Part shown: positions 1-59,389 of the stretch, in pieces
How the letters are laid out: the number at the start of each line of letters is the position of its first letter
Numbering within the stretch: position 1 is the stretch's first letter
Virus record (IMG/VR): IMGVR_UViG_3300048912_000255
Coordinates: 1-59,389 of that record
Reading direction: 5' to 3' (one strand)
DNA from: a virus
Length of the DNA: 59,389 nt
Notes under the pieces: model-generated
Told to the model about the DNA's origin: nothing
What the model saw: the letters and a program-made list of their open reading frames with translations, nothing else
Database searches by the model: none
Program-made: the position numbers and the translations under genes

Positions 1-127
1 CTTCGCGTCCACGTACAACATCCAGACTGCTGGCGTGTTCGCGACGAAACTGCTCCACGTCCGTGGTACCTCCAGTGATCACCTGGAAGAGGAACATCTT
101 GTCCTCGTCGTCGACCTCGTCGGCGTA
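1..127. repeat. Terminal overlap, identical to 59263-59389 (circular closure of the contig)
   Basis: Base-by-base comparison of the first and last 127 nt; reading frames are continuous across the junction (offset 59262 is divisible by 3). Confidence 0.95.
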
Positions 128-478
128 GACCAGGTCCTCGCTTCGTTCCACACCAGCCGGAGGGGTCGGGTGGATCTTGGGCTCGATGGCGATGAAGCAG
201 ACGACCTTGTCGAAGAAGGCCATCAGTTCGAGGAGGCTCTTCTCGTCGGTTGCCAGGGCCTGGAGGTCCTCCTGGCTGGGCTCGGCGAATCCCGCGCCCT
301 TGTCCACCGCCTTCTTGGCGATGCCCAGCAGGCTGTTCGGCATCATGCCGGTTGCCATGATGGTCTGAAGTCCGACCCGTCGGATGCGCAGGGTGAGTCC
401 GCTCGGCAGGTCGATGAGTTCGCCGGCGGCCTTCTTCTTCCAGGCAGCTACCGAGCTGGCCTTCGTCTTAGCGGTCAT
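1..478 (-). CDS. Tail assembly chaperone (gpG-like), 5' part; the ORF crosses the circular junction and stops at 59240 (166 aa in total)
   Basis: ATG at 478 with AAGGAG 6 nt upstream. Own translation MTAKTKASSVAAWKKKAAGELIDLPSGL...VYADEVDDEDKMFLFQVITGGTTDVEQFRREH. Lies between the major tail and tape measure genes. Absent from the ORF track because it runs off the window edge. Confidence 0.8.
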   Translation of the reverse strand, partial: MTAKTKASSVAAWKKKAAGELIDLPSGLTLRIRRVGLQTIMATGMMPNSLLGIAKKAVDKGAGFAEPSQEDLQALATDEKSLLELMAFFDKVVCFIAIEPKIHPTPPAGVERSEDLVYADEVDDEDKMFLFQVITGGTTDVEQFRREHASSLDVVRGRE

Positions 479-522
479 GGCCGTCTCCTTGTGTTGAGAA
501 GTTGTTGTTACCAAAGCAGTTA

Positions 523-660
523 GCCATCAGTGAAATGCCCGACCAGATGATTTTTATTTGTATGTTTTATTCAGGGGCAATGAAGTGAGCTTCATGCCCT
601 GAAAAAACAACAAAAAAAATTTCTGGTGGCATCACTTAGGCAATGACCAAAAACCAAAAA
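523..660. other. AT-rich island with an imperfect 13-bp hairpin (571-602) flanked by an oligo-T-rich tract upstream and an oligo-A-rich tract downstream
   Basis: tttttatttgtatgttttat-TCAGGGgcaATGAAGtgagCTTCATgCCCTGA-aaaaacaacaaaaaaaattt; composition contrasts sharply with the GC-rich flanks. Confidence 0.6.
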
Positions 661-693
661 CCCGGAGCCCGAATCGAGTTCAAGTTCCGGGTT
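647..693 (-). terminator. Rho-independent terminator after the major tail protein gene
   Basis: Minus strand reads AACCCGGA-(19 nt loop)-TCCGGGTT followed by TTTGGTTTTTGG; it begins 18 nt after the stop at 711. Confidence 0.7.
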
Positions 694-710
694 CAGGCGT
701 CGACGTCAGA

Positions 711-1244
711 TCACGTGATCGGGGTCACGGTCTCGTTCTGGACGAAGTCGTAGAGCTTGTCGTTGTCGGTGCGGCCGTAGCCCTTGCCCGACGCCTTGGT
801 CAGGAAGAAGCCGCCGTTCTCGAACTTGCCGTCGAGGTCGCCATCGGCCTTGCACCGGTAGACGACGCAGTGCATGTCGCCGCCGCTGTCGGAGATGGCC
901 TGGCCCTCCACCTCGAAGTAGGGGCGGCTCTGGGTACGCAGCTTGGAGTAGGTCTTCTTCTGCGACGGGGTGGTACCCGACGCGGTGACGGTACCGCCGG
1001 CGATGATGACGTAGGCCTCCAGCGAGATGCCGCCCGCCTCGAGTTCCCACTCGACCTTCGGGTTGTAGTCGTGCGAGCCCTGGACGACGTCGTCGCCGAC
1101 GAGCTCCTCGCTCGACACCGTCTCCTTGAAGGCGAACGTACGGCTCACCGGCAGGTCGACGCCGGTACCTCGGGCCCCCGTCGAGTCGAGCGGGTAGAGC
1201 TTGACGTCACGCAGCCCGAAGGGCAGAGTGTTACCGAGAGGCAT
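711..1244 (-). CDS. Major tail protein
   Basis: 177-aa ORF just upstream of the chaperone pair and tape measure; SD ACAGGAGACAGTA before the ATG; followed by a strong terminator. Confidence 0.75.
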   Translation of the reverse strand: MPLGNTLPFGLRDVKLYPLDSTGARGTGVDLPVSRTFAFKETVSSEELVGDDVVQGSHDYNPKVEWELEAGGISLEAYVIIAGGTVTASGTTPSQKKTYSKLRTQSRPYFEVEGQAISDSGGDMHCVVYRCKADGDLDGKFENGGFFLTKASGKGYGRTDNDKLYDFVQNETVTPIT

Positions 1245-1396
1245 TACTGTCTCCTGTTCGTGTGGGATCGGCGAACCGCGAGGTACCGATCAGATCTCCA
1301 GTTGTCAGGTCGAAGGTGTGGAGGACCACTACCCCTCGCCCGGCCCCACAACTGCGGCGGTTGCACTTGACCTCGAGCTGAACTCCGTCCAGCTTT

Positions 1397-1433
1397 CCAT
1401 GCATGGTTCCGCCGCATCGAAGCTCATGCATTG
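1397..1433. promoter_or_regulatory. Two ATGCAT-core sites (palindrome CCATGCATGG 1397-1406; CAATGCATGA on minus 1433-1424) in the 307-bp gap upstream of the major tail gene
   Basis: Same core as the iterons at 18265-18399; coordinates checked against the codons of ORF 1231..1431. Confidence 0.4.
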
Positions 1434-1551
1434 AGGCTCCCAGTCGGTCCCTAAGCGAATGGCAAAAGCTCGATGCCTAATTCATCCTGCCAGCAGGTAC
1501 CGCCCGATCAGCGGCTGCTCAGGGATTCGTTAGGAAGTGATTGTGCGCGCC

Positions 1552-1806
1552 CTATTCGGTGGGCGTGCTGGCTGGCGCGATGACGAGGTTCGAGGACCAC
1601 TTCGGCGCCTGCTCCTTGGCGTCGGCCTCGACCTTCTCGAACTCGTCGCCGAGGACCTCCAGCAGGGTCTCCGCCACGTGGTGGACGACCTCGATCGCCT
1701 CGTCCCTGGCCCAGGTCAGGGCCTCGTGGCCGGCGTGACCCAGCTTCTCGAAGTCCTCCTGGAGCAGCTCGCGGAAGTGGGAGAGACCCGTGTACTTGAT
1801 GAGCAT
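1552..1806 (-). CDS. Hypothetical protein (84 aa), tail/neck module
   Basis: ORF track; start abuts the stop of the upstream gene (1809); acidic helical sequence. Confidence 0.5.
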   Translation of the reverse strand: MLIKYTGLSHFRELLQEDFEKLGHAGHEALTWARDEAIEVVHHVAETLLEVLGDEFEKVEADAKEQAPKWSSNLVIAPASTPTE

Positions 1807-1808
1807 GG

Positions 1809-2204
1809 CTACCTCGCCTGGATGAGTTGAAAACGCATGTATCTGAAGAAGCTCTGCAACAGATCGTCCTGCAGATCCTGGCTGGTCTCCAGGTACTGGA
1901 CGTGGATCAGGTCGTTAGGCTTTCCCACACCAGACGCAAGGGCAGCCTTGACCTGAGGCATGATGTCGTCGATCGGCCCGTAGTCACCCTGGGCGACGTG
2001 GATGAAGACCTGCATGAACTGCCGATTGGGCTTGAAGTTGTCCTCGTCCGACATGCCCTCATCCGTGTCATTACCCATATGATAGACCAGGTAAGGCTTC
2101 ACGGTTTGGGCGGTCAGGGCCGAGCCCTGCTGAAGAACTCGACCTCCCACCGCAGCGACGGTCTTGAGTCGATCGAAGACGAAGGCCCGGGTATCGCTAC
2201 CCAT
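1809..2204 (-). CDS. Neck/tail terminator-like protein
   Basis: 131-aa ORF overlapping the 2197 gene by 8 nt; last neck-size gene before the major tail gene. Call is by position only. Confidence 0.45.
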   Translation of the reverse strand: MGSDTRAFVFDRLKTVAAVGGRVLQQGSALTAQTVKPYLVYHMGNDTDEGMSDEDNFKPNRQFMQVFIHVAQGDYGPIDDIMPQVKAALASGVGKPNDLIHVQYLETSQDLQDDLLQSFFRYMRFQLIQAR

Positions 2205-2553
2205 AATCCACCTCCGTCTTCTCCCTCAGGCCTCGACCGACTCGATTGGCGAAGAGCTCCAGAGTCGGCATGATGATGGCGAACTTGCCGTTGAGGATGG
2301 TCTCCAACCAGATGCCGTAGTCCACCTCGTGGTACATGTACCAGGCGATCTCTTCGCCCTCCCACTGTACCGAGGTATCGAGGCCGGCTCGAGCGTCGCC
2401 AGTGCGGTCAGCCCAGGGGGCGTTGTGCTTGGCGTACTCGAGAGCCTCGGCCGCGACGTCGACTACCTCTTCTTCGAGGTGGTGTCTGAAGGAGACAGCC
2501 GCGAGAGCGAGACCACTCGACAGCGTATCTCTGATGGTGATACCGTCAGCCAC
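2197..2553 (-). CDS. HK97 gp10-like head-tail connector protein
   Basis: EALEYAKHNAPWADRTGDARAGL...YHEVDYGIWLE resembles the remembered HK97 gp10 family pattern (A..aP..TG.L ... YA..vE). Confidence 0.55.
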   Translation of the reverse strand: MADGITIRDTLSSGLALAAVSFRHHLEEEVVDVAAEALEYAKHNAPWADRTGDARAGLDTSVQWEGEEIAWYMYHEVDYGIWLETILNGKFAIIMPTLELFANRVGRGLREKTEVDYG

Positions 2554-2953
2554 TCCAAGTCACCCCCTCGGCATCCAGGACGATCAGCTGGGCCACGACT
2601 CGATCGGTGTGGACCCGGTCATTGGTATGGGGCTCGATTCCCTGCACTCGGTAGAAGGCACCGTTGAGGAAGAACTCGTCCATCCGCTGAATATCAGTAT
2701 TATAGACCCCTACAAGAACGTACGGCAGGGTGGGAACTTCACCGTCGGCCGTCGGGGTCGTGAGGTCAGTGAGCCGGCGCTTGTAGGGAACGAGCCGGAA
2801 GCGCTGGGCGGGCAGTGTCAGGTAGTTACCCTTCACGTACCCGCCCGTCGCCGTCTCGGAGAAGGTAGGCCGGTGCAGCTCGATGCTGTAGGCGTCGGCC
2901 TCGATGAACGCCGCCATGACCTTGCGAAGCTGCTTGACCATGGTCTGGTCCAT
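2546..2953 (-). CDS. Head closure / head-tail joining protein
   Basis: 135-aa ORF coupled to its neighbours (8-nt overlap downstream); position in the neck module. Confidence 0.45.
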   Translation of the reverse strand: MDQTMVKQLRKVMAAFIEADAYSIELHRPTFSETATGGYVKGNYLTLPAQRFRLVPYKRRLTDLTTPTADGEVPTLPYVLVGVYNTDIQRMDEFFLNGAFYRVQGIEPHTNDRVHTDRVVAQLIVLDAEGVTWSG

Positions 2954-2954
2954 C

Positions 2955-3287
2955 TTAGTAGTACCTCCTCCGGATCCTGCCGATGGTGGTTCGACCCTCG
3001 GTGGGGCCGGACCGGGACTTCTCGTAGTGGTTGACCATGTCGAGCGCGTGACCCTGGAGGTCGCTCATGGCCCGAGAGGCATTGCCCTCGGTAACGTCAA
3101 CCAGGTCGGCCGCCCGAGCAGCCTTCCAACGCCAGACGATCGCGGCGGCCCGTTCCACGTTACCGTATGCCTGATCCAGGGCATCCTGGAGCTGAGCATC
3201 GGAGAACTGAGGATCGGTACCGTCGGTCGGTACTGGGTCGTCGACCTCAAGACGAAGTCGATCGATCGGGGTGATGGGCGTGGTCAT
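2955..3287 (-). CDS. Head-tail adaptor (gp6-like) protein
   Basis: 110-aa ORF; its start overlaps the stop of the 3287 gene; first neck-size gene after the capsid genes. Confidence 0.45.
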   Translation of the reverse strand: MTTPITPIDRLRLEVDDPVPTDGTDPQFSDAQLQDALDQAYGNVERAAAIVWRWKAARAADLVDVTEGNASRAMSDLQGHALDMVNHYEKSRSGPTEGRTTIGRIRRRYY

Positions 3288-3604
3288 CAGCCCTCCTGAG
3301 CGTCGCTCTCCTCCAGGCGGGCGATCAGCTCGGCCTTGTTGCCGTCGACCGAGAGCTTACGGGCGGCGAGCTCGGTCCGGAGCTGGTCGTTGGTGAGGGT
3401 GGTGTAGTCCACCTCCTCGACCTCCTCCTCGTCCTCCGGCTCCTCGGCGGCGGCGACCAGGGCCTCGTCGGAGTACCGCGCCTTCCAGGCCTTGCGGATC
3501 CGCGCGTCCTGCCAGTACGGGCTGTTGCTCTGGTACTCGCCGGTCGCACCGTTCCGGAAGACCACGAGCTCCGACAGGATCTCGTCCAGCGGGTTCTTGC
3601 TCAT
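3287..3604 (-). CDS. SAP/HeH-motif protein
   Basis: C-terminal LTNDQLRTELAARKLSVDGNKAELIARL matches the SAP / Rho-N helix-extension-helix pattern; preceded by an acidic run. Confidence 0.6.
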   Translation of the reverse strand: MSKNPLDEILSELVVFRNGATGEYQSNSPYWQDARIRKAWKARYSDEALVAAAEEPEDEEEVEEVDYTTLTNDQLRTELAARKLSVDGNKAELIARLEESDAQEG

Positions 3605-3623
3605 GTTGTTAGACCTCCAGTCG

Positions 3624-3656
3624 GCCGGCGGGCGGGCTCATTCCACACCCGCCGGC
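3624..3656 (-). terminator. Stem-loop just after the major capsid gene (possible attenuator)
   Basis: GCCGGCGGG (3624-3632) pairs with CCCGCCGGC (3648-3656), a 9-bp GC stem; there is no clear U tail. Confidence 0.4.
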
Positions 3657-3664
3657 GAAGTTCA

Positions 3665-4846
3665 TCACGCGTAGATGGCCGGAGTGGTGTAGGTCGCCGA
3701 GGCGGTCACCTGCACCAGGAAGCCGCCGCCTCGCTGACGGATGCCCGTGCCGAAGCCGCGCTGGTAGAAGGAGTCCACCAGCGGGTAGTCCGAGCGCGAA
3801 CCCGGGATCAGCCGGAGGCCCTGCATGTTCCCGTTGATGTGCTGGCGGAAGCCGATCGGGTTGTTCAGCGCGAAGGAACCGCCCGAGGCGAGGAAGGACA
3901 GGTAGCCCGCCGGGATGTACTCCTCCTCGACGATCTTCCAGGGCCCGTAGGTGCCGATCTGGCCCGGGACCTCACCCTGCGGCTGGTTGATCAGGCCGCC
4001 GTTCTGGGGCAGGTAGATGCCGCCGCCGTAGTTCGAGCCCGGGATGAAGTCGTACTTCGAGCCGGTCGACACCTTGAAGGTACGCGCGATGGCGCCCTCC
4101 TGCGGGTTGACCATGACGATGAGCTCGGTGCCGGACTGGTGCGGCCGGTAGCCGTGCTTGCCGAAGTCGGTCTCGACCGCGTCGAAGCTGGCGCTGGTGA
4201 GCGTCGCCGAGGAGGCCAGGGTGGTGGTGGTCGAGTAGTGAGTGTGCGAGCCGGCGAAGGTGTTGTTCTTGTAGACCGGCGGCACCTCGCCGTCACCGTT
4301 GTAGAACTTCACGACCTGGGTCGGGATGTTGTTGTCGGCGATGCCGGTGAGGTTGAGCGGGTTGAACAGCGTCTTCATGACCTTGTTGAAGACGAGGCGG
4401 TTGTCGGCCTCCAGCGCCTGGTTGGCCAGGTTGCGGATCTGGTCGCCGTTGGCGTTGGCCAGGTACATGTAGGTGAAGCGCTGGGCGAGGTCGTAGAACT
4501 TGAAGTCGTAGCCACGACCGTACCACTGGTACCCGCCGCCACCGCGCGGCTGGCCGAACTCCGAGGCCTCCTCGAAGTCCATCTGGCCCGGGACGCCGAC
4601 CTGGTCCTGGGTGTTGGTGACCGGGTAGATCAGACGCGAGATGATGGAGTCGCGCTGGGCGTTCCAGATCGTCAGCGTCCGCTGGATCTCGTCGAAGATC
4701 TGGAAGAGATCGGTGCCATCGGCCGCCTGGACCAGGATGTCGGCACGCTGGTTGTAGCCCGGCGATCCGGTGGCACCCGGGCCGTACGGGCCATCGAAGC
4801 CGATGATGGGGCCGGCGGTCAGTGCCGCGAGCAGGTTCTTCTTCAT
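3665..4846 (-). CDS. Major capsid protein
   Basis: 393-aa ORF after the scaffold and decoration-like genes; size and position are typical; followed by a GC hairpin. Confidence 0.8.
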   Translation of the reverse strand: MKKNLLAALTAGPIIGFDGPYGPGATGSPGYNQRADILVQAADGTDLFQIFDEIQRTLTIWNAQRDSIISRLIYPVTNTQDQVGVPGQMDFEEASEFGQPRGGGGYQWYGRGYDFKFYDLAQRFTYMYLANANGDQIRNLANQALEADNRLVFNKVMKTLFNPLNLTGIADNNIPTQVVKFYNGDGEVPPVYKNNTFAGSHTHYSTTTTLASSATLTSASFDAVETDFGKHGYRPHQSGTELIVMVNPQEGAIARTFKVSTGSKYDFIPGSNYGGGIYLPQNGGLINQPQGEVPGQIGTYGPWKIVEEEYIPAGYLSFLASGGSFALNNPIGFRQHINGNMQGLRLIPGSRSDYPLVDSFYQRGFGTGIRQRGGGFLVQVTASATYTTPAIYA

Positions 4847-4878
4847 GGTGTGGGGGTCCTCTTCCCTCAGTAGTTCGA

Positions 4879-5328
4879 TCAGCCCTGGACGGCCTGGAAG
4901 CGGACCACCAGGCGGTCGGCCTCGACCGTGTGACCGACTCGGTAGCCGTTGACACCGGCGCCCGGAGCGGTCGCGGTCAGCGTGCCGTTGGACGCCGCGT
5001 AGTAGGTGGTACCGGCGACGAGGCCGGTCACCCCCACGATCTCGCCGTGGGTCATGACGTCGACGATGTCGCCCGTCTTGCCGCCGACCGGGACCGCCGC
5101 GTTGATCTGACCCGGGATGGAGCCCATGTTCGGGTACATCGGGACCGACTTGCAGAGGACTCCCACACCGCCCGACTGACCGGCCGTGCCGACGACCACC
5201 TTGCCGGTGGAGTTCAGCGAGACCGCGAGGGGGCCCATGTTGCCGGCGGCGTCGAAAGTGAGGTCCGCGCCGAGGGCCGCCCGGAAGCCACCCGAGATCG
5301 GCTCGTACTTGTCGTAACGACCAGTCAT
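4879..5328 (-). CDS. Capsid decoration/cement-like protein (DUF2190-like)
   Basis: 149 aa, Gly/Val-rich beta-type sequence (GVLCKSVP...GDIVDVMTHGEIVGV) between the scaffold and capsid genes. Confidence 0.5.
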   Translation of the reverse strand: MTGRYDKYEPISGGFRAALGADLTFDAAGNMGPLAVSLNSTGKVVVGTAGQSGGVGVLCKSVPMYPNMGSIPGQINAAVPVGGKTGDIVDVMTHGEIVGVTGLVAGTTYYAASNGTLTATAPGAGVNGYRVGHTVEADRLVVRFQAVQG

Positions 5329-5347
5329 GGTCTTGCCTTCCTAACTC

Positions 5348-6064
5348 TTACAGGCCCCGAAGGGCGGGGTACTTGCTCTGAAGTGCAGCCTGCTCGCTGC
5401 CCTGGTTGTTACCACCCGTGCTGCCGCCGAACGTTGATCCGCTCTTGCCGGCCCCCCTGGGAGCCTGCGCGAGGTAGTGAGGCTTGTCGGTGCCGAGCTT
5501 CTTGACTCGCTTGCCGAGCTCGGTCAGGTCGATAGTGACCCGGGTGGGGTCGTCCTCGTCCTGCTCGACCGGCAGGTTGCTGAGCACCTCGGCACGCAGG
5601 GCGTCGGAGGGGTCGAGGAACTTGGCCTCAGTGGCGGCCTTGATCACCGCGTCACGAATCGCCGAGTCTCGGTAGCCGTTGGCCAGCTTGGTGTACCGCT
5701 CGGTCAGCGTGGTCTGGTAGTCGGTCAGACGCTGGACCTCGGTCTTGTCGGCGTCCTCCTTGGCCTGCTTGGCGGTCCGGAACTCCTTGAGCTCCTTCTC
5801 GAGAAGCTTGCGGTCGTTCCGCTCCTTCTCGAGGGCCGACTTGAGCCCGGTGACGTCCTCACCCTGCTGGGACTGGCCCGCCGGCGGGGTACCCTCACCC
5901 TGGGCGCCCGCCTGACCCTGACCGCTTCCCTGCTCTCCCTCGCCAGTGCCCTGGCCGCCCGAAGCGGCCCCGCCCTGCTCGTCGAAGCCGATGATCGCCT
6001 TGTCGAGCAGCTTCCACCACTGGATCGTGTTCTTACGCATGGCGCGTGGTCCTTTCGAGGGCAT
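5348..6064 (-). CDS. Capsid scaffolding protein
   Basis: Gly/Gln/Glu low-complexity N-terminus, then a coiled coil (LKSALEKERNDRKLLEKELKEFRTAKQAKEDADKTEVQRL); lies between portal and capsid. Alternative start at 6040. Confidence 0.7.
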   Translation of the reverse strand: MPSKGPRAMRKNTIQWWKLLDKAIIGFDEQGGAASGGQGTGEGEQGSGQGQAGAQGEGTPPAGQSQQGEDVTGLKSALEKERNDRKLLEKELKEFRTAKQAKEDADKTEVQRLTDYQTTLTERYTKLANGYRDSAIRDAVIKAATEAKFLDPSDALRAEVLSNLPVEQDEDDPTRVTIDLTELGKRVKKLGTDKPHYLAQAPRGAGKSGSTFGGSTGGNNQGSEQAALQSKYPALRGL

Positions 6065-6070
6065 CTCGCC

Positions 6071-7804
6071 CTACTTGCTTGCCTTCTGAGCCGTCGGCTT
6101 CCCGCCTCGGGCCTGCTTAGCGACATCCTGGTTAGCCTCGGTCCCCGAGGACTCATTCGGTCGCTTACGGTTGTTGCTCTGGTTCGGCACAACCTTCTTC
6201 TCGGTCACCTGACCCGGCTGATTGGGGTTCGGTGGCGGAGCCTTGGAGCCATCAGCCGCACCCTGGGCATTGTCCTGCAACCCGGGGGGAGCCATGGCAG
6301 CAGCCTGCTCAGCTTCCTTCTTCTTCTCGGCATCGATCTGAGCTACCAGGTCGGGCGGGAAAGAGTAGCCGAGGTTCTGCATTTCGTCTCGGTAGTACTG
6401 CTTCGAGATGATACCGCGGTCGAGCATGTTGTTCAGCTCGTTGATCCGTGCGGTACGGTCAGTCGGCAGCTTGTCGCCGATGGTGACCACGATCTCGTCG
6501 GTGAAGGTCTCGCCCTCGTAGGCCTGCCACCACTTCTTCCAGTCGAAGAAGAGCTGACCGAGTCGGTCCACACCAGCCTTGTCACGCTCATCGAGCTTGG
6601 CGAGCGTAGGCATGAACTTGATGGCCAGGGCGATCGCCGAAGAGGCGGTCTGCACGTCGACTCGACCGAGAGCTACATCCGAGAGGCCTCCCGCCTCGCG
6701 AAGCTTGCTCTCGAGATAATCCACGTGCTCGATGTTGGGCGCCACCGAAGTGATGCCCTCCACCTTGCGGAAGTAGGCTCCCGCGGGAACCTCGGCGACA
6801 TAGCCGGGGTAGACCTCCCAGTCGACATCTTGACCGGTGGTCGGGTCGGTCGGCTTGCCGCCATCGGTAGCGTAGAGACCGAGCCCGAGCAGGCTGAGGG
6901 CCGTACCCTGGTCGGTCATGCCCTGGCTGGTGTTCTGGAAGATGGGCTCGAAGCCCCTCAACTCAGAGTAGCCGTAGGGCTTGGAGTCCCAAGACTGGTT
7001 GTTGAACCAGTAGACCGGGATCGTGTCGATCGGATCCGGCAGGGGCTCCTCTTCGAGCAGGACGGCGAGTTCCTCCCGCTCCCCGGGATTCCACCAGGGC
7101 TTGTCCGTGGCCCAGAGAGTCTCCTTGCGGTAGACCGTCCGCTGACCCTTGTCGCCCTCGAACCCGCGAGCTATGTCGTCGAGCTTGAGACCGGAGTCGG
7201 GCAGATCCTCGTTCTCGCCCTTGTACCAGTAGACGAGTTCCTTGACCGCCTTCTCACCCTTCTTCGCCTTCTCGACGTCGGGGTGTGGAGCGAGCTCGAC
7301 GAGGTGAACCCGAATCACCCGAGTGATGTCATCCGGATCGGTGTCCAGGATCACCTTGCTCGGGTGGATGGGAGTGAGCGAAATCCGCCGCCCCTCGGGC
7401 TTGCTCATGTCGGCCGTCATGTGGAACGCGTAGTCACCCCGAGCAACGCCCTGGTGCTTAGTCTGGTGAAAACGGGAGTAGAACATCTCCCGCTTCAGGA
7501 ACTCCGTCAGCGCCTTCGACAGTGGAGAACCCTCGCCGGCCTTCTTGGGCCCAACCGACAAGCCCTTGAGGTAGTAGTGCGAGGTAGTGTCCACGATCGT
7601 ACGCGGGTTAGGCACGTAGACCGGCTTCTCATCCGCCATGACTCGGAGGAAGTACTGGGCCTGGTCGTTCCAGTACAGCTGGTCATACTTGACGTAGGCT
7701 CGAGCACGATCCCGGTCATCCGGCGGCAGCCAGCTGAATTGCTCGTCGATACCCTGCAGCATCAGCGCGTTGTAGTACGGGCTGTTCTTATCCAGAGTGG
7801 TCAT
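6071..7804 (-). CDS. Portal protein
   Basis: 577-aa ORF whose start overlaps the terL stop at 7804; size and position; basic/Pro-rich C-terminal tail. Confidence 0.8.
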   Translation of the reverse strand: MTTLDKNSPYYNALMLQGIDEQFSWLPPDDRDRARAYVKYDQLYWNDQAQYFLRVMADEKPVYVPNPRTIVDTTSHYYLKGLSVGPKKAGEGSPLSKALTEFLKREMFYSRFHQTKHQGVARGDYAFHMTADMSKPEGRRISLTPIHPSKVILDTDPDDITRVIRVHLVELAPHPDVEKAKKGEKAVKELVYWYKGENEDLPDSGLKLDDIARGFEGDKGQRTVYRKETLWATDKPWWNPGEREELAVLLEEEPLPDPIDTIPVYWFNNQSWDSKPYGYSELRGFEPIFQNTSQGMTDQGTALSLLGLGLYATDGGKPTDPTTGQDVDWEVYPGYVAEVPAGAYFRKVEGITSVAPNIEHVDYLESKLREAGGLSDVALGRVDVQTASSAIALAIKFMPTLAKLDERDKAGVDRLGQLFFDWKKWWQAYEGETFTDEIVVTIGDKLPTDRTARINELNNMLDRGIISKQYYRDEMQNLGYSFPPDLVAQIDAEKKKEAEQAAAMAPPGLQDNAQGAADGSKAPPPNPNQPGQVTEKKVVPNQSNNRKRPNESSGTEANQDVAKQARGGKPTAQKASK

Positions 7805-9210
7805 TACCGCCTCCTCCCGTTCATTCGTACTCGGCCCTGTCGTGCCCGGCGGGCGTCAGTGCGCTTTTCCATGTGACCCTTGAAGAAACGACCCAGAGCC
7901 TCGGGGCCGTGGTTGTCCTTGTCCATCGGCAGCTCAGAGTCGTTCTTGGAGTCGCTCTTTTTCTCCGGCCAGCGGTAGCCCTCCCTCATCTCCCAGATGA
8001 GCTTGGTGCAACTTCGGTCGATGAAGAGGTCAGGCTGCTTCTCCGGGTGGCCATCAGGCAGATGGGCAGGTCGGAGCTTCAGCGAACTACGGATGAGGCT
8101 CAGTCGAGTCTTGAGCTCACCGCCGGTGTTACCGAAGGTGGGCACATCCAGTGTACGCCGAAGAATGTTCGCGTCGTCGGGAGCTGCCGGGTCGTAGTAG
8201 ATACCCACCAGCTTCGACTTCAGCGGGTGTTCCTTGAACTCGGTCCGAGCGATGTCCTCAGTGTCACGGAGGTTGAACCTCTCCTCACCGATGACGTAGA
8301 CCTTGTTCGTCAGGGGGTCATGCTGAATCCAGAGCCAGACCCAGTCGTTGGTGTAGCCGAAGTCGATCGCTGCGTACAGCGGCAACTTCCGATTGTACTC
8401 CAGGTCGGCGATGTGGTCATCGTCGTCCCATTCTTTCATGACTCGACCGATGTTGTCGACGAACTGAGCCCCATACTGGCGGTCGAACTCGTCTTGGGTC
8501 AAGTCGTCGCGGGCTTCCATGATCTCGGGGTCCTTACGGCCGCCGGGGAAGACCACGTCGTTCGTCCATGAGGGCATCTGGATCGACCACCATGACTTCT
8601 TGGTCGGATCCTGCCCTCGGTTGAACAGGCTGTACAGCAGCGAGGTCTCGGCAGCACCCTCAGGCACGCCGGATGTGAAACTCCAGCCTCGCTTGTCGGA
8701 AAGAGCCGGGCGAACGTAGTCACCCCACATCTTCCGCTTGTGTCGTCCACCTTCCACGATGAGGACGAAGTCAAGTCCTTCACCGACCAGGCTTTCGGGG
8801 TGTCGGGCCGAGCGGCACTGAAGATCGAAACCCCATTTGGTCTGGATGTGCATGTTGCCGGAGTCGACGTTGTTAGAGAAACGCGTCGAAACCTGATCCA
8901 CACCCAACTTGCGGAGCGAGTCGTAGATGACCCGGAACTCCTTCTCGCAGTCCGTGTACTCAGGACCGATGATCCAGCCAATCTGAGGCTGGCCGAGGAA
9001 GTTCTTGACGAAGGCCATGCACTCGGCCTCCTTGGCGCCGCACAGGGTCTTGCCCCAGCGTCGCCCGTTTACCAGCACGCGATGGCGGGCACCCTGATAG
9101 TGCACCACCCTCTGCCCGCCGTGTGGGAGGTAGCCGGTCTCATGGAAGTAGAGATCCTTCCGAAAGACCTTGCCATCCGGGATGTGCAACCCCGATGCCG
9201 TCCGCGCCAT
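7804..9210 (-). CDS. terL: Terminase large subunit
   Basis: Walker A-like VNGRRWGKT, Walker B-like LDFVLIVEGG, nuclease-type motifs AAIDFGY, IYYDPAA, DKDNHGPEAL. Confidence 0.9.
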   Translation of the reverse strand: MARTASGLHIPDGKVFRKDLYFHETGYLPHGGQRVVHYQGARHRVLVNGRRWGKTLCGAKEAECMAFVKNFLGQPQIGWIIGPEYTDCEKEFRVIYDSLRKLGVDQVSTRFSNNVDSGNMHIQTKWGFDLQCRSARHPESLVGEGLDFVLIVEGGRHKRKMWGDYVRPALSDKRGWSFTSGVPEGAAETSLLYSLFNRGQDPTKKSWWSIQMPSWTNDVVFPGGRKDPEIMEARDDLTQDEFDRQYGAQFVDNIGRVMKEWDDDDHIADLEYNRKLPLYAAIDFGYTNDWVWLWIQHDPLTNKVYVIGEERFNLRDTEDIARTEFKEHPLKSKLVGIYYDPAAPDDANILRRTLDVPTFGNTGGELKTRLSLIRSSLKLRPAHLPDGHPEKQPDLFIDRSCTKLIWEMREGYRWPEKKSDSKNDSELPMDKDNHGPEALGRFFKGHMEKRTDARRARQGRVRMNGRRR

Positions 9211-9539
9211 CAGTAGCCCTCCTGGGTACGGAGAGCATCGGGGAAGTCTTCGAACTCAAGCTCAGCACGGGATACCTTGCCCGTGTTGGCGAGCCAGTTC
9301 GGTCGCGCATCGTCGGCGGGCTTCAGCCCGAGCATCTGACGGCGATCTTCCAGGCTGGCCGGGGTTTCCTGGAGCGTGTCGCTCAAGTCACCCACCAGGT
9401 AGGTGAGCCGAAGCTCCTCACCGGCCGTCAGGGCATCGCGCCCCTTCGGCTGAATGGTGTTCCTGGAGACGGTGCCGCCGAACTCGGAACCCGCCTCCTG
9501 CTTGGGCGTGTACATGCCCCGGTTAAGGTTGTTGCTCAT
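9210..9539 (-). CDS. Hypothetical protein (109 aa)
   Basis: ORF track; its stop overlaps the terL start. Confidence 0.5.
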   Translation of the reverse strand: MSNNLNRGMYTPKQEAGSEFGGTVSRNTIQPKGRDALTAGEELRLTYLVGDLSDTLQETPASLEDRRQMLGLKPADDARPNWLANTGKVSRAELEFEDFPDALRTQEGY

Positions 9540-9551
9540 CGGTACCTCCTC

Positions 9552-9950
9552 TCAGAACCAGGTAGCGACTGGGCCCTCGGGGGTCAGTGCCACCACCACC
9601 ATATGTACGTCAGCAGTCGGGCGATGAGCTTTGTCACCCTCCGAGGGACCGATGTAGCCCGACGGATGAGTATGCCAAATCGCCGCTTCTTCAATCTCAT
9701 CGTAGTCCCTCAGAGCCAGCTCGATGTCGCCAGGCAGGACCACGTACTGGCCATTCGCGGCCAGCGATCGGTTGGGCAACTCGATAACGTGAGTCAAGTC
9801 GCCCGTGTGGAGTCGCCGAGGTACATCGACCAGAAGGCCGCAAGCCTCGGCGGGGTACCTCGTCAGCCCGAGTCGGTAGATCTCAGGAAGGGATTTCTCC
9901 AGGATACCCAAGAGGGGTGAGGTCCTCACGGGAGATGATCCCCCTTGCAA
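9552..9950 (-). CDS. JAB/MPN (JAMM) metalloprotease-domain protein
   Basis: EACGLL ... WHTHPSGYIGPSEGD fits the JAMM signature E...HxHx7Sx2D. The true start is uncertain because the ORF overlaps the upstream ORF by 68 nt. Confidence 0.8.
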   Translation of the reverse strand: MQGGSSPVRTSPLLGILEKSLPEIYRLGLTRYPAEACGLLVDVPRRLHTGDLTHVIELPNRSLAANGQYVVLPGDIELALRDYDEIEEAAIWHTHPSGYIGPSEGDKAHRPTADVHMVVVALTPEGPVATWF

Positions 9951-10194
9951 TCAGTAGTTCCCGGAGCTGAACATCGGGTGCCGGCATGATGACCATCCGA
10001 GGACCACCCTTAGCTTCCGGGCGAGGTGGCTCAGCATGTTTCAGCGAGCCATCGGCGCTGTAGGCGTGGTTTACTCGGCGGGAGAGCTCGGCATCCCGAT
10101 GTTCAGCCCGGGGGATCTGGCAGATGACGCAGGGCTCAGCCGTCGGAGCCATAGTCATCCTCATCTTCGTCATCCCAAGAGGCCTCGGCGTCAA
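9883..10194 (-). CDS. Hypothetical protein (start uncertain; in-frame ATGs at 10158 and 10152)
   Basis: ORF track; overlaps the terS stop (10136). Confidence 0.4.
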   Translation of the reverse strand: MTPRPLGMTKMRMTMAPTAEPCVICQIPRAEHRDAELSRRVNHAYSADGSLKHAEPPRPEAKGGPRMVIMPAPDVQLRELLIARGIISREDLTPLGYPGEIPS

Positions 10195-10834
10195 TCACCG
10201 GGCCACCTCGAGTACCGAAGTGTGCGGGGGCATACCCCGGGGGCAGAGCCTGGATGTCCGGGTGGCGATCGTCCATGATCGGGTTGACCATGACCGCACC
10301 CAGAATACCCTGCAGCTTGACCGAGACGTCGGAGGTCGTCGGCTGCACCGGCTTGCCGATGACGTGTTCGACCAGCCACTTGGCAGCATCCAGCTTGACC
10401 GAGGCGGGCACGATCGGCTTGCCCTTGTCGTCGAAGTCGTCGCTGTTGATCAGATTCGAGATCACGCCGAGGGCCTGCACCGATGTGATGTTCATCTGGT
10501 CCTTGACCAGAATCTTGAAGCGCTCAGCAATGCGCTCATGCACCGCGCGAGGCATGTACTGAGGGGGTCGCCCCCGGAAATCACCACTGGCGTTACGGGG
10601 TCGTCCTCGCGAAAGCTCCTCGAGATCCCACTCGTCGACCGGCTTACCGGCCCATGCCTCGAAGTCCTCGTCCTTGAGCTTCTTGCCCTTGGCGATGACT
10701 CGGCGGGCGCGAGACCGGACCTGCTTGCCGGTCAGCAGCTTGCCCTTCGAGTTCCTGGGCCGGGCATCCTCATCGGGGCTCTCAGTCGCCTCGGAGAAGT
10801 CAACTACCCGGGGCGTTACCTGGCTCCTGGGCAT
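10136..10834 (-). CDS. terS: Putative terminase small subunit
   Basis: First gene of the late operon. ATG at 10834 lies 6 nt after GGAGG (the track start 10840 is an in-frame GTG). Basic N-terminus and acidic C-terminus. Call is by position. Confidence 0.5.
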   Translation of the reverse strand: MPRSQVTPRVVDFSEATESPDEDARPRNSKGKLLTGKQVRSRARRVIAKGKKLKDEDFEAWAGKPVDEWDLEELSRGRPRNASGDFRGRPPQYMPRAVHERIAERFKILVKDQMNITSVQALGVISNLINSDDFDDKGKPIVPASVKLDAAKWLVEHVIGKPVQPTTSDVSVKLQGILGAVMVNPIMDDRHPDIQALPPGYAPAHFGTRGGPVIDAEASWDDEDEDDYGSDG

Positions 10835-10941
10835 GTTCACCTCCTGATCTAGATGCCCAACAGTAGTCCCGCCGAAGCACCTTATCTGTCAGCAGCGAGG
10901 CAGGCCGCTACCCGATGAGTGTGCTCCGGCGGGATCATGTT

Positions 10942-10971
10942 CATTTAACCATCCAACGCGTAATCTGTCAA
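10942..10971 (-). promoter_or_regulatory. Candidate promoter of the structural operon (TTGACA-18-TAAATG)
   Basis: Read on the minus strand, about 105 nt upstream of the terS start and directly downstream of the LuxR-type regulator gene. Confidence 0.4.
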
Positions 10972-11029
10972 GGGACTACGTCGGGCTGGTCGAGTCTTTA
11001 CGAGAATCTAGCGATCTTGTCACATGGGG

Positions 11030-11512
11030 CTAATCTGGGATACCAGGACTACCCAGTACAGCGAGGACCTTGAGGTCTCGTGGATCGTAGCAATCCTCAC
11101 TGTAGAACATGGCCACCAGGTGATACCGGCTCAGAGCCCGATTGCGATCCATGGCCGCCGTGAGTCGATTCTGGATCGCTTGAACCGAGTACCCCAGGTT
11201 TCGCCCGATCTGCTGCAGAGTCAAGCCCTTGGCAAGCAGACCCATCATTGCACGGTCGAGTGTGGAGAGGTTCAATGGGCCCCAGAGAGGTACCGGGGGG
11301 ATCAGGTTGTTCTCTAGCGCCCAATAGACCGTGTCCGTGAGCCCCACCGTGCCGGTGTAGGCCCGAATCCTTACCCCCCGGTTCCTCATGGCATTCCAGG
11401 TCACCCCCAGAAGACGAGCAACCTCGGGCCCCTCCACACCCAAGGCATAAAGAAGGAGCATCTGGCGGTCCTGGGGCTTGAGCCCCTCAATCTCACGCGG
11501 AGTGGTCAACAT
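11030..11512 (-). CDS. Transcription regulator with two LuxR/sigma-70 region-4-type HTH units
   Basis: LKPQDRQMLLLYALGVEGPEVARLLGVTWNAMRNR and LSTLDRAMMGLLAKGLTLQQIGRNLGYSVQAIQNRL. Confidence 0.7.
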   Translation of the reverse strand: MLTTPREIEGLKPQDRQMLLLYALGVEGPEVARLLGVTWNAMRNRGVRIRAYTGTVGLTDTVYWALENNLIPPVPLWGPLNLSTLDRAMMGLLAKGLTLQQIGRNLGYSVQAIQNRLTAAMDRNRALSRYHLVAMFYSEDCYDPRDLKVLAVLGSPGIPD

Positions 11513-11747
11513 GGGGGTCGTTCTCGATTCGGAAGGCGTGAACTCGAGACTCGATGCCGAAGTGCATGTGGGCGACGATGGTCGAGCAGGCGAGGGCAGC
11601 GGCCTTGGCGTTAGGGGTTACTACCCTGACCACCCCCTTCCGCTGGGTCACCGCGATCTCGAATTCTCCGGTAGCCCTGGTGACCGCCTTGGCCACCACA
11701 TTAGCTTTGTCGCTGGTGCCGAAGTTCTCGGCGTCAACTACGAACAT
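11493..11747 (-). CDS. Hypothetical protein (84 aa)
   Basis: ORF track. Confidence 0.5.
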   Translation of the reverse strand: MFVVDAENFGTSDKANVVAKAVTRATGEFEIAVTQRKGVVRVVTPNAKAAALACSTIVAHMHFGIESRVHAFRIENDPHVDHSA

Positions 11748-11871
11748 TGCGCCGCCTTGCGTTGGTGACGTGCTGGTCGCGGTAGGAGAGGATCACCCCC
11801 ATGATGCCTCCACCCCCAACCACGACGATCAGGATGATGGCCAAGGTCCAGAGTATGATCTGCCCGAACAT
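11734..11871 (-). CDS. Small single-pass membrane protein (45 aa)
   Basis: Own translation MFGQIILWTLAIILIVVVGGGGIMGVILSYRDQHVTNARRRNVRS; TGATG overlap with the upstream stop at 11871. Confidence 0.35.
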   Translation of the reverse strand: MFGQIILWTLAIILIVVVGGGGIMGVILSYRDQHVTNARRRNVRS

Positions 11872-12101
11872 CAGATGTCCTCCTCGAATGCGGCACGAAA
11901 GGCTGCGCGGGCTTCGAGGCCCCGAAAGACCTCAAGTCGTTCCTCAGCCGAGGGCAGGGGCCGCTCGCCCAATTCATCGGTCAGCTCAGCCTCGCGCTCC
12001 TGGAGAGCCTTGAGCCGATCCCTCAGCTTCCCGTCGAGCTCGCGCTCGATCGCGCGTTCGTCAGCCGTCGGGTCACCCAGACCCATGTACTGCTGAGTCA
12101 T
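11871..12101 (-). CDS. Hypothetical coiled-coil protein (76 aa from MTQQYMGL)
   Basis: The in-frame ATG at 12101 follows the stop of the 12106 gene. The longer track ORF would overlap that gene. Confidence 0.45.
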   Translation of the reverse strand: MTQQYMGLGDPTADERAIERELDGKLRDRLKALQEREAELTDELGERPLPSAEERLEVFRGLEARAAFRAAFEEDI

Positions 12102-12105
12102 GATC

Positions 12106-12918
12106 TCACCGCCCGCAGGGTCCGGGGCACTGGCCCGGCTGGCAGTTGCCGCCGTACTGGCACTGCACCCGGCAGGTGCCGTCGCAGAAGATGGGCTCCT
12201 CGGGGTCGCTGCCGTTGTGACCGGGGCAGGCCAGGTCGCAGCCGGGGGTGCCAGGCAGGTGCAGGACGTCGTAGTCGTCACCCTTGCAGAAGCAGGGTTC
12301 CTGGACCTCGTCCTCCTCCTCGAAGGTCGCGTCGTGGGCGTTCTGGCAGTCCTCGCAGAGGCCAGTGATGCGGTACTCGGCTGCCGAGGTCGGGTTGCTG
12401 AAGACCGGGCTCGACTTCCCGCAGCCGATCGGCGGCTTGAGGCAGCGCCGCTCGTCCTGGGCGGTCATGGGGGTGTCGCCGCCGGTGATGGCCCGCTGCA
12501 CATCGCCCATGCTGAAGGTTCGACCGCTGAGGTGCTTGAGCGGATCCTCCGGCGGACTGATGGAGGTTCGGCCGGTGATCGTCGTGTTGTTCTCCTCGGC
12601 GAACTTGCGGGCCTGCTCGATCACCTTGTCGTACACCGTCGGCGCGATGCCAAGCCGGCTATACAGCCGATGACTGAAGTCATCTCCGTCGAACTTCGTG
12701 ACCTGGATGGGCTCCGCGGCCGCCTCGAGCATCTCGGCGACCCGGGCCTCAACCACCGAGTAGTCGACGTTCAGCGGCGGTCGCCAGGCGGGGCCGACCT
12801 TCAGAGTGCCTTCGAGCTCGACCTGGGCGACGTTGTCTCGGTTGATGCCACCGTTCAACTTCTCGGCGAGCTGGACCAGCGCCTCAGGCGGTTCGCCAGG
12901 GTTGTTCGTCTCGGTCAT
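12106..12918 (-). CDS. Hypothetical protein with a Cys-rich C-terminal region
   Basis: 270 aa; many Cys in the last ~110 residues (CEDCQ, CFCKG, CDLACPG, CDGTCRVQCQYGGNCQPGQCPGPCG). Confidence 0.6.
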   Translation of the reverse strand: MTETNNPGEPPEALVQLAEKLNGGINRDNVAQVELEGTLKVGPAWRPPLNVDYSVVEARVAEMLEAAAEPIQVTKFDGDDFSHRLYSRLGIAPTVYDKVIEQARKFAEENNTTITGRTSISPPEDPLKHLSGRTFSMGDVQRAITGGDTPMTAQDERRCLKPPIGCGKSSPVFSNPTSAAEYRITGLCEDCQNAHDATFEEEDEVQEPCFCKGDDYDVLHLPGTPGCDLACPGHNGSDPEEPIFCDGTCRVQCQYGGNCQPGQCPGPCGR

Positions 12919-13465
12919 CGTATTCCTCCGTCTTGGCGATCAGGTTGTACAGATCGGCCGGTGTCACGTCGCCGGGGATGCGCCCATCTCGGAAGAGCTG
13001 GATGCCGGCGTCCTGGTAGCACTGATCCACCAGTTGAGAGCAGATCATGTGCCCTGTGCTAGCAATATACCGCTTCAGCAATCGCGGACGAAGGCCGAAT
13101 CGTGCCAGCGCCAGACCGAGATAGTCCAAGAAAGAATAAGGTACTCCCACGTACCCCTTGGCAGCCTCAATGACCTTCACCCGCTCGTAGTCGGACAAAG
13201 GCCCATCGTAGTCGGGTCCCACACCAACCACCTCGAAGCCAGACGACCAGACGACAGTCTTGGTGTCGTAGTTTGTGATGTGGCCGATGATGGCTCCGCC
13301 GGGCATGGCCTCGACCGTGTAGCCGTCGTCGAGCAGAATGCCGGCGTGCTGTATCTCCCGCCAGCCGTCCCCATTGAACCACTGGGCCAACTTGATCAGG
13401 AAGCCGACCCGGCCCTCCATGGGTACTAGGAAGAAGTCACCGGGCTCAGGGCGCGGTTGGGTCAC
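12884..13465 (-). CDS. Permuted papain-fold (NlpC/P60 superfamily, YiiX/C92-like) amidase
   Basis: GTG at 13465 lies 6 nt after GGAGG. PGDFFLV, HAGILL, VEAMPGG, YVGVPY and ICSQLVDQCYQDAG follow the order of the remembered YiiX-type motifs. Confidence 0.65.
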   Translation of the reverse strand: MTQPRPEPGDFFLVPMEGRVGFLIKLAQWFNGDGWREIQHAGILLDDGYTVEAMPGGAIIGHITNYDTKTVVWSSGFEVVGVGPDYDGPLSDYERVKVIEAAKGYVGVPYSFLDYLGLALARFGLRPRLLKRYIASTGHMICSQLVDQCYQDAGIQLFRDGRIPGDVTPADLYNLIAKTEEYDDRDEQPWRTA

Positions 13466-13904
13466 TGGTAGCCTCCGTGGGGGTGTCGATGGGTGCCGGC
13501 GGAGCCGTGTCGCTCTGGGTGGACGTAGGCTCCGGCGACCGCGGCGGGGGAGTGACAGTGGCGTGACCGTCCACACCAGGCGTGGCCGTGAAGTTACCCA
13601 TGTTCGAGTGCTTGGGCTGCACCTGGACCACCGACGACTGGCCCGGTGTGGGAGTCGGGTCGTCCGCCGGCGGCGTGCTGCTGGGGCTCTCGGTGATAGG
13701 GCTGCCGTAGATGTCGCTCGGCGTCAGGCTGTCCGAAGCGATGATGCTCGGCGACTCCTCGGGGGCCGTGGTCTCATCGCCGCTCATGTTGAGCTGTACC
13801 TGAGGTACCTGCGGACCCTGAGGCGTTGCGAGAGTGACTCCCGCGGACAGTCCCAGGCCGAGGGCCATCAGCATGGCGAGTGTCGGCAGTGTGCGTCGTT
13901 CCAT
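13446..13904 (-). CDS. Secreted Pro/Thr/Ser-rich protein
   Basis: N-terminal signal-like MERRTLPTLAMLMALGLGLSAGVTLA followed by a low-complexity P/T/S region. Confidence 0.6.
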   Translation of the reverse strand: MERRTLPTLAMLMALGLGLSAGVTLATPQGPQVPQVQLNMSGDETTAPEESPSIIASDSLTPSDIYGSPITESPSSTPPADDPTPTPGQSSVVQVQPKHSNMGNFTATPGVDGHATVTPPPRSPEPTSTQSDTAPPAPIDTPTEATSDPTAP

Positions 13905-13983
13905 TGTCTCCCCCTGAGCGGTTAGTTGTTGGCTATCAGGCTACCACACTGCCGCCGGCCCTGGCAAGGCTAGCGGCAGGTGA

Positions 13984-14205
13984 CTACTTCTCGTCGAGGT
14001 AGATTGTAACCCCGTAGTTGATGCCGGAACTGGGATCCTCATCGACCCCAGTGAGGTTGTATCGTACGTTGGCCACCCTCTTGATCGACCCACCACTCGG
14101 CGGGATTACTTCCTCCCCGATTCGGGGGATGACCGGCAGATTGACCGGGGTCTGAAACCCGTCGTACACCAGCAGCTGAATCACGTTGTTACCTTTCATG
14201 AACAT
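13984..14205 (-). CDS. Hypothetical protein (73 aa from MFMKGNN)
   Basis: TGATG overlap with the upstream stop at 14205. Confidence 0.45.
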   Translation of the reverse strand: MFMKGNNVIQLLVYDGFQTPVNLPVIPRIGEEVIPPSGGSIKRVANVRYNLTGVDEDPSSGINYGVTIYLDEK

Positions 14206-14567
14206 CAGCTGGTGCTGTAGGTTCGGGCCATCAGGAACTCCAGGTATCGCTTGGCGGCCGAGTCGATCCACTCGGGCCCCTGGGGCTCGTCCTCGGTCTC
14301 GGTGTAGACGTCGTACGCCTTGACCGCCATGTCGAGAGCGTAGAGACGTGCCTGGAGCTCGATGTGTGGGGGGATCTGAGTCCCCTCGAAGTGGACCTGC
14401 AGGTCAGGGTGCTCGTCAATGAGTCCCATAGCCTGGCTCGGCGAGAGGAACCTGTGCTGGTGCTGGTCGCTGCAGCGGTTACAGCCTGCGGGCTGAGTGT
14501 GGCTCCGTTCGTGGTGACCGCAGGTCACGCACGTTTTGCTGCTCGTGCTCATCCTTGGTGCCCCCAT
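14205..14567 (-). CDS. Hypothetical protein with an N-terminal CxxC...CxxC motif
   Basis: ORF track; CVTCGHHERSHTQPAGCNRC. Alternative start at 14552. Confidence 0.5.
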   Translation of the reverse strand: MGAPRMSTSSKTCVTCGHHERSHTQPAGCNRCSDQHQHRFLSPSQAMGLIDEHPDLQVHFEGTQIPPHIELQARLYALDMAVKAYDVYTETEDEPQGPEWIDSAAKRYLEFLMARTYSTS

Positions 14568-14576
14568 CGGATCATA

Positions 14577-14825
14577 CTACCTTCTGCGATAGATCCAGAC
14601 CGTGGTTTCCTCGTTGGACGAGGTCCTCTGCCTGGGTACCCTGACTGAAGCGACTGTGTCACCAGGCATCAGCTCAGAAGCCCGAATCTCGGCCATCCAT
14701 GCGTCCCCTGGCACGAATGAGTGATCCGTAGTGGCGAGATGGAAGTTCCGGTGCGTGCCGCAGACTCGGCAGTTGTTCCTCTCGACAAAGTCGATCGGTT
14801 CAACCTTGAACTCGGTCGTGTTCAT
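14577..14825 (-). CDS. Hypothetical protein (82 aa)
   Basis: ORF track. Confidence 0.5.
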   Translation of the reverse strand: MNTTEFKVEPIDFVERNNCRVCGTHRNFHLATTDHSFVPGDAWMAEIRASELMPGDTVASVRVPRQRTSSNEETTVWIYRRR

Positions 14826-14898
14826 CTCTCCCCCTCCCTATATGGTTGTCGGCCGGGTTAAGGGCCATTACCAATAGTAAGGCTACGGATACAACTCG

Positions 14899-15231
14899 TC
14901 AATCATTACCGGCGTTACGCAAATTCGTTCCTATGGACTTAAAGAGCCCAATTGCCTCAGGTGGGAAGTTCTTGTACTTGCCCGGGTCAGCATCCCACTT
15001 AACCGTGAAGTAGCCCCCATCACTCACGGAGACCACCTCACCCTGAATTCGGGGTGTGGGATCTACTAGCTCGAGGCGATCACCCACCACATGAGGCAGA
15101 GTAGCACCGCAGTCACAACAGAACTTGCCACGATTTCGCCAGCAGTAGCAATGCCCTCCATCCGAGGCATTACTTTGCCGGCACGCTTCCACACCCGGCG
15201 GCTGTTCACCTTGCTGAGCCTGAGGTTGCAT
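14899..15231 (-). CDS. Hypothetical Cys-rich protein (110 aa), apparently leaderless
   Basis: ATG lies 7 nt downstream of a TAGGGT -10 box. Confidence 0.55.
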   Translation of the reverse strand: MQPQAQQGEQPPGVEACRQSNASDGGHCYCWRNRGKFCCDCGATLPHVVGDRLELVDPTPRIQGEVVSVSDGGYFTVKWDADPGKYKNFPPEAIGLFKSIGTNLRNAGND

Positions 15232-15238
15232 GAAGTGG

Positions 15239-15268
15239 ACCCTATAGGGTGGGTCGATTCTCGGTCAA
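15239..15268 (-). promoter_or_regulatory. Promoter TTGACC-18-TAGGGT, 7 nt from the ATG
   Basis: Read on the minus strand; coordinates anchored to the ATG at 15231. Confidence 0.5.
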
Positions 15269-15378
15269 TCACCGACTGTAATTTCTTCATTCCAAAGGAC
15301 TAACTAATATGACAAGGGGCTAAACCTACGCAGATGGACCGGCCCGTGAGGAGCCGGCCCACCTTGACACTTGAGGGA

Positions 15379-16452
15379 CTAGACCCGGCCATCCTGCAGG
15401 ATCTGGAACTTCTCGGCAGCCATCCACTGGTTCTCGTAGCCGCGGAAGGTGAAGACCCCCTCCTCGATCATGCCCTCGAAGACCCGTTGGTTGTACCTCG
15501 GGTTGTCCGGCTGGATGACGCCAGCCCTCACGTGGCCCGGCTTCAGTGCTCGGAAGTACGGCTTGAGGCTCATGTAGTGGCTGGGCGGGGTACTGACCAC
15601 GTCACCCCGGCTATCGACCCAGATGAACATCAAGGTCGTGGGGTTGTAGTCGCCGATCAGCCACTCCTCCCCTGACTCGCTCCTGACGAGGGCCACGTGA
15701 GTCCAGGGGACGGTCAGGGTCTCCGGCCAGTGGTGATGCGGGCGGGTAGGCGTACCTCCCCTCACCTTAGGCTCGGGCTCTCCCTTCCCCAGGTCGCGCT
15801 CGATCATGCGACGCGCCGCTCGCTGATGCGCGGGGTACCTCGAGGAAGACCTCCCCTCGCCCCTGAGTCGCCCGGTAGCCCTCGCTGCGGCCCCTTGGGC
15901 CTGATTGATCAGCCCGGTCGCCAGACTCGCTTCCCTGAGCGTGCTGAATTCGACGTCCAGCGCACTGTCGAGCCGGTAGGCCTTGCCGTCGGTGCCCAGG
16001 TAGAACAGCGCCGGCAGCGGAACTCCCGAGATCTTGGCCAGCGCATCCAGCGCGGCGACCACGATGTCGGCAACCTGCTGCCCCGCCTCGCCGGGTGTGG
16101 GGGCCTCCTTGATCGTGGCCTCCAGCGCCTCGTGGATGCTGGTGCCGATCTCGACCTTGCCTCGGAGTTTCTGTCGATCCTTCTCGGCATCCATGCCGAA
16201 CTCCCTCATGTGTTCGATGTACTGATGGGCCTGCATGAGAGCCGCCTCCATGGACATGTAGTTGCCCGGCAGGCGTTGCTGCTGACGGTAGTTGTCGTCG
16301 AGCGCCTGCTGAGCCTCCGCCCACTCCCCCGAGTCCGGCGGCCAGGAGCTCACCACGTCAGCCGGGATCCGCTTCTGGGGCTTGGCGAGTTCCCGGATGG
16401 CATCCCGGCGCTCATCCATCCACTCGGTCTCCGCCTTCCTCCAATCTACCAC
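15379..16452 (-). CDS. Hypothetical protein (357 aa from GTG 16452)
   Basis: The 482-aa track ORF has an Arg/Pro-rich N-terminal extension that overlaps the better-looking 16446..16841 gene. GTG at 16452 overlaps that gene's stop. Confidence 0.55.
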   Translation of the reverse strand: MVDWRKAETEWMDERRDAIRELAKPQKRIPADVVSSWPPDSGEWAEAQQALDDNYRQQQRLPGNYMSMEAALMQAHQYIEHMREFGMDAEKDRQKLRGKVEIGTSIHEALEATIKEAPTPGEAGQQVADIVVAALDALAKISGVPLPALFYLGTDGKAYRLDSALDVEFSTLREASLATGLINQAQGAAARATGRLRGEGRSSSRYPAHQRAARRMIERDLGKGEPEPKVRGGTPTRPHHHWPETLTVPWTHVALVRSESGEEWLIGDYNPTTLMFIWVDSRGDVVSTPPSHYMSLKPYFRALKPGHVRAGVIQPDNPRYNQRVFEGMIEEGVFTFRGYENQWMAAEKFQILQDGRV

Positions 16453-16841
16453 GTCAGCCTGACCTCGTGCTTCATGCTCGGGTCGTGCTCGTCCAGCTCG
16501 CACCTCGTCTCCGGAACCGAGTCGACGGCGTGAAACGTGCAGCGGGGGGCCCGGGGCTCGAGGGAGTGGCTCTGGATGCGGTGGTTGTCGTGGTACTTGA
16601 TCAGCGCCTCCAGCGTGACCTCGAGTGGGAAGACAATGGACTCGTGTCCACACCCCTCCTGGTCGTAGTACTGCAGGCCGTCGGGCACCCGGTCCTCGTT
16701 GGTGTGGATCGTGACCGTGAACTCGTTGAGCTGGGGACGCCCCATGGCGTATACTCCTCCGAGGTAGGGGGTAAGATCGAGATTGGCCAAGAAGGAGAGG
16801 CCGCTGCCGACCTCCCCCTCCAGCCATCGGCTAAGACTCAC
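16446..16841 (-). CDS. Hypothetical protein (131 aa)
   Basis: ORF track; balanced composition. Confidence 0.55.
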   Translation of the reverse strand: MSLSRWLEGEVGSGLSFLANLDLTPYLGGVYAMGRPQLNEFTVTIHTNEDRVPDGLQYYDQEGCGHESIVFPLEVTLEALIKYHDNHRIQSHSLEPRAPRCTFHAVDSVPETRCELDEHDPSMKHEVRLTW

Positions 16842-17053
16842 CGCCGGCTGTTCTCAATCCACTGGATCAGCTGGTCGGCGACCTTCAGCGTCTGGTCGGC
16901 GATCTGGGTGAAGCTCAGGTCGTGGGTGAGGTTGCCCGAGGTGAGGGTACCGGCCACCACCCGGGCGGCACTGTCGACCGCCATGGCCCTCAGCCGCTTC
17001 TCCTCGGTGGTGCTGCGCCGGGGACCCTGCCCCGGCATGTCGACGATAGGCAT
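16838..17053 (-). CDS. Hypothetical protein (71 aa)
   Basis: ORF track; 4-nt overlap with the downstream gene. Confidence 0.45.
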   Translation of the reverse strand: MPIVDMPGQGPRRSTTEEKRLRAMAVDSAARVVAGTLTSGNLTHDLSFTQIADQTLKVADQLIQWIENSRR

Positions 17054-17055
17054 CT

Positions 17056-17289
17056 CTAGTTCCTCTTCTGTGCGGGGATGTGGGTGAGCAGGGGCGGGGA
17101 AGTGTCACGGAACAGCAGCACCGACTGCATCTCCCCGTCCAGCTCCAGGTCAACGAAGGCGTTGCCCATCATCGTCGGGCTCCAGCTGTAGACCCTCGCG
17201 GACCTGGACTGTCGCCCTTTCCAGTGGGCTATCACCTTCAACCAGAGCCAGATGGGCATGGTGTGGGGCGGCTGGTGGTAGTTCTTCAT
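17056..17289 (-). CDS. Hypothetical protein (77 aa)
   Basis: ORF track. Confidence 0.45.
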   Translation of the reverse strand: MKNYHQPPHTMPIWLWLKVIAHWKGRQSRSARVYSWSPTMMGNAFVDLELDGEMQSVLLFRDTSPPLLTHIPAQKRN

Positions 17290-17321
17290 GCCTTCAATGC
17301 TATAGCCTAGGGGCTGCGGAT

Positions 17322-17723
17322 CTAAGGCATGATGATCTGGTTGGGCGGCTCATAACTCAGCCCGGCGCAGAGGTCGAGGAACCTCAGCATGAGAATCAGC
17401 TCCTCATCGATGTCATTCTGGAGGAGGTAGCTGATCTCCGGCTCGAAGCGACGATACTCAGGCTGGATGATCAGCGAGGGGCACGGGTAGACGCCGTCCC
17501 GGGCGTTGAAGTAGTCCTCGTGGTCGAGGTTCAGCCGCTCGGAGGGCGGACAACCATCCGGGTCATCCAGGGGCGGCTCGCTCTCCTCGTAGGTGAAACT
17601 ACCGAGGGGTCCACACCGCGAGCAGGAGACGCCGTAGAACTGGAAGAACTCGTTCCACTGGCCGCTGACGAAGTGCACCGCCCTGGGCGGGCTGAAGTAG
17701 CTGTAGCCGTCGTAGCCGGGCAT
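17322..17723 (-). CDS. Hypothetical protein (133 aa from MPGYDGY)
   Basis: TGATG overlap with the upstream stop at 17723. Confidence 0.5.
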   Translation of the reverse strand: MPGYDGYSYFSPPRAVHFVSGQWNEFFQFYGVSCSRCGPLGSFTYEESEPPLDDPDGCPPSERLNLDHEDYFNARDGVYPCPSLIIQPEYRRFEPEISYLLQNDIDEELILMLRFLDLCAGLSYEPPNQIIMP

Positions 17724-17989
17724 CAGTCGCGGATCTCCTCGCGGGTCGGCTTGGTGAAGTCCGGGCCGCACTTCCGCTGGCAGTAGGTCACGAAGGAGGC
17801 GGCCACGGTGCTCATCCAGATCAGGGTGTCACGCGGCATGTCCTGCGGGGCCGTGGCGATGGAGCGGATGGTCAGCTCCATGAACTGCTGAGCGGCTGCC
17901 TGCGGGTGCAGCGTCCGTTGAATGACCCTGTCGCGGAGGGCGTCCCGGGCTGCGATGAAACCAGTCTCGGTGGTGGGTGAGTTGCTCAT
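17723..17989 (-). CDS. Hypothetical protein (88 aa from MSNSPTT), apparently leaderless
   Basis: ATG at 17989 lies 6 nt downstream of a TACTAT -10 box. Confidence 0.55.
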   Translation of the reverse strand: MSNSPTTETGFIAARDALRDRVIQRTLHPQAAAQQFMELTIRSIATAPQDMPRDTLIWMSTVAASFVTYCQRKCGPDFTKPTREEIRD

Positions 17990-17995
17990 GCCTCG

Positions 17996-18025
17996 ATAGT
18001 AGGGGGGCGGGGCGACGGATGTCAA
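17996..18025 (-). promoter_or_regulatory. Promoter TTGACA-18-TACTAT, 6 nt from the ATG
   Basis: Read on the minus strand; faces away from the iteron region. Confidence 0.6.
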
Positions 18026-18157
18026 CCGGCGCTTGATTCAGAGGGGGCTATACGTGGAAGACTTTTTGGGGAAGAGGGAACAGCGGCCGCGCAGAACGGT
18101 GGCGTGCGGTGTAAATCGCCCATATCGGATATTTCTCCCGGGGGGTTCATATGGGGC

Positions 18158-18175
18158 AAATCGGACATTGCTCCC
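18158..18175 (+). repeat. AAATCGGACATTGCTCCC motif copy
   Basis: Related copies occur in reverse orientation at 19063-19080 and 19101-19115. The CGGACAT core recurs at 22074-22084, 22184-22196 and 22439-22449. Confidence 0.7.
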
Positions 18176-18264
18176 ATCATGGGATATTAGGGGAAAATAT
18201 ACAAAGAAAGGGGATAATTGGAATAAATAGGGAAAATAGGATATCAATCGGAAATTCGCAGGGA

Positions 18265-18399
18265 AATAACAATGCATGATGAATAACAATGCATGATGCA
18301 TTGATGCAAGGGGATATGAATGGGAAATGACAATGCATCATCGATCAATGAATAGGAAATAACAATGCATCATCATGATTCGAATAACAATGCATGCGC
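18265..18399 (+). repeat. Iteron array: five copies of AAT(A/G)ACAATGCAT plus extra ATGCAT cores
   Basis: Copies at 18265-18281 and 18282-18298 (perfect tandem 17-mers AATAACAATGCATGATG), 18326-18342, 18358-18374 and 18383-18399. Embedded in GGGAAAT-type purine repeats across an AT-rich stretch. Confidence 0.85.
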
Positions 18400-18455
18400 A
18401 TGATATTGCTACCTATCACCTTCATATAACCCCCTATATAACCCCCGGATATATA

Positions 18456-18507
18456 GGGGCATATATGCCCCCGCCTATATACACCCGTTATATGCCCCCG
18501 CCTATAT
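18456..18507 (+). repeat. 16-bp perfect palindrome GGGGCATATATGCCCC plus two 19-bp direct repeats TATATGCCCCCGCCTATAT
   Basis: Palindrome at 18456-18471; direct repeats at 18462-18480 and 18489-18507 (27-bp period). Confidence 0.8.
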
Positions 18508-18645
18508 TGCCCTTGCCCATGCCCAAACACTTCGCTCCCCACCGATTGCCATGCCCCTCCCTGATCATGCCCCCTCATGCGCCCCCGCCCGCATGCCCAT
18601 GCATGACGGTGTATAAAAATAACCCCCCCATAACCCCCCGATCGC

Positions 18646-18675
18646 CTTTACACACCCCCCCGCGCATGCCATAAT
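18646..18675 (+). promoter_or_regulatory. Promoter TTTACA-18-CATAAT, 6 nt from the ATG
   Basis: Read on the plus strand; same -10 to ATG geometry as the minus-strand leaderless units. Confidence 0.55.
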
Positions 18676-18681
18676 TAAGGC

Positions 18682-18909
18682 ATGAACAACGACAACATCG
18701 ACGCCGATGCCGCGATCATCACCCCCGCCCTCGATGACTTCCTCGCCCTCATGATCAACCACACCGACGCCCGCGCCTTCGCGATCGACCCCATGCGCGC
18801 CCAACTGATCCTCGACGAACTCCCCGACTGCGCCCTGCGCGATGCCCTGCGCGATGCCTTCCGCGACAACATCGACGCCGACGACGACCTCGACATCGCC
18901 CTTTACTGA
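18682..18909 (+). CDS. Hypothetical acidic protein (75 aa, MNNDNID...), apparently leaderless
   Basis: ORF track plus the promoter geometry. It opens with ATGAACAACGAC, like the genes starting at 20916 and 21879. Confidence 0.55.
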   Translation: MNNDNIDADAAIITPALDDFLALMINHTDARAFAIDPMRAQLILDELPDCALRDALRDAFRDNIDADDDLDIALY

Positions 18910-19062
18910 TCACGACGCCCACGATCGCGCGCATGATTCGCTCTGCGCGCGATCATCCATGCCCCCCTTACATGATCAACTTCTCACGCGATCTTGACGC
19001 GACCTCGCCATCCTGCGCTGCATCCGCGCGCCCGGGCGACAAATCGTGCTATGTCATAACGT

Positions 19063-19115
19063 GGGAGCAATGTCCGTTTTACACCGTTACCACGTACTTT
19101 GGGAGCGATGTCCGC
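19063..19115 (-). repeat. Two reverse-orientation copies of the CGGACAT(T/C)GCTCCC motif
   Basis: Plus strand reads GGGAGCAATGTCCGTTTT (19063-19080) and GGGAGCGATGTCCGC (19101-19115). Confidence 0.7.
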
Positions 19116-19149
19116 TTCCTGCCCGAGGCCGTCGCCGGGCTCCAACCGT

Positions 19150-19182
19150 CAGCAGCTACGTGACTCCAGCAGCTACGTGACT
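19150..19182 (+). repeat. Tandem 16-bp direct repeat CAGCAGCTACGTGACT x2
   Basis: Copies at 19150-19165 and 19167-19182; a partial third copy CAGCAGCTACGTA lies at 22293-22305. Confidence 0.8.
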
Positions 19183-19636
19183 TTGCGACGGAGCAGCTCC
19201 ATAGTGAGCAGGATGCGCACCGTGCCAGATCAGCGCGGCATAGTGGCGTGCGTGTGTGGCCCCCCCTCGAGCCCGTCGCCGCCTAACCATGGGCATGCAG
19301 GGCGGACGCCCCAGGGAGCGTTCTAGGCGGGTGGCAGGGGGGCCTGCATCGAATCACCCTACCTCGAGGCACCAGGCCGTTAGGGGCAGCATCAGAGCCC
19401 TCCTCGGCATGCATATGGGCCCCATCGTCACCCCTCGCCGGCAAAGGTCATCCCCCCTCGAGCCTTGGCTGCTCCACACCAACGGGCTGCAGGGCCGTTC
19501 TACGACGCCGTCGCCCTCGGAAGATAGCTGGCATTGAGCCAGGCGCGGGTAGAGCCTTCTACACCCCCTCAGGGCCCGTTCCTGGGCATACCTCGAGGTG
19601 GGGGCAGTACTCTGTAGAGTGTTAGTTGGAGCCTCA

Positions 19637-19668
19637 GTACACACCCCAGTGGGCCCTAGAGCGGGCCC
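19637..19668 (-). terminator. Hairpin GGGCCC-tagagc-GGGCCC after the 19675 gene, followed by a GGGGTGTGT tail
   Basis: Read on the minus strand, 7 nt after the stop codon. Confidence 0.5.
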
Positions 19669-19674
19669 GGGGTC

Positions 19675-20196
19675 CTAACTCTCGAACTCGTGGAGCACGT
19701 TGGTGGTGCCCCCCTCCAGGGCTCGAACCGTGACCGAGCCATCGGCCCAGCGGATCTTGGTGAAGTCAAAGGCCTTGCCGTTGATCTTGCGGGAGTGGCC
19801 CTTGACCCAGTCGCCCTTGTAGGTCGAGGAGCCCCGCATCCGGTAGTTCTCGATGTTGTATCGATCCGATACCTTCACCATCGGGGGGACCGGGCGGTCG
19901 TCAGGCGCGGTGTGGGGGGCGAGGCGCAGGGCCCCAGCGGCGATTTCCTCGAGCTCGAGGGAGCCGTCGTAGTATCCCTCGATCAGGGGGCGCAGCTCTG
20001 GGTGCTGGCCCTGCAGGCCCAGGAGGGAGGCGGCGAACTCCTCGGCGTCGGCAGAGCCGTCGTAGTAGGAGGCAACCACCTCGTCGAGGGTAGGGCCGGT
20101 GGGGGTGACCTTGGGGGCCTTGGCGGCATCCCTGCGGCACTTCGCGCGGGCGGCCTTGGTCGCGGGGTGGGTGCAGGCGGTGTGGTTGATGTTCAT
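19675..20196 (-). CDS. Hypothetical protein (173 aa from MNINHTACTH), apparently leaderless
   Basis: The consensus promoter lies inside the longer track ORF; ATG at 20196 is 6 nt after CATAAT. Confidence 0.6.
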   Translation of the reverse strand: MNINHTACTHPATKAARAKCRRDAAKAPKVTPTGPTLDEVVASYYDGSADAEEFAASLLGLQGQHPELRPLIEGYYDGSLELEEIAAGALRLAPHTAPDDRPVPPMVKVSDRYNIENYRMRGSSTYKGDWVKGHSRKINGKAFDFTKIRWADGSVTVRALEGGTTNVLHEFES

Positions 20197-20202
20197 GCCT
20201 TT

Positions 20203-20231
20203 ATTATGCCAGGGTAGCCGGGCTGTGTCAA
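20203..20231 (-). promoter_or_regulatory. Promoter TTGACA-17-CATAAT, 6 nt from the ATG
   Basis: Coordinates verified by codon arithmetic on ORF 19675..20364. Confidence 0.6.
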
Positions 20232-20339
20232 GGAGCCCTTCCCGGCTGTTTAAGGGGGTCCACACCCTCGGGTCAATGCCAGCATACCTCAGCGCGTGAT
20301 ACACCGCAGAACCCCCCGTGGGGGGCCTGGGTGAGGGCG

Positions 20340-20648
20340 TCAGCGCTTGGTCGTCGCGATCCATTCGCAGGCAGGAGCGAACCCCTGTTCGCAGTCATCC
20401 TGCTTCGAGTCGGCGAAACCCTCGTTGAAGTCCTTGACAGTGGAGTCGACCTTGGTCGTGTGGGTGTGCATCGTTACCCCTCGGTAGGTGCCGACCGCGG
20501 CGGCGATCATCAGCATGATCAGGAAGGGCATCGCGCCGGCGATCAGCAGGCGTCGCACGACCCGGGTGTTGGGGTTCTCGCGGTAGAAGCGCGTACCGTC
20601 GGCGTCGATGATGTAGGGGGTGATGGTGATGCGGGAGCGGCGGGTCAT
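20340..20648 (-). CDS. Single-pass membrane protein (102 aa)
   Basis: Hydrophobic stretch LLIAGAMPFLIMLMIAAAVGTY; has its own promoter and a ~45-nt leader. Confidence 0.55.
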   Translation of the reverse strand: MTRRSRITITPYIIDADGTRFYRENPNTRVVRRLLIAGAMPFLIMLMIAAAVGTYRGVTMHTHTTKVDSTVKDFNEGFADSKQDDCEQGFAPACEWIATTKR

Positions 20649-20694
20649 GATGATCAGTCCCTCAGGGTCGGTGGTGCGCGGTGTTGATAGGTAT

Positions 20695-20724
20695 ACCTTA
20701 CCACCCCTACTGGGGCGGCGTCAA
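20695..20724 (-). promoter_or_regulatory. Promoter TTGACG-18-TAAGGT followed by ATACCTATCAAC
   Basis: Overlaps the 3' end of the 20707 gene. The leader shares a module with the 21542 promoter unit. Confidence 0.55.
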
Positions 20725-20916
20725 GGTACCCAGTTCGGGGTAGTCGCTGATCATGTCCTCGACGCACCGGCGCAGCGCCTCGATCTCCTGCTCGCGGGTG
20801 GGCGGCAACCCGCCGGGGCGGAAGTCATCGAGCTGATCAACGATGCTGTAGGCATACTCCTCGATGAAGTCCAGCATCTCGTCGTCGGTGGGGTGGCGAA
20901 GTTCGTCGTTGTTCAT
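20707..20916 (-). CDS. Hypothetical acidic protein (69 aa from MNNDEL), apparently leaderless
   Basis: The -10 box TAAGGT abuts the track ATG (20922); the second ATG at 20916 is 6 nt after the -10, matching the other units. Confidence 0.55.
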   Translation of the reverse strand: MNNDELRHPTDDEMLDFIEEYAYSIVDQLDDFRPGGLPPTREQEIEALRRCVEDMISDYPELGTLTPPQ

Positions 20917-20922
20917 ACCCAT

Positions 20923-20951
20923 ACCTTACCACCCCCACCCGACGGAGTCAA
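20923..20951 (-). promoter_or_regulatory. Promoter TTGACT-17-TAAGGT
   Basis: Coordinates verified by codon arithmetic on ORF 20926..21246. Confidence 0.6.
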
Positions 20952-20970
20952 GGAGGCATTCCCGCGACTT

Positions 20971-20982
20971 TACGACGTCGTA
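20971..20982. promoter_or_regulatory. 12-bp perfect palindrome TACGACGTCGTA, centred ~28 bp upstream of the -35 box
   Basis: The same core (TACGACGTCGT) sits at the same distance from the 21909-21914 -35 box; a degenerate copy lies at 19500-19511. Confidence 0.6.
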
Positions 20983-21024
20983 CGCGGCTGATCGGCGCCG
21001 TGGTATGCCAGCATGCCCCGTGCC

Positions 21025-21056
21025 CCCATACACCCTTAGAGGGCCCTTGCGGGCCC
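21025..21056 (-). terminator. Hairpin GGGCCC-gcaa-GGGCCC after the 21071 gene, with a GGTGTAT-containing tail
   Basis: Read on the minus strand, 14 nt after the stop. Confidence 0.5.
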
Positions 21057-21070
21057 CCCTCGGGTATCGA

Positions 21071-21490
21071 TCAGACCTCGTCGGTGTCGTCCTCGAGCAT
21101 CGCGGCGATCTCGTCGTCGGTCGGGCCCTCGATGTCGTCCTCGATGTCAAGGTCCTCGTCGTTGATGTCCTCGGTGCCCTCGTCGTCGGTCGGGAGGATG
21201 ATCGCCTCGGCCTTCGGTGCCTTCGCGGCAGCGAGTGCCTCGGCACGGGCGGCCTTCGCCTCCTCCTGTGCCACCTCCCAGGCGGCGAACTTCTTCTTCA
21301 TGTTGCGCAGTTCGGCGGCCTTCAGTTCGAGGGCGTAGCGACCCCCCTTGCCGACCACCGACTTCCCCTCGCCCATCTCGTCGCGGAGGAACTTGCGCAG
21401 GGTGCGGGTCGCGGCCTTGCGGTTCTCGTCGACCGCCTCGTCCCCCATGATCTCGCGAGCCAGCTCGGTGGTGCCGTAAGTCCCAGCCAT
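21071..21490 (-). CDS. Paralogue family member 1 (139 aa): conserved N-terminal domain plus Ala/Lys helix and acidic tail
   Basis: MAGTYGTTELAREIMG...TRTLRKFLRDEMGEGKSVVGKGGRYALELKAAELRNMKKKFAAW. Shares a pattern with the 29092 and 45870 genes. Confidence 0.6.
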   Translation of the reverse strand: MAGTYGTTELAREIMGDEAVDENRKAATRTLRKFLRDEMGEGKSVVGKGGRYALELKAAELRNMKKKFAAWEVAQEEAKAARAEALAAAKAPKAEAIILPTDDEGTEDINDEDLDIEDDIEGPTDDEIAAMLEDDTDEV

Positions 21491-21541
21491 TTGAATCAGT
21501 CCCTTCGGTGTGGGGGGCGTTTCCCCCTCGTTGATAGGTAT

Positions 21542-21571
21542 ATTCTTGCATCCGGTGGGGGGCGGTGTCAA
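21542..21571 (-). promoter_or_regulatory. Promoter TTGACA-18-AAGAAT followed by ATACCTATCAAC
   Basis: Coordinates verified by codon arithmetic on ORF 21071..21805. Confidence 0.45.
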
Positions 21572-21600
21572 GGCGGCATCGCCCCCCTCAGGCATGATGT

Positions 21601-21879
21601 TTATGCCGACCAGTTGGGGGACTCGATCCCCACCTTGGAGGGGTCGATGTGCCAGTACCCCCCGCAGCCGATAATCACGAAGTTTCCGATCATCACGTGA
21701 TCGGCGTCCGGCGCGTTCGTGTAGTCGCTGGGCACCTCGTCGCAGTCGAGGCATTCGATCAGGCATTCGAGGTTCTGCGCGATGGTGTGCAGGGGGGCGT
21801 TCCACACCCTGCGCAGGTATTCGATCGTGCGCGGGGTGTCGAAGGGGTGAGGGATGCGGGGCAGTTCGTCGTTGTTCAT
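21601..21879 (-). CDS. Hypothetical protein (92 aa, MNNDEL...), apparently leaderless
   Basis: ATG lies 6 nt after a TAGATT -10 box. Confidence 0.55.
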   Translation of the reverse strand: MNNDELPRIPHPFDTPRTIEYLRRVWNAPLHTIAQNLECLIECLDCDEVPSDYTNAPDADHVMIGNFVIIGCGGYWHIDPSKVGIESPNWSA

Positions 21880-21885
21880 GCCCCT

Positions 21886-21914
21886 AATCTATCTGACGTC
21901 GAGGGGGGAGTCAA
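21886..21914 (-). promoter_or_regulatory. Promoter TTGACT-17-TAGATT, 6 nt from the ATG
   Basis: Verified against ORF 21649..21930 codons; palindrome TACGACGTCGT at 21935-21945 lies upstream. Confidence 0.6.
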
Positions 21915-22073
21915 GGATACCGACCGGTAATTTCTACGACGTCGTCAGGGGCCGTATACGGCGCTTACGCTCCGAGGATAGCTAGCATCGCACGGCGCCC
22001 TGGTACGGCGCGTATGCCCCCCTACGTGGCGTCCTCAGCCCTGTTCGCATGCGATGCCCGCCCCCTCGCCGGC

Positions 22074-22196
22074 AAATCGGACATCCCGGACTTTCCACAC
22101 CATACCGCCATCTGTCGCCCATGGACGGATCTATCATGTTTTGGCGGGTTTGACGGAGATGGTAGCATTGAGGCATACGAGGCAAATGTCCGATTT
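22074..22196. repeat. CGGACAT motif copies, plus a candidate plus-strand promoter between them
   Basis: AAATCGGACAT at 22074-22084. Near-palindromic AAATGTCCGATTT at 22184-22196 lies 5 nt downstream of a possible TTGACG-18-CATACG promoter (22150-22179). Confidence 0.5.
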
Positions 22197-23082
22197 GGAC
22201 GGGATCACGTGGTATGAGGGCTCTGTCCCATCCGCGGAGGTCATCCGGATTGGTCCGCTTCCTGGTCGGCTCCATTTCCGGGGCAAAAAGCTCAGCAGCT
22301 ACGTAGTATATATGTACATACGTCCTTGGCATGAGCATGCGCACCGGCGTGTTATGTCCTCGGCCCGGATATGGTTTGATCCGCACAGGGAATTCATTAG
22401 AGGGTGCTAGACACTGTCTGCCTTTCGCCAAAGTTGTTATGTCCGTTTTGTGGTGAAGTCCAAAAAGACATGGCAAGGCAACACAATCCGGTTTACGGAC
22501 TGTTCCTTGGTGATTTCCCGGCTCGTCTCCTAGTACCCCGACTGAATCGCGGTGTGGGATGAGTCCTACGTATAGTCCCCTGACGTCATTGTTTGCCGGC
22601 AATACCAGTTTACGGACTTGACGTGGGAGATTTCCCTCCACCGTGTGTCGGTTCCCGGGAGATTTCCACCCGGCCGACGCTAGATTTTGCCACGAGATTT
22701 GGTGAGAGTTCTCCGAGTCCTCCTTGGAGTGTTCTGTAAGAGCCTAGTAGTGTGCTACAGAGTGTTCCTTGGAGCCCGAGTCTGATCCCGGGTCGCTTCC
22801 CGGCTCCGTAGGCACCTCTGGTTCACCCCAATCCGACACGAAGATGCCCCCAGAACCACGTTCTAGTAAAATGTCCCGGACCCGAGGCAGGGCAAATAGT
22901 TCAATACCTGGCCCCCGTCACCCCCTCATCAGACCCACGTGTCCGAGTCATCACCCCACCCAGCTCGCCACTGTAACCCCGTACCACTCTGTAACTGACC
23001 CCATGTCATTTCCTGTCTACCCGCGAGTGTGAATGACTGCAATCGCAATCGATCGCGTCACCCTCAAGCACACCTACAGGTA

Positions 23083-23118
23083 GGGCAGGGAAGCCCCTGA
23101 TCGGGGAGAACCCTGCCC
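23083..23118 (-). terminator. Double stem-loop GGGCAGGG...CCCTGCCC (inner CCCC/GGGG) after the 23158 gene
   Basis: 8-bp outer stem at 23083-23090 / 23111-23118; on the minus strand it is followed by TACCTGTAGGTGTGC. Confidence 0.5.
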
Positions 23119-23157
23119 CACCATAATTTCGATATGCGCGAAGTGCCCTCGAGCCTA

Positions 23158-23652
23158 TCAGCTCTCCGAGCGGCCCTCACCATCACGGGGGCAAAACTTC
23201 CAGGACGGCTGCAGGAAGATCCCACACCGAGCGCATTGCGCGGCCTCAGAGCCGGCGGTCAGTTCGCCTCCATCGAGAGCGGTCTTCAGATCCCGGGCGA
23301 TGTTCCTCAGTCGCTTGTCGACCATGGTCTTGAGGTTCAGTGCCCTCTCATCCAGCACCACGAACGTCTTCTTGTACCGCTTGCCAGTGGTCTTGGCCCC
23401 AGTCCCCCGAGACTTGCCCAGTTCGCCGGCCTCCTGCTGAGCAGCCGCAGTAGCGGATCCGCCCCCATCCGATTTCACCGCCCGCATGAACATCTCGGCG
23501 TAGGTGTGGAGGAATCCCTCGGGCAGAAAGTAGAGTACCTCCATGGACACCTGAGCATGCGGCACGCCCGCCGCAGCTCGGATCTCGGCGAGTCGGCTAC
23601 GCACCTTGTCGTCGAGAACGTCAGTACCTGCTGCAGCAAGCGGCCGCGTCAT
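23158..23652 (-). CDS. Hypothetical protein with a C-terminal zinc-ribbon-like motif (164 aa from MTRPLAAAG)
   Basis: The in-frame ATG at 23652 follows the stop of the 23673 gene; CARCGIFLQPSWKFCPRDG. Confidence 0.5.
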   Translation of the reverse strand: MTRPLAAAGTDVLDDKVRSRLAEIRAAAGVPHAQVSMEVLYFLPEGFLHTYAEMFMRAVKSDGGGSATAAAQQEAGELGKSRGTGAKTTGKRYKKTFVVLDERALNLKTMVDKRLRNIARDLKTALDGGELTAGSEAAQCARCGIFLQPSWKFCPRDGEGRSES

Positions 23653-23672
23653 GTCTCGGTGATTCCTCTGTG

Positions 23673-23894
23673 CTAGTCGTTGAGGCTGTTGAGGTACTTC
23701 TGGGCGGCCGCCGTCATGGGCTGCAGCTTGACCTCGCCGGTGGCGAAGTCTATGGTCTGGACGGCCTTGGTGCCGGTGTCCTCGGGCTTGGTGAGGAGGT
23801 AGGTACCGCCGGCGATGAGCAGCGACATCCACCAGGAGGTGTTGAGCCAGATGAAGGAGCCCAACCCGGCGGCGATCGTCAGTATCTTCGTCAT
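23673..23894 (-). CDS. Small membrane protein (73 aa from MTKILTIAAG)
   Basis: Two hydrophobic stretches. Confidence 0.45.
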   Translation of the reverse strand: MTKILTIAAGLGSFIWLNTSWWMSLLIAGGTYLLTKPEDTGTKAVQTIDFATGEVKLQPMTAAAQKYLNSLND

Positions 23895-23939
23895 GCTTAG
23901 TACCTTATACTCTGGCCGGCTGGTGCGCAATGACCAGGC

Positions 23940-24227
23940 CTACTTGAGCTTCCAGTCTCGAAGCTTCTGCAGTCGCCAGTTGTAGAGGTCGGCCAGATTG
24001 GAGGTGACCTCCCACACCATGGGTTGGCCGGGGCGGGGATTCTCCGAGTCGGTGACCAGGCCCTCGGACTTGTAGTGGCGTAGGTCGTGGAGGATGTTGT
24101 CGGGGGGTGACATGAGAATCTTGGCGAGTCGGGAGGGGGTAGTGGGTCCGAGGGTGAGCACGGCCCAGAGGGTGGGTCGTTCGATGCGGAGTTGTTCGAG
24201 GGCGGCGTAGGCTTCCCAGTCTTCCAT
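23940..24227 (-). CDS. Winged-helix (MarR/ArsR-like) DNA-binding protein (95 aa from MEDWEAY)
   Basis: RPTLWAVLTLGPTTPSRLAKILMSPPDNILHDLRHYKSEGLV resembles a wHTH recognition unit. Confidence 0.55.
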   Translation of the reverse strand: MEDWEAYAALEQLRIERPTLWAVLTLGPTTPSRLAKILMSPPDNILHDLRHYKSEGLVTDSENPRPGQPMVWEVTSNLADLYNWRLQKLRDWKLK

Positions 24228-24361
24228 GGAGTGACTCCCGAGGGTATGTGGTTTTATGGCGTTTTCTGCGGAGCGCGGCGAAGCCAAGCGCCGTAGCAAA
24301 AAGGACGTAAGGCGATATGCACCCGACGGGCCCCGTCAAGTTGTTTAGATTATTCAAATAC

Positions 24362-24386
24362 CCTCTATAAGCATAGCTTATAGGGG
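24362..24386. promoter_or_regulatory. Inverted repeat CTATAAGC-ata-GCTTATAG (11 of 12 extended) upstream of the wHTH gene
   Basis: Lies in a lower-GC 240-bp gap between the primase and wHTH genes. Confidence 0.5.
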
Positions 24387-24539
24387 TATGAATAATAGGC
24401 GTGCGTGCGCCCGCGTGAGGAAGCACGTAGTCGGTACAAATGGTACGTCACAAAGTTGTTGTCACTTTTTTACGTGCAGGTCAGAGAGGGTGAGGGCCCT
24501 TGATGATCATGACTCTCCGTATGAGGGCCCTCACGGGGT

Positions 24540-26591
24540 TCAGCGTAGCTTCCAGGCCTTGCCGTCGCGGGTGATGATACCTTGGTTAAGTAGATCCGTG
24601 AGCTTTCTGTAGGTTGGGTGGTATGTAGAGCTGAGTTGGGTGGCGAGGTCGGTAGTCGTGAAGCTACCTCCCTGGGAGAGCAGGTCGAGCAGGGGCTGGG
24701 TGGCTCGTGGCTTTGGTGTGGAGGTTTTGGTACGTGTGGATCGGGCGGTGGGTACGTCGGCCTTGGGGGTTTCTTTGGGCTCGAAGATGGGGGTCCACTG
24801 CTTGTTGTCGAGGCCGCTGATGGTGTAGTGCTCTTCGGGGGCGGACTTCGATTCGAATTCGACCTTGAGCTGACCGGGCCGGCCCCCTCGAGTAATGTAG
24901 AGGCTGTCTTCAGCCCAGGCATGGAGGGCGGTCGAGCCGAGCAGCTTCTGCCCACCCCGTCGGGCATCGTCAGCTCCGCCCTTGCCCATGTGGTGAACGA
25001 AGCGAAGGGCGGCACCATGCTTGCGCATGAGCAGCTTCATCGGCTTGAAGATGCGCGTGGTCAGCTGCTGGGCCTTGTTCTCTTCGACATCGCCGGCAAC
25101 GTTCATCAGAGTGTCGATGATGACGAGGTGGTAGGGTCGGCCATCCATGCCGGCGGCGAGCGTCTCATCGAGCCATTCCTGCCACCCGGGGTCCGAGGCG
25201 ATGAACCCTTCCATGCAGTAGATGTCGATGTCGGGATCGAACTCCTCGGGGTCACCGGGGATCCAGAGAACGTCCTTGCCGCCATTCATGAGGCGCATCT
25301 TATCCACCGTCTTGCCACGCCAGATCTTACGCGACCTGGACTTGACGGTGATGGCCGAGTCCTCTTCCTGGATGTAGAGCACCGGGCCGGGGCGGATCAC
25401 TCGGAAGTAATCGAGGAAGTCAGCCCCGGTCGAGACCGAGAGCGCCAGGTCGAGGGCGAGCCAGGACTTGAAGCTCTTCGGTGCGCCAGCGAGGAACCCA
25501 ACCGAGCCATCAGTGGCGATGCCCTCGACGAGCCAGGTGGGCGGCTTCACGTCCTTGAGAAAGGCCGCGAGTCGTTGGGGCTTGGGCTTGGGGGTCTGTT
25601 CTTCCTCAAGCGCTTCCTGAGTCTCCGGCGAGCGTTGCTCGATGGCCTTCGTCGCTTCGGTGATGAGGCGTTTCATCTCATCGTGACGACCCTCGAACTT
25701 GTTCCACACCGTACCGCGAATGATGGAGACGATCTCCTGCACGGTGCAGCCAGCATCGGCGAGGCATCGAGTCAGGTACCAGAGGTTATCACCTCGAGTA
25801 CCCTGCGGGCCGGCGGCATCACGGGCGCTGAGCAGATCCCGGGCTCGCTGGTTGAGCTTGAGTTTGACCCGAGCGACAACGGCATGGCGGTCGATGCCGT
25901 CGATCTCAGACTCGATGATCTCGCCGAGCTTATCCGCGGTAAGCGCGCCCTTGACCTCCGGCAGAGCCTTGAAGTCATCCATCTCGTACATCGGACCGCG
26001 CTCCCAGAGCAGCTTGCCGATGACGGTGGTCTTGCCGTTCTTGCGGTACTCGGGCTTGTGGTTCGGCCAGCCCGGGATGCGCAGCAGCTGAGTGGTGTCC
26101 CAGCCAGAGCGGTCCGCTTCGAGGTAGTAAGAGAGTCGCTGGTTCTCGTTGCCCGGCCAGCTCGCGCCCTGGAAGTCACCGAGCGAGGGGTTACCCAGCC
26201 AGAGGCCCTGGTATCGACCGGGCGAGGACTCCCAGGCGATCGTGGGCTTGAAGTCTGAGTTGCCCCTCAGCTTCTTGGGATCGGCCTCATCGAGGTCAGC
26301 CCAGAGGGCGTGCTCATCCATGGCCAGTTCGGACTGGCGGTCGGGCCCCTCGAAGATGCTCGGGCACCAGTAAAGGTCATGCTGGGTGTGGGCCTTCATG
26401 TGGGCGAGGATCTTGGACTTATCCTCGGGCCACTTGAATGCTCGGTTTTCGTGGAAGCCAGCGCGTCGCTGACCAGTGCGGATCTGCTCCTCCCGATCGA
26501 TGTGCGGGAAGAACACATACCCGTCCTGACTCCCCCATGCACGCGAGATAATGCTGAGGGCTTTGGCGGGCGTGATGCTCGGTTCGGTCAC
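24540..26591 (-). CDS. Primase-polymerase / RepA-like (AAA_25-type) helicase with a C-terminal wHTH
   Basis: N-terminal prim-pol-like YVFFPHID, ALWADLDEADP, ESSPGRYQGLW; P-loop GFLAGAPKSFKSWLALDLAL; C-terminal LLDLLSQGGSFTTTDLATQL. Confidence 0.85.
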   Translation of the reverse strand: MTEPSITPAKALSIISRAWGSQDGYVFFPHIDREEQIRTGQRRAGFHENRAFKWPEDKSKILAHMKAHTQHDLYWCPSIFEGPDRQSELAMDEHALWADLDEADPKKLRGNSDFKPTIAWESSPGRYQGLWLGNPSLGDFQGASWPGNENQRLSYYLEADRSGWDTTQLLRIPGWPNHKPEYRKNGKTTVIGKLLWERGPMYEMDDFKALPEVKGALTADKLGEIIESEIDGIDRHAVVARVKLKLNQRARDLLSARDAAGPQGTRGDNLWYLTRCLADAGCTVQEIVSIIRGTVWNKFEGRHDEMKRLITEATKAIEQRSPETQEALEEEQTPKPKPQRLAAFLKDVKPPTWLVEGIATDGSVGFLAGAPKSFKSWLALDLALSVSTGADFLDYFRVIRPGPVLYIQEEDSAITVKSRSRKIWRGKTVDKMRLMNGGKDVLWIPGDPEEFDPDIDIYCMEGFIASDPGWQEWLDETLAAGMDGRPYHLVIIDTLMNVAGDVEENKAQQLTTRIFKPMKLLMRKHGAALRFVHHMGKGGADDARRGGQKLLGSTALHAWAEDSLYITRGGRPGQLKVEFESKSAPEEHYTISGLDNKQWTPIFEPKETPKADVPTARSTRTKTSTPKPRATQPLLDLLSQGGSFTTTDLATQLSSTYHPTYRKLTDLLNQGIITRDGKAWKLR

Positions 26592-26839
26592 AGAGTGCCG
26601 TCCTCGAAGGCCGCGTAGAGGCGCTCGGTGATCTCGCGGATGGCCCGCACCTTGGGGTCAGTGGGGTCGGGCCGGCGATCGCGTCCCTTGGCGGCAAGAA
26701 CCTCCTTGTTGAGGAACTCCCTGATCGCAGCTCGGAGCTTGACCTGGCCCCTCTCCACACCCTGCTTGTAGATCTTGGTGCCCAGCTCGTCGAGTTCCTC
26801 GAAGTTCTCGGGCAACTTATCCCCGACGTCGACAGCCAT
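26588..26839 (-). CDS. Hypothetical protein (83 aa)
   Basis: ORF track; 4-nt overlap with the primase gene start. Confidence 0.5.
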   Translation of the reverse strand: MAVDVGDKLPENFEELDELGTKIYKQGVERGQVKLRAAIREFLNKEVLAAKGRDRRPDPTDPKVRAIREITERLYAAFEDGTL

Positions 26840-26880
26840 AACTACACCCTCCCATGTCAGTTGTTTTTGTCATTGCGTCG

Positions 26881-26910
26881 ACGATATCGCGGGCACATAA
26901 ACAAGTTCAA
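26881..26910 (-). promoter_or_regulatory. Promoter TTGAAC-18-TATCGT (primase operon)
   Basis: Verified against ORF 26854..27036 codons. Divergent partner of the 26951 promoter. Confidence 0.5.
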
Positions 26911-26950
26911 GTCTGGCTGGAGTTGTTATTCCGGCGGAAGAATACCTGCC

Positions 26951-26980
26951 TTGACCCCGCCCTTTTGCCAAGCATAGTAT
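26951..26980 (+). promoter_or_regulatory. Promoter TTGACC-17/18-ATAGTAT (plus-strand block)
   Basis: Verified against ORF 26854..27036 codons. Confidence 0.55.
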
Positions 26981-27019
26981 GGGCTTGCATCATTCGCCCT
27001 TTGACCGAGGAACCGATCG

Positions 27020-27622
27020 TTGATCACGCTGCCTGAGTTGCTCAAGGACCCCAAGTACCGGGAGTTCTTCACCACGGTGCCCAAGACGTTGGTGCCGAAG
27101 CCGGGTCAGAAGCCGTGGAGGCTGTACATCCAGAAGGAGGCCGACGGGCCCTGGTACAAGAAGGACTTCGAGAAGTATGCAGATGCCTTCCGACTCCTGG
27201 CCCGTGGTCTCAAGGGTAACAACCCGCCTCACGACGCCACCATCCAGTCCCGTGGGATCGCCTACGCACCTCCCACCCGCATCGCCAAGGTCACAAAGAA
27301 TGGTCGTCCGGTCTACCAGGTCGGCTCCGACGGCAAGCGCCGCCAGAAGACGGTCACGGTCCAGTGGCGACCTCGACTCGATGGCATGGATGAGGCCCAT
27401 ACCTGGTGCCCCTACTGCCGGCGACCCACCACGTTCAAGTGGTTCCGTAGTCACCACGCTCTCCGGGCTTCCGGTATGGATGGCCTTGTCGATCCGAGCG
27501 ACAAGCGATGCGTCATCTGCGGGGTTCGCGAAAGCTTCGCCCTGGCGGTACTCCCGACCGCCCGGCTCCCCCACTTCGATCCTCGTGACGCCGTCCGTCA
27601 GGGTCGTAAGGCACGTCGATAG
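27020..27622 (+). CDS. Hypothetical protein with a zinc-ribbon motif (200 aa, TTG start)
   Basis: GAGGAA lies 7 nt before the TTG; CPYC...CVIC. Confidence 0.55.
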   Translation: MITLPELLKDPKYREFFTTVPKTLVPKPGQKPWRLYIQKEADGPWYKKDFEKYADAFRLLARGLKGNNPPHDATIQSRGIAYAPPTRIAKVTKNGRPVYQVGSDGKRRQKTVTVQWRPRLDGMDEAHTWCPYCRRPTTFKWFRSHHALRASGMDGLVDPSDKRCVICGVRESFALAVLPTARLPHFDPRDAVRQGRKARR

Positions 27623-27624
27623 GA

Positions 27625-27837
27625 ATGCCCATGCTCCCCACACGAACCACCCATCACCGCTGGGTTCGGTACACTCTCGAGGGCGGGGACGTCATCGTCG
27701 ACCCCATGACTGGCGAGCCCCTCTTCGTCGAACGTACCGAGCGATCCGTTGGGGAGCAGATCGGCTGCGCGCTTTGCGACGAGCCTTTGACCCCCACCTC
27801 GGCCGTGGTACCATGCTTGGGCAGCAGCGAATGCTGA
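27625..27837 (+). CDS. Hypothetical protein (70 aa)
   Basis: ORF track; begins 3 nt after the previous stop. Confidence 0.4.
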   Translation: MPMLPTRTTHHRWVRYTLEGGDVIVDPMTGEPLFVERTERSVGEQIGCALCDEPLTPTSAVVPCLGSSEC

Positions 27838-27868
27838 CTGCCTCGACCCCCAAGAAGGAGCTGATCCG

Positions 27869-28375
27869 ATGACCATCCGAGGCATTCTGCTGACCGTCGG
27901 CGAGGACCTGCAGGACTCCAGCACCGTGCCGGCCTACTACGTCGAGGCCCCCGACATCTTCGCCCTCTTCAACTTGGCGGGCATGGAGTACGGCGAGCGG
28001 GTCAACACCATCACCGGCATCAAGCACGGCTTCGTCGCCTACGTTGACTCCGATGGTCACGACAACATGCTGAAGCTCAACCGGGTCGGTCAGTCGCTGA
28101 TCAGCTACCCGGGCCCGATCGCCGGCAACGTTCTGATCGTCAGCGAGGCCATGGGTCCGGAGGGGATCGAGGCGGTCAGCCTCTCCGGCGAGGGCGACCA
28201 GTACGTGCGGTACTACCTCAAGCGAGACCGACTGCCGGCCTGGACCGGGGCCAACGCCAAGGCCGAGATCGACACCGAGGGTAAGCGGGAGGACCGCCCC
28301 GGGCTGACCCCCCTCCCGCTCGGCGACGACCCCATCGCCGCGCTCTCCCACCTCAAGAACTACGGCCGCTACTAA
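27869..28375 (+). CDS. Hypothetical protein (168 aa)
   Basis: AAGGAGCTGATCCG directly before the ATG. Confidence 0.6.
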   Translation: MTIRGILLTVGEDLQDSSTVPAYYVEAPDIFALFNLAGMEYGERVNTITGIKHGFVAYVDSDGHDNMLKLNRVGQSLISYPGPIAGNVLIVSEAMGPEGIEAVSLSGEGDQYVRYYLKRDRLPAWTGANAKAEIDTEGKREDRPGLTPLPLGDDPIAALSHLKNYGRY

Positions 28376-28390
28376 CAACCAGTAACCGGG

Positions 28391-28420
28391 GGCCGGCCAT
28401 CGCGCCGGCCTCTTCGGTGT
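28391..28420 (+). terminator. Hairpin GGCCGGC-catcgc-GCCGGCC with a TCTTCGGTGTGG tail
   Basis: Begins 16 nt after the stop at 28375. Confidence 0.55.
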
Positions 28421-28430
28421 GGAGGACGAA

Positions 28431-28601
28431 ATGTACGAGAAGATCCGTATTGGCTTCCTGACGCTCGCGGCTATGCTGATAGGCATACTCATGGTCGAGG
28501 CAGCCCACGCTCCCCAGTGCACGCCCAGGATTGTCCAGAGCAGCGATGAGGCAACGGCCCCGGGCGTCACCCCGCCGGCCAGTTCGATACGCTGCGACTA
28601 G
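28431..28601 (+). CDS. Small signal-peptide/membrane protein (56 aa from MYEKIRIGF)
   Basis: GGAGGACGAA before the ATG; hydrophobic FLTLAAMLIGILMVEAAHA. Confidence 0.4.
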   Translation: MYEKIRIGFLTLAAMLIGILMVEAAHAPQCTPRIVQSSDEATAPGVTPPASSIRCD

Positions 28602-28603
28602 CC

Positions 28604-28632
28604 TTGACGGGGCGTCAGGCCGTTGGTAAGGT
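28604..28632 (+). promoter_or_regulatory. Promoter TTGACG-17-TAAGGT
   Basis: Read on the plus strand; anchored on the TTG at 28604. Confidence 0.55.
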
Positions 28633-28672
28633 GATGCCATCAACACCACCTATTACCAAGGAGCTGATCCCG

Positions 28673-28951
28673 ATGACTCTCCCCTTTGACCCCTTCCTGC
28701 CCCAGATGTTGGTCTGCACCGTCTGCGAGACGATCTTCCAGCAGGCCCACACCGAAGGGGTCGAGGTCATCTGCCCCCACCCCCGGTGCGGTGCCTCGGA
28801 GGCCGACTTCTGGGTGGTCCTCGAGAACGAGGTCGACGAGCTCTTCCGGGAGGTCATCGGCACCTCCTTCTGCGTCCACCGCCAGAACAACCTCGGGGCC
28901 ATCGCCCGCATGACCATGGGCTCGATCAATCCCCTGACTCGTCTTCTCTGA
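28673..28951 (+). CDS. Hypothetical zinc-ribbon protein (92 aa from MTLPFDPF)
   Basis: AAGGAGCTGATCCCG before the ATG, nearly the same context as the 27869 gene; CTVC...CPHPRC. Confidence 0.55.
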   Translation: MTLPFDPFLPQMLVCTVCETIFQQAHTEGVEVICPHPRCGASEADFWVVLENEVDELFREVIGTSFCVHRQNNLGAIARMTMGSINPLTRLL

Positions 28952-29013
28952 CTAATTCACGAAACGAGAGTGGACCCCTATCCTGCTCGGGTGGGGGTTC
29001 CACCATGTTCGCC

Positions 29014-29043
29014 TTGACTTCCGGCTGGCTACGGGCATAGCAT
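29014..29043 (+). promoter_or_regulatory. Promoter TTGACT-17/18-ATAGCAT
   Basis: Verified against ORF 28786..29040 codons. Confidence 0.5.
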
Positions 29044-29091
29044 CATTCTTGCTTCGCCGCGAAGCACCACCTAATGACCGAGGAGGGGAAC

Positions 29092-29457
29092 GTGGCCGAG
29101 GAGAAAACTTTCTCCGCTAAGCAGGTCGCGACCCGGATCGGGACTGACGCAAGGCAACTGCGCAAGTTCTTCCGGGATTCGGAATCCGGCTACGACGCCG
29201 TAGGACAGGGGGGTCGTTATGACTTCCCGGAATCCCAGCTGCCTGAGATCAAGGCTAAGTTCGATGCTTGGGCCTCGACGAAGACCCGTCGAAACAGGGT
29301 GAAGGCGACTACCGCCGCAGGGGGTGTTACTCATGCCACGCCTTTGCCCCGACAGCGACAGCTCCCCCGGCCGTCTCAGCGACCGCTGCCGCGCATCATC
29401 ATGACCCCGGAAGAGAAGAAGGAGTACGATGAAGCCGTAGATAACCCCCAGCGCTAA
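29092..29457 (+). CDS. Paralogue family member 2 (121 aa from GTG 29092; alternative ATG 29074)
   Basis: TGACCGAGGAGG plus 5 nt plus GTG mirrors the 29582 start context. FSAKQVATRIGTDARQLRKFFRDSESGYDAVGQGGRYDFPESQLPEIKAKFDAW. Confidence 0.55.
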   Translation: MAEEKTFSAKQVATRIGTDARQLRKFFRDSESGYDAVGQGGRYDFPESQLPEIKAKFDAWASTKTRRNRVKATTAAGGVTHATPLPRQRQLPRPSQRPLPRIIMTPEEKKEYDEAVDNPQR

Positions 29458-29471
29458 TCCTTACCGGATCG

Positions 29472-29510
29472 TCGGGGCGGCCTACTTGGTCGCCTCGGTG
29501 GTGTGTGGGG
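29472..29510 (+). terminator. Weak hairpin followed by GGTGGTGTGTGGGG
   Basis: TCGGGGCG / CGCCTCGG stem (with G-U pairs) and an 11-nt loop; begins 15 nt after the stop at 29457. Confidence 0.4.
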
Positions 29511-29514
29511 TACC

Positions 29515-29543
29515 TTGACGGGCAGTCAGGGAGGGTATACGAT
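29515..29543 (+). promoter_or_regulatory. Promoter TTGACG-17-TACGAT
   Basis: Verified against ORF 29503..30189 codons. Confidence 0.55.
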
Positions 29544-29581
29544 GGCATCACAACGCACCACCCCTGACCGAGGAGGATGCA

Positions 29582-30079
29582 ATGCCCGACCGTACGACCA
29601 CCGCGTTTCTGACGCTGATGAAGGTGCCCGCCGGATTCCACGAGGTGAGGGGTTACCTCGAGCCCATGAACTACAAGGGCAACAAGATCCTCGCCAGCCG
29701 GGGCTCCTGCAAGCACGAGAAGTGCCCCTGGAACAACACCTACGCCAACCGGGGCGGCCTGATCAACGGCATCTGGCAGCACCGCCGGCAGCACATCCTG
29801 GAGCTGCGCCGGCAGCGACTCACCAAGGTGCACAACCACGACCGCCGCTGGATCGAGCACGACCTGATCCGCGCCGCCGACCGCCTGACCCACACCGAGG
29901 AGGACTGGCTGATCTCGGTCCGGGCCTGCCTGGACGCCTGGAACCTTCACATCGTCGAGGTCGACCAGTACGCGCCGAGGCTGATGACCTTCTACAACGT
30001 CGGCCTTCTCGCCAGCCAGGCGGCGGACCGCATCATGGAGATCGAGGCCTCCAAGGTGATGGCTCCCATCCCCAGCTGA
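29582..30079 (+). CDS. Hypothetical protein (165 aa)
   Basis: TGACCGAGGAGG plus 5 nt plus ATG. Confidence 0.6.
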   Translation: MPDRTTTAFLTLMKVPAGFHEVRGYLEPMNYKGNKILASRGSCKHEKCPWNNTYANRGGLINGIWQHRRQHILELRRQRLTKVHNHDRRWIEHDLIRAADRLTHTEEDWLISVRACLDAWNLHIVEVDQYAPRLMTFYNVGLLASQAADRIMEIEASKVMAPIPS

Positions 30080-30091
30080 CCCCCAAACCGG

Positions 30092-30127
30092 AAGGGCCCG
30101 CATCCCGCGGGCTCTTTTGGTGTGTCG
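30092..30127 (+). terminator. Hairpin AAGGGCCCGC-atccc-GCGGGCTCTT with a TTGGTGTGTCG tail
   Basis: Begins 13 nt after the stop at 30079. Confidence 0.6.
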
Positions 30128-30221
30128 CCCCTCGCATCATCGCTCGATCGATCGCGCATGCATCATCTCTGAGCTGTCCCCAGGTATAGCAGGTCAGGGC
30201 AGAACCAGCGATTAGGTCGAA

Positions 30222-30235
30222 TGATGCATGCATCA
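30222..30235. promoter_or_regulatory. 14-bp perfect palindrome TGATGCATGCATCA (operator-like), 36 bp upstream of the 30271 -35 box
   Basis: Verified by codon arithmetic on ORF 30033..30266. A half-site GCATGCATCAT lies at about 30156-30168. Confidence 0.6.
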
Positions 30236-30270
30236 ATTGCCATTCGATTGGGGACGCCCGGGGCAATGCC

Positions 30271-30300
30271 TTGACCCGTTGCCGGCAAATCGCCTATACT
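30271..30300 (+). promoter_or_regulatory. Promoter TTGACC-18-TATACT
   Basis: Verified against ORF 30271..30453 codons. Confidence 0.6.
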
Positions 30301-30337
30301 TGGTATATCGCGCTTACCACTCAAGGAGCTGACCCTC

Positions 30338-30574
30338 ATGCCGAACCGAATCAAGGTTTCCCGGGACACAGGGACTCCGGAGCACATCACCATCTACTGG
30401 GATGTCTATGCCGAGGGAAGCTACATCGCCCGCCGCACCATGCCCGGAGTTAACAAGACCGCGCGCCTGCCGGAGCTCGACTGCGGTGAACTTCTCGAAG
30501 TCATGAAGCACCTGCGCGACTTCCTCAACGACAGCATGCCGCTCGAGTACCTCGAGCCCCCTGAGATCGTCTGA
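30338..30574 (+). CDS. Hypothetical protein (78 aa)
   Basis: CAAGGAGCTGACCCTC before the ATG. Confidence 0.55.
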   Translation: MPNRIKVSRDTGTPEHITIYWDVYAEGSYIARRTMPGVNKTARLPELDCGELLEVMKHLRDFLNDSMPLEYLEPPEIV

Positions 30575-30582
30575 CACCAACC

Positions 30583-30613
30583 CGGCCCCTACCTCGGATC
30601 GAGGCGGGGGCCG
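30583..30613. terminator. Bidirectional stem-loop between convergent genes
   Basis: CGGCCCC...GGGGCCG outer stem with a CCTCG/CGAGG inner stem. GGTGT follows the hairpin on both strands. Confidence 0.55.
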
Positions 30614-30626
30614 AGTGGTGTAGAGA

Positions 30627-30944
30627 TTACCCGAAGGCGGCGGCCGGCGGAGTAGCCGTGGCCTCGCGAAGGTTCACCGAGTACCAGTCGTCGGCCAGCA
30701 GGTCGGTCTGGGAAGCGACCCACGGCACGAACTCGCCCTGGGCGGTGTACATCATGAGGTAGGGGCGGAACTTCATCACCGTGCCCTGAGGGAGGCCGGT
30801 GGAGTTCGCCGTGTTCTCGTTGATCGGGATCCCCTCGGGGTAGCCCGGCTGGAGGACGATGTACATCCCCGCACCGTTCCAACCCGCGCGGGTGAGTCGG
30901 TCGCCAAGCTGGAGCTTGGTCAGGGCAAGCCCGAAGTCGAACAT
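30627..30944 (-). CDS. DUF2829-like protein (family of the Thoeris anti-defence protein Tad2)
   Basis: MFDFGLALTKLQLGDRLTRAGWNGAGMYIVLQPG ... PWVASQTDLLADDWYSV matches the remembered DUF2829 pattern (F..A...L..G..v.R..W.g.g..i ... W..sq.DlLA.DW). Confidence 0.7.
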   Translation of the reverse strand: MFDFGLALTKLQLGDRLTRAGWNGAGMYIVLQPGYPEGIPINENTANSTGLPQGTVMKFRPYLMMYTAQGEFVPWVASQTDLLADDWYSVNLREATATPPAAAFG

Positions 30945-30961
30945 CTGTTGATCTCCTTGTG

Positions 30962-31486
30962 TTAGAGTCGACCCAGACCGAGGTCGATCACCAGGCCGAA
31001 TGCGTTGTTTTCACCCTCACGGCGGCCGAGTACCCGCTCGTCCCGGGTGTGGGGTAGGTCACCCATGCGGTGTTCCCTCAGCGACTCGATGGCCGCCTGG
31101 GTCAGGGACCAACCGGAGTTGGCCTTGCTGGGAGCCCCGAACGTGGGAACCTCCTCGGCAGTCTCAAGCATGGTGTTGATGCGCTTGACCTGCTTGACCC
31201 AGTCCTCGATCAGGGATAGGGCCTCGTTGACTCCGCAGACTACCGCGGCGAAGCCCCCGGCGTCTCTGATCTCCTCGTGCCGAAGCTTCTGGATCTCCGA
31301 GACGTTGTTGCGCTTCGCCGGCATCTTGGTCTCGAGGCCGCAGAAGAAACCCTCCACACAGACGATGATGTCGGGCAACCCGGCCATCATAGAGGGTCCA
31401 CCGTGCACCTTGAAGGCGAAGTAGCCCTTGGCGCGGAGAGCTTTCAGGATGTCACCTGAGAGCTTGGATTCAGCTTGCTTGCTCAT
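30962..31486 (-). CDS. VRR-NUC / PD-(D/E)XK nuclease
   Basis: GLPDIIVCVEGFFCGLETKMP gives the D...E.K catalytic arrangement. Confidence 0.7.
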   Translation of the reverse strand: MSKQAESKLSGDILKALRAKGYFAFKVHGGPSMMAGLPDIIVCVEGFFCGLETKMPAKRNNVSEIQKLRHEEIRDAGGFAAVVCGVNEALSLIEDWVKQVKRINTMLETAEEVPTFGAPSKANSGWSLTQAAIESLREHRMGDLPHTRDERVLGRREGENNAFGLVIDLGLGRL

Positions 31487-31659
31487 CGCTGCCTGCCTTT
31501 TCAGCTACGATTATGGGCGACCCGACCCCCCCACCTTTGACCGAGGAAGTTAGTTGGAGGTCGGATCGCCCAAGCTTGTTACCTGATCATCGTCTCATCC
31601 CCGCAGCGCGGTTGTCAAGGCCGCTAGCGGAGGGTGGATGAGCCGCTTGAGTCCGGTGC

Positions 31660-32367
31660 TCAGAGGTCGTCGAGCTCGAGCTCCTCGAGCTCGTCGTCGG
31701 TCACCTCGGGCCGAGAGGAGGACTTGCGCTGGGCCGGCACCGCCTTCTTGGCGACCGCGCGCTTCTTGGGCGCCAGCTCGGGCTCCTCGTCCTCCTCGTC
31801 CTCCTCCTCGGCCGAGTCCGCCTCGTCGGTGGTGTCGTCCTCGTCGTCCTCGTCCTCACCGTCCTCGGCGTCGTACTCCTCGTCGGTGTCCTCGTCCTCG
31901 GTGTCGACCAGCTCGCTCGCCGGGAAGACCGCGCCGATGTTGGACTGGGCCTTGCCGTCGTACTCGTCGTCCTCGAGCGTGATGCCGACCAGCTTGCCGA
32001 TGATGCGGGTCGGGTCGACCTTCATCTTCTTCTTGGGGACCGGGATGCCAGCGGCGATGAACAGGTTCCGCAGCTTCCAGAGCTGGTTCTCCTGCAGCTT
32101 GCAGTAGTACGGGAACTTCCGGTCGGTGTACTTCTCGGTGAGCTCGAGCGTGAAGAGCCACTGGAACTCGCGGGTCTCCTTGGTCGGCGCGTCCTTGACC
32201 GCGGTCACCTTCGCGAGGTAGTCGCCGGCAGGCACCCGCTTCTTGTTGAACGTTGCCTTCTTGTCCTCGACTCCAGAGAAGTCGATGACCTTCGTCGTGA
32301 TGGTGTCCTTGGTAGCAGTCGCCACTTGGGTAATACCTTCCTCGGTCAGCCCTGTTCTAGGGGGCAT
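31660..32367 (-). CDS. Putative ssDNA-binding protein with a long acidic C-terminal tail
   Basis: Sits next to the Sak4-like ATPase; C-terminus ...DDELEELELDDL. Start uncertain: ATG 32367 lies 9 nt after a TAGCAT box, and GTG 32325 lies 10 nt after GAGGAAGG. Confidence 0.5.
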   Translation of the reverse strand: MPPRTGLTEEGITQVATATKDTITTKVIDFSGVEDKKATFNKKRVPAGDYLAKVTAVKDAPTKETREFQWLFTLELTEKYTDRKFPYYCKLQENQLWKLRNLFIAAGIPVPKKKMKVDPTRIIGKLVGITLEDDEYDGKAQSNIGAVFPASELVDTEDEDTDEEYDAEDGEDEDDEDDTTDEADSAEEEDEEDEEPELAPKKRAVAKKAVPAQRKSSSRPEVTDDELEELELDDL

Positions 32368-32428
32368 GTGCCAATCATGCTATCGGCGGTGGTGTGGGGC
32401 GGGCAACTTGCCGTGGCAAGCGCCGTTC

Positions 32429-33247
32429 TCAGCGAGCGGCAGCGGCCTTCTTGGCGGGAGCGCGGCGGGCGACCTGACCCTCGACCATGAGCTGCACCAG
32501 CTTGGGGATGGTGGGCATCTTGATCATGTCGGGCAGGGTGTAGTCCGAGCGGTAGCCGGTGTCGTACTTGACCGTCTCGCCCACCCAGAGCCGGCGCTGA
32601 GCGATCGTCTTGCCCTCGTTCTTGGGGTCGTCGACCTTGACGACGTAGAGTCGACCGATGACGTCGACGATGGAGTTCACGTAGCCTCGGACACCCTTGG
32701 GCAGGTCGGGCACGTATTCCATGTCGACACCCTCGACCTCCTCGTCCTCCTCCGAGTCGGCGGCCTCATTGGCCCGCTCCTGAGAGGTGAAGATCACCCC
32801 GTAGGGGAGGTTCTGGAACTCGGTGAGCATGGTCTTCATCAGCTCACCCGCCTTGCCGTAGTCGCGCTGCTGCACCTGACCCGGGATGCGGTCGAGGGAG
32901 CGCTCCTCCTGCAGCTTCATGGTGTACTTCAGCGCCATCTGGGAGAGGCGGGTGAGGCCGTCGACCAGGATCCACTCGTAGTCGTGGTCGCCCGATCGGA
33001 TGAAGTTGTAGGCCTCGTCGTAGTCTTCCCACCGCTCGATGTGCCAGACGTGGGGGTCGGCCCGCTTCATCATGTCCGTGCCGTGCTCGGGGTCGAGAAC
33101 CAGGGTCTTCTCGATGCCGGCGGTCAGGCCGAAGGTGGTCTTACCCTTCTTGTTCCGGGCGTAGATGTGGAACTTGGGCAGGCGCTTGACCTGCGACGGT
33201 CGCTTGATCCGCTGTGCCGCGATGGCGGCATAGTCCTTGACGGGCAC
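32429..33247 (-). CDS. Sak4-like RecA-fold ATPase (AAA_24-type)
   Basis: P-loop YARNKKGKTT and Walker B-like WILVDGLT; neighbours the exonuclease and the SSB-like gene. Confidence 0.65.
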   Translation of the reverse strand: MPVKDYAAIAAQRIKRPSQVKRLPKFHIYARNKKGKTTFGLTAGIEKTLVLDPEHGTDMMKRADPHVWHIERWEDYDEAYNFIRSGDHDYEWILVDGLTRLSQMALKYTMKLQEERSLDRIPGQVQQRDYGKAGELMKTMLTEFQNLPYGVIFTSQERANEAADSEEDEEVEGVDMEYVPDLPKGVRGYVNSIVDVIGRLYVVKVDDPKNEGKTIAQRRLWVGETVKYDTGYRSDYTLPDMIKMPTIPKLVQLMVEGQVARRAPAKKAAAAR

Positions 33248-33415
33248 TTAGTTCTCTTCCTCTTCGGTGTGGGTGCAAGCCGAATGCTCCCAATCCCCAC
33301 ACTTGACGCAGTTCAGCTGGTGGTCGCGGTGCTCGGCCTTGTCGGCAGCCAGGTCAACCCTCTCCCCACACCGAGGGCAGGGGTAGTAGCCGATCAGCCC
33401 GGGGCGCTTACTCAT
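33248..33415 (-). CDS. Small zinc-ribbon protein (55 aa)
   Basis: Own translation MSKRPGLIGYYPCPRCGERVDLAADKAEHRDHQLNCVKCGDWEHSACTHTEEEEN; ATGA overlap with the upstream stop. Confidence 0.4.
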   Translation of the reverse strand: MSKRPGLIGYYPCPRCGERVDLAADKAEHRDHQLNCVKCGDWEHSACTHTEEEEN

Positions 33416-34473
33416 TCGGTGTCGCCCCGCTGTTCGCCGGCACGGTCCTGGTAGTAGTCGAGGGCATCGCCGACCTTGTAGTTAGTCCGGAGCAGCGGAA
33501 CCAGGTTGCCTCCGGTCAGTTCCGCAGTGCAGAGGTCGCGGTAGCTGCACATCCGCTCGCACTTGAATAGCTGGACGTTGCGCTCGATCGCGTCCTTGTT
33601 CTCCCACGGATATTCGTTCATCCGCTTGGAAGTGTGGTAGGCCGCAGTCGCCACTCGGCGCAGCATGGCCGTGTCCTTCTCGAGGATGCTCCTCTGGAAG
33701 AAGGGGGAGAGCTGGGGCTCACCCGGGCGGTATCGCTGCTGCTTGAGTCGATCGGCAAACTGGACGTCGGCGCCCGTGATGCGGTAGCCTCGCTCGGCCT
33801 TGAGCCGCTTGATCTCGTCGGTGAACGTCAGCCAGTCGGTGTCGCCCAGCTTCTTGCTGAGTCGGCTGCCGTCCTTGAGGAGGTAGGGCTTGGCCGGGGG
33901 CTTCGTGCGAAGGTAGTTCCACATGAACCCCTGCACGGGCAGTTTGTTCTTCAGCGCGGCCCAGAGGTAAAGGGCCGACTGGGCGTCGAGCAGGCGATAC
34001 GTCAGACCGGGGAGGTTGCCGTGCGTCTTGTGATCGACCAACCACAAACCATGTTGGTTCTCGATCAGGGCATCGACCTTACCGCGGTAGAGCGTGCCAT
34101 CGGGGAACTCGGCCTCGACGGTGAACTCAGTCTCCAGCACCTTCCAAGGGTCATCCTTGTAGTGCCAGATGTAGCTCTTCATGAGGGAGAGGCACTCTGT
34201 CGGCAGGTCGCCGTAGAAGTCCTTCTCCTCGTCGAAGAGCTCGTTGTACTTCGCGGTGAGACTCCGGTGCATGGCTTCCCAGTCACGCCCGGCGTGGTGC
34301 TCCTCGAGCAAGTAGTGCATCCAGGTGCCTCGCCTCAGCGGCTTGGACAACCGCTTCGGCTTGAGCCTGTCAGCGTACTTGAACCCCGCTTGCCTCGGGC
34401 ACTCCCTCATGGACTTGATCATGGAGTGCGTGGTGATGTACTTACCCACACTCTCATCGTAATACAACCCCAT
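33412..34473 (-). CDS. Cas4/RecB-family PD-(D/E)XK exonuclease
   Basis: GKVDALIE...LWLVDHKT, DAQSALY, N-terminal Cys plus C-terminal CERMCSYRDLC. Start taken at MGLYYDE. Confidence 0.8.
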   Translation of the reverse strand: MGLYYDESVGKYITTHSMIKSMRECPRQAGFKYADRLKPKRLSKPLRRGTWMHYLLEEHHAGRDWEAMHRSLTAKYNELFDEEKDFYGDLPTECLSLMKSYIWHYKDDPWKVLETEFTVEAEFPDGTLYRGKVDALIENQHGLWLVDHKTHGNLPGLTYRLLDAQSALYLWAALKNKLPVQGFMWNYLRTKPPAKPYLLKDGSRLSKKLGDTDWLTFTDEIKRLKAERGYRITGADVQFADRLKQQRYRPGEPQLSPFFQRSILEKDTAMLRRVATAAYHTSKRMNEYPWENKDAIERNVQLFKCERMCSYRDLCTAELTGGNLVPLLRTNYKVGDALDYYQDRAGEQRGDTE

Positions 34474-34538
34474 GGGCAGTTCCTCTCGGTCATCATCAGT
34501 GCTTCGATGATATCGGCCGAGAGATTGCCAGAGCAACT

Positions 34539-34820
34539 CTACGCGGAATGCGCCATCTCATTATGGCGCAGGGCCTGAGATGTGTGGTGCCAGAAAGGAC
34601 AGAACTCGCATTTGTAGCTACGCTTGAGGTCAGTTTCCTGACGACGGATGTTTCTCAGGATGTCATTCAGGGCAAGGTCGGCCTGGATACGGTCGATGAA
34701 GTTGTACTTGCCCGTTCGGGCGCACTTCGCCGGCATACGCTTAACGTGGCCGTCGACAATGCGAAGCCGGGTACGAGCAGATCGGTGTGGCTTGGACATG
34801 GTTCCTCCTCTCATGCCCAA
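34539..34820 (-). CDS. Hypothetical basic protein (93 aa)
   Basis: ORF track. Confidence 0.45.
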   Translation of the reverse strand: MGMRGGTMSKPHRSARTRLRIVDGHVKRMPAKCARTGKYNFIDRIQADLALNDILRNIRRQETDLKRSYKCEFCPFWHHTSQALRHNEMAHSA

Positions 34821-34848
34821 TCATACCAATACCCGTACCCGGCGTCAA

Positions 34849-37410
34849 TCATACGGAGAGATCTTCGTATGTGGGGTGATTCACTTCAAGCCAGCTGAGA
34901 AGTGCGTCCCGATCGTAGATGATCTCGGGCTGATCGACTTCGTGGGCATCGCCCCAGTACTGCCCAATCTTGAGGTCGGCCACGATCGGGATGTCGAGTA
35001 CCGTACCGAACTTCTTGCGAAGCGGGTTCGGGTCCTCCATGGTGTCCTTGATGATAGGCAGCGCGCGGTGGAGGTGGTCGTTACGGACTTCGAAGTTGAT
35101 GGCGTCGTGGACAAGGCCCAGGCAGTTCGCCTGGATATCCAGTTCGCGGAACTTCTCGTTGATCAGGCACATGGAGAGCAGGGCCATGTCGGAGGCGAAG
35201 CCCTGCACCGGCGAGTTGATCGCCTGCCTCTCTGCTTCGGCCTGGACCCCCTTCTCGGGCGAGTAGATGTCGGGCAGGTGGCGCACTCGCCCGAGGGGTG
35301 ACTGCACTCGCCCATGGTTGCGCACGAGACGTCGCTGACGCTGGTGCCAGGGCTCGAGATCCGGGAAGAGGTCGAAGTAGGCCTTCCGGTAACCCTGGGC
35401 TTCGATCTCGGTGAAGGTCGAGCCGTAGTTGTTAAACGCGGTCTCGATGAACTTGCGCCAGCCCATGCCGTAGAGGAAACCGAAGTTGACCGGCTTGCCG
35501 ACCTTCTTGCGGATCTCCTTGGTGATCTGATTCGCCGGCAGACCCGTGACCGCCATCGCGGTGGTCAGGTGGATGTCCGCGCCCTCCTGGTAAAGCTGAA
35601 TCATGTGGCGCTCGCGGGCGATGAACGCGGCGATCCTCAGCTCGATCTGGGAGTAGTCGGCCTCGACGAAGGTCCAACCAGGTGGTGCACCGAACATGCC
35701 CCTGATGAGGGAGTCACGAGGCACCTGCTGGAGGTTCACCCCGCGCAGGTCGGTGCGTCCCGAGACCTTCTCGGCATCGGCCTTGCCCGAGCTAAGTCGC
35801 CCGGTCACGGTACCGGCCAGCTTGAAGGTGGTGTGGATGCGGTGGTTCTCATCGTACATCTTCTCGTAGGCATTGAAGAACGACGAGAGATTTTTCTGCC
35901 ACCCCACACGGGCGAGCATCAGGTCGATAGCCGGGTGGTGATGGTCCTGCTGGAGGTGAAGGAGGACATCCTCGGCCATGCTCGGGTCACCTGGCGAGCC
36001 GTCGTCCTTCTCCTTGCCTCGTGCCAGCACGGGCAGCTCGAGCCACTCGAAGAGGAACCACTTGGCGAAGAGACTCGCGTTGTAGTTGATCTCGAGGGGC
36101 TTGTTCGTCTTGTGGTGACGGGGCCAGTCCTCGGAGTCGGGGTCGGGGAGGAACTCGCTGAGTTGATCCTCGATCTCCTTGAGCTTGGCCTCGGCGATCG
36201 GCTTGCGTTCCTGCAAGCGGTTCACATCGAGCCAGATGCCCCGTCGTTCGATGTGAACGAGTTCACGGCTTGCCGGCATCAAGAGCTTGGTAAGAATCCG
36301 GGCGAGACGAGGCTGCTCCCTGAGCTCGGCCTTCATCTGATCGCCGATCTGGTATGTACGGTAGGTGTCCTCGAAGTTATACTTGAGAACCTCTTCCAGG
36401 GGGTCGTTGAGCAGGTTCTTGGTGTCGATACCCCAGGGCGCTACCCCCAGCCGAGCCATGGCGTTGGGCTTGAGGGCCTTTGCCACGTTCTCATTGAGGA
36501 GGTGCTGGGCCAGCATGGTGTCGAACGTCTGGAACATGTCCACACCGAAGTGGGTCATCCACCGAGAGTCGAACTTGCCGTTCTGAGCCTCCTGCTTGGG
36601 GATGGCTTCCAGCACATCCTTGAGGTACAGCAGCACCGACTTCCACTTCCGCTGCCAGGGCGACTCGGGGTGGTACAGGCCGATGGCGAAGCCCCAGAGC
36701 TTCTTCTTGCCATTGATCTCGGCGATGCAGGTGCCGGCGAGCGAGATGACCTTGGCTCGAGGGTCGAATTCCCCAAGCGGATTGATCGTGGTCTCGATGT
36801 CGAAGCTGATGTACTGAGTCATGCTCAGCAACTTCTTCAGCTTCTTGAGCCCGGCCATGTCCTCAGGCACGAGGTACTTGGGCAGCCGATCATCCGAAGT
36901 GCGGCCCATGAAGTCGTTGGCGAAGAGGCGCACATCGGCGAGAAAGCCCGGGCGCTGGCCTGGGTTGCGCGAGACGGCGTGAGGGGAGACGGTGGGAATC
37001 ACCTTGTAGGCGCCCTTGTCGATCACCCGCCCGCGATACTTCGTGATACCCGAGTGGCCCGTGGAGGCAAGCAGCCCCTCATTACCGAGTGCCAGGATGT
37101 GACTCGGCTTCACGACGGCGATCTCTCGATCGAGGTGCTGCCGGCAGGCCTTGACGTCGGAGTTACTGGCGTTGGCCTCGAAGTTGCGGCACTTCAGCGC
37201 CGAGGTGTAGTAGACCTTCTTCGGGTCGAGCCCGACGTCGGTCAAGTACTCCTCGAGCTGGTTCTGGTACTTGGTCGAATTCGGCATCTTGCCGATGACC
37301 ATGATGTCGGCATTGCCCGGGCCGGAGCCCATCTCGCAGACATCTTCGGCACCCTTGTACAACTTGCACGAGGTGCAGTCACGGTCAGGGAGAAGGTTCG
37401 GTCCAGGCAT
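34849..37410 (-). CDS. polA: Family A DNA polymerase with 3'-5' exonuclease and an N-terminal family-4 UDG-like domain
   Basis: Exo I FDIETT. Pol motifs DYSQIELRIAAF, RKKVGKPVNFGFLYG, LVHDAINFE. N-terminal CTSCKLY...VIGKMPN...ALKCR...ACRQHL...SPHAVSRNPG. Confidence 0.92.
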   Translation of the reverse strand: MPGPNLLPDRDCTSCKLYKGAEDVCEMGSGPGNADIMVIGKMPNSTKYQNQLEEYLTDVGLDPKKVYYTSALKCRNFEANASNSDVKACRQHLDREIAVVKPSHILALGNEGLLASTGHSGITKYRGRVIDKGAYKVIPTVSPHAVSRNPGQRPGFLADVRLFANDFMGRTSDDRLPKYLVPEDMAGLKKLKKLLSMTQYISFDIETTINPLGEFDPRAKVISLAGTCIAEINGKKKLWGFAIGLYHPESPWQRKWKSVLLYLKDVLEAIPKQEAQNGKFDSRWMTHFGVDMFQTFDTMLAQHLLNENVAKALKPNAMARLGVAPWGIDTKNLLNDPLEEVLKYNFEDTYRTYQIGDQMKAELREQPRLARILTKLLMPASRELVHIERRGIWLDVNRLQERKPIAEAKLKEIEDQLSEFLPDPDSEDWPRHHKTNKPLEINYNASLFAKWFLFEWLELPVLARGKEKDDGSPGDPSMAEDVLLHLQQDHHHPAIDLMLARVGWQKNLSSFFNAYEKMYDENHRIHTTFKLAGTVTGRLSSGKADAEKVSGRTDLRGVNLQQVPRDSLIRGMFGAPPGWTFVEADYSQIELRIAAFIARERHMIQLYQEGADIHLTTAMAVTGLPANQITKEIRKKVGKPVNFGFLYGMGWRKFIETAFNNYGSTFTEIEAQGYRKAYFDLFPDLEPWHQRQRRLVRNHGRVQSPLGRVRHLPDIYSPEKGVQAEAERQAINSPVQGFASDMALLSMCLINEKFRELDIQANCLGLVHDAINFEVRNDHLHRALPIIKDTMEDPNPLRKKFGTVLDIPIVADLKIGQYWGDAHEVDQPEIIYDRDALLSWLEVNHPTYEDLSV

Positions 37411-37609
37411 CCGTCACCTCCTCGGGGAGCTTGTCGAGCCGAGGCTTGGCCCAGGCGAGGATCAGCAACTCGATGGTGTTGAGCGCGTTCTCGACGGCCT
37501 TGGGAGAACCCTTACGGTCGTTGCGGAGGTTCCGGGTGTAAACGAAAAGGGGTCGCCTCAGTAGCTCGATGAGCTGCCGAAGTCCCTGGTGACGATCAAC
37601 CATAGACAT
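37385..37609 (-). CDS. Hypothetical protein (74 aa)
   Basis: ORF track; overlaps both neighbours. Confidence 0.4.
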   Translation of the reverse strand: MSMVDRHQGLRQLIELLRRPLFVYTRNLRNDRKGSPKAVENALNTIELLILAWAKPRLDKLPEEVTDAWTEPSP

Positions 37610-38087
37610 ATTTTACCACCTCCAGACCAGCCTGCTGAAGGAGGCGGAGCCCGCTCTCTTCTCGGTGATCCTCGTAGTAAACCACCCGCTTGATGCCCGC
37701 GTTGAGGATCATACCGGCGCAGTTGAGGCAGGGCATCCTCGTGGTGTGGAGCTCCGCCCCGTCGACTCCCACACCATACTTGGCTGCGTGAATGATGGCG
37801 TTGGCCTCGGCGTGAATGGCTCGGGTGCAGGGGAGGGGAAAGGGGCAACCATTGATGTGCCTGAGCCCCTGCATACGGTCTTGTCGAGGCCAACCCTTCG
37901 GGCAGATACAGCCATGGTCGCAATGAGGCATGCCGGCTGGGGCTCCGTTGTATCCGCTCGACAGTATCCTCCCCTCTCGGCTGATCACGGCGCCGACCTG
38001 GGCCCGGCTGCACGTAGACCGTGCACGCCAGTTGTCGGCACTCTGCATGAGGACCCAGTCACGGGGCGGCCTTTTGAGCTCGTTCAC
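37596..38087 (-). CDS. dCMP deaminase
   Basis: Zinc motifs HAEANAI and PCLNCAGMI; GTG start. Confidence 0.85.
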   Translation of the reverse strand: MNELKRPPRDWVLMQSADNWRARSTCSRAQVGAVISREGRILSSGYNGAPAGMPHCDHGCICPKGWPRQDRMQGLRHINGCPFPLPCTRAIHAEANAIIHAAKYGVGVDGAELHTTRMPCLNCAGMILNAGIKRVVYYEDHREESGLRLLQQAGLEVVKYVYG

Positions 38088-38233
38088 GTCAGTTCCTCCT
38101 CGAGAAGCTCGATGGCCTTCTGCATGCCATCATGGGTCTGGTAGCTGTCGTCGTTCGCTTGGAGCTTAGCGATGAGCTTCTTGATCAGCTCGTTGTTGCG
38201 TTCGTTGGCCTCTTCGAGGTCAAGCTTGTTCAT
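38084..38233 (-). CDS. Small coiled-coil protein (49 aa)
   Basis: Own translation MNKLDLEEANERNNELIKKLIAKLQANDDSYQTHDGMQKAIELLEEELT; ATGA and GTGA overlaps with the neighbouring genes. Confidence 0.35.
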   Translation of the reverse strand: MNKLDLEEANERNNELIKKLIAKLQANDDSYQTHDGMQKAIELLEEELT

Positions 38234-39123
38234 CCCAGTGCCTCACGGAGTCGTACGGACCGCTGAACGTGGTCCTGTCGGCGAAGGTGCTCGACCATGG
38301 CTCGGTCGCCCTCGAAAATGTGGAAGGAGGAGATGTGCATGGTCAGCTCCCCCATCTCGACGGCGATCGGCAGCTCGTCCCGAACCCACTGCCCGAGTCG
38401 GATGGCCATGTAAACATCGTCCCGGAAATGCCGCATGAAGTCGCAGGCTCGGATGTTGTATGTGACGTGGAGCTTACCGTCGCGCACCATGAATAGGTAC
38501 CCCAGCGTACAGGGTACTCGCTCGCCATCGGGTGCCCCGGTATCCTCGGGGAACCAGATCGGCAGGTAAGCCTGCCTGGTCATGGGGTTCTTGGTGAGCC
38601 GGTTGATCACGTCGTCGAGGTCGCCGTATTCGAACCGAATGCCCTGTCGACCCGAGCAGACCTGACGGTAGCCATCATGGCCGTGTCGATCTACTGCCGT
38701 CGGTTGACCCATCTCGTCGAGCATGGTCATGTGGTGGCAGTCGCCGGCATGCTTCGGCCAGAACCGCTCAGGGTAGGTGTGGGAGAACTTCCCGCCCTTG
38801 AGGTGGTCGAGGTGGCCCGCCTGTATGAACGGCCACCACTCGTTGGAAGGCGGCGGGTTGTGAGGCCAACCGCTAACTCGCTCTTGGAAGTGGTCCTCAG
38901 CCCAGGGCAGGTTCGGCGAGATCGTCGATTGCGCCCCTTCAATCGTCTCGGGCATCCCGATGACCAGTGAGCTCTCCCTGAGCTCCCAGGTGACCTTTGA
39001 GCGATCGCCCTTGATGTCGAGGCCCTGCCAGCTGCCGACATCAACGGGCCGGGCGGCCTCTGAGAAGTCCTCGAGAAGCCGCCCGACCATGTCGGCGAAG
39101 GTCATACCTTGATAGACCCTCAC
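38230..39123 (-). CDS. Thymidylate-synthase-fold pyrimidine C5-transferase, closest to the dCMP hydroxymethylase (T4 gp42) pattern
   Basis: TRQAYLPIW, then PCTLGYLFMVRDGKLHVTYNIRACDFMRHFRDD aligns without gaps to the remembered gp42 segment MCTNTVQYLIRDKKINAVVNMRSNDVVFGFRND. Confidence 0.7.
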   Translation of the reverse strand: MRVYQGMTFADMVGRLLEDFSEAARPVDVGSWQGLDIKGDRSKVTWELRESSLVIGMPETIEGAQSTISPNLPWAEDHFQERVSGWPHNPPPSNEWWPFIQAGHLDHLKGGKFSHTYPERFWPKHAGDCHHMTMLDEMGQPTAVDRHGHDGYRQVCSGRQGIRFEYGDLDDVINRLTKNPMTRQAYLPIWFPEDTGAPDGERVPCTLGYLFMVRDGKLHVTYNIRACDFMRHFRDDVYMAIRLGQWVRDELPIAVEMGELTMHISSFHIFEGDRAMVEHLRRQDHVQRSVRLREALG

Positions 39124-39132
39124 GTTGTACTC

Positions 39133-39363
39133 CTACGCGCCGGGGATGCAGAAGATGCAGGTGCAGTCGAGCGGGTGGTACTCGGGATCCGAGGAGTCGT
39201 AGTCGAAGCCCTGCTTGACCTCCTCCTCGGTCAGCGGGCGGCGCTCCTCGCATCGGTGGATGCAGGGCTGGTCGCTACCCGTCGGCCAGGGGGCCGTCGT
39301 TGAGGCATCCGGATCGATTGCCTCCCTGCGCTCCTGGCAGGTGAGCTGCCTCAGCTCAACCAT
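39133..39363 (-). CDS. Hypothetical Cys-containing protein (76 aa)
   Basis: ORF track; ATG at 39363 (GTG at 39369). Confidence 0.4.
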   Translation of the reverse strand: MVELRQLTCQERREAIDPDASTTAPWPTGSDQPCIHRCEERRPLTEEEVKQGFDYDSSDPEYHPLDCTCIFCIPGA

Positions 39364-39493
39364 TTCCACACCCGCAGGGCTCGTCGCCGACCTTGATGCA
39401 GTGGAGCGGGGTGCGGCAGTTCTCGTTGAGCTTGGGCGGCTCGGGGTCGGTGAGCGGGAACTGCTCCACGTAGCCCTCGTTCTCGGGTTCCAT
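39356..39493 (-). CDS. Small hypothetical protein (45 aa from MEPENEGY)
   Basis: TGATG overlap with the upstream stop at 39493. Confidence 0.3.
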   Translation of the reverse strand: MEPENEGYVEQFPLTDPEPPKLNENCRTPLHCIKVGDEPCGCGNG

Positions 39494-39705
39494 CAGACCT
39501 CCTCGTCGGGGCCGTTCACGCAGGCCCTTTGCTTCATGGTAGGACATCCCCCGATGCACTTGCCGTCGGACGAGAAGGGGCAGAATACCCCAGTCTCGTC
39601 GATGGGGTGGTTTCGGCGGTAGGCAGCACGGCGGACCTTGATCTTGGCCCAGACCTTGGCGGCCTCGGCGAGCCGACTCGGGTCGGGCGGGATGTAGTTA
39701 CTCAC
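39493..39705 (-). CDS. Hypothetical Cys-containing protein (70 aa)
   Basis: ORF track. Confidence 0.4.
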   Translation of the reverse strand: MSNYIPPDPSRLAEAAKVWAKIKVRRAAYRRNHPIDETGVFCPFSSDGKCIGGCPTMKQRACVNGPDEEV

Positions 39706-40183
39706 CCTCGACGACCTCGATGCGGAGCTTGACCTTGTCGCCCTCGCCCATCTCCTGGTACATCAGCTCCCACATCTCCTCACGGTCGATGGCGATCATC
39801 TCGTCCACCGTGGGGCTGTCGCCGAAGCCACCCTTCCTGTAGAGCTCGGGCTTCGGCTCGTACTCGTAGGTGGCGACGATGCGGAACTTCAGCGGTCGGT
39901 CGGCGGTCGGCTTCCGCATGTTCTCGATCGGCCCGACCCCATAGAGGCTGGTGAAGGTGTGGGAGTCGAGTCCGGCCCCTCCCGCCCAGTCGTTCTCGGG
40001 GTGACGGTTGTCGCGGACGGAGAACAGGATGTTGGGCGCCACCGCCTCGTCCTCGTTCACCTGGATCTCGTCGATCCTGGCGTAGATGTTGACCTGCTCC
40101 GAGTGTCGGTAGATCTGTCCGACCTTGAGCTGAGCCATGCGGTTGTATCGGCCCATCTCCCGCTTGAACTCATCCTCACCCAT
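39698..40183 (-). CDS. Hypothetical protein (161 aa)
   Basis: ORF track; balanced composition. Confidence 0.55.
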   Translation of the reverse strand: MGEDEFKREMGRYNRMAQLKVGQIYRHSEQVNIYARIDEIQVNEDEAVAPNILFSVRDNRHPENDWAGGAGLDSHTFTSLYGVGPIENMRKPTADRPLKFRIVATYEYEPKPELYRKGGFGDSPTVDEMIAIDREEMWELMYQEMGEGDKVKLRIEVVEGE

Positions 40184-40223
40184 GATTGTCTCCAGTTCTG
40201 TTGGGTGGTTGATCGGGGCCTAC

Positions 40224-41261
40224 TTACTCATCATCGCCATCCTCGTCGTCCTCGTCAAGGCCGGGAACGTAGTCGCCCCCGTACTGCTGCCCGAAGGGCA
40301 TCTTCAGCACCCTGAAGTCCAGGTTCTCGATGGGGGTGCTCGGCAGAGGGTTGTAGGCCTTGAAGAAGTCCTTCTGCTCTCCGGCCTTCTCCCCCTTCTG
40401 GTAGTAGCTCCAACCCTCGAACCGCTTGGCGTGCTCGAACCCGAAGACCTCGGTATGCCAGCGCCGGCGGATGCGACGGTAGGTGTTGTAGGTCATGTCG
40501 CCGTAGGTCAGGCCCTGGGCGTCCTCCTTGCGGACCTTCATCAGCCACTGTCGGGTCATCTTGAGCGCCGGCGTGTTCTGGATCTCGTTGAACTCGTCGT
40601 CGGTCAGCTTGGTCGCGCCGGCGGTCAGCAGTCGACGGTACTTCTTCCGAGCCCAAGGATCCGGGTTGCAGAGCATCCAGGCCATGGACTTGAAGTTGTG
40701 CCACTGGATCGCCTCGTTCGTCCACACGAAGGCGATATCCTTGACGTCGATGCCGAGCTCGTGTGCGAGGTACTTGCCGGCCATCCAGGCGACCGAGAGG
40801 TCCAAGGCACCGATGTAGCCCAGGTAGCTGGTGCGGGAGTGCAGGTGGATCGTCGGCCGGGGCAGAGCCTTGTAGCTGAGGGAGATCATGCAGGAGCCCC
40901 AGCGTCGAGTCTCCTTGTTGCTGTGCCCGGTCGCGGCACCCCCTCGGGGCTTCACGATCTTGGTCCGCATCAGCGCGATGCCCCGACCCTTCACCCCGAT
41001 CTTGCTCGTGCACTGGTCCAGCCAGGCCTGGAGAGCATCGGCGTCGAGGTACTGGTTGACCATCATCGACCACCGCTGAGGGGTGAGCCACAGCGTCTTG
41101 AGGTCGAACTCCCAGTCCATCGAGTCGGCCACGCCGATGACGTCGTGGATCTGAACATCCACGTTGGAGATAACGTCGAGCTCCTCAGCGGGGGCCTCGA
41201 CCAGCGAGAGGATCATCTTGGTGTGGAGGTCCGTCATGGTGGCGGCCTGATACGTGCGCAT
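40224..41261 (-). CDS. Highly divergent thymidylate-synthase-fold paralogue with a C-terminal extension and acidic tail
   Basis: MRTYQ start (paralogue starts MRVYQ). TRRWGSCMISLSY...HLHSRTSYLGYIGALDLSVAWM...DIAFVWTNEAIQWHNF parallels ThyA PCH...[18 protein letters not shown]...DFVWTGGDTHLYSNH. Confidence 0.55.
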   Translation of the reverse strand: MRTYQAATMTDLHTKMILSLVEAPAEELDVISNVDVQIHDVIGVADSMDWEFDLKTLWLTPQRWSMMVNQYLDADALQAWLDQCTSKIGVKGRGIALMRTKIVKPRGGAATGHSNKETRRWGSCMISLSYKALPRPTIHLHSRTSYLGYIGALDLSVAWMAGKYLAHELGIDVKDIAFVWTNEAIQWHNFKSMAWMLCNPDPWARKKYRRLLTAGATKLTDDEFNEIQNTPALKMTRQWLMKVRKEDAQGLTYGDMTYNTYRRIRRRWHTEVFGFEHAKRFEGWSYYQKGEKAGEQKDFFKAYNPLPSTPIENLDFRVLKMPFGQQYGGDYVPGLDEDDEDGDDE

Positions 41262-41264
41262 GGT

Positions 41265-41411
41265 TCACCAGATCTTGTAGAAGATGTGAAGGGTGCCGAC
41301 TATGAGGATCGTGGTGAGGGCGGCACTGAGAACCAGTACCGCCGCCGCCATGATGTCCCATACTGCGCCGGCGACTTCCCGAATCCGCTGGAGACGGGTG
41401 CCGGTGTTCAT
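41265..41411 (-). CDS. Small membrane protein (48 aa)
   Basis: Own translation MNTGTRLQRIREVAGAVWDIMAAAVLVLSAALTTILIVGTLHIFYKIW; AGGAG lies 4 nt before the ATG. Confidence 0.35.
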   Translation of the reverse strand: MNTGTRLQRIREVAGAVWDIMAAAVLVLSAALTTILIVGTLHIFYKIW

Positions 41412-41418
41412 GTAGCTC

Positions 41419-41898
41419 CTAGTAGCCGTTGCCCTGGCGCACCTGGTTCTTCTGGTGCATGCGGAAGTAGGACTCGTAGAGGTCGATGGGGGAGATGCCG
41501 GCCGTGATGCAGAACTCGAAGAAGAAGTGGGCCACGTCGCCGACCTCGTCCACGAAGGCCTTGACGTCGGTCGGGCGCTCGGTCTGCTTCCACGGCTTGT
41601 TCTTGAGCTCCTGCATGGCCTCGCTCACCTCGCGAACGAGGTAGCCGTACAGGTCGTGCAGCCGCTGCTGAACCCTGCGGGAGTCGAGGTCCCCGAGCTC
41701 GTCGGGCTCCAGCACGGTCGCGCCGTTGGCGAGCTCGATGTCGTGGTACTTGTGCATGAGCTCGCGCTGACCGGCGAACATCAGCTCCATCAGGTCACCT
41801 TCCATGTAGGGGAAGGTGCTGATCTGCCGCTCATACCGAGAGGCGGGGACCCCGGTGGTCGAGAGGGCCGGGGACTGATGCTGTGCGGGGACGGTCAT
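41419..41898 (-). CDS. Dimeric all-alpha dUTPase_2-type dNTP pyrophosphatase
   Basis: MELMFAGQRELM...REVSEAMQELKNKPWK...DEVGDVAHFFFEF...YFRMHQKNQVRQGNGY. Alternative start at 41805. Confidence 0.7.
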   Translation of the reverse strand: MTVPAQHQSPALSTTGVPASRYERQISTFPYMEGDLMELMFAGQRELMHKYHDIELANGATVLEPDELGDLDSRRVQQRLHDLYGYLVREVSEAMQELKNKPWKQTERPTDVKAFVDEVGDVAHFFFEFCITAGISPIDLYESYFRMHQKNQVRQGNGY

Positions 41899-42436
41899 AG
41901 GTAAAGCCCTCGTTTCGCTTGTCGAGCTCGCGCTGGAGCCAGCGGAGCATGTCGTCGTACAGGGTGGTCTGGTAGTTGAACAGCCGAGCGTTGCGCTGGC
42001 TGACGTCGATCGCCGCCCGAGCCACATAGCCCGCGTAGATCGCGCCGATCCGGCTCTTTACCGCGGCGTTGTCGGTGTCCTCGCGGTTCACATTCGCCCG
42101 GACCGTCTGGATCGGCGGCAGGCAGTAGATGATGATCGGGTCGCAGGCGTAGAACCTGGCGGTCATCTCCATCATCCATCCAGGGTCACAGAACCGAAGG
42201 TCCTGCCTCGACCGGGTCGCCGGCCCGTAGATGGGCTCCGAGATCAGACGATGGCGATCGAAGATCCGACGCTGGAAGCCGCAGCTGACGTTGTCTTCGG
42301 TCCACTGGGCCAGGTCGGTCATCGGGGTCATGTCGGAACTCACCACCTTGTCGGCGATGGGGATCCCGAGCTCCCTCGAGAGGCGAACGGCAAGCGAGGT
42401 CTTACCCGCGCCATCCGGCCCTTCGAAAATGATCAT
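41831..42436 (-). CDS. Thymidylate-kinase-like dNMP kinase
   Basis: MIIFEGPDGAGKTS P-loop at the in-frame ATG 42436. Confidence 0.75.
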   Translation of the reverse strand: MIIFEGPDGAGKTSLAVRLSRELGIPIADKVVSSDMTPMTDLAQWTEDNVSCGFQRRIFDRHRLISEPIYGPATRSRQDLRFCDPGWMMEMTARFYACDPIIIYCLPPIQTVRANVNREDTDNAAVKSRIGAIYAGYVARAAIDVSQRNARLFNYQTTLYDDMLRWLQRELDKRNEGFTYDRPRTASVPGPLDHRGPRLSV

Positions 42437-42603
42437 GGTGCATCCTCGCTGAAGACAACCGCGTCGATGAGCAGAACGTCTTCTTGGATCTTGTCGGGTG
42501 TGGGAACCGGGCAGACCAGGGGAACCCGGTCCATTGCCCTCAAGCGGGTGCATTTCTCAAGTGCCGCCCTCGTTGCCTTGTCCCCCTTGGTAACGAGTCG
42601 CAT
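42433..42603 (-). CDS. Small hypothetical protein (56 aa), first gene of the nucleotide operon
   Basis: AAGGAGG lies 6 nt before the ATG. Own translation MRLVTKGDKATRAALEKCTRLRAMDRVPLVCPVPTPDKIQEDVLLIDAVVFSEDAP; ATGA overlap with the kinase start. Confidence 0.45.
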   Translation of the reverse strand: MRLVTKGDKATRAALEKCTRLRAMDRVPLVCPVPTPDKIQEDVLLIDAVVFSEDAP

Positions 42604-42635
42604 AGCATCCTCCTTGGTCGAGGGCGGTAATAGAA

Positions 42636-42664
42636 ATACTACCCAATCCGGATCTTCGAGTCAA
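42636..42664 (-). promoter_or_regulatory. Promoter TTGACT-17-TAGTAT heading the nucleotide-metabolism operon
   Basis: Verified by codon arithmetic on ORF 42557..42769; the -35 box lies 17 nt after the helicase stop. Confidence 0.6.
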
Positions 42665-42680
42665 TCGACTCGGCACCCTA

Positions 42681-44171
42681 TCATTCTCGCAGGAGAAGCC
42701 GCTCAGGGGATGCCATGATTGCCTGGGCGACTTCCCCGTCTCCCTGCAGTGTTTCGTAGAGCAACTCATCCACCGTACCGTGCGCGATCAAGTACATGAA
42801 GATGGTGCTACGCTTTGACAGGGCGATCCGATCCTCGAACTGCGTGAAGCTAACGTAGCTCGGGGTCATGGAGAACCAGATGCAGATCGATGCCGAGCTA
42901 AGGTCGATACCCTCGGCGGCAGCCTGGGGCTGAGCGATGAAGCATGAGGGCCCGGGCCGCTCACGGAAGAGTCGGATGCTCTCGTCGCGATCTCGGCGCT
43001 TCACCCCGCCCCTTACGACATATGCGGGTACCTTGAGCTCCTCGCACATCCGTGCGATCGCTGCGATATCGCCAACGAATTGGGCACCCACGACCACCTT
43101 CTCATCCGCCTCAAAGAGGTCGGAGAGGAGATCTTTCATGACCTCGAGCTTTTCGTATCCCACACGAACGAGGCGGCCCTCGGGATACTGCTCGGTGGGC
43201 TCAGTTTTGGCGATGCCCGAGGTGATCTGACGAAGCCGAAGCGTCTGTACCAGGGCGATGGATGCCACCGTGATCTCGCCGGTCTGGATGCGAGCCACCA
43301 TCTCCTTCGCCATCTGCTCATAGTACGGGGCAGACTCGTGGAGCTTCACCGGGATTATCTGCTCTCGCCGAGGCGGCAGGTCGTAGCATTCCTCGCGACT
43401 GATGGCGAAGGCATCCTGATGGATCTGAGCGTGTAGATCATCCTCATTGATGTTCCTCAGCCACTGGGGGAAGCCGTTCCGAGTCGTCCACTGTCCATAG
43501 GTTTCCTTGAACGTGGTGAACGTCATGTTGAAGCGACTGGGGTTGAGAAACTTCCACTGAGAGTAGACGTCGAAGATCCGCTTCTTCTTCGTCACCACGG
43601 TACCGGTCATGATGACCCGGTACTCCGCCACCTTGCCCAGCTTGTGTAGCATCCTCGACTTAACCGCGGACGAAGACTTGATGCGGTGGGATTCGTCCAG
43701 GGCGATCAGGTTCGGCTGCCACCGAGCCAACGCCTTGAAAATGTCGAACCTGCCACCCCTTCGCTTGGATCGCAGCTTGTTGCCGTACTCGTCACTCTTG
43801 ATCACCGCCCCCGGTGTGGAGAGGGCATCGTAGTTGATGATCACGAAGTCCAGGGTGTCCTTGGCCGAATACTTCGGCAACTCGGCTCCCTGCTTACGCG
43901 ACTCCTTATCCCATGTTACGATACGGTAGGCGTGGGGGCAGTGCTGAGCGATCTGAGCCTCCCACACCCCGATGACGCCGAGGGGGCAGAAGATGAGGAC
44001 TCGCTTGATCTTGCCCGCCGAGTAGAGCGCGCCGGCATAGTCGATCAGGGTCTTGGTCTTGCCCGTGCGGGGAGCCATCAGGAGAGCTCCGCCGAACCCC
44101 GTCGACAACAGCTTCTTGATGGCCATGACCTGGTACCGGTAAGGCGTGGTCTTGAACTTGTACTTCGCCAT
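42681..44171 (-). CDS. SNF2-family helicase
   Basis: Motif I LLMAPRTGKTKT, motif II LDESHRIKS, and a C-terminal helicase domain. Start taken at MAKYKFK. Confidence 0.85.
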   Translation of the reverse strand: MAKYKFKTTPYRYQVMAIKKLLSTGFGGALLMAPRTGKTKTLIDYAGALYSAGKIKRVLIFCPLGVIGVWEAQIAQHCPHAYRIVTWDKESRKQGAELPKYSAKDTLDFVIINYDALSTPGAVIKSDEYGNKLRSKRRGGRFDIFKALARWQPNLIALDESHRIKSSSAVKSRMLHKLGKVAEYRVIMTGTVVTKKKRIFDVYSQWKFLNPSRFNMTFTTFKETYGQWTTRNGFPQWLRNINEDDLHAQIHQDAFAISREECYDLPPRREQIIPVKLHESAPYYEQMAKEMVARIQTGEITVASIALVQTLRLRQITSGIAKTEPTEQYPEGRLVRVGYEKLEVMKDLLSDLFEADEKVVVGAQFVGDIAAIARMCEELKVPAYVVRGGVKRRDRDESIRLFRERPGPSCFIAQPQAAAEGIDLSSASICIWFSMTPSYVSFTQFEDRIALSKRSTIFMYLIAHGTVDELLYETLQGDGEVAQAIMASPERLLLRE

Positions 44172-44266
44172 GGTTCCCTTCTTGCGTCCGTACCAGTTAC
44201 GGCCCACCACATACCGACCAGTATATCGGTGGTGTTTGACCCTGTCAGGTACGAAGAAGTCTTCGG

Positions 44267-44704
44267 CTAGAACGGCGCTTCCCCCTGACTCCCCTCGACC
44301 GGGGGCTCGTCGTAACTCACGACCGGGTACTCGACCAGCGGCACGAAGTGCCGGGTGCCGATCGCAACCTCCTCAGCGAGCGAGGGGTGTACGACGGGTC
44401 GGAAGGGCATGGATCGCTTAACCATGCGGTAGCCGGGGATCTCCAGGCCGGCCCGGATTCGGGCGGAGGTGACGCAGCCTCGACAAAGTTCCACCCCCTC
44501 CGGCAGGTCCCGCATGAAGATCGGGTGAGCCTTGTCGGAGAAGAGACCGCAGTACCAGCGAACTTGGTACTTGGTGGCACTCGGGTCGTCATCGTACCAG
44601 GTGACCTTGGAGAAGTCCAGGTCAACGAGGTGGGGTCGCCAGGACCTCGGCGTGCTACTCTTCGCATAGAGGTAGCGGAACTTCAGCGTGGTGGTATTGC
44701 GCAT
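44267..44704 (-). CDS. Hypothetical protein (145 aa)
   Basis: ORF track. Confidence 0.5.
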   Translation of the reverse strand: MRNTTTLKFRYLYAKSSTPRSWRPHLVDLDFSKVTWYDDDPSATKYQVRWYCGLFSDKAHPIFMRDLPEGVELCRGCVTSARIRAGLEIPGYRMVKRSMPFRPVVHPSLAEEVAIGTRHFVPLVEYPVVSYDEPPVEGSQGEAPF

Positions 44705-44771
44705 GGCAGTACCTTACCACGACCAGAGGGCTACCTCAATAGCAGGCAGCCCTCTGGAGAGAAGCCGAGAA

Positions 44772-45062
44772 TCAGTCGAAGTCCTTGCGCCCGGGCAGGA
44801 ATCGACCGATGAGGTTGCGTCCGAAGGCCCAGCGGGTACGGTAGCCGATCCCGATCACGTAAATCTTGTGGACCTTCTTGCAGGTCTTGCAGAGCGGTCG
44901 CTGTTCCTCAGCGTCGCGGTACCAGTGGTTGAAGTCACTGCGGTGGTCGCAGTCGCAGAACTCCGTGGGCGTCTCCCACACCCCGAGTACTCGACTGCCT
45001 GCCTTCTTGACGAAGTTCTCGGTGGCCTCGTCCTTGAGTTCCAGCAGCACCCAGTGCGTCAT
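44772..45062 (-). CDS. Hypothetical protein (96 aa from MTHWVLLEL), paralogue of the next gene
   Basis: ATGA overlap with the upstream stop. Shared pattern (W/Y)xLxE...AT...RV(L/V)G(V/L)(W/F)...C(D/E)C...CxxC. Confidence 0.5.
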   Translation of the reverse strand: MTHWVLLELKDEATENFVKKAGSRVLGVWETPTEFCDCDHRSDFNHWYRDAEEQRPLCKTCKKVHKIYVIGIGYRTRWAFGRNLIGRFLPGRKDFD

Positions 45063-45436
45063 CCCTGCCCCCTGTCCGTGGTCAGCTTGCCGTTCGGTCC
45101 GAGCACCCACCTCAGCGAGATGCTAACCGCGCGGAAGGCGAAGTGCTCTCGGCTGAGGTGGCGCTGGTCGAGGAGGTTCCAAAGGACCTGACCCGCACCG
45201 TTGCGGGGCTTGCCGCAGTTGGGGCAAATCATCCAGCCGAGCTTGGAACCCCGCACGTCGATAACGGAGTTCGTCTGAGGGTGCCGGGCCGGTGTGGGGC
45301 ACTCGCAGGCAACCAGCCCCCTCGAGAAGAGTCCCACCACCCTCATGCCCTTGGCCTCGCCGGCGCTATCGATCTGCGCGCGAAGCTTGTCGGCGGTGGC
45401 GTTCGAGTCGACCTCGATCAGCAGGTACCTAGCCAT
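45059..45436 (-). CDS. Hypothetical protein (125 aa), paralogue of the previous gene
   Basis: MARYLLIEVDSNATADKL...RVVGLFS...CEC...CPNCGK. Confidence 0.5.
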   Translation of the reverse strand: MARYLLIEVDSNATADKLRAQIDSAGEAKGMRVVGLFSRGLVACECPTPARHPQTNSVIDVRGSKLGWMICPNCGKPRNGAGQVLWNLLDQRHLSREHFAFRAVSISLRWVLGPNGKLTTDRGQG

Positions 45437-45674
45437 CGATCGGGTCCACCTCGAACTCGGTCGCGACCGCGTAGCCCTCGATGTCGCTGACCCAGTAGAT
45501 CTGCTCGGAGAAGCTGTACTGCAGGGCCTCGTAGATCTTCTCCTCGCCGATGCCCTTGACCTCCTGCATGGCGGAGACGGCCCCGATGATGCTGCCGAAC
45601 TCCCTTCGGGCGGACTCGTCCTCGCGGTAGTCGTGCTCCCCGTAGCCCACGTACTTGATCAGGTAAAACTTCAT
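45429..45674 (-). CDS. Hypothetical protein (81 aa from MKFYLIKY)
   Basis: GAAGGGGG lies 8 nt before the ATG at 45674; the track start is an upstream TTG. Confidence 0.5.
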   Translation of the reverse strand: MKFYLIKYVGYGEHDYREDESARREFGSIIGAVSAMQEVKGIGEEKIYEALQYSFSEQIYWVSDIEGYAVATEFEVDPIDG

Positions 45675-45709
45675 CGGGTCAGCCCCCTTCGTTGTTGAGT
45701 GATGGGGCA

Positions 45710-45738
45710 ATCATATGCTCGCGTATATGGGATGTCAA
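45710..45738 (-). promoter_or_regulatory. Promoter TTGACA-17-TATGAT (start of the replication gene block)
   Basis: Verified against ORF 45715..46182 codons. Divergent partner of the 45775 promoter. Confidence 0.65.
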
Positions 45739-45774
45739 TTACCCCGCATCTTTTCCCGTAACCGCCTGGCTGCC

Positions 45775-45803
45775 TTGACGATGCTTCACGGGAAGGATAT
45801 TGT
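45775..45803 (+). promoter_or_regulatory. Promoter TTGACG-17-TATTGT
   Basis: Verified against ORF 45715..46182 codons. Confidence 0.55.
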
Positions 45804-45869
45804 TGCCTCATCACCGAACGCCCCGCCAGGGCATTGCCGATATCCACACCAAGCGAAGGATTTGCCATC

Positions 45870-46535
45870 ATGGCTGCCACCACCCGCCGCACCCCGAAGA
45901 AGACGACCGCGACCAAGGCCAAGCCGGCGCCGACCCCCGAGGTCGAGGAGGACGAGCTGGAGGACCTGGTCGAGGCCGACGGCGACGGCGACATCGAGGA
46001 GGACCTGGAGGCCGACGAGCTCGAGGAGCTCGAGGAGGACGAGGTCGAGGAGTCCAAGCCCGCCGGCAAGAAGAAGTCCGCCGGTCGTGACGCCGGCATC
46101 ACCTTCGGTATCCGCGACCTCTGCGACCACATCAAGGCCGTCACCGGCAACGAGACCGACCCCCGCGCCATCCGCACCCTGATCCGCAAGATGGCCCGCG
46201 ACGAGTCCGGCCGAGTCAACCGCGAGATCAAGGCCGGCAACCGCGAGCGCTACAACTGGACCGGCCCGACCGACCCCGAGGTCGTCGCCATCGTCGCCGC
46301 CTTCAAGGGCGGGGAGCTCGAGGCCGAGAAGCAGGCCAAGCTCGCCAAGCTGAAGGCCGACAAGGCCGCGAAGGCCGCCGCCAAGAAGGCCGAGGAGGCC
46401 GACGAGGTCGAGACCGACGAGGCCGACGCCCCGGCCCCGAAGGCCCGCGCCAAGAAGACGACCCGCCGCGCGGCGAAGCCGGTCGAGGTCGAGGAGGTCG
46501 AGGACGACGAGGAGCTCGACTTCGACGAGGAGTAA
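45870..46535 (+). CDS. Paralogue family member 3 (221 aa from MAATTRR): basic/acidic N-terminal region, conserved domain, Lys/Ala helix, acidic tail
   Basis: ITFGIRDLCDHIKAVTGNETDPRAIRTLIRKMARDESGRVNREIKAGNRERYNWTGPTDPEVVAIVAAFK. Confidence 0.6.
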   Translation: MAATTRRTPKKTTATKAKPAPTPEVEEDELEDLVEADGDGDIEEDLEADELEELEEDEVEESKPAGKKKSAGRDAGITFGIRDLCDHIKAVTGNETDPRAIRTLIRKMARDESGRVNREIKAGNRERYNWTGPTDPEVVAIVAAFKGGELEAEKQAKLAKLKADKAAKAAAKKAEEADEVETDEADAPAPKARAKKTTRRAAKPVEVEEVEDDEELDFDEE

Positions 46536-46620
46536 GCGAATACCCGCCGCCGGCGGATGGGGTCAGGCTTTCAACGCCGCCTGACTTAAATGACCTGGCT
46601 TAGCAGGGCGCCCAACCAAG

Positions 46621-46687
46621 AGACCTGATCGAACTCGGTAACCCCCCCGCCGAGAACCCCGCGATCAGGTCTTCTTGGTGTGTGGGG
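46621..46687 (+). terminator. Long hairpin (11-bp outer stem AGACCTGATCG / CGATCAGGTCT) with a TCTTGGTGTGTGGGG tail
   Basis: Lies downstream of the 45870 gene. A smaller hairpin GTCAGGC/GCCTGAC lies at 46562-46585. Confidence 0.55.
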
Positions 46688-46828
46688 CATCATCGTCATC
46701 CCTGCGCTTCCCTGATCGCAAGGCTATCGCGCCCGCCTCATTCATCATGCAGCTAGTGCCCGCCCTGATAGACGCGATCCCAGCTGCTTCCAAAGCAGCT
46801 TGATGCATGATGCGATCGAGCAGGCGCG

Positions 46829-46869
46829 CACACCAAAATGCCCCTCCCACACCGCAGCATGAGAGGGGC
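46829..46869 (-). terminator. Rho-independent terminator after the fibre gene
   Basis: Minus strand reads GCCCCTC-(16 nt)-GAGGGGC then ATTTTGGTGTG. Verified against ORF 46807 codons. Confidence 0.65.
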
Positions 46870-46875
46870 GCTTGG

Positions 46876-49113
46876 TTAGCTGGCAGCCTCGTAAGTGATG
46901 CTCCACATGAGGCGGACGTTGCTGTCGGTGCCGGAGGGGAAGGAATTGCTGACGTTGGAGAACTGGGAGATGCTGGCGGTTCCCTTGACCACGAAGCCGG
47001 CGGTCGAGGCACCCGAGGGAATCTCGCAGACACCCACGTACTCATTGTCACCGAGGTGAACGAAGTTGGCGCTACCGACCGTGGTGATGCTGTTGGCCGC
47101 TGCGGCGGTGGGCAGGGACATGCTCCAGACTCCAGTTCCGCCGTTGGTGGTCGATCCGCAGGTCAGGTAGCCGATCCACGTGATCATGCGACCGACTCGG
47201 CAGTACCGGCTGACCAGCGTACCGTTACCGAGAGTCGGGTTGGTGGTCGTGGCCGTCCAGGTCGGTGTGTGGGCGGTCCAGGCGCCGGTGTTCTGGTTGG
47301 TCGCCCCGAGGAAGTTGGCTCCGATGGTGAAGGAGTCATCGGTCTTGAGCGAGTCCAGGCCCAGGCGGTACAGGTTCGTATCCACCGACGCATTACCGGG
47401 GCCCCACTCCATGAGACCAGCAGCGGTCATCTGCCAGTGGTTTGCCGTGTCACCAGTAGCTCGGGTCGAGATCGCGCTGCCGCCGGCGCTGCTTCGGTTG
47501 GCTCGAAGTGCTGCATCGACCGTGCCCAGGACGTTGGCGCTGATTCGACCGAACCCGCCATCAGAAACCGCATTGCCCGGGCCCCACGACATCAGGCCAT
47601 CCGAGTTGATGTCCAGGCGGTTGACCGTGTCGCCCGTCACCTTGATGGCGAAGGTCGATGTGGCCGCTGCATCGTTGGTGATAACCTCAGCACCACGGAC
47701 GATCAGGGAAGCAGCTGCGTTGTTGAACAGCCGGAAGTTGCCGCCCTCGGCCTGTACGTCGATGACGTTGGCCGCGCCATTGTTCACGCACTGTATCTCA
47801 TTGTTATCGAGACGCAGGTTGATGCCGGAGGTGGCACCCATCTGAAGTGCGTGGCCGGTCGAAGTGAGGGTAACGTCGGTCGTGTTGTTGATCAGCAGCT
47901 GACCATTGGTGGTGAGCTGGTTGATCCCACCTCGGAACAGTACCGTGTCAGCTGCGGTCGTTGCCGGACCCCAGTTCATGGTGCCATCCGACTGCACGTA
48001 GAACCGGGCGTTGGTGTCGCCGGTGACCTTGGTGCTGAAGCTGAAGTCGCCAGTCGTGGCTCGGTACACCCTCAGACCAGTGGAGTTCAGCGTAAGAACC
48101 CCGGTGGCCTCTCGGAAGAGGGTAGCATCCACCGCAGCATTACCGGGACCCCACGACATGGTGCCGTCGCCGAGGATCTGGAATCGGCGGTTGGTATCGC
48201 CGGTCAGCTGTACGCCGAGCATGAGGTCGCCAGCCGTGGCCAGCGCCCAGCTCTTGGCCCCGGTGTACGTCTGCGCCCCGTCAGTGTAACCCTTGTTCGC
48301 CGCATCACCGCTCGTGCTCGGTGTGGGAACCGAGGGGCTCGAGCTGAAGGTCTTGATGCCGGCGACGGTCTGGTTACCGGTGAGGGCCACACCGGCGTGG
48401 GTGTGATCCGATCGCGCGGGCTGGGTCGAGGTACCCACCGCACCCGCGTTGGCGATGGCAACCGGTGTTGTGGCCGACCAGTCGTACTGACTCGCTGTCA
48501 GGTGGCTGCTGGAGTCCAGAGAAGCAACCCCAGAAGCTGCCCCCTTTTGGGTCGTGGCAATGTACGTTCCGCTGAGGTCAGGCAGCTGTGCCGCAGGCAC
48601 ATGCGTCGTGCCATCCAGCGTAGCCACGCCGTTTGCGGCACCCCTCTGAGTGAGCGGTACGGCGCCGACGTCGGCCGAGCTGAGCGTGATGCTGATGGCG
48701 CTGTAGCCATTGACGCTCTGGACGATCCCCGGCGGACCCTGAGGGCCAACCACCGGCAGATAGGTGGGCGCCGCATCGGTCGGGGTGATGTCGGACAGCT
48801 CGATGGTGGCGACGGTGTACGGCAGGAGGATCTGGTAAGTGCGCGGGCGCTCACCGATGATCTTCTCGGTAACCGTGTAGGTCCATCCAGTCGGGTTCTG
48901 ATTCGCCGTGTCCGTGGCGATCAGGGCGATGGTGAACTCACCATTGGAGTCAAGTGTGGCCGTCTCAGTGCCCAGGACGATGATGTTCTGGTCGGGAAAG
49001 GCGATCGGTGCCGGCGAAGGGGTGAACGTGACAGTACCCTGCCGCGGAGTGCCAGCGGAGTTCGGCTCCAGGTACTTGCCATGCACGTTGACTACGGGCA
49101 GGGGAGTAGGCAT
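46876..49113 (-). CDS. Tail fibre / receptor-binding protein with four internal repeats
   Basis: Collagen-like GPQGPPG and an SDHTHA motif. Four TGDTxxR...DG(T/L)MxWGPG(N/A)...D..L(F/Y)R units at aa 304-335, 364-395, 493-524 and 553-584. Confidence 0.7.
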   Translation of the reverse strand: MPTPLPVVNVHGKYLEPNSAGTPRQGTVTFTPSPAPIAFPDQNIIVLGTETATLDSNGEFTIALIATDTANQNPTGWTYTVTEKIIGERPRTYQILLPYTVATIELSDITPTDAAPTYLPVVGPQGPPGIVQSVNGYSAISITLSSADVGAVPLTQRGAANGVATLDGTTHVPAAQLPDLSGTYIATTQKGAASGVASLDSSSHLTASQYDWSATTPVAIANAGAVGTSTQPARSDHTHAGVALTGNQTVAGIKTFSSSPSVPTPSTSGDAANKGYTDGAQTYTGAKSWALATAGDLMLGVQLTGDTNRRFQILGDGTMSWGPGNAAVDATLFREATGVLTLNSTGLRVYRATTGDFSFSTKVTGDTNARFYVQSDGTMNWGPATTAADTVLFRGGINQLTTNGQLLINNTTDVTLTSTGHALQMGATSGINLRLDNNEIQCVNNGAANVIDVQAEGGNFRLFNNAAASLIVRGAEVITNDAAATSTFAIKVTGDTVNRLDINSDGLMSWGPGNAVSDGGFGRISANVLGTVDAALRANRSSAGGSAISTRATGDTANHWQMTAAGLMEWGPGNASVDTNLYRLGLDSLKTDDSFTIGANFLGATNQNTGAWTAHTPTWTATTTNPTLGNGTLVSRYCRVGRMITWIGYLTCGSTTNGGTGVWSMSLPTAAAANSITTVGSANFVHLGDNEYVGVCEIPSGASTAGFVVKGTASISQFSNVSNSFPSGTDSNVRLMWSITYEAAS

Positions 49114-49184
49114 GGTTCTCTCTTTCTACAAGAAGAGGGTGTGGAGGCCGACCACCCAGCGACCTCCACACCCAGCCCTTGATG

Positions 49185-49946
49185 TTACCGAGTGATCGGC
49201 CGGTGGAGCATGGCGTACTTCGTCTTCGGGCCGAACTTGCCGTCGGCCTCCAGCGGCCAGCCGTGGGCGGTGCTGTCGCGCTGGAACTGCCGGCAGATGG
49301 ACTCGGACTGGTCGCCGTACTCGCCGTCCTTGACCAGGCTCTTCCAGCCGCGCACGTCGTGCATGTAGCGCTGGAACTCGTAGACGTCGGCGCCCTCGCA
49401 GTAGTTCACGAGAACCCGGTCGATCGAGTGCTGGAGGGGCGGCAGTGCCGAGTTCTGAGGCGGCGGTGGCGGAGGCGTCTGCTGACTGTAGTTCGGCCGG
49501 CCGTAGCCCACGATCTCGTTGGCGGTGCGGACTCGGCGGGCGCAGACGTCGAGGGTGTTGAAGCCGATGGTCAGCACCAGATCGCCCTGGCGACCGGTGA
49601 CGTACTCGACGTGGTCGATGTTGACGATCCGGCCGAGGCCGGGCCCCTCCATCTGCCAGTCCATGAAGACGATGTCACCTTCACGGCAGCCGTCGATGCC
49701 GTAGGTCCACTGGCCGTGGTTCTTGAAGGTCTGAGCGTGGGCCGGGGTGTAAGCCTGGTCCTGACCGAAACAGACCGCGTCGTACTCGCCGGCGTCCACC
49801 GAGGCTCGGGTGATACCGGCGTCGCACCAGGCGAAGTTGCCCGAGTAGTCGGCGCCGTTGCGGTCCTTGTACCAGGACTGGATGATGTTGGGCTCGCCGG
49901 TGCCCAGCCAGTTCACGCAGGCGTCGGTCATGGTCTTGATCGTCAT
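49185..49946 (-). CDS. Endolysin: CHAP/NlpC-type N-terminal domain plus a PG_binding_1-like C-terminal domain
   Basis: FAWCDAG (Cys) and NIDHVEYV (His), a poly-Pro linker, and a C-terminal DGKFGPKTKYAM. Confidence 0.8.
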   Translation of the reverse strand: MTIKTMTDACVNWLGTGEPNIIQSWYKDRNGADYSGNFAWCDAGITRASVDAGEYDAVCFGQDQAYTPAHAQTFKNHGQWTYGIDGCREGDIVFMDWQMEGPGLGRIVNIDHVEYVTGRQGDLVLTIGFNTLDVCARRVRTANEIVGYGRPNYSQQTPPPPPPQNSALPPLQHSIDRVLVNYCEGADVYEFQRYMHDVRGWKSLVKDGEYGDQSESICRQFQRDSTAHGWPLEADGKFGPKTKYAMLHRPITR

Positions 49947-50110
49947 TCAGTCACCTCCTGGGCGCCGTAGATGCCCTGCTCGTTGGCCGGCCCGAAGATC
50001 GAAGCCAGGATCTCGGCCTCGTTCGGCACCCGCGGGCCGTTGTCGGTCTCACGGATGATGCTCGCGACGTAGTCCGTCGGGATGTTGGGCTCGTCAGTCT
50101 CGGAAGTCAT
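49943..50110 (-). CDS. Small acidic protein (55 aa)
   Basis: Own translation MTSETDEPNIPTDYVASIIRETDNGPRVPNEAEILASIFGPANEQGIYGAQEVTE; ATGA overlap with the endolysin start. Confidence 0.35.
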   Translation of the reverse strand: MTSETDEPNIPTDYVASIIRETDNGPRVPNEAEILASIFGPANEQGIYGAQEVTE

Positions 50111-50444
50111 AGAGCTCGATGTCCTCCTGTTCGGTGTAGCGCTTGCGGCGGATGACCTGCTTACTCCACACCCTGATGGTGAAGATGAGGAAGCAGAAGC
50201 CGTTGGCGATCATGACCGCGGCCTGCACGAAGCGAAGCCAGTCGACCCCGGCGGAGAAGCCGAAGACGGTCATGGTCAGGGTCAGGGAGCAGGTGATGGT
50301 TATGGTCACCCCGAAGACCATCATCAGTCTGCCGTCGGTCGACCTGTACCACTTGGCGAGGACGGCATAGCTCAGGATGAAAAGCGAGCCCATGCCGGCA
50401 ACCCAAGCAGAGGCCGCCCCGTTGGCCATCTGTCCAGGTGTCAT
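50094..50444 (-). CDS. Holin candidate (three predicted TM helices, charged C-terminus)
   Basis: AASAWVAGMGSLFILSYAVLA, LMMVFGVTITITCSLTLTMTVFGF, LRFVQAAVMIANGFCFLIFTI, then KQVIRRKRYTEQED. Confidence 0.55.
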   Translation of the reverse strand: MTPGQMANGAASAWVAGMGSLFILSYAVLAKWYRSTDGRLMMVFGVTITITCSLTLTMTVFGFSAGVDWLRFVQAAVMIANGFCFLIFTIRVWSKQVIRRKRYTEQEDIELYDFRD

Positions 50445-50680
50445 GGTTGATCCCCCATTACTGCGATTCGGATCATCTCGGCGAAGTGATTCTCCCGCCG
50501 GATGCTTGCCAAGCGAGCGGCCACGTCCTCTACTTGTGGCCGCTGCGCCTGAGCTTCGTTGAGTCTCCCCTTGGCGGCAATGGCCTCAGCCTTCGCCGTC
50601 TGGCATTCCTGGCTGCGCGTCGGCTTAGTGAGCGAAACCGAGGCGCCCCCCCTCTTCTTACGCCGAGGAAGCAGTCTCAT
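50441..50680 (-). CDS. Hypothetical basic protein (79 aa)
   Basis: ORF track; 4-nt overlap downstream. Confidence 0.4.
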   Translation of the reverse strand: MRLLPRRKKRGGASVSLTKPTRSQECQTAKAEAIAAKGRLNEAQAQRPQVEDVAARLASIRRENHFAEMIRIAVMGDQP

Positions 50681-50966
50681 GTCTCATCTCGTCCTTTCGG
50701 GCAACCTGAGAGAGGCTAGTCAGCACATGTTCTGCAGTGCTGGCCACCTCCATGAGGGTCGTGACTTGGGAGGCGAGTTCATCCCCCCGATTCACTTCCC
50801 TACCGTGCGCGGTTCTCCAGTACTCGATCTGAGCATCCTTGTCCCTCATCCGATCCTCGTGGGTCTGACGAGGGATGAGCCCGCCCCTCATGATCAAGAG
50901 GACGAAGATAGCGAGAATGCTACCGGCACCCAGCGAGCCTACGGGCAGGGTGGAAATGAGATCCAC
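50658..50966 (-). CDS. Membrane protein with an N-terminal TM helix and a coiled coil (lysis accessory candidate)
   Basis: LGAGSILAIFVLLIMRGGLI followed by a charged helical region. Confidence 0.45.
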   Translation of the reverse strand: MDLISTLPVGSLGAGSILAIFVLLIMRGGLIPRQTHEDRMRDKDAQIEYWRTAHGREVNRGDELASQVTTLMEVASTAEHVLTSLSQVARKDEMRHETASSA

Positions 50967-51001
50967 GGATTCTCCCCTGTTGACCCCTGCCTAGGTCAGA
51001 G

Positions 51002-51196
51002 TCAGTCTTCAGCATCGTTGAGCGAGTCCAGCTCCCCCTGGACGCGCTTCAGTTCGGCCTGGGTGGTGGCGAGCTCGGTGCCCAACTGGCTGACCGCGGC
51101 CGTCAGGAGTACGTTCTCGGCCGTCATGGCCTCGTTCTTCTCCTTCCAGACCTGGTTGACGATGTTCGGGTCGACCTGCAGCGAGTTGTTGGACAT
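51002..51196 (-). CDS. Small coiled-coil protein (64 aa)
   Basis: ORF track. Confidence 0.45.
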   Translation of the reverse strand: MSNNSLQVDPNIVNQVWKEKNEAMTAENVLLTAAVSQLGTELATTQAELKRVQGELDSLNDAED

Positions 51197-51251
51197 CGGG
51201 GAGTACCTCCTGGGCTATGGGTTGAGCAATTACGATCATATCGCCGCAGAT

Positions 51252-51923
51252 TTAGCTTTCGGGTGCTCCCTCAGCACTCGCATTCTTGTTCGACCTGGCG
51301 ATCTCTAGTTTGATCTGCTTGCTCTGTTCGACGATGGAAGGATCGAAAAGCCTGGGCTTAACCACCCTCGCCGGCATGACCTCCAGCCCCATCTTGGCAC
51401 GCTGGATGAAAACTGCCATGCGCTTCTCTGCAACTCGATCGTCATCGGGCAGCCAGTCGATGATGGCCTGAAGCATGCTGGCGGGTTCGTTGGAGCTCTT
51501 CCGCAGCGTCCGTGCGAGCTCGGAAGCCCCCACCTGGGCGACCTGTTGCTTCACCCTTGCCACTCGATCTCGATGCGCCTTGAGAGCATCGCCCTTCGTC
51601 GGCGCGTTGTAAAGGTGAACCTCCTCGGCTCGCTCCGATACCATCATCAGCCGACCGTTGATCGTCTTGGGCTTAGGCGGCGTGATCTGAGGGTTGAGCC
51701 TGGCTATGAACGGCTCGTGGAGCACGATGTCGAGGATGTCGGCTCGACCTTCAGGTGTGGTGTGATCGAGGTCATACTCGGCCGCTCGCCACTCGATGGT
51801 GGAGTTAGGGAAGTAGTGACGCTTGAAGTCCTTGTCACCTTGTCGCTGACGATCTACCGCCCAAACCTCCTGGCCGGAGATCAGGTGCTGCTCAACCTTG
51901 AGGATGTTCCACTGATCGGGCAT
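51252..51923 (-). CDS. Hypothetical protein (223 aa)
   Basis: ORF track; downstream of the Tal-like gene. Confidence 0.55.
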   Translation of the reverse strand: MPDQWNILKVEQHLISGQEVWAVDRQRQGDKDFKRHYFPNSTIEWRAAEYDLDHTTPEGRADILDIVLHEPFIARLNPQITPPKPKTINGRLMMVSERAEEVHLYNAPTKGDALKAHRDRVARVKQQVAQVGASELARTLRKSSNEPASMLQAIIDWLPDDDRVAEKRMAVFIQRAKMGLEVMPARVVKPRLFDPSIVEQSKQIKLEIARSNKNASAEGAPES

Positions 51924-51933
51924 CTTGGTGCTC

Positions 51934-54900
51934 CTAGTTCATTCGGTAGGTCCACGGAATCCAGGCCCCGGTCGACCCACCATCGGCATCGAAGTCATAC
52001 CCAGTGGCGCTACCGTTGCCCACCTTCCACTTGAAGAAGGTAGTGTCATCGTACATGGTGCCACCCGGAGCCATGTTACCGTTCATGGTGGCACCATAGC
52101 CAACGCTTATGCCGCTAGCCCCGCCCAAGAACAGGATGCCTGTGTGGAGCCCCTCATTGAACTGCAGTGAAACGTAGGCCGCGAATCGACCGATGATCCG
52201 CATTTCACCGTTGGCACCGTTCATGTACCAGTGGACATCGTTCGCATCCGTGGAGGAGTTGAACCCGATCTCGGCGTAGTTCTTGTGGATGTCGGCGTAG
52301 CCACCCTGACTGGTCCCGCTAAGCTGATGGTTGATGTAGACATTGTCGATTCCGATGTCTATTCCACCACCCCATTGAGCCTGGGTGTCAGACCGGATAA
52401 GCTCGACCGTAGCTACCGTGTCGGTCATGTAGTTACGGAACTGGCATGTCTGTCCGTTGGCCGTGAACTGACCGGTGTTCACACCCATGAACGATACGGT
52501 GCCGCTGCCGCTCGCGATGGAGTTGATGAACGCATAGTTGGAACCGGTGGTCGGGTAAAACCTCAGCTCGGGTAGGAAGGTAGAGGTGGGGTTGACCTCG
52601 ACCCTTCGGCCGCTGACTCCCGACTTCAGTGTACCGATGATGGTTACCGAGCCATCGCTGGATGCGATGTTTACCGTCTGGGTACCGCCAGAGTTGTAAG
52701 CCGCGATCCCGGCAGAGTTCAGTTCAACTCGTGCGCCCGTGTCGGATGTCTTGATACGAGCACCAACTACGATGTCCGCACCAAGTGTACCGGTGGTCAG
52801 CTTGCCGACCGAGAGATCCGAGATCTTTGCGTTGTTGACCGCCAGGTTAGCGATCTTGGCATTCGTGACCGCGAGATCGGCAACCAGCAGAGTGTCGACC
52901 TGGCGACGGATCTCAACTGCGTCGGTCCACACCAGGCCGGCGGTGAGCGCGATGTTGGCGAGGTAGACCTCGAAGGCCACGGCATTAGTCGGAGCGATGA
53001 CCGAAGTACCCGCCACCCGACTATGCCAGGCGTTGTCGACCGTCGTGTTCCAGTTGTTGGCGAGCTGGTAGTAAACGTTGTTGGGAATACCAGTGTTGTC
53101 GATGTAGTTGCCGGCGGCGTTGAGCCACTTCACCACGACAGCCACGAAGGCGGTCACTGGCACCGAGGTGTTCGACTTGAAATCCGCCGCGCCGAAGATG
53201 CGCTCCCCCGGCTTGACCGGCAGAGCCGACTGAAGCAGCAGCAGTTCGTCGGCACCTGTGTAGCTGGTCGACTTCACCGACCAAGTGCCCACCGAAGCCG
53301 TCGTGTTGTCGAAGCTGAAGTGGGTACCCGTCATCGCTACTGTGCGAACGCCTCGGAGCTGCTGGTTCTCGAAGTTGCCGTCGTCGACCAGGTTGCCCAC
53401 GTCGCTGAATCTGGTGTTCGAGAGACCGACCTCGCCGGTGCCGATCTCTACATTCACCAGGGCCGAGAGTACGACATGGCTAGTCGAAGTCTCATCCGAG
53501 GCGGCGCCCCTGTTACCCGAGGTGTCAACTGGCACCAATCGAACCCAGTACTCAGTACCATAGCTGAGACCGGCCGTGATCGTGGTTGCGATCTTCGAGG
53601 AACCGACGAGGTAATCCCTCAGCGTCGAGGTGTCCGGGGTGAAGGTACCATTCGGCCCGACATGGACTTCCACACCAGCCAGGTCGGCGTCCATGGCGCC
53701 ACCCGTGCTGTTTAGGCCATCCCAGACTACTCGCAGAGTACCCACGTTGGATGTGACGACGGGCGAGGAAGTTTTCGCCGGCGCGGTCGTGTCACCTGCC
53801 GTTGTGTGACTCTGGAGAGCAGAGTAACCGCTCGATCGGCCGTACCGGTCGTGGGCCTCGACCTGGAGGCGGATGCTGCTGTTCGGGTTGATGTCGTCGA
53901 AGTAAACGATGCTTGTGTTGGCATCGGTACCTCGAATGACCCGCCAGAGATCAGCCGCATCAGACGCGTATCGCCACCTGGCCGTGTAGCCTTCCAGGTC
54001 GCTAAGCGTGGTACCATCGCTGTTGGTCGTGACATCCGACCAGTTGAACGTGACTACCGCCCGAGCCTGATTGCCCACGATGTAGTAGTTGCTGGTGATC
54101 GAGAACCCGGTCGGCACCGCCGGCGCCTTGCCGTCATCCTCCTGCTCGGATGCGCCACCCGAAGTCGTACCGTTGTCAAGCTCGGTCAGCTTACGGTTGA
54201 GCTTGGTGATACGCTCATCGATCAGCTGGTTCAGCGTGACAGAGCCGGTGACCGCGCCCTTGTCATCGACCGAGACAACCCACTGCTTGATACGATAGCG
54301 CTCGAAGCCTCGACCTACATCACTCAGTCCCCAGTCGCCCACGGTGAAGTCGGTGATCGGCTTGGGGTTGTTGTCGGTTTCGTAGTGCAGGCCGTGGGTT
54401 ACTTCGAGCCTCGGGGTCTTCAGCGTCTCGATGACCGTGTCGCCGATCACATCAAGAACCCCAGGGGTCTCCACGTTGTTGACCGAGTAGGACAGCTCAC
54501 GTCGGCCCCACTGAGTAAGTGATCCGCTGTCGGCCACTCGCTCGACGTAGGAATTGTTCTTGCCGGCAACGAGCACGACGGTAGACAGTTCGCGTGTCGA
54601 GCTCTTCCGAGGCGACTCGCTCATGTCTCGGCCCTTGACGAACCTCAGGGGAGTGGCCCCGATGCTCTTGTCAGTGCCCAACGTATCCGGGTTGTAAGCC
54701 CGCAGAACTCGGGCCTGCATGGTTACCTCGACCGCACCGTTCTTGTACAGGTTGTCCACCACGTCGAGGTAGGTGGTACCGGCGTCGTACTCGATGTCGA
54801 GGCTGTTGGCCCAGGGTTGACCTGCCGAGTCGAGCGTGTCCGTGAAGTCGTAAGAGAGCCAGAGAAGCGAGCCCCGGGTGTGCGCCTTCGTGATAAGGTC

Positions 54901-55302
54901 GCCAAGTATCTCGCCCGGAGTTGCAGTCTGGTACTCCTGCTTCGGGGGGTTCGTCTCAGTCGGCCAGAGCTGGGGATAGACAATCGCCTGATCCAGTCGA
55001 CCCAGCAGCGTGCGGCAGGTGAAGGTCCACACCGAGCCATTGCTTTGGTCGGTGGCGTCGTTGCCCTCCGTACTTTCGACCACGCATCGCAGCTCGGGTA
55101 CCTCGACCCCGTTGAGGCAGATGGCGAGCTCGAGGTCATCCTGCAGCAGACTGAAGTTGACACCGTTCTCCGGGTACTTGACCTGGATCGTGCCGGCAGC
55201 CGAGAACACCGGCGAGATGTCGATACCTTGGAAGTCGGGCAGGAACTGGTTCAGCGCCCCGCCGGAGGTGACCGTCCGCAGAGTAAAGATCGGGATCGTC
55301 AT
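51934..55302 (-). CDS. Tail-associated (Tal-like) minor tail protein with FN3-like repeats
   Basis: 1122 aa directly after Dit. The central region looks like FN3 (APAVPTGFSITS...FNWSDV...GYTARWRY). Confidence 0.7.
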   Translation of the reverse strand: MTIPIFTLRTVTSGGALNQFLPDFQGIDISPVFSAAGTIQVKYPENGVNFSLLQDDLELAICLNGVEVPELRCVVESTEGNDATDQSNGSVWTFTCRTLLGRLDQAIVYPQLWPTETNPPKQEYQTATPGEILGDLITKAHTRGSLLWLSYDFTDTLDSAGQPWANSLDIEYDAGTTYLDVVDNLYKNGAVEVTMQARVLRAYNPDTLGTDKSIGATPLRFVKGRDMSESPRKSSTRELSTVVLVAGKNNSYVERVADSGSLTQWGRRELSYSVNNVETPGVLDVIGDTVIETLKTPRLEVTHGLHYETDNNPKPITDFTVGDWGLSDVGRGFERYRIKQWVVSVDDKGAVTGSVTLNQLIDERITKLNRKLTELDNGTTSGGASEQEDDGKAPAVPTGFSITSNYYIVGNQARAVVTFNWSDVTTNSDGTTLSDLEGYTARWRYASDAADLWRVIRGTDANTSIVYFDDINPNSSIRLQVEAHDRYGRSSGYSALQSHTTAGDTTAPAKTSSPVVTSNVGTLRVVWDGLNSTGGAMDADLAGVEVHVGPNGTFTPDTSTLRDYLVGSSKIATTITAGLSYGTEYWVRLVPVDTSGNRGAASDETSTSHVVLSALVNVEIGTGEVGLSNTRFSDVGNLVDDGNFENQQLRGVRTVAMTGTHFSFDNTTASVGTWSVKSTSYTGADELLLLQSALPVKPGERIFGAADFKSNTSVPVTAFVAVVVKWLNAAGNYIDNTGIPNNVYYQLANNWNTTVDNAWHSRVAGTSVIAPTNAVAFEVYLANIALTAGLVWTDAVEIRRQVDTLLVADLAVTNAKIANLAVNNAKISDLSVGKLTTGTLGADIVVGARIKTSDTGARVELNSAGIAAYNSGGTQTVNIASSDGSVTIIGTLKSGVSGRRVEVNPTSTFLPELRFYPTTGSNYAFINSIASGSGTVSFMGVNTGQFTANGQTCQFRNYMTDTVATVELIRSDTQAQWGGGIDIGIDNVYINHQLSGTSQGGYADIHKNYAEIGFNSSTDANDVHWYMNGANGEMRIIGRFAAYVSLQFNEGLHTGILFLGGASGISVGYGATMNGNMAPGGTMYDDTTFFKWKVGNGSATGYDFDADGGSTGAWIPWTYRMN

Positions 55303-55303
55303 G

Positions 55304-56176
55304 TCAGCCCACCAGGTACTTACGTCGGGCGGTCAGGTTGACCTTGGTCGCCCCGGTGGTCGACGATGCGGTAATCTTGAGCCCTGGTGACTGTCCCGCC
55401 GGCGCAGCCACGATGGTAAGCCACCGTGCGCCACCGACGTGACTGAAGTTCGCATAGTTCGGCGTGAACCCACCCCCGCCGGTCAGAGTCCAGTTGCCGC
55501 AGTCCACGGTGAGCGTCTGGCTGCCCGGGATCGTGCCGCTGTACTGGAACCAGTTCGGCGTGGCCAACGAGGCCCCATTGTACAGGGCTTCGACCTTGGG
55601 GTTAGTAGCCGGGCCCGTGATGGTGAATACTCCGTCCTCCAACGGAGCCGTCATGCCATCGAGCCCGGCCACCTGACCGTTCTGTGTGGGAAGCATGTCG
55701 ATGGAGTTGACGATAGTATCTTCCCAGAACACCCCAGGCACCCTCATGGCTACCGAGAACTTGCCGAGCGGCATGTCTCCGGACTTCTCCACCACCGAGA
55801 AGTCGATGACCTCGGTTACCTCGGCCATGACTCGCCGACTCGTCGTATCGGGTAGGGTGTGGACCACCTCGAGCATCCCATCGCCCGGTCGGAAGAGGCG
55901 GCTCAGCGCGTCCAGGTTAGAGTAGAACTCCCGCCGGGCCGTGGTAGTAACGAGGCCGTCGTCGTTGCACCCCCTCACCCACATCGGCAGCACGATGACC
56001 CCCTCGTCGTAGAACTTCTGAGAGGTACGGAGTGTGCCATGTCGGCCCGGCACCGAAACATTCTCGGTTCGGAGATTGCCTACCTTGAGACGCCCAGTCA
56101 AGGCCTCGATGTTCTTGGCCAGGGTGTTGAGTACCACCCCATTGACGGCGAGGGTCTCGGCAGTTGTGACTGTCAT
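55304..56176 (-). CDS. Distal tail protein (Dit-like)
   Basis: 290 aa; the start overlaps the tape-measure stop by 1 nt; canonical position. Confidence 0.7.
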   Translation of the reverse strand: MTVTTAETLAVNGVVLNTLAKNIEALTGRLKVGNLRTENVSVPGRHGTLRTSQKFYDEGVIVLPMWVRGCNDDGLVTTTARREFYSNLDALSRLFRPGDGMLEVVHTLPDTTSRRVMAEVTEVIDFSVVEKSGDMPLGKFSVAMRVPGVFWEDTIVNSIDMLPTQNGQVAGLDGMTAPLEDGVFTITGPATNPKVEALYNGASLATPNWFQYSGTIPGSQTLTVDCGNWTLTGGGGFTPNYANFSHVGGARWLTIVAAPAGQSPGLKITASSTTGATKVNLTARRKYLVG

Positions 56177-59016
56177 CAGAAAGCCCCCATGTCGGAAAGA
56201 GTGCGCAGATTCCGTGAAGCCGAATCGGAGCCGCGTTCAGCGATCGGGTTGTAGTTATTGACGATGATGGGCCGCTCCGACCCTGCGCTCTCCAGGCCCG
56301 TTGCGGAAGGCCCTGATGCACTCGATGCGCCCGCATATGATGCGGTGAGCGAGTATTGACCGTTCATCGGGAACAGGGAGTTAGCAGCATTCTGCAGAGC
56401 CGCCGCCTGAGACCTGAGACCCTGGGTGAGAGCTGCGATCCGGGTGGTGTTGGCATATGCCGCAGCCCTCGCCGGGTTGTCCTCAGCGATTGTGCCGGCA
56501 AGGCCCTGCATGGTTCGGACCTGCTGACCCAGTCGCTTGGACTCGGTACCGGTCACATCGGTGACCCGCCACATGGCCCGTTCGATGTACGACGGCGAGT
56601 GGATACCCATGCCTCGCTTGAAGCCGTCCCAGAGACCACGACCGAAGTCCTCGGCTGCAGAGATGGCTCCGGAGACCGCATCCTTGAGTGCCCCGATGGC
56701 GTTGTCGACAATCTGACCGATCTTCTCGGGCAGCTTGGAGAGCCAGTCGACGATACCGTTGTAGATGTCAGAGCCGAGGTTCAGCGCCCAGTGCAGCAGC
56801 TGCTTACCCAGGATGACCGTACCGTTGTACATGTCGACGAAGAACTGCACCACTCGACCGGGCAGTCGCTGGAACCAATCGATGATGGAGTTGTAGGTGT
56901 TGCTAACCCACTCGACCGAGCTATTGTAGAAGTTGGTCCAGAAGGTGATGGAGTTGTTGTACAGGTCGATGAAGAACTGCTCGATGCGGCCCGGCAGTCG
57001 AGAGAACCAGTCGACGATGTTGTTGTAGGTGTTTACCACCCACGTGTTGAAAGCATCGAACGTGGTCGTCGTGAAATTGACGATGTCAGTCCAGAGCTCG
57101 CTGAAGAATGTCGACAGCCGCTCGGGCAGCTTGGAGAACCAATCCACGATCGCCGTGGTAGTGCTTACTGCCCAGTTCCAGAAAGCGCTGCTCGCATCAG
57201 CCACGAATCGGATGATACGGCCGATGATGAAGCCGAGTACGAAACCGACGTAGTAGGGCAGCTTAACCAGGAACTCAACGAACGAGGTCCAAGCACTGGT
57301 GACCGCGTTGGCCACCCAGCCCGGGAGGGCCTTGAAGAAGTTGATCACCGAGTTGTAAGCGGTGACTACTCCGCTAACAACCGCCGAGATCGCACCCTCG
57401 ACCGCATTTACTGCGGTATCCCAAGCCCCGACTATCCAGTCCACACCAGCCTTGAAGCCGGAGGAGATGGCATTCCAGGCCTCCACGAAGTAGCCCGGCA
57501 GTCGCTTGAAGAAGTCGACGACTGCCATGAACCCAGTGGCGATACCTCGGCCAATGGCGTTGATGAAGTTGTGAAAGGCCTCGCTCTTGTAGTAGAGCAC
57601 GACCAGGCCTGCGATCAATGCCACGATGGCCATGGCCAGCAGCACATATGGGTTGCTCAGCGCAGCCGCGGTCTGCTGAATCGTGGCTACCGTGAGAGAC
57701 CTCATCACGGTGGTCAAGAGCGTAACCGCTCCCGCCATGATCCGAATTCCAGATGCGATCTTCAAAATCGCTCCGCCGAACACACTCAAAACCCCGATGA
57801 GGGTGAGTAGTGCGCCGGTAACCGAGACGATGCGGAAGATCCACATTTGCGTCTCAGGGGAAAGACTCGCGAAGGCCTGCACCAACCGAGTGATTTGCTG
57901 CACGGTCTGGCGGAGGAAAGCCTGGAATGGAGTACCCGCCTGGATCAGCAGGGTGTCGATGTTACCCTTGAGCTTCTTGATGTCGCCGGCAAGGTTGTCC
58001 ATCCGCTGTGCAGCAACATCAGCGGCGGTGGTCTTGCTGATCTCGGCGTTCATCTCGGCGAAGCCAGCGGCTCCCGCCTTGGTCAGGATCTCAGCAGCCG
58101 CGAGGGCACGGTTGTTGAAGATGGTCCGGAAGGCCATCAGCTGCTGTTCCTGGCTCAGGCCACGAGTGTGATCCTGCAGGATTTGGAAGACCTCAGCGAG
58201 CGATCGGGCCGAACCGTCAGCATTGAAGAACTTGTTCGTTCCGTCCTCGGTAATGATGCCGAGTTCCGTGAGTTCCTTCTTTGCCGCCTTGGTGCCACCG
58301 GCCAGGGAGACCATGATCTGCCGCAGCGAGGTACCTGCAGTCGAGCCCTTGATGCCAGCCTTGCCGAGGAGCGACAGCGCATCGACCGTAGAGTCGAAGG
58401 AGATGCCCAGCGCATGAGCCACACCGCCGACGTACTTGAGCGATACGCCCAGGTCCTCGACATCCACGATGGAAGCGTTGGCTGCGCCGGCGAGGACGTC
58501 CGTTACGTGGGCCGCATCAGCTGCAGTCAGACTGTAGGCCTGCAGCTGGGAGGTGACGATGTTGGTCGCCTGGGCCAGATCGATGTCCGCGGCCGAAGCC
58601 AGGTTGACCATGGCTCGAGCCAGACCGCCGGTAATCTGGTCAGCGGTAACACCCGCCTTACCCATCTCCACGAAGGCATCGGCGATCTGGCTAGCCGAGT
58701 ACTGAGAGGTACGTCCCAGCTCCAGGGCCGCATCTCGCACCTGGTTCATCTGAGCCGCAGTCGCATTGGAGACGGCACCGAAGTAGTCCATCTTCTTCTC
58801 GAACTCGGCAGCCTTGCTGATTGCGAGTCCGAATGCCGCGGTCAGTGCACCGCCGGCCACCAGGGCAGTCTTGCCAAAAGCCGACAGACTACGACCAGCG
58901 GTGGCCAGGGCACCATTGGAAGCAGCAGCAGCCGTTCGCATTGCTGCGAACTGGGCGAGCGCCTGGGCCGCATCTAGGCGTACCTGGCCTGAGATTGTCC
59001 CAAGCGATCCTGCCAC
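56176..59016 (-). CDS. Tape measure protein
   Basis: 946 aa, Ala-rich helical, with a central hydrophobic block and repeated DW(F/L)S(K/R)LP units; follows the G/T chaperone pair. Confidence 0.9.
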   Translation of the reverse strand: MAGSLGTISGQVRLDAAQALAQFAAMRTAAAASNGALATAGRSLSAFGKTALVAGGALTAAFGLAISKAAEFEKKMDYFGAVSNATAAQMNQVRDAALELGRTSQYSASQIADAFVEMGKAGVTADQITGGLARAMVNLASAADIDLAQATNIVTSQLQAYSLTAADAAHVTDVLAGAANASIVDVEDLGVSLKYVGGVAHALGISFDSTVDALSLLGKAGIKGSTAGTSLRQIMVSLAGGTKAAKKELTELGIITEDGTNKFFNADGSARSLAEVFQILQDHTRGLSQEQQLMAFRTIFNNRALAAAEILTKAGAAGFAEMNAEISKTTAADVAAQRMDNLAGDIKKLKGNIDTLLIQAGTPFQAFLRQTVQQITRLVQAFASLSPETQMWIFRIVSVTGALLTLIGVLSVFGGAILKIASGIRIMAGAVTLLTTVMRSLTVATIQQTAAALSNPYVLLAMAIVALIAGLVVLYYKSEAFHNFINAIGRGIATGFMAVVDFFKRLPGYFVEAWNAISSGFKAGVDWIVGAWDTAVNAVEGAISAVVSGVVTAYNSVINFFKALPGWVANAVTSAWTSFVEFLVKLPYYVGFVLGFIIGRIIRFVADASSAFWNWAVSTTTAIVDWFSKLPERLSTFFSELWTDIVNFTTTTFDAFNTWVVNTYNNIVDWFSRLPGRIEQFFIDLYNNSITFWTNFYNSSVEWVSNTYNSIIDWFQRLPGRVVQFFVDMYNGTVILGKQLLHWALNLGSDIYNGIVDWLSKLPEKIGQIVDNAIGALKDAVSGAISAAEDFGRGLWDGFKRGMGIHSPSYIERAMWRVTDVTGTESKRLGQQVRTMQGLAGTIAEDNPARAAAYANTTRIAALTQGLRSQAAALQNAANSLFPMNGQYSLTASYAGASSASGPSATGLESAGSERPIIVNNYNPIAERGSDSASRNLRTLSDMGAF

Positions 59017-59025
59017 GTGAGCCTC

Positions 59026-59340
59026 CTATTTGAACATCGAGGCCGGATCGGCAAATTGACCTCGACTGGGCTTCTCAGTATTGCCGAGGTATCGATCCAG
59101 TACTCGACTTCGCTTCTGCTCGGTCTCGTCTCGGTTCTTGCCCTCGACCTTATCCAGCTCTGCTTCAACCGTACGACCGAAGTAGCCAACCGCCTGATCC
59201 AGGCAGTAAGCTGCGTAGTCATCGGTTATCCGCAGCAAGTCACTCGGACGGCAGTTCCACGTCTTCGCGTCCACGTACAACATCCAGACTGCTGGCGTGT
59301 TCGCGACGAAACTGCTCCACGTCCGTGGTACCTCCAGTGA
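59026..59340 (-). CDS. T-frame extension of the tail assembly chaperone (expressed as a G-T fusion by a programmed frameshift)
   Basis: This frame is open from 59340 (equivalent to position 78) to the stop at 59026. It overlaps the end of the G frame for ~98 nt and lies +1 relative to G. Ends 10 nt before the tape measure ATG. Confidence 0.6.
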   Translation of the reverse strand, partial: SLEVPRTWSSFVANTPAVWMLYVDAKTWNCRPSDLLRITDDYAAYCLDQAVGYFGRTVEAELDKVEGKNRDETEQKRSRVLDRYLGNTEKPSRGQFADPASMFK

Positions 59341-59389
59341 TCACCTGGAAGAGGAACATCTTGTCCTCGTCGTCGACCTCGTCGGCGTA
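59240..59389 (-). CDS. 3' end of the gpG-like chaperone ORF (continuation of 1..478 across the junction)
   Basis: Frame continuity across the 127-bp overlap; reads ...SLDVVRGREDVELPSE then TGA at 59242..59240. Confidence 0.75.
   Translation of the reverse strand, partial: YADEVDDEDKMFLFQVITGGTTDVEQFRREHASSLDVVRGREDVELPSE
59263..59389. repeat. Terminal overlap, identical to 1-127
   Basis: Direct comparison. Confidence 0.95.

Follow-up and report, generated by a model that had tools for sequence, protein, structure and literature searches.

A conserved junction in an uncultured siphovirus-like phage, homologous to the inner end of the terminal repeats of Shrew, Huwbert and Triscuit

By sequence alignment, the AT-rich, repeat-bearing gap at positions 18026-18681 of the window (the whole stretch of 59,389 nucleotides that was analysed) is homologous, in its conserved blocks as well as in its position, to the site where the long terminal repeat (DTR) meets unique DNA in three cultured phages of actinobacteria. 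The reading that we favour, with a probability of roughly 55%, is that this gap is the inner junction of a long DTR in a lytic, Triscuit/Shrew-like actinobacterial phage, and that its repeat array serves end formation or packaging. From this homology we infer that the window phage itself has a DTR, with a boundary at about 18098, and which function its arrays would have.

The window is a circularised assembly of ~59.3 kb from an uncultured, high-GC siphovirus-like phage, which begins and ends with the same 127 nt, as a collapsed DTR would lead one to expect. Its nearest isolates are the Microbacterium phages Huwbert and Triscuit and the Curtobacterium phage Shrew. Since its TerL is 65% identical to those of the three isolates and its TerS 46% identical to that of Huwbert, it is placed in the same DTR-packaging terminase lineage. 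The family is large, its uncultured ~59 kb members being represented by over 100 protein clusters, and the eight metagenomic relatives compared here have primases 59-82% identical to that of the window.

The predicted junction between terminal repeat and unique DNA

The elements of the junction are the following, the phage orientation being that of the minus strand:
17990..18025, minus strand: leaderless sigma-A-type promoter and start codon (TTGACA-N18-TACTAT-cgaggc-ATG)
18046..18058, minus strand: block A, GGCTATACGTGGA on the plus strand and TCCACGTATAGCC in phage orientation, beyond the predicted repeat end, in unique DNA
18097..18099, no strand: predicted right (inner) DTR end, placed by homology
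18126..18175, minus strand: block B (18136-18151; TATGAACCCCCCGGGA in phage orientation) with two flanking CGGA(C/T)AT sites (18126-18139 and 18162-18175)

The isolates provide exact DTR lengths, namely 3811 bp for Huwbert, 3795 bp for Triscuit, whose DTR had already been published (PMC7302621), and 4512 bp for Shrew. When the junctions of the window, the eight relatives and the three isolates are aligned, the TGAACCCCCC of block B, the CCA.GT core of block A (CCACGTA in the eight relatives), the -35 and -10 elements and the ATG are invariant in all 12 sequences, and the right DTR ends of Huwbert, Triscuit and Shrew share one alignment column, between blocks B and A. From the start of the block-B 16-mer to the DTR end, the distance is exactly 53 nt in the three isolates out of three (3758 to 3811, 3742 to 3795 and 4459 to 4512, respectively), block A lies 41 nt outside the DTR end in both Huwbert and Triscuit, and a homologous leaderless promoter follows the DTR end in each of the three. 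Counted from 18151, the same 53-nt offset leads to 18098 in the window, with higher coordinates predicted to be repeat and lower ones unique DNA; the sequence at this predicted cut reads CAC|CGT, versus GAC|CAT in the family consensus, a difference that speaks against the placement. The DTR ends of the isolates are exact, and that of the window is predicted by homology.

The position of the junction in the genome fits this placement. The gap sits where a one-directional gene array starts and stops, 6.4 kb past the primase and downstream of the replication module, and its minus-strand promoter, which aligns with homologous promoters in the eight relatives and the three isolates, opens the first gene of a long minus-strand operon running to terS and terL, with terS located 7.3 kb downstream, as in Huwbert.

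The order of elements is also conserved. In the eight relatives, a C-run zone with TATAT..GCCCCCGG..TATAT units is followed by an AT-rich ATGCAT zone, by blocks B and A in that order and by the leaderless promoter, and throughout the family neither repeat zone changes its place in the order or its orientation. In Shrew, the last 615 bp of the DTR are non-coding and carry G-run/TATAT units, an array of CAATGCATGATGAAT type and block B in the order of the window, both repeat zones falling within the last ~500 bp. In Huwbert and Triscuit, block B is separated from the last DTR gene by just ~135 bp of AT-rich DNA, in which a 20-nt inverted repeat takes the place of the long array of the window; this implies that a long array is not needed for end formation in every member. 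By homology, the "iteron region" of the preliminary description would then be the innermost ~580 bp of the repeat. That description had missed the homology to the junction between DTR end and unique DNA in Shrew, Huwbert and Triscuit.

This architecture is conserved, unlike the genes around it. The isolates and the window share homologous copies of blocks A and B and of the leaderless promoter, but outside these blocks the two have no similarity at the DNA level and their flanking genes are unrelated; in the same line, no protein homology was found between the repeat-borne genes of the window and the three isolates, the genes flanking the junction are not detectably homologous between the window and its relatives, and megablast and blastn searches of the region against deposited phages returned no match. 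A scan of 185,579 species-representative genomes confined the junction signature to the phage family of the window, its single match being probably a mis-binned MAG contig, and brought up neither a plasmid nor a satellite setting. The records of Shrew (PQ868981), Huwbert (OR521080) and Triscuit (MH047631) carry no annotation of the element, and no description of it was found in the searchable literature.

Composition, repeats and promoters of the gap

The gap was confirmed to be without a convincing ORF. Its codon-position GC is flat, and Rfam and tRNA searches of the gap found nothing, leaving a structured non-coding RNA or a small protein gene unsupported. The internal ORFs 18038-18301 and 18375-18674 were rejected as genes because of their flat GC1/2/3 values (0.43-0.58) and lack of conservation, unlike the real flanking genes, whose GC3 is 0.89-0.90. 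The reported fall in GC well below the genome level also held, with 0.30-0.44 in the gap versus 0.62 in the genome. The lowest-GC 200-bp stretch of the window, at 0.30-0.38, lies here, providing an AT-rich stretch of the unwinding type beside the repeats, and the same region is the lowest in GC, or nearly so, in the genomes of the relatives. Strand composition switches sharply at ~18400, from purine-rich on the left to C-rich on the right. The following features were delimited:
18180..18264, plus strand: purine-rich GGGAAA/GGATA repeats with ~10-bp phasing
18265..18395, plus strand: five AAT(A/G)ACAATGCAT direct repeats and an inverted ATGATGCATTG (18293-18303)
18420..18660, plus strand: C-run zone, with TATAT-GCCCCCGCC-TATAT units (19-bp repeat, two copies), a 16-bp palindrome and an inverted repeat with 21-nt arms
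18647..18909, plus strand: leaderless promoter (TTTACA-N17-CATAAT-taaggc-ATG) and gene for a very acidic 75-aa protein
19030..19215, minus strand: degenerate second copy of the module in the upstream gap, with two CACGTAGCTGCTG and two CGGACAT(T/C)GCTCCC

The five iterons described from the sequence were recovered at 18265, 18282, 18326, 18358 and 18383, all on the plus strand, the first two copies forming the perfect 17-nt tandem at 18265-18298. Their 13-mer is far above chance, as 0.57 copies are expected window-wide at up to two mismatches and none of 100 shuffles reaches five, and no further copies of AAT(A/G)ACAATGCAT were found in the 59 kb. The six ATGCAT cores are present at 18272-18395, with a seventh at 18599 and 14 in the whole window. 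Judged from the comparison of sequences, a cluster of ATGCAT-cored sites is common to the family, and this array is the form it takes in the window: over the 450 nt adjoining block B, 5-9 such sites occur in seven of the eight fetched relatives (L126 excepted) and 7 in the window, and Shrew carries its CAATGCATGATGAAT repeats at the equivalent place inside its DTR. In the relatives the ATGCAT sites have other flanks and spacings, and the exact 13-mer is not retained in the closer ones; the extended iteron already differs in the closest, L123, despite a primase 82% identical. A scan of IMG/VR for ACAATGCAT-N8-38-ACAATGCAT pairs gave more than 118 matches, all due to chance save one known relative. 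Besides, the GGGAAA/GGAAAT words do cluster, at 18191-18360, as the preliminary description had noticed, and the GG runs show a 10-bp periodicity (power 0.88 versus a null of 0.15 +/- 0.07). This phasing was discarded as a family trait, being strong in the window and L123 and inconsistent elsewhere in the family.

On the C-rich side, 11 runs of at least four C are counted versus 1.35 expected. The 16-bp palindrome GGGGCATATATGCCCC (18456-18471), the 19-bp direct repeat pair (18462 and 18489) and, further to the left, the AAATCGGACATTGCTCCC motif (18159-18176) are all found as described, and the inverted repeat with 21-nt arms at 18423-18467 comes in addition to the earlier list. A hairpin of this zone has a z value of -2.76, while its G-quadruplex potential, with one canonical motif only, is unexceptional. 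Across the family, the unit takes the consensus form (C)TATAT-GA-GCCCCCGG-C-ATATAT and occurs in 2-5 copies of a single orientation, the complementary G-run zone of Shrew lying at 4020-4145. The 14-mer CGGACATTGCTCCC reappears inverted at 19063 and 19101.

Such a combination of features may recall a replication origin, situated in this case inside the terminal repeat. The ATGCAT repeats would act as iterons for a phage initiator, either the primase-helicase through its C-terminal wHTH or a small wHTH protein, the lowest-GC stretch would be the unwinding element, and the hairpin-forming C-run zone would provide priming sites as in the oriV of IncQ plasmids. IncQ oriV relies on RepB'/RepA/RepC and contains ssi hairpins alongside iterons and segments rich in GC or in AT; the primase-helicase of the window joins a RepB'-type primase to a RepA-type helicase, and its C-terminal wHTH, kept across the family, might bind the ATGCAT core, which is invariant. 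The 200-bp GC minimum of the genome, a trait shared or nearly so by the relatives, the five direct repeats, the palindromes and the hairpin all speak in the same direction. Several data nevertheless make an origin unlikely. The cumulative GC-skew plot, once detrended, has its extrema at 31,921 and 5,735, with merely a local spike at 18.4-18.5 kb, hence no genome-scale inflection at the site, although this test is low-powered and skew uninformative when nearly the whole genome is transcribed in a single direction. No match to the DnaA box TTGTCCACA at up to two mismatches was found in 18000-18700, such boxes being present in many origins but not all, and the repeats are irregularly spaced (17, 44, 32 and 25 nt). 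The extended iteron differs in L123 although the primase is so similar, the recognition helix of the wHTH is nearly invariant across the motif classes, and a crude test for co-variation between ATGCAT motif class and the primase C-terminal wHTH gave no pattern. Finally, Huwbert and Triscuit retain the junction with their short AT-rich segment alone, and the element is fixed in position with respect to the repeat end rather than to the replication genes 6.4 kb away.

Both leaderless promoters announced on the sides of the gap were found, at 18025-17996 (minus strand) and 18647-18675 (plus strand). The 75-aa gene opened by the latter has a GC3 of 0.89, and its product has no Pfam, PHROG or HTH match. 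Its insertion is specific to the window, the gene being absent at the same position in L003 and most relatives, so that the divergent operator hub formerly proposed does not extend to the family, most members of which have no divergent gene beside the array. A control field might still be envisaged, in which the ATGCAT palindromes and the TATAT..GCCCCCGG..TATAT units would be operator or activator sites, or targets of a host nucleoid protein such as Lsr2, timing the first promoter of the unique region and, in the window phage, the divergent 75-aa gene. It would be consistent with the two flanking consensus promoters, with the ATGCAT palindrome as a site for a dimeric HTH protein, with single ATGCAT-type sites lying ~30-50 nt upstream of the -35 at the plus promoter (18599) and at another plus-strand promoter at ~30.27 kb, and with the MerR-like genes of Huwbert and Triscuit, divergent from AT-rich DTR gaps bearing inverted repeats. 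We regard it as improbable, given that no DNA-binding gene adjoins the gap (the 75-aa protein is acidic and, like the neighbouring products, without HTH match), that most relatives lack a divergent gene, that the sites overlap neither promoter core, the main array lying 240-370 nt from the minus -35, and that 5-9 sites go far beyond what an operator requires. Taken together, what stands of the earlier interpretation is a cis-acting, non-coding field of repeats resembling protein sites; the origin gained no positive support and the reading as a divergent hub would apply to the window only.

A probable role in end formation and a possible second one

For the repeat field, end formation or packaging is the most likely role. 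According to this model, the assembly would have merged the two DTR copies into a circle. In phage orientation, the final ~580 bp of the repeat would run from the G-run/TATAT zone through the AT-rich ATGCAT zone to the CGGACAT sites flanking block B, the repeat would stop 53 nt past the start of block B, at ~18098, and beyond the cut, in unique DNA, block A would be followed by the leaderless promoter from which the operon runs towards terS and terL. Blocks B and A would then bracket the right-hand cut made in concatemers by the terminase or an end-forming nuclease. The arrays, lying on DNA that is easily bent or melted, could serve as a binding platform for the small terminase subunit, although the TerS of the window has no match to a recognised DNA-binding domain, or for another end-binding protein, and this platform would position the cut in a cosB- or pacL-like manner. 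The wHTH proteins and a zinc-ribbon protein encoded at 23158-23652 would be further candidates for recognising the ATGCAT sites. Each virion would carry two copies of the array, one ~4 kb in from the left end and the other in the stretch ~100-550 bp from the right physical end.

For the opposite boundary of the repeat, candidates lie at ~22188 and ~19070, the first of them in the following element:
22150..22201, minus strand: two non-coding blocks kept in the family, CCAAATCGGACATT and CAATGCTACCATCTCCGTCA, within a gene-free gap of 1.28 kb, candidate left DTR boundary

These blocks resemble the left end of Shrew weakly, and because the homology of the left boundary with Huwbert and Shrew is weak, the assignment is kept tentative; if the block at 22.19 kb is indeed the left boundary, the repeat would be about 4.1 kb long. 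The IMG/VR contig L139 ends 5 nt past AAATCGGAC, which is treated as a coincidence since no other contig ends in the candidate left block. Contig ends were discarded as indicators of termini: none of the 64 kb contigs stops at the junction, and of the IMG/VR contigs of 55-56 kb one is circular and one broken inside the array.

The location of the field at the inner end of a repeat also brings to mind phage T5. The injection-stop region of that phage is described as occupying the inner end of its left terminal repeat and reaching past it into unique DNA, with an order that is conserved though the adjacent coding DNA is not (bioRxiv 10.1101/866236). By analogy, untranslated DNA rich in repeats and palindromes would pause DNA entry in the window phage, the small early genes of the repeat being expressed first. 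The window matches the T5 region in position, composition and pattern of conservation, a likeness which depends on the homology-based placement of the DTR, and the predicted repeat does carry small genes with strong leaderless promoters of host type. The proposal is nonetheless very improbable in view of the lack of sequence homology to T5, the absence from the window of the paired DnaA boxes in inverted repeats which are characteristic of the T5 region and of any annotated A1/A2-type function, and the fact that two-step transfer is known solely for T5-like phages of Gram-negative hosts.

A broader proposal, speculative and quite unlikely in our opinion, would assign two jobs to the whole composite (G-run/TATAT units, ATGCAT array, block B, cut and block A): it would be an undescribed, family-wide "terminal-repeat ruler" having in addition a second task at the DNA end, either a T5-like entry pause or an end-proximal origin. 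In the case of an origin, it would be duplicated at both ends of the virion DNA; in the case of a pause, only the early genes encoded in the repeat would be expressed first. If true, either second task would be the first of its kind for phages of Gram-positive actinobacteria.

Significance and relation to known systems

To our knowledge, the way in which the boundaries of multi-kilobase DTRs are marked and cut is poorly understood outside T7 and T5, and has not been studied in actinobacteriophages. The junction offers a model at the sequence level, in which a pair of conserved blocks lies on either side of the cut, whose offset is fixed at 53 nt, and two conserved repeat zones come before it. 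As this model spans the culturable Shrew, Huwbert and Triscuit together with the more than 100 protein clusters of uncultured relatives, the marking of DTR ends would become testable in the tractable hosts Microbacterium and Curtobacterium, and the genome ends of the metagenomic members of the family would become predictable. It also calls for caution, in that AT-rich repeat fields in collapsed circular assemblies should not be read as origins.

Among known systems, the iss region/Repeat Region 3 of T5 is a large untranslated inner repeat end dense in repeats and palindromes, like the gap in the window, but the hosts of T5 are Gram-negative and two-step DNA transfer has been demonstrated only for T5-like phages. 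Iteron-type origins such as lambda ori, the oriV of IncQ/RSF1010 and P4 ori/crr resemble the window by their direct repeats located beside the most AT-rich DNA of the replicon, and the window differs from them by its irregular spacing and by its lack of DnaA boxes, of a skew signal and of co-variation with an initiator. In lambda cosB and SPP1 pac, the recognition repeats lie at most a few hundred bp from the cleavage site, which is conserved. While lambda and SPP1 use cos or headful packaging and the family of the window long DTRs, with array binding only proposed, the R-sites and IHF site of cosB and the pacL/pacR boxes of SPP1 are, like the array of the window, irregularly spaced short repeats on AT-rich or bent DNA.

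Genome setting and content of the field

Nearly all genes of the window lie on the minus strand, and the encoded proteins include a family-A DNA polymerase, an SNF2 helicase, a PD-(D/E)XK nuclease, a large terminase and a RepB-type primase fused to an AAA_25 helicase. Since positions 1-127 are identical to 59263-59389 (127 nt each), the window is a circularised assembly broken at an arbitrary point inside the structural module; the end identity is its k-mer overlap, which leaves 59,262 bp of unique sequence. No deposited phage matched the window at the DNA level. By protein, the nearest isolates are the Microbacterium phages Huwbert and Triscuit and the Curtobacterium phage Shrew (primase ~50% and TerL 65% identical), and uncultured relatives in a large protein database form >100 clusters (primase identity 52-86%), many on 58-61 kb contigs. 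One 58.7 kb family contig, L126 (GCA_053891495.1 JBSFCS010000040.1), belongs to the isolate assembly of Streptomyces sp. NPDC002248, which hints at host range or carriage in culture, and a 53.7 kb family contig binned into a Gemmatimonadales MAG (L136, JBDTTA010000002.1) is probably mis-binned phage DNA.

The field measures 656 bp and is enclosed, as had been proposed, by two leaderless promoters:

18025-17996, minus strand, leaderless promoter, ATG at 17992
18647-18675, plus strand, leaderless promoter, ATG at 18682

All five AAT(A/G)ACAATGCAT repeats of the preliminary description were recovered in a single orientation (starts 18265, 18282, 18326, 18358 and 18383), the first two forming a perfect 17-nt tandem; with up to two mismatches allowed, no further copy occurs in the 59 kb (0.57 expected), and 0 of 100 shuffles reach five. 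The 16-bp palindrome, the 19-bp direct repeat, the GGGAAA-type words and the AAATCGGACATTGCTCCC motif are likewise present where described, and the reported GC drop is the window minimum (0.30-0.44 vs 0.62). ATGCAT hexamers, all 14 of which fall outside predicted genes, are concentrated here (7/14). Near 18400, a sharp strand switch separates a purine-rich left side from a C-run-rich right side (11 runs of C>=4 vs 1.35 expected), and an inverted repeat with 21-nt arms lies at 18423-18467. The field was also rightly considered devoid of a convincing ORF: codon-position GC is flat (0.43-0.58) in its internal ORFs, compared to a GC3 of 0.89-0.90 in neighbouring genes, and no tRNA or Rfam family matched it.

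Elsewhere in the window, isolated ATGATGCATGCAT / ATGCATGATG sites occur in intergenic DNA at 30150-30240 and 46800-46815, one of them preceding a plus-strand promoter near 30272 by ~30 nt. Apart from the field, low GC is confined to 480-700 (GC 0.42), an intergenic stretch of the structural module that holds a GC-rich hairpin (CAGGGGCA...GCCCTG) between long A/T runs, probably a terminator.

Conserved architecture and the predicted inner end of the terminal repeat

In all eight relatives fetched (L003 and L123-L129, primase identity 59-82%), a gene-free gap of 570-1000 bp occupies the syntenic place. The elements, in window orientation, are common to the window and these relatives except as stated:

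Element 1, leaderless promoter
Element 2, block A (GGCTATACGTGGA)
Element 3, block B (TCCCGGGGGGTTCATA; on the other strand, TGAACCCCCC is invariant), with AATCGGACAT sites on its flanks
Element 4, purine-rich low-GC zone with 5-9 ATGCAT-cored sites (exception: L126)
Element 5, C-run zone with 2-5 (C)TATAT-GA-GCCCCCGG-C-ATATAT units, in one orientation throughout

The window and L003 share 72% identity across the non-coding block but no detectable homology in the genes downstream of the promoter; as far as these sequences indicate, the gap architecture is conserved and the neighbouring genes are not. Two divergent units flanking the field, as previously claimed, are found in the window, but the divergent gene beside the array is absent in most relatives, the 75-aa gene of the window being extra. 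Similarly, the ATGCAT cluster of the presumed iterons is conserved (not in L126), but the spacing is irregular and the exact 13-mer is restricted to the window, being represented by two shorter copies in L003 and replaced in L123-L125 by GATAT(AT)GCAT(G)GG.

Exact direct terminal repeats (DTRs) of 3811, 3795 and 4512 bp are present in the GenBank entries for Huwbert, Triscuit and Shrew, respectively, that of Triscuit being published (PMC7302621). In all three, the right DTR boundary falls between block-B-like and block-A-like sequence, exactly 53 nt past the point where the block-B 16-mer begins (3758 to 3811, 3742 to 3795 and 4459 to 4512), and is followed by a homologous leaderless promoter, TTGAC-N17-TATGAT-cgaagcATG. 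In a 12-sequence alignment, these three experimentally defined ends share one column, where the family consensus reads GAC/CAT (slash, cut). Transfer of the 53-nt offset from block B predicts the window repeat end at ~18098 (+/- 1-2 nt), reading CAC/CGT. Moreover, the final 615 bp of the Shrew DTR are non-coding and keep the element order of the window:

4020-4145, zone 1, G-run/TATAT-unit, complement of the window's C-run zone
4160-4400, zone 2, AT-rich, CAATGCATGATGAAT / TTGCATCATCAAT repeats
Zones 3-4, block B, then DTR end

Boundary homology and this matching order make it very probable that ~580 bp of the field form the end of the repeat and ~70 bp are unique DNA ahead of the first unique-region promoter; the assignment draws on homology and terminase lineage rather than on reads. 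The searchable literature yielded no account of this junction element, which bears no annotation in the three isolate records. Among species-representative bacterial genomes, its signature is confined to the phage family, the single match being one, probably mis-binned, MAG contig. The element is ordinary in kind, being non-coding DNA dense in repeats at the boundary of a terminal repeat, and the model of a conserved cut at fixed offset is directly testable in culturable phages.

The predicted repeat and its candidate left boundary

Another gap without genes, 1.2-1.4 kb long, is found in all relatives, 2.4-4 kb upstream of block B. Its coordinates in the window, and those of two conserved blocks inside it, are:

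21880-23157, second gene-free gap, 1.28 kb
22201-22184, conserved block, CCAAATCGGACATT
22171-22150, conserved block, CAATGCTACCATCTCCGTCA

Positions 22151-22178 are 100% identical to L003 15140-15167; the gap also contains ACGTAGCTGCTG and GGAAATCTCCC repeats and, in some relatives, an inserted variable CCCC...GGGG hairpin. The two blocks bear no more than a loose resemblance to the Shrew left end, and one IMG/VR contig (L139) ends, probably by coincidence, 5 nt past AAATCGGAC, other contig ends being uninformative. This gap is a tentative candidate site for the left boundary of the repeat; were the block at 22.19 kb the boundary, the repeat would measure ~4.1 kb, near the DTR lengths of the isolates. 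The 164-aa product of the final gene ahead of the gap (23158-23652, minus strand) shares 64% identity with its homolog in L003 and carries a zinc-ribbon-like motif at its C-terminus (weak DZR match); it is a candidate conserved DNA-binding protein.

At 19030-19215, the module of the upstream gap recurs in degenerate form: two CACGTAGCTGCTG make up a 17-nt tandem (19150-19182), and two CGGACAT(T/C)GCTCCC motifs stand in the opposite orientation to those at 18126 and 18162. Its absence from L003 makes this module, along with the 75-aa gene, an apparent insertion or duplication specific to the window. The leaderless promoters of the field belong to a recurring type (TTGACA-N17/18-TAnnnT-N6-ATG, context ..(a/g)ggcATG) common to the relatives and the three isolates (..cgaagcATG). 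Further copies, and the genes of small, very acidic leaderless proteins starting MNND..., are:

20231-20203, minus strand, leaderless promoter
~21915-21885, minus strand, leaderless promoter
18682-18909, plus strand, small acidic protein
20707-20922, minus strand, small acidic protein
21601-21879, minus strand, small acidic protein
L003 16778-16993, minus strand, small acidic protein

These genes are located within the predicted repeat; their products matched no Pfam or PHROG family and could act in early host takeover or as DNA mimics.

Possible functions of the junction

A replication origin in the repeat, as advanced in the preliminary description, appears unlikely. No DNA in the genome melts more easily than this zone, and plasmid relatives of the phage's RepB'/RepA-type replication protein employ origins composed of iterons, AT-rich DNA and hairpins, but the extrema of the detrended cumulative GC skew lie at 31.9 and 5.7 kb, and the field shows only a local spike, which its own G-to-C switch produces. 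Besides the irregular repeat spacing, the field contains no actinobacterial DnaA boxes, the location of the element is constant with respect to the repeat end, and the family-conserved C-terminal wHTH of the primase-helicase (recognition helix ~TYHPTYRKL) does not follow the two motif classes. None of the tests lent the origin positive support. A field devoted to transcriptional control or to nucleoid proteins is less probable still. Least probable is a T5-like injection-stop signal: the T5 iss region parallels the field in position, composition and conservation pattern (bioRxiv 10.1101/866236), but the field has neither homology to T5 nor the DnaA boxes of T5.

Taken together, a DTR inner end with a function in end formation or packaging is the favoured reading, at a probability of roughly 55%. 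As to mechanism, it may tentatively be proposed from this analysis that the terminase or end-forming cut falls between blocks B and A, and that the arrays, on the adjoining repeat side, would serve as a binding platform positioning it. Against the platform role, Huwbert and Triscuit keep the blocks with only ~135 bp of AT-rich DNA, including a 20-nt inverted repeat, so a long array is not universally needed. Where present, such a platform would be comparable to cosB or pacL.

Follow-up and report, generated by a model that had tools for sequence, protein, structure and literature searches.

A conserved phage gene module with a putative cytosine-type thymidylate synthase homologue and a predicted second protein of the same fold

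Genes and signals of the block

The window analysed is the whole of IMG/VR virus record IMGVR_UViG_3300048912_000255 (positions 1 to 59,389; 59,389 nt), and this 59-kb phage genome is complete. The minus-strand block under study comprises the following features:

42681..44171, minus: SNF2-family helicase, directly upstream of the module; this neighbour is kept in 36 of 37 loci
42636..42664, minus: sigma-70-like promoter TTGACT-17-TAGTAT, 9/12 consensus match
42433..42603, minus: 56-aa leader ORF with the RBS AAGGAGG; not conserved in relatives
41831..42436, minus: TMK-like P-loop dNMP kinase, 201 aa (EGPDGAGKT P-loop, DRH motif)
41419..41790, minus: all-alpha NTP pyrophosphatase, Pfam dUTPase_2 (PF08761), 123 aa in the form used by gene callers
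41265..41411, minus: 48-aa ORF; not conserved
40224..41261, minus: ORF-B, 345 aa, phrog_13667 'unknown function'; second protein of the thymidylate synthase (TS) fold according to its AF2 model
39133..40183, minus: four genes (161, 70, 45 and 76 aa) between ORF-B and TS-A, outside the conserved module
38230..39123, minus: TS-A, 297 aa, TS homologue with a putative cytosine-type active site (PF00303, residue alignment)
38084..38233, minus: 49-aa ORF, translationally coupled at both ends; not conserved
37596..38087, minus: zinc dCMP deaminase, 163 aa (HAEANAI, PCLNCAGMI; PF00383 at 2e-21)
37385..37609, minus: 74-aa ORF; overlaps the end of the deaminase gene and the start of PolA; not conserved
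34849..37410, minus: DNA polymerase I (PolA), 853 aa, with an N-terminal UDG-like domain (PF03167 + PF01612 + PF00476)

All domain calls of the initial annotation were reproduced and all five enzyme types are present. Its promoter stood in sequence and place (42664..42636), but the spacing to the SNF2 stop codon TGA (42683..42681) is 16 nt and not 17 nt. Sites of this type numbered 6 in a 12-kb scan, compared with 1.9 +/- 1.3 in shuffles. The overlapping stops and starts described before were all found again on re-reading the sequence: ATGA at 42436/42433 (56-aa ORF stop and kinase start), ATGA at 38233/38230 (TS-A and 49-aa ORF), GTGA at 38087/38084 (49-aa ORF and deaminase) and TGATG at 39493 (junction of the 70-aa and 45-aa ORFs). 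Further overlapping pairs are the 161-aa and 70-aa ORFs, the 45-aa and 76-aa ORFs, the deaminase and the 74-aa ORF, and the 74-aa ORF and PolA. According to the gene calls, intergenic gaps are ≤ 40 nt throughout 42603 to 34849. PolA, with UDG, exo and pol domains, is the last gene of the block, and a promoter-like site (34848..34820) comes next. Palindrome avoidance was weak and not informative.

The four genes of 39133-40183 are preceded by a promoter-like site (40258..40230). They occur in none or one of the 37 related loci and were not found in Zuko, Shrew, Muddy or Serbin. These ORFs had been put forward as possible decoration enzymes; missing from 36 of 37 related loci, they are strain-specific and thus probably do not have this role. 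Neither tblastn nor motif searches of the complete genome revealed a ThyA, ThyX, DHFR or beta-glucosyltransferase, and Pfam scans of 20 further ORFs added none, in agreement with the earlier reading that an ordinary ThyA or ThyX and a recognisable glycosyltransferase are missing.

Conservation of the module

The order kinase, NTP pyrophosphatase, ORF-B, TS-A, (dCMP deaminase), PolA is fixed in 37 of 37 metagenomic IMG/VR loci, always between the replicative helicase and PolA; the kinase is conserved in 36 of the 37. ORF-B lies immediately upstream of TS-A in every case, mostly with stop and start codons that overlap or adjoin. The dCMP deaminase was found in all 33 relatives whose locus extends that far, but not in the module versions of the Brevundimonas phage Strzyga and of Clostridium phage C2, which places it outside the conserved core: proposed earlier as a member of the pathway, it is present here but not obligatory.

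The same gene set is present, unrecognised, in many cultured phages, including Zuko, Shrew, Serbin, Strzyga, Clostridium C2 and the therapeutic phage Muddy; the hosts span four phyla (including Actinobacteria, Proteobacteria and Clostridium). In the GenBank records of Zuko, Shrew, Muddy and Serbin the enzymes are annotated as members of the dTMP route. Serbin, a relative of the 9g-type deazaguanine phages, lacks their modification cluster (PMC6509536). For the module-bearing phages, dozens of which, including Muddy, are in routine handling, no published report of modified bases, base analysis or restriction resistance was found.

Active sites and folds of the encoded enzymes

TS-A scores 31.0 bits on PF00303 (cut-off 24.3). 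Its Cys205 (38509-38511), Thr206, Arg225, Asp228 and Asp236 (38416-38418) correspond to C146, H147, R166, D169 and N177. The specificity residue is Asp236, which aligns with E. coli N177, T4 D179 and the Asp of XP12, ungapped from the R166/D169 motif. The Asp given for this specificity position in the initial annotation was confirmed by the alignment: it is invariant among 32 TS-A homologues and also present in the TS-A of Zuko, Shrew, Serbin, Muddy, Strzyga and Clostridium C2. The T4 gp42 stretch quoted there was exact, with 11 of 33 residues identical and C148 and D179 confirmed. Replacement of N177 by Asp switches TS to dCMP; the cytosine-using enzymes MilA, BcmA and T4 CH have Asp, whereas Asn occupies this position in TS and in the SPO1 dUMP hydroxymethylase, which use uracil (PMC5175136). 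The same change turns the TS of E. coli and that of L. casei into a dCMP methylase, and the positions that discriminate best between TS homologues of cytosine-modified and of unmodified contigs are 177 and 147; on the modified contigs, TS domains are accompanied by domains of dCMP deaminase and all-alpha NTP pyrophosphatase (PMC8670742). Position 147 of TS-A is Thr, as in gp42.

Searches with TS-A agree with this assignment. In a profile search of solved structures, the MilA CMP hydroxymethylase (3e-9) and the AfhB dCMP hydroxylase (1e-6) led, followed by the dCMP-methylating L. casei mutant N229D (3e-5) and T4 dCH (4e-5), and all four outranked every wild-type ThyA. AfhB and MilA were also the top Foldseek hits of the TS-A model. 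All NCBIfam ThyA equivalog models stayed well under cut-off (best 49.9 vs 174.6). Thus, neither Asn at the specificity position nor housekeeping ThyA as best match was observed, and TS-A is, judged from its sequence, most likely an enzyme suited to cytosine rather than uracil.

The earlier likening of TS-A to gp42 did not hold at four other positions. An invariant Asn is aligned with gp42 Glu60 (E. coli E58), an invariant Arg (Arg202 here) stands at the hydroxymethylase signature position (gp42 Asp145, E. coli L143), and Gln and Phe replace R127 (gp42 Arg124) and Y209 (gp42 Tyr218). W80, Y94, R126, C146, R166, D169 and H207 are retained. R126, the deoxy-type residue, is invariant in the homologues, and the S167 position holds Ala226 in this phage. 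The D169N signature of 5-hydroxycytosine enzymes is absent. E58 is described as conserved across all TS/CH/dCH enzymes (PMC6400193), and TS-A differs here from every characterised member of the family. Given the Asn at this position and an N-terminal half that aligns weakly and is modelled at a pLDDT of about 50 over residues 88-165, the chemistry of TS-A may not be a one-carbon transfer.

ORF-B has no Pfam match, and its TS fold is detectable only via the predicted structure (pLDDT 87.7): the top 50 Foldseek hits in the PDB all belong to the TS superfamily, the best being AfhB (5e-8), then MilA and T4 dCH. Together with the PF00303 match of TS-A, this model bears out the two TS-fold proteins named before and identifies ORF-B as the second one. 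Cys124 (40890-40892), Arg143 (40833-40835) and Asp154 (40800-40802) take the places of C146, R166 and N177. Among 41 family members, the most distant at 15% identity, neither Cys124 nor Arg143 varies, and at least 90% keep Asp154. Tyr146 occupies the D169 position, at which the family has Tyr/Phe or Glu.

The pyrophosphatase scores 30.5 bits on PF08761 (cut-off 22.9) and matches phrog_12184 at 5e-30. T4 gp56 (dCTPase/dUTPase) reaches 25.4 bits on the same model, which confirms the dUTPase_2-type assignment and puts both in one Pfam family; BLASTP between them gave 1.7e-4 in a small database. The kinase matches phrog_761 'thymidylate kinase' at 1.8e-12. The best solved match of its family profile is SPbeta YorR (3e-4), and TMKs align at the P-loop only.

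Comparison with known systems and proposed function

The T4 hmC pathway (gp42, gp56, gp1, cd) comprises the same four activities, with the deaminase as accessory, and TS-A shares Cys, Thr147 and Asp177 with gp42. Besides the four deviating residues, gp42 reaches only 4e-5 in the profile search, the kinase is TMK-like rather than demonstrably gp1-like, and the module lacks a glucosyltransferase, has a second TS-fold protein and forms one operon by PolA, whereas the T4 genes are scattered. XP12 (MT664984), a GC-rich siphophage with fully 5mC-substituted DNA (PMC7653180), also has an Asp177 TS homologue adjoining a dCMP deaminase. Its TS, however, keeps E58, R127 and Y209, has Asn at position 143 and shares only 25% identity over 138 aa with TS-A (tblastn); moreover, XP12 encodes DHFR, which this genome lacks, and no ORF-B. 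Stenotrophomonas phage AXL3 (gp27-gp31) has homologues of the kinase (8e-16) and deaminase (9e-22); the same cluster encodes an all-alpha NTP pyrophosphatase and a TS homologue with D177. AXL3 DNA proved resistant to 35 of 37 restriction enzymes; each of the 35 has G/C in its site, and no tested enzyme with such a site cut it (PMC7504290). In contrast to the module, the AXL3 TS has the hydroxymethylase signature Asp at position 143, its pyrophosphatase partner belongs to the PRA-PH type, a methyltransferase and ThyX are present, and a search of seven cluster proteins (gp27-32, gp34) detected no member of the ORF-B family. The flavin-dependent 5-hydroxy-dCMP synthases (RB69 gp48, DLP3 gp80, HY126 AfhB) use dCMP, have Asp177 and give the best structural matches of TS-A (7e-11, TM 0.74) and ORF-B. 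Their diagnostic residue is D169N (PMC13326640), whereas TS-A keeps Asp169 and Tyr/Phe or Glu stands there in ORF-B; this genome has neither arabinosyl nor glycosyl transferases. Among the CMP hydroxymethylases MilA/BcmA, MilA, the best solved sequence match, shares the cytosine-position Asp and Ala at S167 with TS-A but has Lys for Arg126, keeps Glu68, has Asp at 143 and lies in an antibiotic cluster instead of a replication module.

With moderate confidence, we favour the reading that the block is a nucleotide-pool pathway which provides the phage polymerase with a C5-modified deoxycytidine nucleotide instead of dCTP. The gp56-family pyrophosphatase would, by family, convert dCTP (and dUTP) to the monophosphate, which removes the canonical triphosphate and supplies the next step. 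TS-A would bind dCMP via Asp236 and, as its residues suggest, transfer a one-carbon unit to C5 after attack of Cys205 on C6. ORF-B, with Cys, phosphate-binding Arg and cytosine-type Asp but without the folate-binding Asp169, might form a heterodimer with TS-A or, equally speculatively, process its product further by Cys-C6 chemistry. The TMK-like kinase would yield the diphosphate and the host NDP kinase the triphosphate, which PolA would incorporate. The accessory deaminase may, like its counterparts in T4 and XP12, channel part of the dCMP into dUMP, from which the host makes dTMP. Pool-level pyrimidine substitution, as originally suggested, is the best-supported logic, while replacement of cytosine in the phage DNA by a chemically altered cytosine, although most likely, is what we infer from it. 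Virion DNA with restriction-resistant cytosines would then be expected. Against this reading, many actinomycetes restrict 5mC/5hmC DNA, and such a base would be costly.

The exact C5 product is not predictable from sequence: lacking the gp42 Glu60/Asp145 signatures, TS-A does not allow the earlier choice of 5hmC or 5mC, and another C5 product is possible. Due to Arg in place of the water-excluding Leu143, the missing DHFR and a polar-looking pocket, a hydrated product, e.g. 5-hydroxymethyl-dCMP, is somewhat more likely than 5-methyl-dCMP, if on weak grounds.

An ordinary thymidylate supply is unlikely. The deaminase (dCMP to dUMP), dimeric dUTPase (dUTP to dUMP), TS-A (to dTMP) and kinase (to dTDP) would form a complete classical pathway that raises dTTP to support replication in a GC-rich host, with canonical DNA and ORF-B as an unrelated accessory protein. 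The GenBank annotation of the four phages (PMC6509536), the retained TS residues, the TMK-type P-loop and DRH motif and the lack of reported modification fit this. However, an invariant Asp stands in place of the uracil-specifying Asn, the very change that creates a dCMP methylase (PMC8670742), ThyA models and wild-type structures rank low, two modules lack the deaminase, and the universally linked ORF-B with its intact catalytic residues would be left unexplained.

We consider it very unlikely that TS-A forms 5-methyl- or 5-hydroxymethyl-dCMP for the deaminase to convert to dTMP or 5-hm-dUMP, i.e. a dUMP-free path to T or an SPO1-like T replacement. The two genes are adjacent, coupled through the 49-aa ORF and linked in most relatives, dCMP deaminases accept 5-substituted dCMP, the kinase is TMK-like, and a PolA with a UDG-like domain is presumably found in the hmU phage SPO1 as well; yet Strzyga and Clostridium C2 do without the deaminase, and in XP12 and likewise T4 a dCMP deaminase accompanies a cytosine-modifying TS homologue without being so used.

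Similarly improbable is a reshaping or protection of the dNTP pool, e.g. against dCTP-depleting host defences, or the making of a modified nucleotide that is used sparingly or acts as an inhibitor, virion DNA staying essentially canonical in either case: MilA, the closest solved relative, serves a secondary metabolite and not DNA, Ala at S167 admits ribonucleotides in MilA, and no modified DNA is reported, but the module always lies between replicative helicase and PolA, combines a dNMP kinase with an NTP pyrophosphatase, both of which are required to drive a modified dNTP into DNA, and has the deoxy-type R126 without exception.

Layout of the gene block

The first 127 nt of the window (1-127) are repeated exactly at its 3' end (59263-59389), which indicates a complete, circularly assembled genome of ~59.26 kb (GC ~62%); thus, gene absences hold genome-wide. 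Many relatives of 57-61 kb were found in metagenomes, and the protein of ORF-B (345 aa, the second protein with a thymidylate synthase (TS) fold) is also encoded on a near-identical contig that stems from publicly available sequencing reads. Since one relative of TS-A (the 297-aa TS homologue) lies on a 58.7-kb contig filed under a Streptomyces genome assembly, the host of the phage is probably an actinomycete. A DNA-level search of the whole block against the phage collection gave no match.

The gene order was taken from public gene calls for an identical contig and mapped back onto the window. The remaining genes were mapped by GC3, and 20 further ORFs were scanned against Pfam.

Genes of the block and the preceding helicase (public gene calls)
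42681-44171, minus strand, SNF2 helicase
42433-42603, minus strand, 56-aa ORF
41831-42436, minus strand, kinase
41419-41790, minus strand, dUTPase_2 protein (NTP pyrophosphatase)
41265-41411, minus strand, 48-aa ORF
40224-41261, minus strand, ORF-B
39133-40183, minus strand, four ORFs of 161, 70, 45 and 76 aa
38230-39123, minus strand, TS-A
38084-38233, minus strand, 49-aa ORF
37596-38087, minus strand, dCMP deaminase
37385-37609, minus strand, 74-aa ORF
34849-37410, minus strand, PolA

The largest gap between genes of the block is at most 40 nt, and every overlap of stop and start codons listed in the initial annotation is present. The promoter-like sequence TTGACT-17-TAGTAT (42664..42636, minus strand) was found where it had been placed, except that it begins 16 nt and not 17 nt past the SNF2 stop codon. 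A 12-kb scan returned 6 promoter-like sites compared to 1.9 ± 1.3 in shuffles; those at 45738, 44248, 42664 and 34848 on the minus strand mark the heads of gene blocks. No gene for ThyA, ThyX, DHFR, a glycosyltransferase or a DNA methyltransferase was detected in the genome by tblastn, by a search for the ThyX motif or by scanning the 20 further ORFs against Pfam; the earlier remark that an ordinary ThyA or ThyX and a recognizable glycosyltransferase are missing therefore extends to the complete genome.

The two TS-fold proteins

TS-A matched Pfam PF00303 (Thymidylat_synt) with 31.0 bits (cut-off 24.3) over residues 166-286, i.e. the C-terminal core only, in agreement with precomputed Pfam data. 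The ThyA equivalogs of NCBIfam remained far below their cut-offs (best TIGR03283, 49.9 vs 174.6), as did the PRK01827 models (≤ 22.6 bits vs ~327). A profile of the TS-A family retrieved the CMP hydroxymethylase MilA (3e-9), the 5-hydroxy-dCMP synthase AfhB (1e-6), the L. casei N229D mutant (3e-5) and the T4 dCMP hydroxymethylase gp42 (dCH, 4e-5), each ahead of every wild-type ThyA chain. The structure prediction proposed as a check gave a model with a pLDDT of 79.8, poor at residues 88-165, whose best matches were AfhB and MilA.

TS-A was aligned with E. coli ThyA, whose sequence passed a numbering check, and with the fetched sequences of gp42 from T4 and of the TS homologue from XP12. E. coli numbering is used unless a TS-A residue is named. 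Residues C205, R225, R183, Y166 and H268 of TS-A correspond to Cys146, Arg166, Arg126', Tyr94 and His207 and are invariant or nearly so; in all, W80, Y94, R126, C146, R166, D169 and H207 are retained. The uracil-specifying Asn177 is replaced by Asp236, invariant in 32 homologues, and the Asp177 type also occurs in Mycobacterium phage Muddy (gp46), Brevundimonas phage Strzyga and Clostridium phage C2. This assignment is secure because the aligned sequences are ungapped from the R166/D169 motif to position 177. The Asp which the initial annotation had placed opposite gp42 Asp179 is thus confirmed against the true gp42 sequence; Asn at this site together with best matches to ThyA had been named as speaking against the proposal, and the reverse was found, with MilA and AfhB ranking above ThyA. 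The literature agrees with this: enzymes acting on cytosine have Asp at 177, and those acting on uracil, the SPO1 dUMP hydroxymethylase included, have Asn (PMC5175136). Positions 177 and 147 gave the best split of TS homologues on cytosine-modified versus unmodified metagenomic contigs (PMC8670742).

Besides Thr at 147, TS-A has Gln at 127, Phe at 209 and Arg at 143. Hydroxymethylases are marked by an acidic residue at 143, which activates the water (T4 Asp145, Asp in MilA; PMC13326640, PMC6400193). This signature is absent from TS-A, where the residue is the invariant Arg202. The D169N signature of 5-hydroxycytosine synthesis is missing as well (Asp228), for which reason this product was rejected. 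Glu58 (T4 Glu60) is reported to be conserved in all TS/CH/dCH members (PMC6400193); TS-A has an invariant Asn71 here (N-L-P-W vs E-L-x-W), in a half of the protein with weak alignment and low model confidence, and Glu76, Asp77 or Glu81 might stand in. Because it lacks the acidic residue at 143, D169N and Glu58, TS-A is assigned to a distinct TS subfamily. It resembles gp42 in Asp179 and Cys148, aligned without gaps, and in Thr at 147, but fails two residues which define gp42 (Glu60 to Asn, Asp145 to Arg). The label "T4-like" holds for the logic of the pathway and not for the family.

The TS homologue of phage XP12, whose DNA is fully 5mC (PMC7653180), shares Asp at 177 and is encoded in a cluster with a dCMP deaminase and a DHFR. 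It differs in having Asn at 143 and in the adjacent DHFR, which the window genome lacks; the DHFR of the host could recycle dihydrofolate for TS-A instead. The product of TS-A is not readable from sequence and may be 5hmC, 5mC or something new. We lean slightly to a hydrated (hydroxymethyl-type) product because the water-excluding positions Leu143 and Trp83 are polar and no DHFR is encoded.

Residues ~125-160 of TS-A (38644-38751, minus strand) form a Cys/His-rich insert, which ranges from absent to ~45 residues among homologues and is very variable in sequence. The model has low confidence here, and the insert may bind metal or be a mere loop.

ORF-B belongs to phrog_13667 ("unknown function"). 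Searches with its sequence, alone or as a profile, gave no match in Pfam, NCBIfam or PDB, and an hhalign comparison with TS-A was insignificant; the TS fold came out of the predicted structure only. The AF2 model computed from 37 homologues (pLDDT 87.7, pTM 0.86) matched TS-superfamily structures only among the top 50 Foldseek hits in PDB, led by AfhB (5e-8) and followed by MilA, T4 dCH and ThyA; the TM scores were modest (0.35-0.54). Among the viral structures of BFVD, uncharacterised phage proteins ranked first (Pseudomonas phage PMBT14 included), followed by TS/dCH. This confirms the two TS-fold proteins that the initial annotation had counted. An exhaustive profile search expanded the family to 222 clusters at 50% identity. 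Tyr71, Gly122, Cys124 and Arg143 are invariant among 41 aligned members with identities as low as 15%, and Asp154 is conserved in ≥ 90%. The predicted secondary structure runs from the Cys over a strand and a second strand with the Arg to a helix with the Asp, and the spacing of 11 between R143 and D154 equals that between R166 and N177. From fold and conserved residues, ORF-B retains the nucleophile, the phosphate-binding Arg and a cytosine-type Asp. The position of D169 is taken by Tyr146 (Tyr/Phe in actinophages, Glu in Serratia phage Serbin, Strzyga and C2), and D169N was not seen. By its model, ORF-B is a second, previously unrecognised TS-fold enzyme, and nothing else in the locus is as novel.

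In Streptomyces phage Zuko, Strzyga, Serbin and Muddy, the gene of ORF-B overlaps that of TS-A or directly adjoins it. This fits co-translation of partners, TS enzymes being obligate dimers. It is conceivable, if improbable, that phages of at least four host phyla possess a TS-fold system in which TS-A and ORF-B work as two enzymes or as a heterodimer, and which would make a C5-substituted cytosine nucleotide other than 5mC, 5hmC or 5hoC. In such a system, ORF-B, which has no folate-binding Asp, could for instance turn 5-hm-dCMP back into the exocyclic methylene intermediate and let another nucleophile trap it. Muddy, Zuko, Serbin, the GTE2-type Gordonia phages and the window phage would then carry an undescribed base in their DNA.

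Companion enzymes and conservation of the module

Each enzyme domain call of the initial annotation was reproduced. In the Pfam searches it had suggested, dUTPase_2 and dCMP_cyt_deam_1 exceeded their cut-offs, as did Thymidylat_synt, and Thymidylate_kin gave no match. The pyrophosphatase scored 30.5 bits with dUTPase_2 (PF08761, cut-off 22.9; the T4 dCTPase/dUTPase gp56 itself scores 25.4), and its C-terminal K-N-x-x-R-Q-x-N-G-Y motif aligns with the C. jejuni dUTPase. These matches place it in the dimeric dUTPase/gp56 family. In Strzyga and the Stenotrophomonas phage AXL3, a PRA-PH-type all-alpha pyrophosphatase occupies the same slot. According to the MetaGPA study, the all-alpha NTP pyrophosphatase domain is linked on modified contigs to the domains of TS and deaminase (PMC8670742). 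The kinase carries a TMK-type P-loop and a DRH motif, hits phrog_761 (1.8e-12), falls below the cut-off of TIGR00041 (14.8 vs 83.3) and has SPbeta YorR as its sole extended solved relative; judged by these matches, it is a TMK-like dNMP kinase. The deaminase (PF00383, 76.3 bits, cut-off 25; zinc motifs HAEANAI and PCLNCAGMI) is by its motifs a standard zinc dCMP deaminase.

The N-terminus of PolA (36900-37410, minus strand) is a UDG-like domain with GKMPN, SPHAV and four conserved Cys. The two motifs stand where family-4 UDGs have GE(A/G)PG and HP(S/A), and excision of uracil by this domain is improbable.

Helicase, kinase, NTP pyrophosphatase, ORF-B, TS-A, deaminase and PolA also follow one another in this order in Zuko, Curtobacterium phage Shrew, Muddy (gp50-gp44) and Serbin (gp54-gp48). 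Muddy gp47 is a member of the ORF-B family, and Muddy gp45 (L007, 7667-8209), annotated as "hypothetical protein", is a dCMP deaminase homologue (40% identity, HAEANAV and PCYTCA). Strzyga and C2 (L045, L046) possess kinase, pyrophosphatase, an ORF-B-like protein, TS-A and PolA and no dCMP deaminase. Using ORF-B, 37 IMG/VR loci were retrieved. The kinase is present in 36 of them and TS-A also in 36, the exception ending at a contig edge; deaminase and PolA occur in all 33 loci extending that far. The pyrophosphatase, which is short and divergent, was above threshold in 21/37.

The small ORFs and the 161-aa protein were detected in 0-1 of the 37 loci. The four genes at 39133-40183 are absent from 36/37 related loci, have no family matches and are preceded by a promoter-like TTGACG-17-GATGAT (40258..40230, minus strand). 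Due to this rarity they are regarded as a strain-specific insertion and look like a moron-like cassette. The initial annotation had considered them as source of a further decoration of the base, but with such a distribution they do not represent a conserved decoration step.

Among phages, tblastn found ORF-B in 85 records, every host being actinobacterial. Muddy, which is in clinical use, and dozens of Gordonia, Streptomyces and Microbacterium phages from SEA-PHAGES are among the > 80 GenBank records with ORF-B. Serbin, a relative of the 9g-type guanine-modifying phages, carries the module and lacks their cluster (PMC6509536). AXL3 is similar in that homologues of the window kinase and deaminase, a TS homologue with D177 and an NTP pyrophosphatase are encoded in one cluster; of 37 restriction enzymes tested on its DNA, 35 are resisted, and the two that cut have all-A/T sites (PMC7504290). 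As experimental analogues, XP12, AXL3 and Serbin bear on the window phage and its close relatives by comparison only. The literature searched yielded no base analysis for phages with the ORF-B/TS-A module. In AXL3 gp29 (L047, 2233-3216), the N-terminal half is a homologue of the window kinase and is followed by a C-terminal extension of ~150 aa with IVGEDFGE.

Proposed pathway and further observations

On balance, we interpret the block as a pool-level pathway directed at cytosine, in which the pyrophosphatase of the gp56 family, the TS homologue with its cytosine-type site, the dNMP kinase and the polymerase of the phage would act together, with the deaminase as an accessory enzyme. Pyrimidine substitution in the nucleotide pool, the core of the initial annotation, thereby remains the best-supported reading. 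The main rival is a plain dTMP-supply pathway, as read by annotators. It appears unlikely: the Asp of TS-A is invariant, the ThyA models score sub-threshold, versions of the module without deaminase exist, and ORF-B is left unexplained. Thymidine hypermodification of the ViI/M6 type, raised by Kuttervirus TS matches, was rejected, since these are weak (28-30%, C-terminal core), TS-A has Asp instead of Asn, and no aGPT-Pplase or 5-hmdU DNA kinase was matched. PBS1-type dU-DNA was dismissed, as it works without a TS homologue and relies on dCTP deaminases and dTMP/dTTP hydrolases from other families (PMC12697855).

The finding is of value for the second TS-fold enzyme, for the wide spread of the module over host phyla and for carriers which are already in freezers and clinics; as these are cultured, the prediction is testable at once. 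If it is true, a non-canonical cytosine which was never looked for is present in a large group of cultured phages in wide use. This would bear on their host range and on how they escape restriction and CRISPR systems, as well as on nanopore base-calling, quality control of therapeutic lots and phage engineering. ORF-B would constitute a new branch of the thymidylate synthase superfamily, without a Pfam model, and TS-A a subfamily whose active site is unusual.

CTAG is strongly depleted across the window (34 observed vs 84 expected). Other 4- and 6-base palindromes show little avoidance, too weak for an indirect test of restriction exposure. A 160-aa protein (11030-11512, minus strand) with two sigma-70 region-4/HTH matches and a 683-aa protein (24540-26591, minus strand) with RepB-primase and AAA_25 are likely a transcription regulator and the primase-helicase of the phage, respectively. 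Downstream of the replication block, a 105-aa gene (30627-30944, minus strand) has a precomputed Tad2-like Pfam match (PF11195, to which the anti-Thoeris protein Tad2 belongs) and is a possible anti-defence gene.

Follow-up and report, generated by a model that had tools for sequence, protein, structure and literature searches.

A diverged thymidylate-synthase-fold protein beside a cytosine-type thymidylate synthase homologue in phage nucleotide operons: a candidate cytosine-nucleotide C5 enzyme

Why should a phage encode, side by side in one nucleotide operon, two proteins with the fold of thymidylate synthase (TS), and what could be the function of the more diverged of the two? The question arises from a stretch of viral DNA of 59,389 nucleotides (hereafter the window), in which an ORF of 345 amino acids plus stop occupies positions 40224..41261 of the minus strand. 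The original prediction, made from the letters of the DNA and giving no strand, described its product as a strongly degenerate TS-fold protein that starts with MRTYQ, ends with DEDDEDGDDE and belongs to no named family; both ends are read at 40224..41261. A GC3 of 0.90 and 925 homologues in the databases indicate that this ORF is a real gene, the coding signature and the conservation together ruling out a chance ORF.

The sole family model matched by the 345-aa protein is PHROG 13667 (E 2e-107; residues 1–321 on profile positions 1–295 of 297), the entry of which is annotated “unknown function”, so that the absence of a named family is borne out. Neither Pfam, NCBIfam nor PADLOC yielded a match; PF00303 gave no hit at E ≤ 1 for the protein or for any of 61 diverse family members, and both single-sequence and profile searches of the PDB sequences returned nothing. 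The family comprises 247 clusters at 50% identity, from which 117 representatives, mutually ≤50% identical, were taken to assess conservation. It is carried by 85 cultured actinophages, Muddy among them, and a tblastn search with remote members for named non-actinobacterial phages recovered only these same 85 actinophages; phages of other hosts were reached through the partner TS and Foldseek.

The AlphaFold2 model of the protein is a confident one (pLDDT 91.3, pTM 0.88). Foldseek returned 503 PDB matches, 22 of them with E ≤ 1e-3, and the best 50 are all chains of the TS superfamily or an E. coli ThyA-based design (4f2v), with probabilities of 0.98–1.00. The top entries are 9iqu (E 2.3e-7; TM 0.56 normalised to target), 9iqc, MilA and T4 dCH, with ThyA also among the best, and the alignments to TS, dCH and AfhB span about 225–250 columns. 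As a calibration, the neighbouring 297-aa TS homologue (hereafter the partner TS) gives the same top four PDB entries at E of about 1e-10. In BFVD the named top matches, uncharacterised proteins aside, are TS or gp42. The TS α/β fold is recognized by the AlphaFold2 model, by Foldseek against the PDB and by BFVD, without any confident match to an unrelated family, and not by PF00303, the Pfam sequence model of the superfamily (TS_Pyrimidine_HMase in CDD). The predicted TS-like core, delimited by the order of the secondary-structure elements, Foldseek and hhalign, corresponds to residues 1–200 (40662..41261, minus strand).

When deep profiles of the 345-aa family and of TS are compared by hhalign, two runs (E 7.6e-4 and 1.1e-3; probability 20–25%) produce an identical alignment in which C124 corresponds to ThyA C146, R143 to R166, Y146 to D169, D154 to N177, the FVWT strand to F199–T202 and Q186 to H207. 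The spacings along the C–R–D–W–Q series are 19, 11, 26 and 6 residues, compared to 20, 11, 24 and 6 in ThyA. This register agrees with the three substitutions originally proposed, namely Tyr for the Asp of RSCD, Gln for the His of DTHLY and Asp for Asn177. The confident block covers residues 121–190, the N-terminal half being aligned at low confidence. It was also proposed that the segment between the RR pair and the Cys is almost deleted, and this is probably wrong, since the equivalent of R126/R127 can be placed at K92-R93-G94, followed by a loop of normal length. K92-R93-G94 precedes the strand 95–99 according to the order of secondary-structure elements (and to the low-confidence part of the hhalign alignment) and is the best positional candidate for the ThyA R126′/R127′ pair, though only about 50% conserved, and R119-R120 belong to a family motif, [H/R][R/K]-W-G-x-C, directly before Cys124. 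In ThyA the folate-binding and catalytic-base residues of the N-terminal half are E58, W80, W83 and Y94. The invariant Y71, together with W58/W64 and D53, are candidates for these functions at the low confidence of that part of the alignment; no equivalents of E58, W80, W83 and Y94 could be assigned there, so that the chemistry may be incomplete.

Several residues expected of an active site are strictly conserved. Cys124 (40890..40892, minus strand), the putative nucleophile within the motif W121-G122-S123-C124, is aligned by hhalign to both ThyA C146 and C205 of the partner TS, and Cys124, Gly122, Arg143 and Tyr71 are each present in 117/117 representatives. Arg143, at the position of the phosphate-binding Arg166 of ThyA, is preceded by Ser142 in 115/117 (40833..40838, minus strand), and Tyr71 closes a helix (residues 61–71 in the model; Arg63 to Tyr71 at 41049..41075, minus strand) in which Arg63 is found in 112/117. 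The strand “FVWT..Q.H” from W180 to Q186-W187-H188 (40698..40724, minus strand) corresponds to F199-VWT...H207-L-Y209 of ThyA and retains W180 in 115, Q186 in 90 and H188 in 82 of the 117 sequences, while the equivalent of ThyA Leu143 is Trp121 in 95/117. Tyr146 (40824..40826, minus strand) is Tyr in 86/117 and Phe in 11/117 and occupies the position of ThyA Asp169, a residue that contacts the pterin. In the 5-hydroxy-dCMP synthases RB69 gp48 and AfhB this position is Asn (PMC13326640), a residue not among the four commonest here. Asp154 (40800..40802, minus strand), at the position of ThyA Asn177, is Asp in 113/117 and Glu in the remaining 4, so that the Asn of the dUMP-methylating ThyA is replaced in all 117; according to the N177D rule, an Asp in this position confers a preference for cytosine (PMC13326640; bioRxiv 10.1101/2024.12.05.627091), a rule derived from canonical TS enzymes that may fail to hold for the PHROG 13667 family. 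The Asp at N177, the Tyr at D169, the Gln at H207 and the lack of any PF00303 hit among 61 members uphold the original view that the protein is not a standard dUMP methylase; nothing, on the other hand, points to the suggested action on a base within DNA.

Beyond the core, the C-terminal extension, put at about 110 residues in the original prediction, does exceed ThyA by about 100 residues, but it is mostly ordered and helical and only residues 331–345 are disordered. The conserved module, residues 201–330 (40272..40661, minus strand), is modelled with a pLDDT above 90 and contains an Arg-rich segment, Y258-x-x-x-R-R263-x-R-R-R267, followed by two strands; R263 is found in 105/117 and R267 in 81/117 representatives, and residues 283–303 are an insert of one clade. 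The acidic tail (residues 331–345; 40227..40271, minus strand; pLDDT of 48–60), which ends with DEDDEDGDDE, is present as described but is clade-specific rather than a family-defining trait, being found in the close clade and missing from Muddy- and GTE2-type members. The pI of the protein is 6.5 with the tail and 9.1 without it.

The partner TS (297 aa; 38230..39123, minus strand) is recognized by PF00303 (E 1.8e-7) and displays R-V-P-C205, R225, D228 and D236, the last of which occupies the N177 position in the alignment with E. coli ThyA. Its best PDB sequence matches are MilA (E 6e-7) and 9iqc, with a Foldseek E of 1.7e-10. The N-terminus MRVYQ, assigned to it at the outset, is consistent with a GTG start preceded by AGGAG 7 nt upstream and is conserved in the homologues; the JGI call places the start at Met7. 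Called gp42-like at the outset, it does have the cytosine-type N177D signature, and it is tightly linked to the 345-aa gene. The alleged paralogy of the two proteins stands at the level of the fold and of deep profiles, but no relation was detected at sequence level (BLASTP E 0.59; an empty hhalign result with close-family profiles). In partner TSs the residue three places before the Cys is always Arg and that at the N177 position always Asp; in the window the equivalent of ThyA R127 is Gln, and residues 87–125 are invariant, yet modelled with a pLDDT below 50. A search of 442 retrieved sequences brought up no fusion of the two TS-fold proteins; the only over-long TS homologue there (P0407) contains a LAGLIDADG-type insert.

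The two genes belong to a module, all on the minus strand, whose order is kinase, dUTPase/MazG, 345-aa gene, TS homologue, (dCMP deaminase) and UDG-PolA. A SNF2-type helicase recognized by Pfam (42681..44210; 63/65 loci) marks its upstream edge, followed by a P-loop (d)NMP kinase, thymidylate-kinase-like (41831..42436; PHROG 761, with P-loop Pfam matches from residue 40 and a start probably at Met40 of the long ORF), an all-alpha NTP pyrophosphohydrolase, dUTPase_2/MazG-like (41419..41805; PF08761, PHROG 12184; start probably at Met75 of the long ORF), the two TS-fold genes, a dCMP-deaminase-family enzyme (37596..38087; PF00383, E 2e-21) and a DNA polymerase I with an N-terminal uracil-DNA glycosylase domain (34849..37410; PF00476, PF03167, PF01612). 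Order and strand of the 345-aa gene are the same in 65/65 related loci, 64 of which contain the TS homologue, 62 the kinase, 60 the deaminase and 60 PolA, and adjacent genes often overlap by 1–4 nt. Remote members share this context wherever the contig reaches far enough, and two of them that lie near contig ends agree with it, one having dUTPase_2 just upstream and the other replication genes upstream.

Seen from the side of the TS, the association is asymmetrical. Where the partner type of TS adjoins a deaminase and PolA, a gene of the 345-aa family is present in 56/57 loci, while in 23 loci in other contexts (of 80) no such gene occurs within 6 kb. The dependency is one-way: this TS type is found without a family gene nearby (e.g., in IMGVR_UViG_3300006737_000017), but the family gene is not found without this TS type. 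On the strength of these 23 loci an obligate heterodimer needed by the TS is rejected. Phages whose cytosine is modified at C5 are marked by neighbourhoods that combine an N177D TS with a dCMP-deaminase-family enzyme, PRA-PH/MazG and PolA (bioRxiv 10.1101/2024.12.05.627091). In the literature on Muddy, GTE2, Triscuit, PMBT14 and Serbin no report of modified DNA was found, and that on Muddy, GTE2, PMBT14, Serbin and P744 held nothing relevant on DNA modification or function.

The same operon slot is occupied by a very distant sister group of proteins in the phages Pseudomonas PMBT14, Serratia Serbin and Yersinia P744 and in phages of Desulfofustis and Clostridium. Its members, PHROG 34294 (PMBT14 gp48, Serbin gp51, C2 WAB24154, P744 ORF027), lie, like the 345-aa gene, between dUTPase/MazG and TS and, with 250–280 aa, are of similar size. 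They have in common with the 345-aa protein Tyr71, the Cys of G-x-C, Arg143 and Asp154, as well as Gly122 with the sole exception of the Desulfofustis protein, and differ in having Glu at the ThyA Asp169 position, Tyr for the Ser before the Arg and Lys for Arg63. PMBT14 gp48 is a direct Foldseek match of the 345-aa model (E 3e-7), the Clostridium protein reaches 53 bits with the HMM of the PHROG 13667 family, and some GenBank records (e.g., P744 ORF027) label the group “pyrimidine hmase synthase”. That PHROG 13667, with PHROG 34294 as its sister, constitutes a new family within the TS/dCMP hydroxymethylase fold superfamily is a proposal whose chances we regard as about even.

Starting from the fold, the residue conservation, the register on ThyA, the synteny and the one-way dependency, we infer that the protein is a catalyst, what its substrate is and that its activity is coupled, serially or physically, to that of the partner TS. 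The reading that we favour, at roughly even probability and on the basis of sequence comparison and modelling, is that the 345-aa protein would be a catalytically competent, diverged TS-fold enzyme for C5 of cytosine nucleotides, remodelled in its cofactor pocket and acting with or downstream of the partner TS. Arg143 would hold the phosphate of a cytosine deoxynucleoside monophosphate, probably helped by Arg63, the [H/R]119-[R/K]120 motif and Arg263, and Asp154 would read the N3/N4 edge of the cytosine. Addition of the Cys124 thiolate to C6 would activate C5 for electrophilic substitution, after which Tyr71 or an ordered water could take the C5 proton and β-elimination would free the enzyme. 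The cofactor pocket appears to be rebuilt with respect to ThyA (Asp169 → Tyr/Phe, Leu172 → Tyr, Leu143 → Trp, His147 → Met), and the conserved Arg-rich helical module may be regarded as an addition to the fold, so that neither the one-carbon donor or cofactor nor, in consequence, the product need be the same as in ThyA or T4 gp42. The protein would be an accessory to one TS type, that with R-x-P-C and Asp at the N177 position. Its constant co-occurrence with this TS in the operon suggests that it most likely acts on the same dCMP-derived nucleotide pool, probably prior to replication and either on the product of the partner TS or in complex with it.

More specifically, though rather doubtfully, the two adjacent TS-fold proteins could work as a two-step or heteromeric system yielding an undescribed cytosine derivative. 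The partner TS would make 5-hydroxymethyl- or 5-methyl-dCMP; Cys124 would then re-attack C6, regenerating an exocyclic-methylene (or dihydro) intermediate that a non-folate partner, lodged in the aromatic-rich, Arg-flanked pocket, might divert. This could end in another 5-substituent or in a deamination assisted by the Cys.

Other readings of the same data have to be weighed against these. Each gene of the T4 set has its counterpart here (kinase, NTP pyrophosphatase, two TS-fold proteins, dCMP deaminase), so that the 345-aa protein, with its conserved Cys and an Asp at the N177 position, might be an independent gp42-like dCMP C5-(hydroxy)methylase that provides the substitute for dC in phage DNA, the partner TS and the deaminase producing thymidylate, the pyrophosphatase acting as gp56 and the kinase as gp1. 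This is also what the GenBank label of the sister group would imply. Yet the partner TS likewise has Asp at the N177 position and is therefore not an obvious dUMP methylase, a strict one-way tie to one TS type is not what independent functions predict, and the equivalents of Asp169 and Leu143 are Tyr and Trp, the latter instead of the Asp/Glu typical of hydroxymethylases; on balance we deem such a parallel pathway rather unlikely. TS enzymes are obligate dimers whose active-site arginines are shared across the interface, and the 345-aa protein might accordingly be a subunit that modulates or completes the partner TS, perhaps itself contributing little chemistry or none. The two genes always lie next to each other, in fixed order and with frequent stop/start overlap; the invariant residues 87–125 of the TS could fold onto a partner, and the Gln at its R127 position is in line with this idea. 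However, the TS type of identical signature lacks a nearby family gene in 23/80 loci, the 442 sequences contain no fusion, and the fact that Cys, Arg and Tyr71 never vary (with Asp in 96% and otherwise Glu) argues for a working active site in the 345-aa protein itself, which renders a heteromer of this kind unlikely. Indeed, the non-catalytic role envisaged at first is hard to reconcile with Cys124, Arg143, Gly122 and Tyr71 conserved at 100% and Asp154 at 96%, four of these residues (not Gly122) being kept in the sister group.

Two further possibilities appear considerably weaker. A decoy or inhibitor of the host TS, or a nucleotide-binding or regulatory pseudo-enzyme, would account for a TS fold in which several canonical catalytic and cofactor residues are replaced, and the acidic disordered tail of one clade might mediate protein–protein contacts; but the nucleophile and the phosphate-binding Arg are invariant across Mycobacterium, Clostridium and Pseudomonas hosts, the interface strands have no detectable sequence similarity to ThyA and the gene tracks the phage's own TS rather than the type of host, so that such a function is quite improbable. 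As to a 5-hydroxy-dCMP synthase that depends on flavin, of the kind of HY126 AfhB or RB69 gp48, the best structural matches in the PDB, 9iqu and 9iqc, are a dCMP hydroxylase with dCMP and FAD, and the Asp at the N177 position and the aromatic-rich pocket would fit. The same two entries, however, are among the top matches of the ordinary partner TS, which means that their rank carries no specificity; neither D169N nor L143E, the diagnostic residues, is present (Tyr/Phe and Trp, respectively), sequence searches revealed no similarity to 9iqc or 9iqu, and no glycosyltransferase was seen among the replication-module genes scanned, a part of the window. We hold this identity to be very improbable.

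The favoured reading, a competent cytosine-nucleotide C5 enzyme tied to the partner TS, has implications beyond the locus. A relative of TS that keeps its Cys and always lies beside a cytosine-type TS makes it probable that the carrier phages, including the therapeutic phage Muddy, possess a pyrimidine chemistry not yet described. Muddy has been used in compassionate-use therapy against Mycobacterium abscessus. To our knowledge, almost every pyrimidine modification described in phages (5mC, 5hmC, 5hmU and, since 2025–26, 5-hydroxy-C) starts from a TS-fold enzyme, and each new branch of the fold that we know of has so far brought new DNA chemistry, anti-restriction biology and enzymes for sequencing and biotechnology. 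The PHROG 13667 family escapes Pfam-based screens and is annotated as hypothetical; knowing its product would tell whether the DNA of the carrier phages is modified, a circumstance that would bear on their sensitivity to restriction and defence and on their sequencing and engineering. If the two-step scheme were true, Muddy-, GTE2-, Triscuit-, PMBT14- and Serbin-like phages would contain a DNA base that has so far been overlooked or make thymidylate by a new route.

How does the protein compare, finally, with the characterized enzymes of this fold? From the Cys strand through the “FVWT..H” strand its core is collinear with that of E. coli ThyA, FVWT being identical, while Asp replaces N177, Tyr D169, Gln H207 and Met H147. 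The 5mC phages Xp12 and PaMx74 likewise have an N177D TS homologue, whose neighbours are a MazG-like pyrophosphatase and a deaminase of the dCMP family; the PaMx74 enzyme is nevertheless a canonical TS, with 30% identity to E. coli ThyA from end to end, and this phage, with MazG, TS(N177D) and deaminase, has no member of the 345-aa family, so that the gene is dispensable for simple 5mC synthesis and a requirement for it in that process is ruled out. With HY126 AfhB and RB69 gp48 (9iqu, 9iqc; PMC13326640), its best structural match, the 345-aa protein has in common the compact TS fold and N177D, these enzymes using dCMP as substrate, but not D169N and L143E, and their entries are matched even better by the partner TS. 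MilA, the CMP 5-hydroxymethylase (5jnh, 5b6d) and a top Foldseek match, also has the TS fold, a C-terminal extension and Asp at N177, but it has Asp at the L143 and D169 positions, and its match at sequence level is to the partner TS and not to the 345-aa protein. T4 gp42 (1b5d, 6a9a; Foldseek E 5e-5 to 4e-4) shares the α/β TS fold, the Cys followed by the Arg at the same spacing, the Asp at the base-discriminating position (T4 D179/ThyA N177) and the setting of a phage-encoded nucleotide operon with kinase, NTP pyrophosphatase and deaminase. Unlike T4 gp42, to which it has no detectable sequence similarity, the 345-aa protein has Trp instead of Asp/Glu at Leu143, Tyr at Asp169 and Gln at His207, carries a conserved helical C-terminal module of ~100 extra residues and always accompanies a second TS homologue.

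The open reading frame at 40224..41261 (minus strand) encodes, as originally predicted, a 345-aa protein (hereafter the target, to which residue numbers refer unless another protein is named) that begins with MRTYQ and ends with DEDDEDGDDE; its GC3 is 0.90, the genome as a whole having 62% GC, it has 925 homologues at E ≤ 1e-3 in a large protein collection and, judged by its sequence, it is a genuine, expressed-type gene. A 48-aa strongly hydrophobic ORF (…AAAVLVLSAALTTILIVGTLHIFYKIW; 41265-41411, minus strand) ends 3 nt before its start codon and could encode a small membrane protein whose translation is coupled to that of the target gene. Neither Pfam, NCBIfam and PADLOC nor the PDB sequences, searched with the single sequence or with a profile, returned a match, the sole library hit being PHROG 13667, of "unknown function"; the claim that the protein belongs to no named family is thus borne out. 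BLASTP against the neighboring 297-aa thymidylate synthase (TS) homologue, TS#1 (38230..39123, minus strand), was insignificant.

The AlphaFold2 model of the target, computed from a 38-sequence alignment, reached a pLDDT of 91.3 and a pTM of 0.88, disorder being limited to the loop 109-118 and the acidic tail. Foldseek confirmed the predicted TS fold, in that the PDB matches listed are solely chains of the TS superfamily, together with 4f2v, which was designed on the basis of E. coli ThyA; ordered by E-value they comprise 9iqu/9iqc, then MilA, T4 dCMP hydroxymethylase and the ThyA of many species, the best match being 9iqu, the dCMP hydroxylase AfhB of phage HY126 (E 2.3e-7, TM 0.56 normalised to the target). 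Against BFVD the top two matches are uncharacterised phage proteins, followed by TS/gp42 entries and the PMBT14 protein A0A2I6PI74. The result was calibrated with TS#1, which lies above the Pfam TS threshold and was modelled at pLDDT 77; its top four PDB entries are those of the target (E about 1e-10, TM 0.56 normalised to the query) and the ranking of AfhB is therefore not specific to the latter. By its model, the target is a TS-fold protein clearly more diverged than TS#1.

The sequence homology between target and TS is weak (hhalign probability 20–25%). In a profile-profile alignment of the target family with the TS neighbors and E. coli ThyA (E 7.6e-4; reference sequence identical to PDB entry 1aob), the stretch from W121-G-S-C124 through Q186-W-H188 is collinear, with near-identical spacings, with ThyA L143-A-P-C146 through H207-L-Y209, and a second, independent alignment of this kind (A3 vs A2, E 1.1e-3) left the register unchanged. 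C124 corresponds to ThyA C146, S142 to Q165, R143 to R166, T144 to S167, Y146 to D169, D154 to N177, F178-VWT to F199-VWT and Q186 to H207, so that both the TS-like motif comparison of the original prediction and its altered positions (Tyr for D169, Gln for H207, Asp for N177) stand. On the other hand, the near-deletion that it placed between the RR pair and the Cys looks wrong: the order of the secondary-structure elements in the AlphaFold models of target and TS#1, together with a weak part of the hhalign alignment, puts the ThyA R126/R127 pair opposite K92-R93-G94, before strand 95-99, which would therefore leave no deletion between pair and Cys, and R119-R120, just before the Cys, is probably not its equivalent.

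An exhaustive profile search resolved the family into 247 clusters at 50% identity. Every one of 117 full-length representatives has Y71, G122, C124 and R143; S142 and W180 are conserved in 98%, D154 in 96% (Glu in the remainder), R63 in 95%, R263 in 89% and D53 in 87%, the clustering of these residues in space being assumed from the ThyA register; the position of ThyA D169 is Tyr or Phe in 83%, that of L143 is Trp in 81% and that of H207 is Gln in 77%. As to the C-terminal extension, its acidic end is present as described, but the last 130 residues are for the most part a conserved, confidently predicted (AlphaFold2) helical module and not a loose tail, with the motif Y-x-x-x-R-R263-x-R-R-R267 followed by two strands and with disorder in the acidic last 15 residues only. 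This acidic end is confined to the clade of the window, and its convergent occurrence in a Desulfofustis phage protein suggests, at the level of sequence, that it was acquired more than once.

The genomic context was read from 65 loci (63 IMG/VR contigs and phages Shrew and Muddy), in which the order is fixed: SNF2-type helicase, P-loop dNMP kinase, all-alpha NTP pyrophosphatase (dUTPase_2/MazG), target, TS#1, dCMP-family deaminase and DNA polymerase I. The kinase is present in 62/65, the deaminase and PolA in 60/65 each, missing neighbors being mostly at contig ends. Of five remote members examined, which share 20–28% identity with the target, those on long enough contigs show target and TS followed by the deaminase and/or UDG-PolA, and the contigs of the other two stop soon after the gene, one with a dUTPase_2 gene just upstream and the other with only replication genes. 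In the DNA polymerase I of the window (34849-37410, minus strand) the 3′-5′ exonuclease and polymerase domains are preceded by an N-terminal uracil-DNA glycosylase domain (PF03167, E 8.7e-15), a fusion also seen downstream of the TS genes in remote loci L066 and L069. Muddy gp45 (9667-10209 of its locus L002), annotated "hypothetical protein", matches the window deaminase (phmmer E 7e-33). In the window about 1.1 kb (39133-40183, minus strand) is inserted between the target and TS#1 genes, which in most relatives are much closer, abutting or overlapping in many; the insertion holds a 161-aa ORF (39698-40183, minus strand) without family match, present in only 2/65 related loci, and three small ORFs rich in Cys (78, 67 and 70 aa). 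Encoded by a gene that is transcribed divergently from the replication module, a 233-aa protein with a very high content of Glu, Asp, Lys and Ala (45834-46535, plus strand) ends in DDEELDFDEE and has no Pfam match.

Among deposited phages the family is carried by 85 actinophages: 68 of Gordonia (among them GTE2, and Azira of cluster CT), nine of Mycobacterium (including Muddy, as gp47, FF47 and the Maco phages), four Streptomyces records (Zuko and KimJongPhill, two deposits each), two of Microbacterium and one each of Curtobacterium and Mycobacteroides. It is a new and widespread family within a well-known superfamily, which escapes Pfam-based screens and is annotated as hypothetical protein in every one of these records; a literature search turned up no experiments dealing with the family or with the DNA composition of the carrier phages.

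TS#1 starts with MRVYQ from a GTG preceded by AGGAG, an N-terminus common to its homologues, and its C-terminal half matches E. coli ThyA (C205=C146, R225=R166, D228=D169, D236=N177, H268=H207); its best PDB sequence matches are MilA and the dCMP hydroxylase, and in all partner TSs examined the third residue before the Cys is Arg and the N177 position is Asp. N177D marks cytosine-nucleotide specificity, a rule derived from canonical enzymes (PMC13326640), and phage contigs with modified cytosine, in which the deaminase can convert 5-methyl-dC nucleotides to thymidine nucleotides, are strongly enriched for neighborhoods combining an N177D TS with a dCMP-deaminase-family gene, PRA-PH/MazG and PolA (bioRxiv 10.1101/2024.12.05.627091). 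The Pfam TS model covers residues 166-286 only; residues 87-125, modelled at pLDDT <50, hold a near-invariant NPPPS..WWPF..FSHTYPERFWP where ThyA has its canonical folate-binding N-terminal region. A 407-aa homologue from a metagenomic contig (P0407) has, inside the conserved GH.DH...FSHTYPERFWP region, an insert of ~110 residues with the LAGLIDADG-like motif LAAMVDGDGSI, probably an intein or homing endonuclease.

Full-length TS#1 homologues occur also in Pseudomonas phage PMBT14, Serratia phage Serbin, Yersinia phage P744, a Desulfofustis phage and Clostridium perfringens phages, and in each the slot between pyrophosphatase and TS is filled by a 250–280-aa hypothetical protein of a sister family, PHROG 34294, whose function is also unknown and which has no match in Pfam. 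Against the target-family HMM the Clostridium protein reaches 53 bits and the others score weakly; PMBT14 gp48 is the structural match found in BFVD. All of these proteins keep the equivalents of Tyr71, Cys, Arg and Asp, the Gly of G-x-C being substituted in the Desulfofustis protein, and at the D169 position the sister family has an acidic Glu, unlike the target family. The Desulfofustis member (phage LS06-2018-MD02 gp51; 2766-3584 of locus L074), in the same operon slot, ends in the acidic tail DPDEEGED. Two GenBank records name a sister protein "pyrimidine hmase synthase", a depositor-pipeline name that is, at the level of annotation, an independent recognition of the TS relationship.

As for co-occurrence with gp42-like genes, the target is tied to TS#1, found in 64/65 of its loci. 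In a reverse survey of 80 TS#1-type loci sampled from IMG/VR, where at least 569 exist, the target or sister gene lies directly upstream in 56 of the 57 with deaminase and PolA beside the TS, the sole exception being cut at the contig end, and the target is absent within 6 kb on each side from the 23 of other contexts. The target never occurs without this type of TS, whereas the TS occurs without the target; the dependence of the target is therefore one-way. Loci with and without the target do not differ in the TS active-site signature. On two larger viral contigs a lone TS of this unusual type, with R-x-P-C and Asp at N177, stands beside a trimeric dUTPase, ribonucleotide reductase and family-B polymerase (L144, 5971-6720), a setting found among the 23 loci above, or beside FkbM/CmcI-type methyltransferases (L126, 5929-6705).

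What, then, could be the role of the target? Its TS fold keeps Cys, Arg and Tyr invariant and Asp near-invariant in the ThyA register, the cofactor side of its pocket is remodelled, a conserved Arg-rich module is added, and the gene is strictly embedded in a pre-replicative pyrimidine operon and depends one-way on a cytosine-type TS homologue. The persistence of the nucleophile, the phosphate-binding Arg and the base-reading acid across wide divergence argues strongly for an active site that would bind a pyrimidine nucleotide and is opposed to a pseudo-enzyme or decoy, which we regard as very improbable. The same conservation disfavors the non-catalytic partner considered in the original prediction, so that a role in the TS as a largely structural or regulatory subunit appears doubtful.

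We hold with moderate confidence that the target would bind a cytosine deoxynucleotide, Cys124 adding at C6 and thereby activating C5, and that, because it requires TS#1, it would probably act on the product of TS#1 or jointly with it. What the target itself makes cannot be named from the sequence; it has neither the hydroxymethylase signature (an acidic residue at L143) nor the hydroxylase signature (D169N); a T4-like parallel arrangement with the target as gp42 analogue is a minor possibility, and a flavin-dependent 5-hydroxy-dCMP synthase is hardly to be expected. Among known systems, the reported 5mC phage PaMx74, which has no member of the target family and differs further by a DHFR, not noticed among the window genes scanned, encodes (39165-42126 of locus L156) this DHFR together with a MazG-like pyrophosphatase, a dCMP deaminase and a canonical N177D TS that is 30% identical to ThyA.
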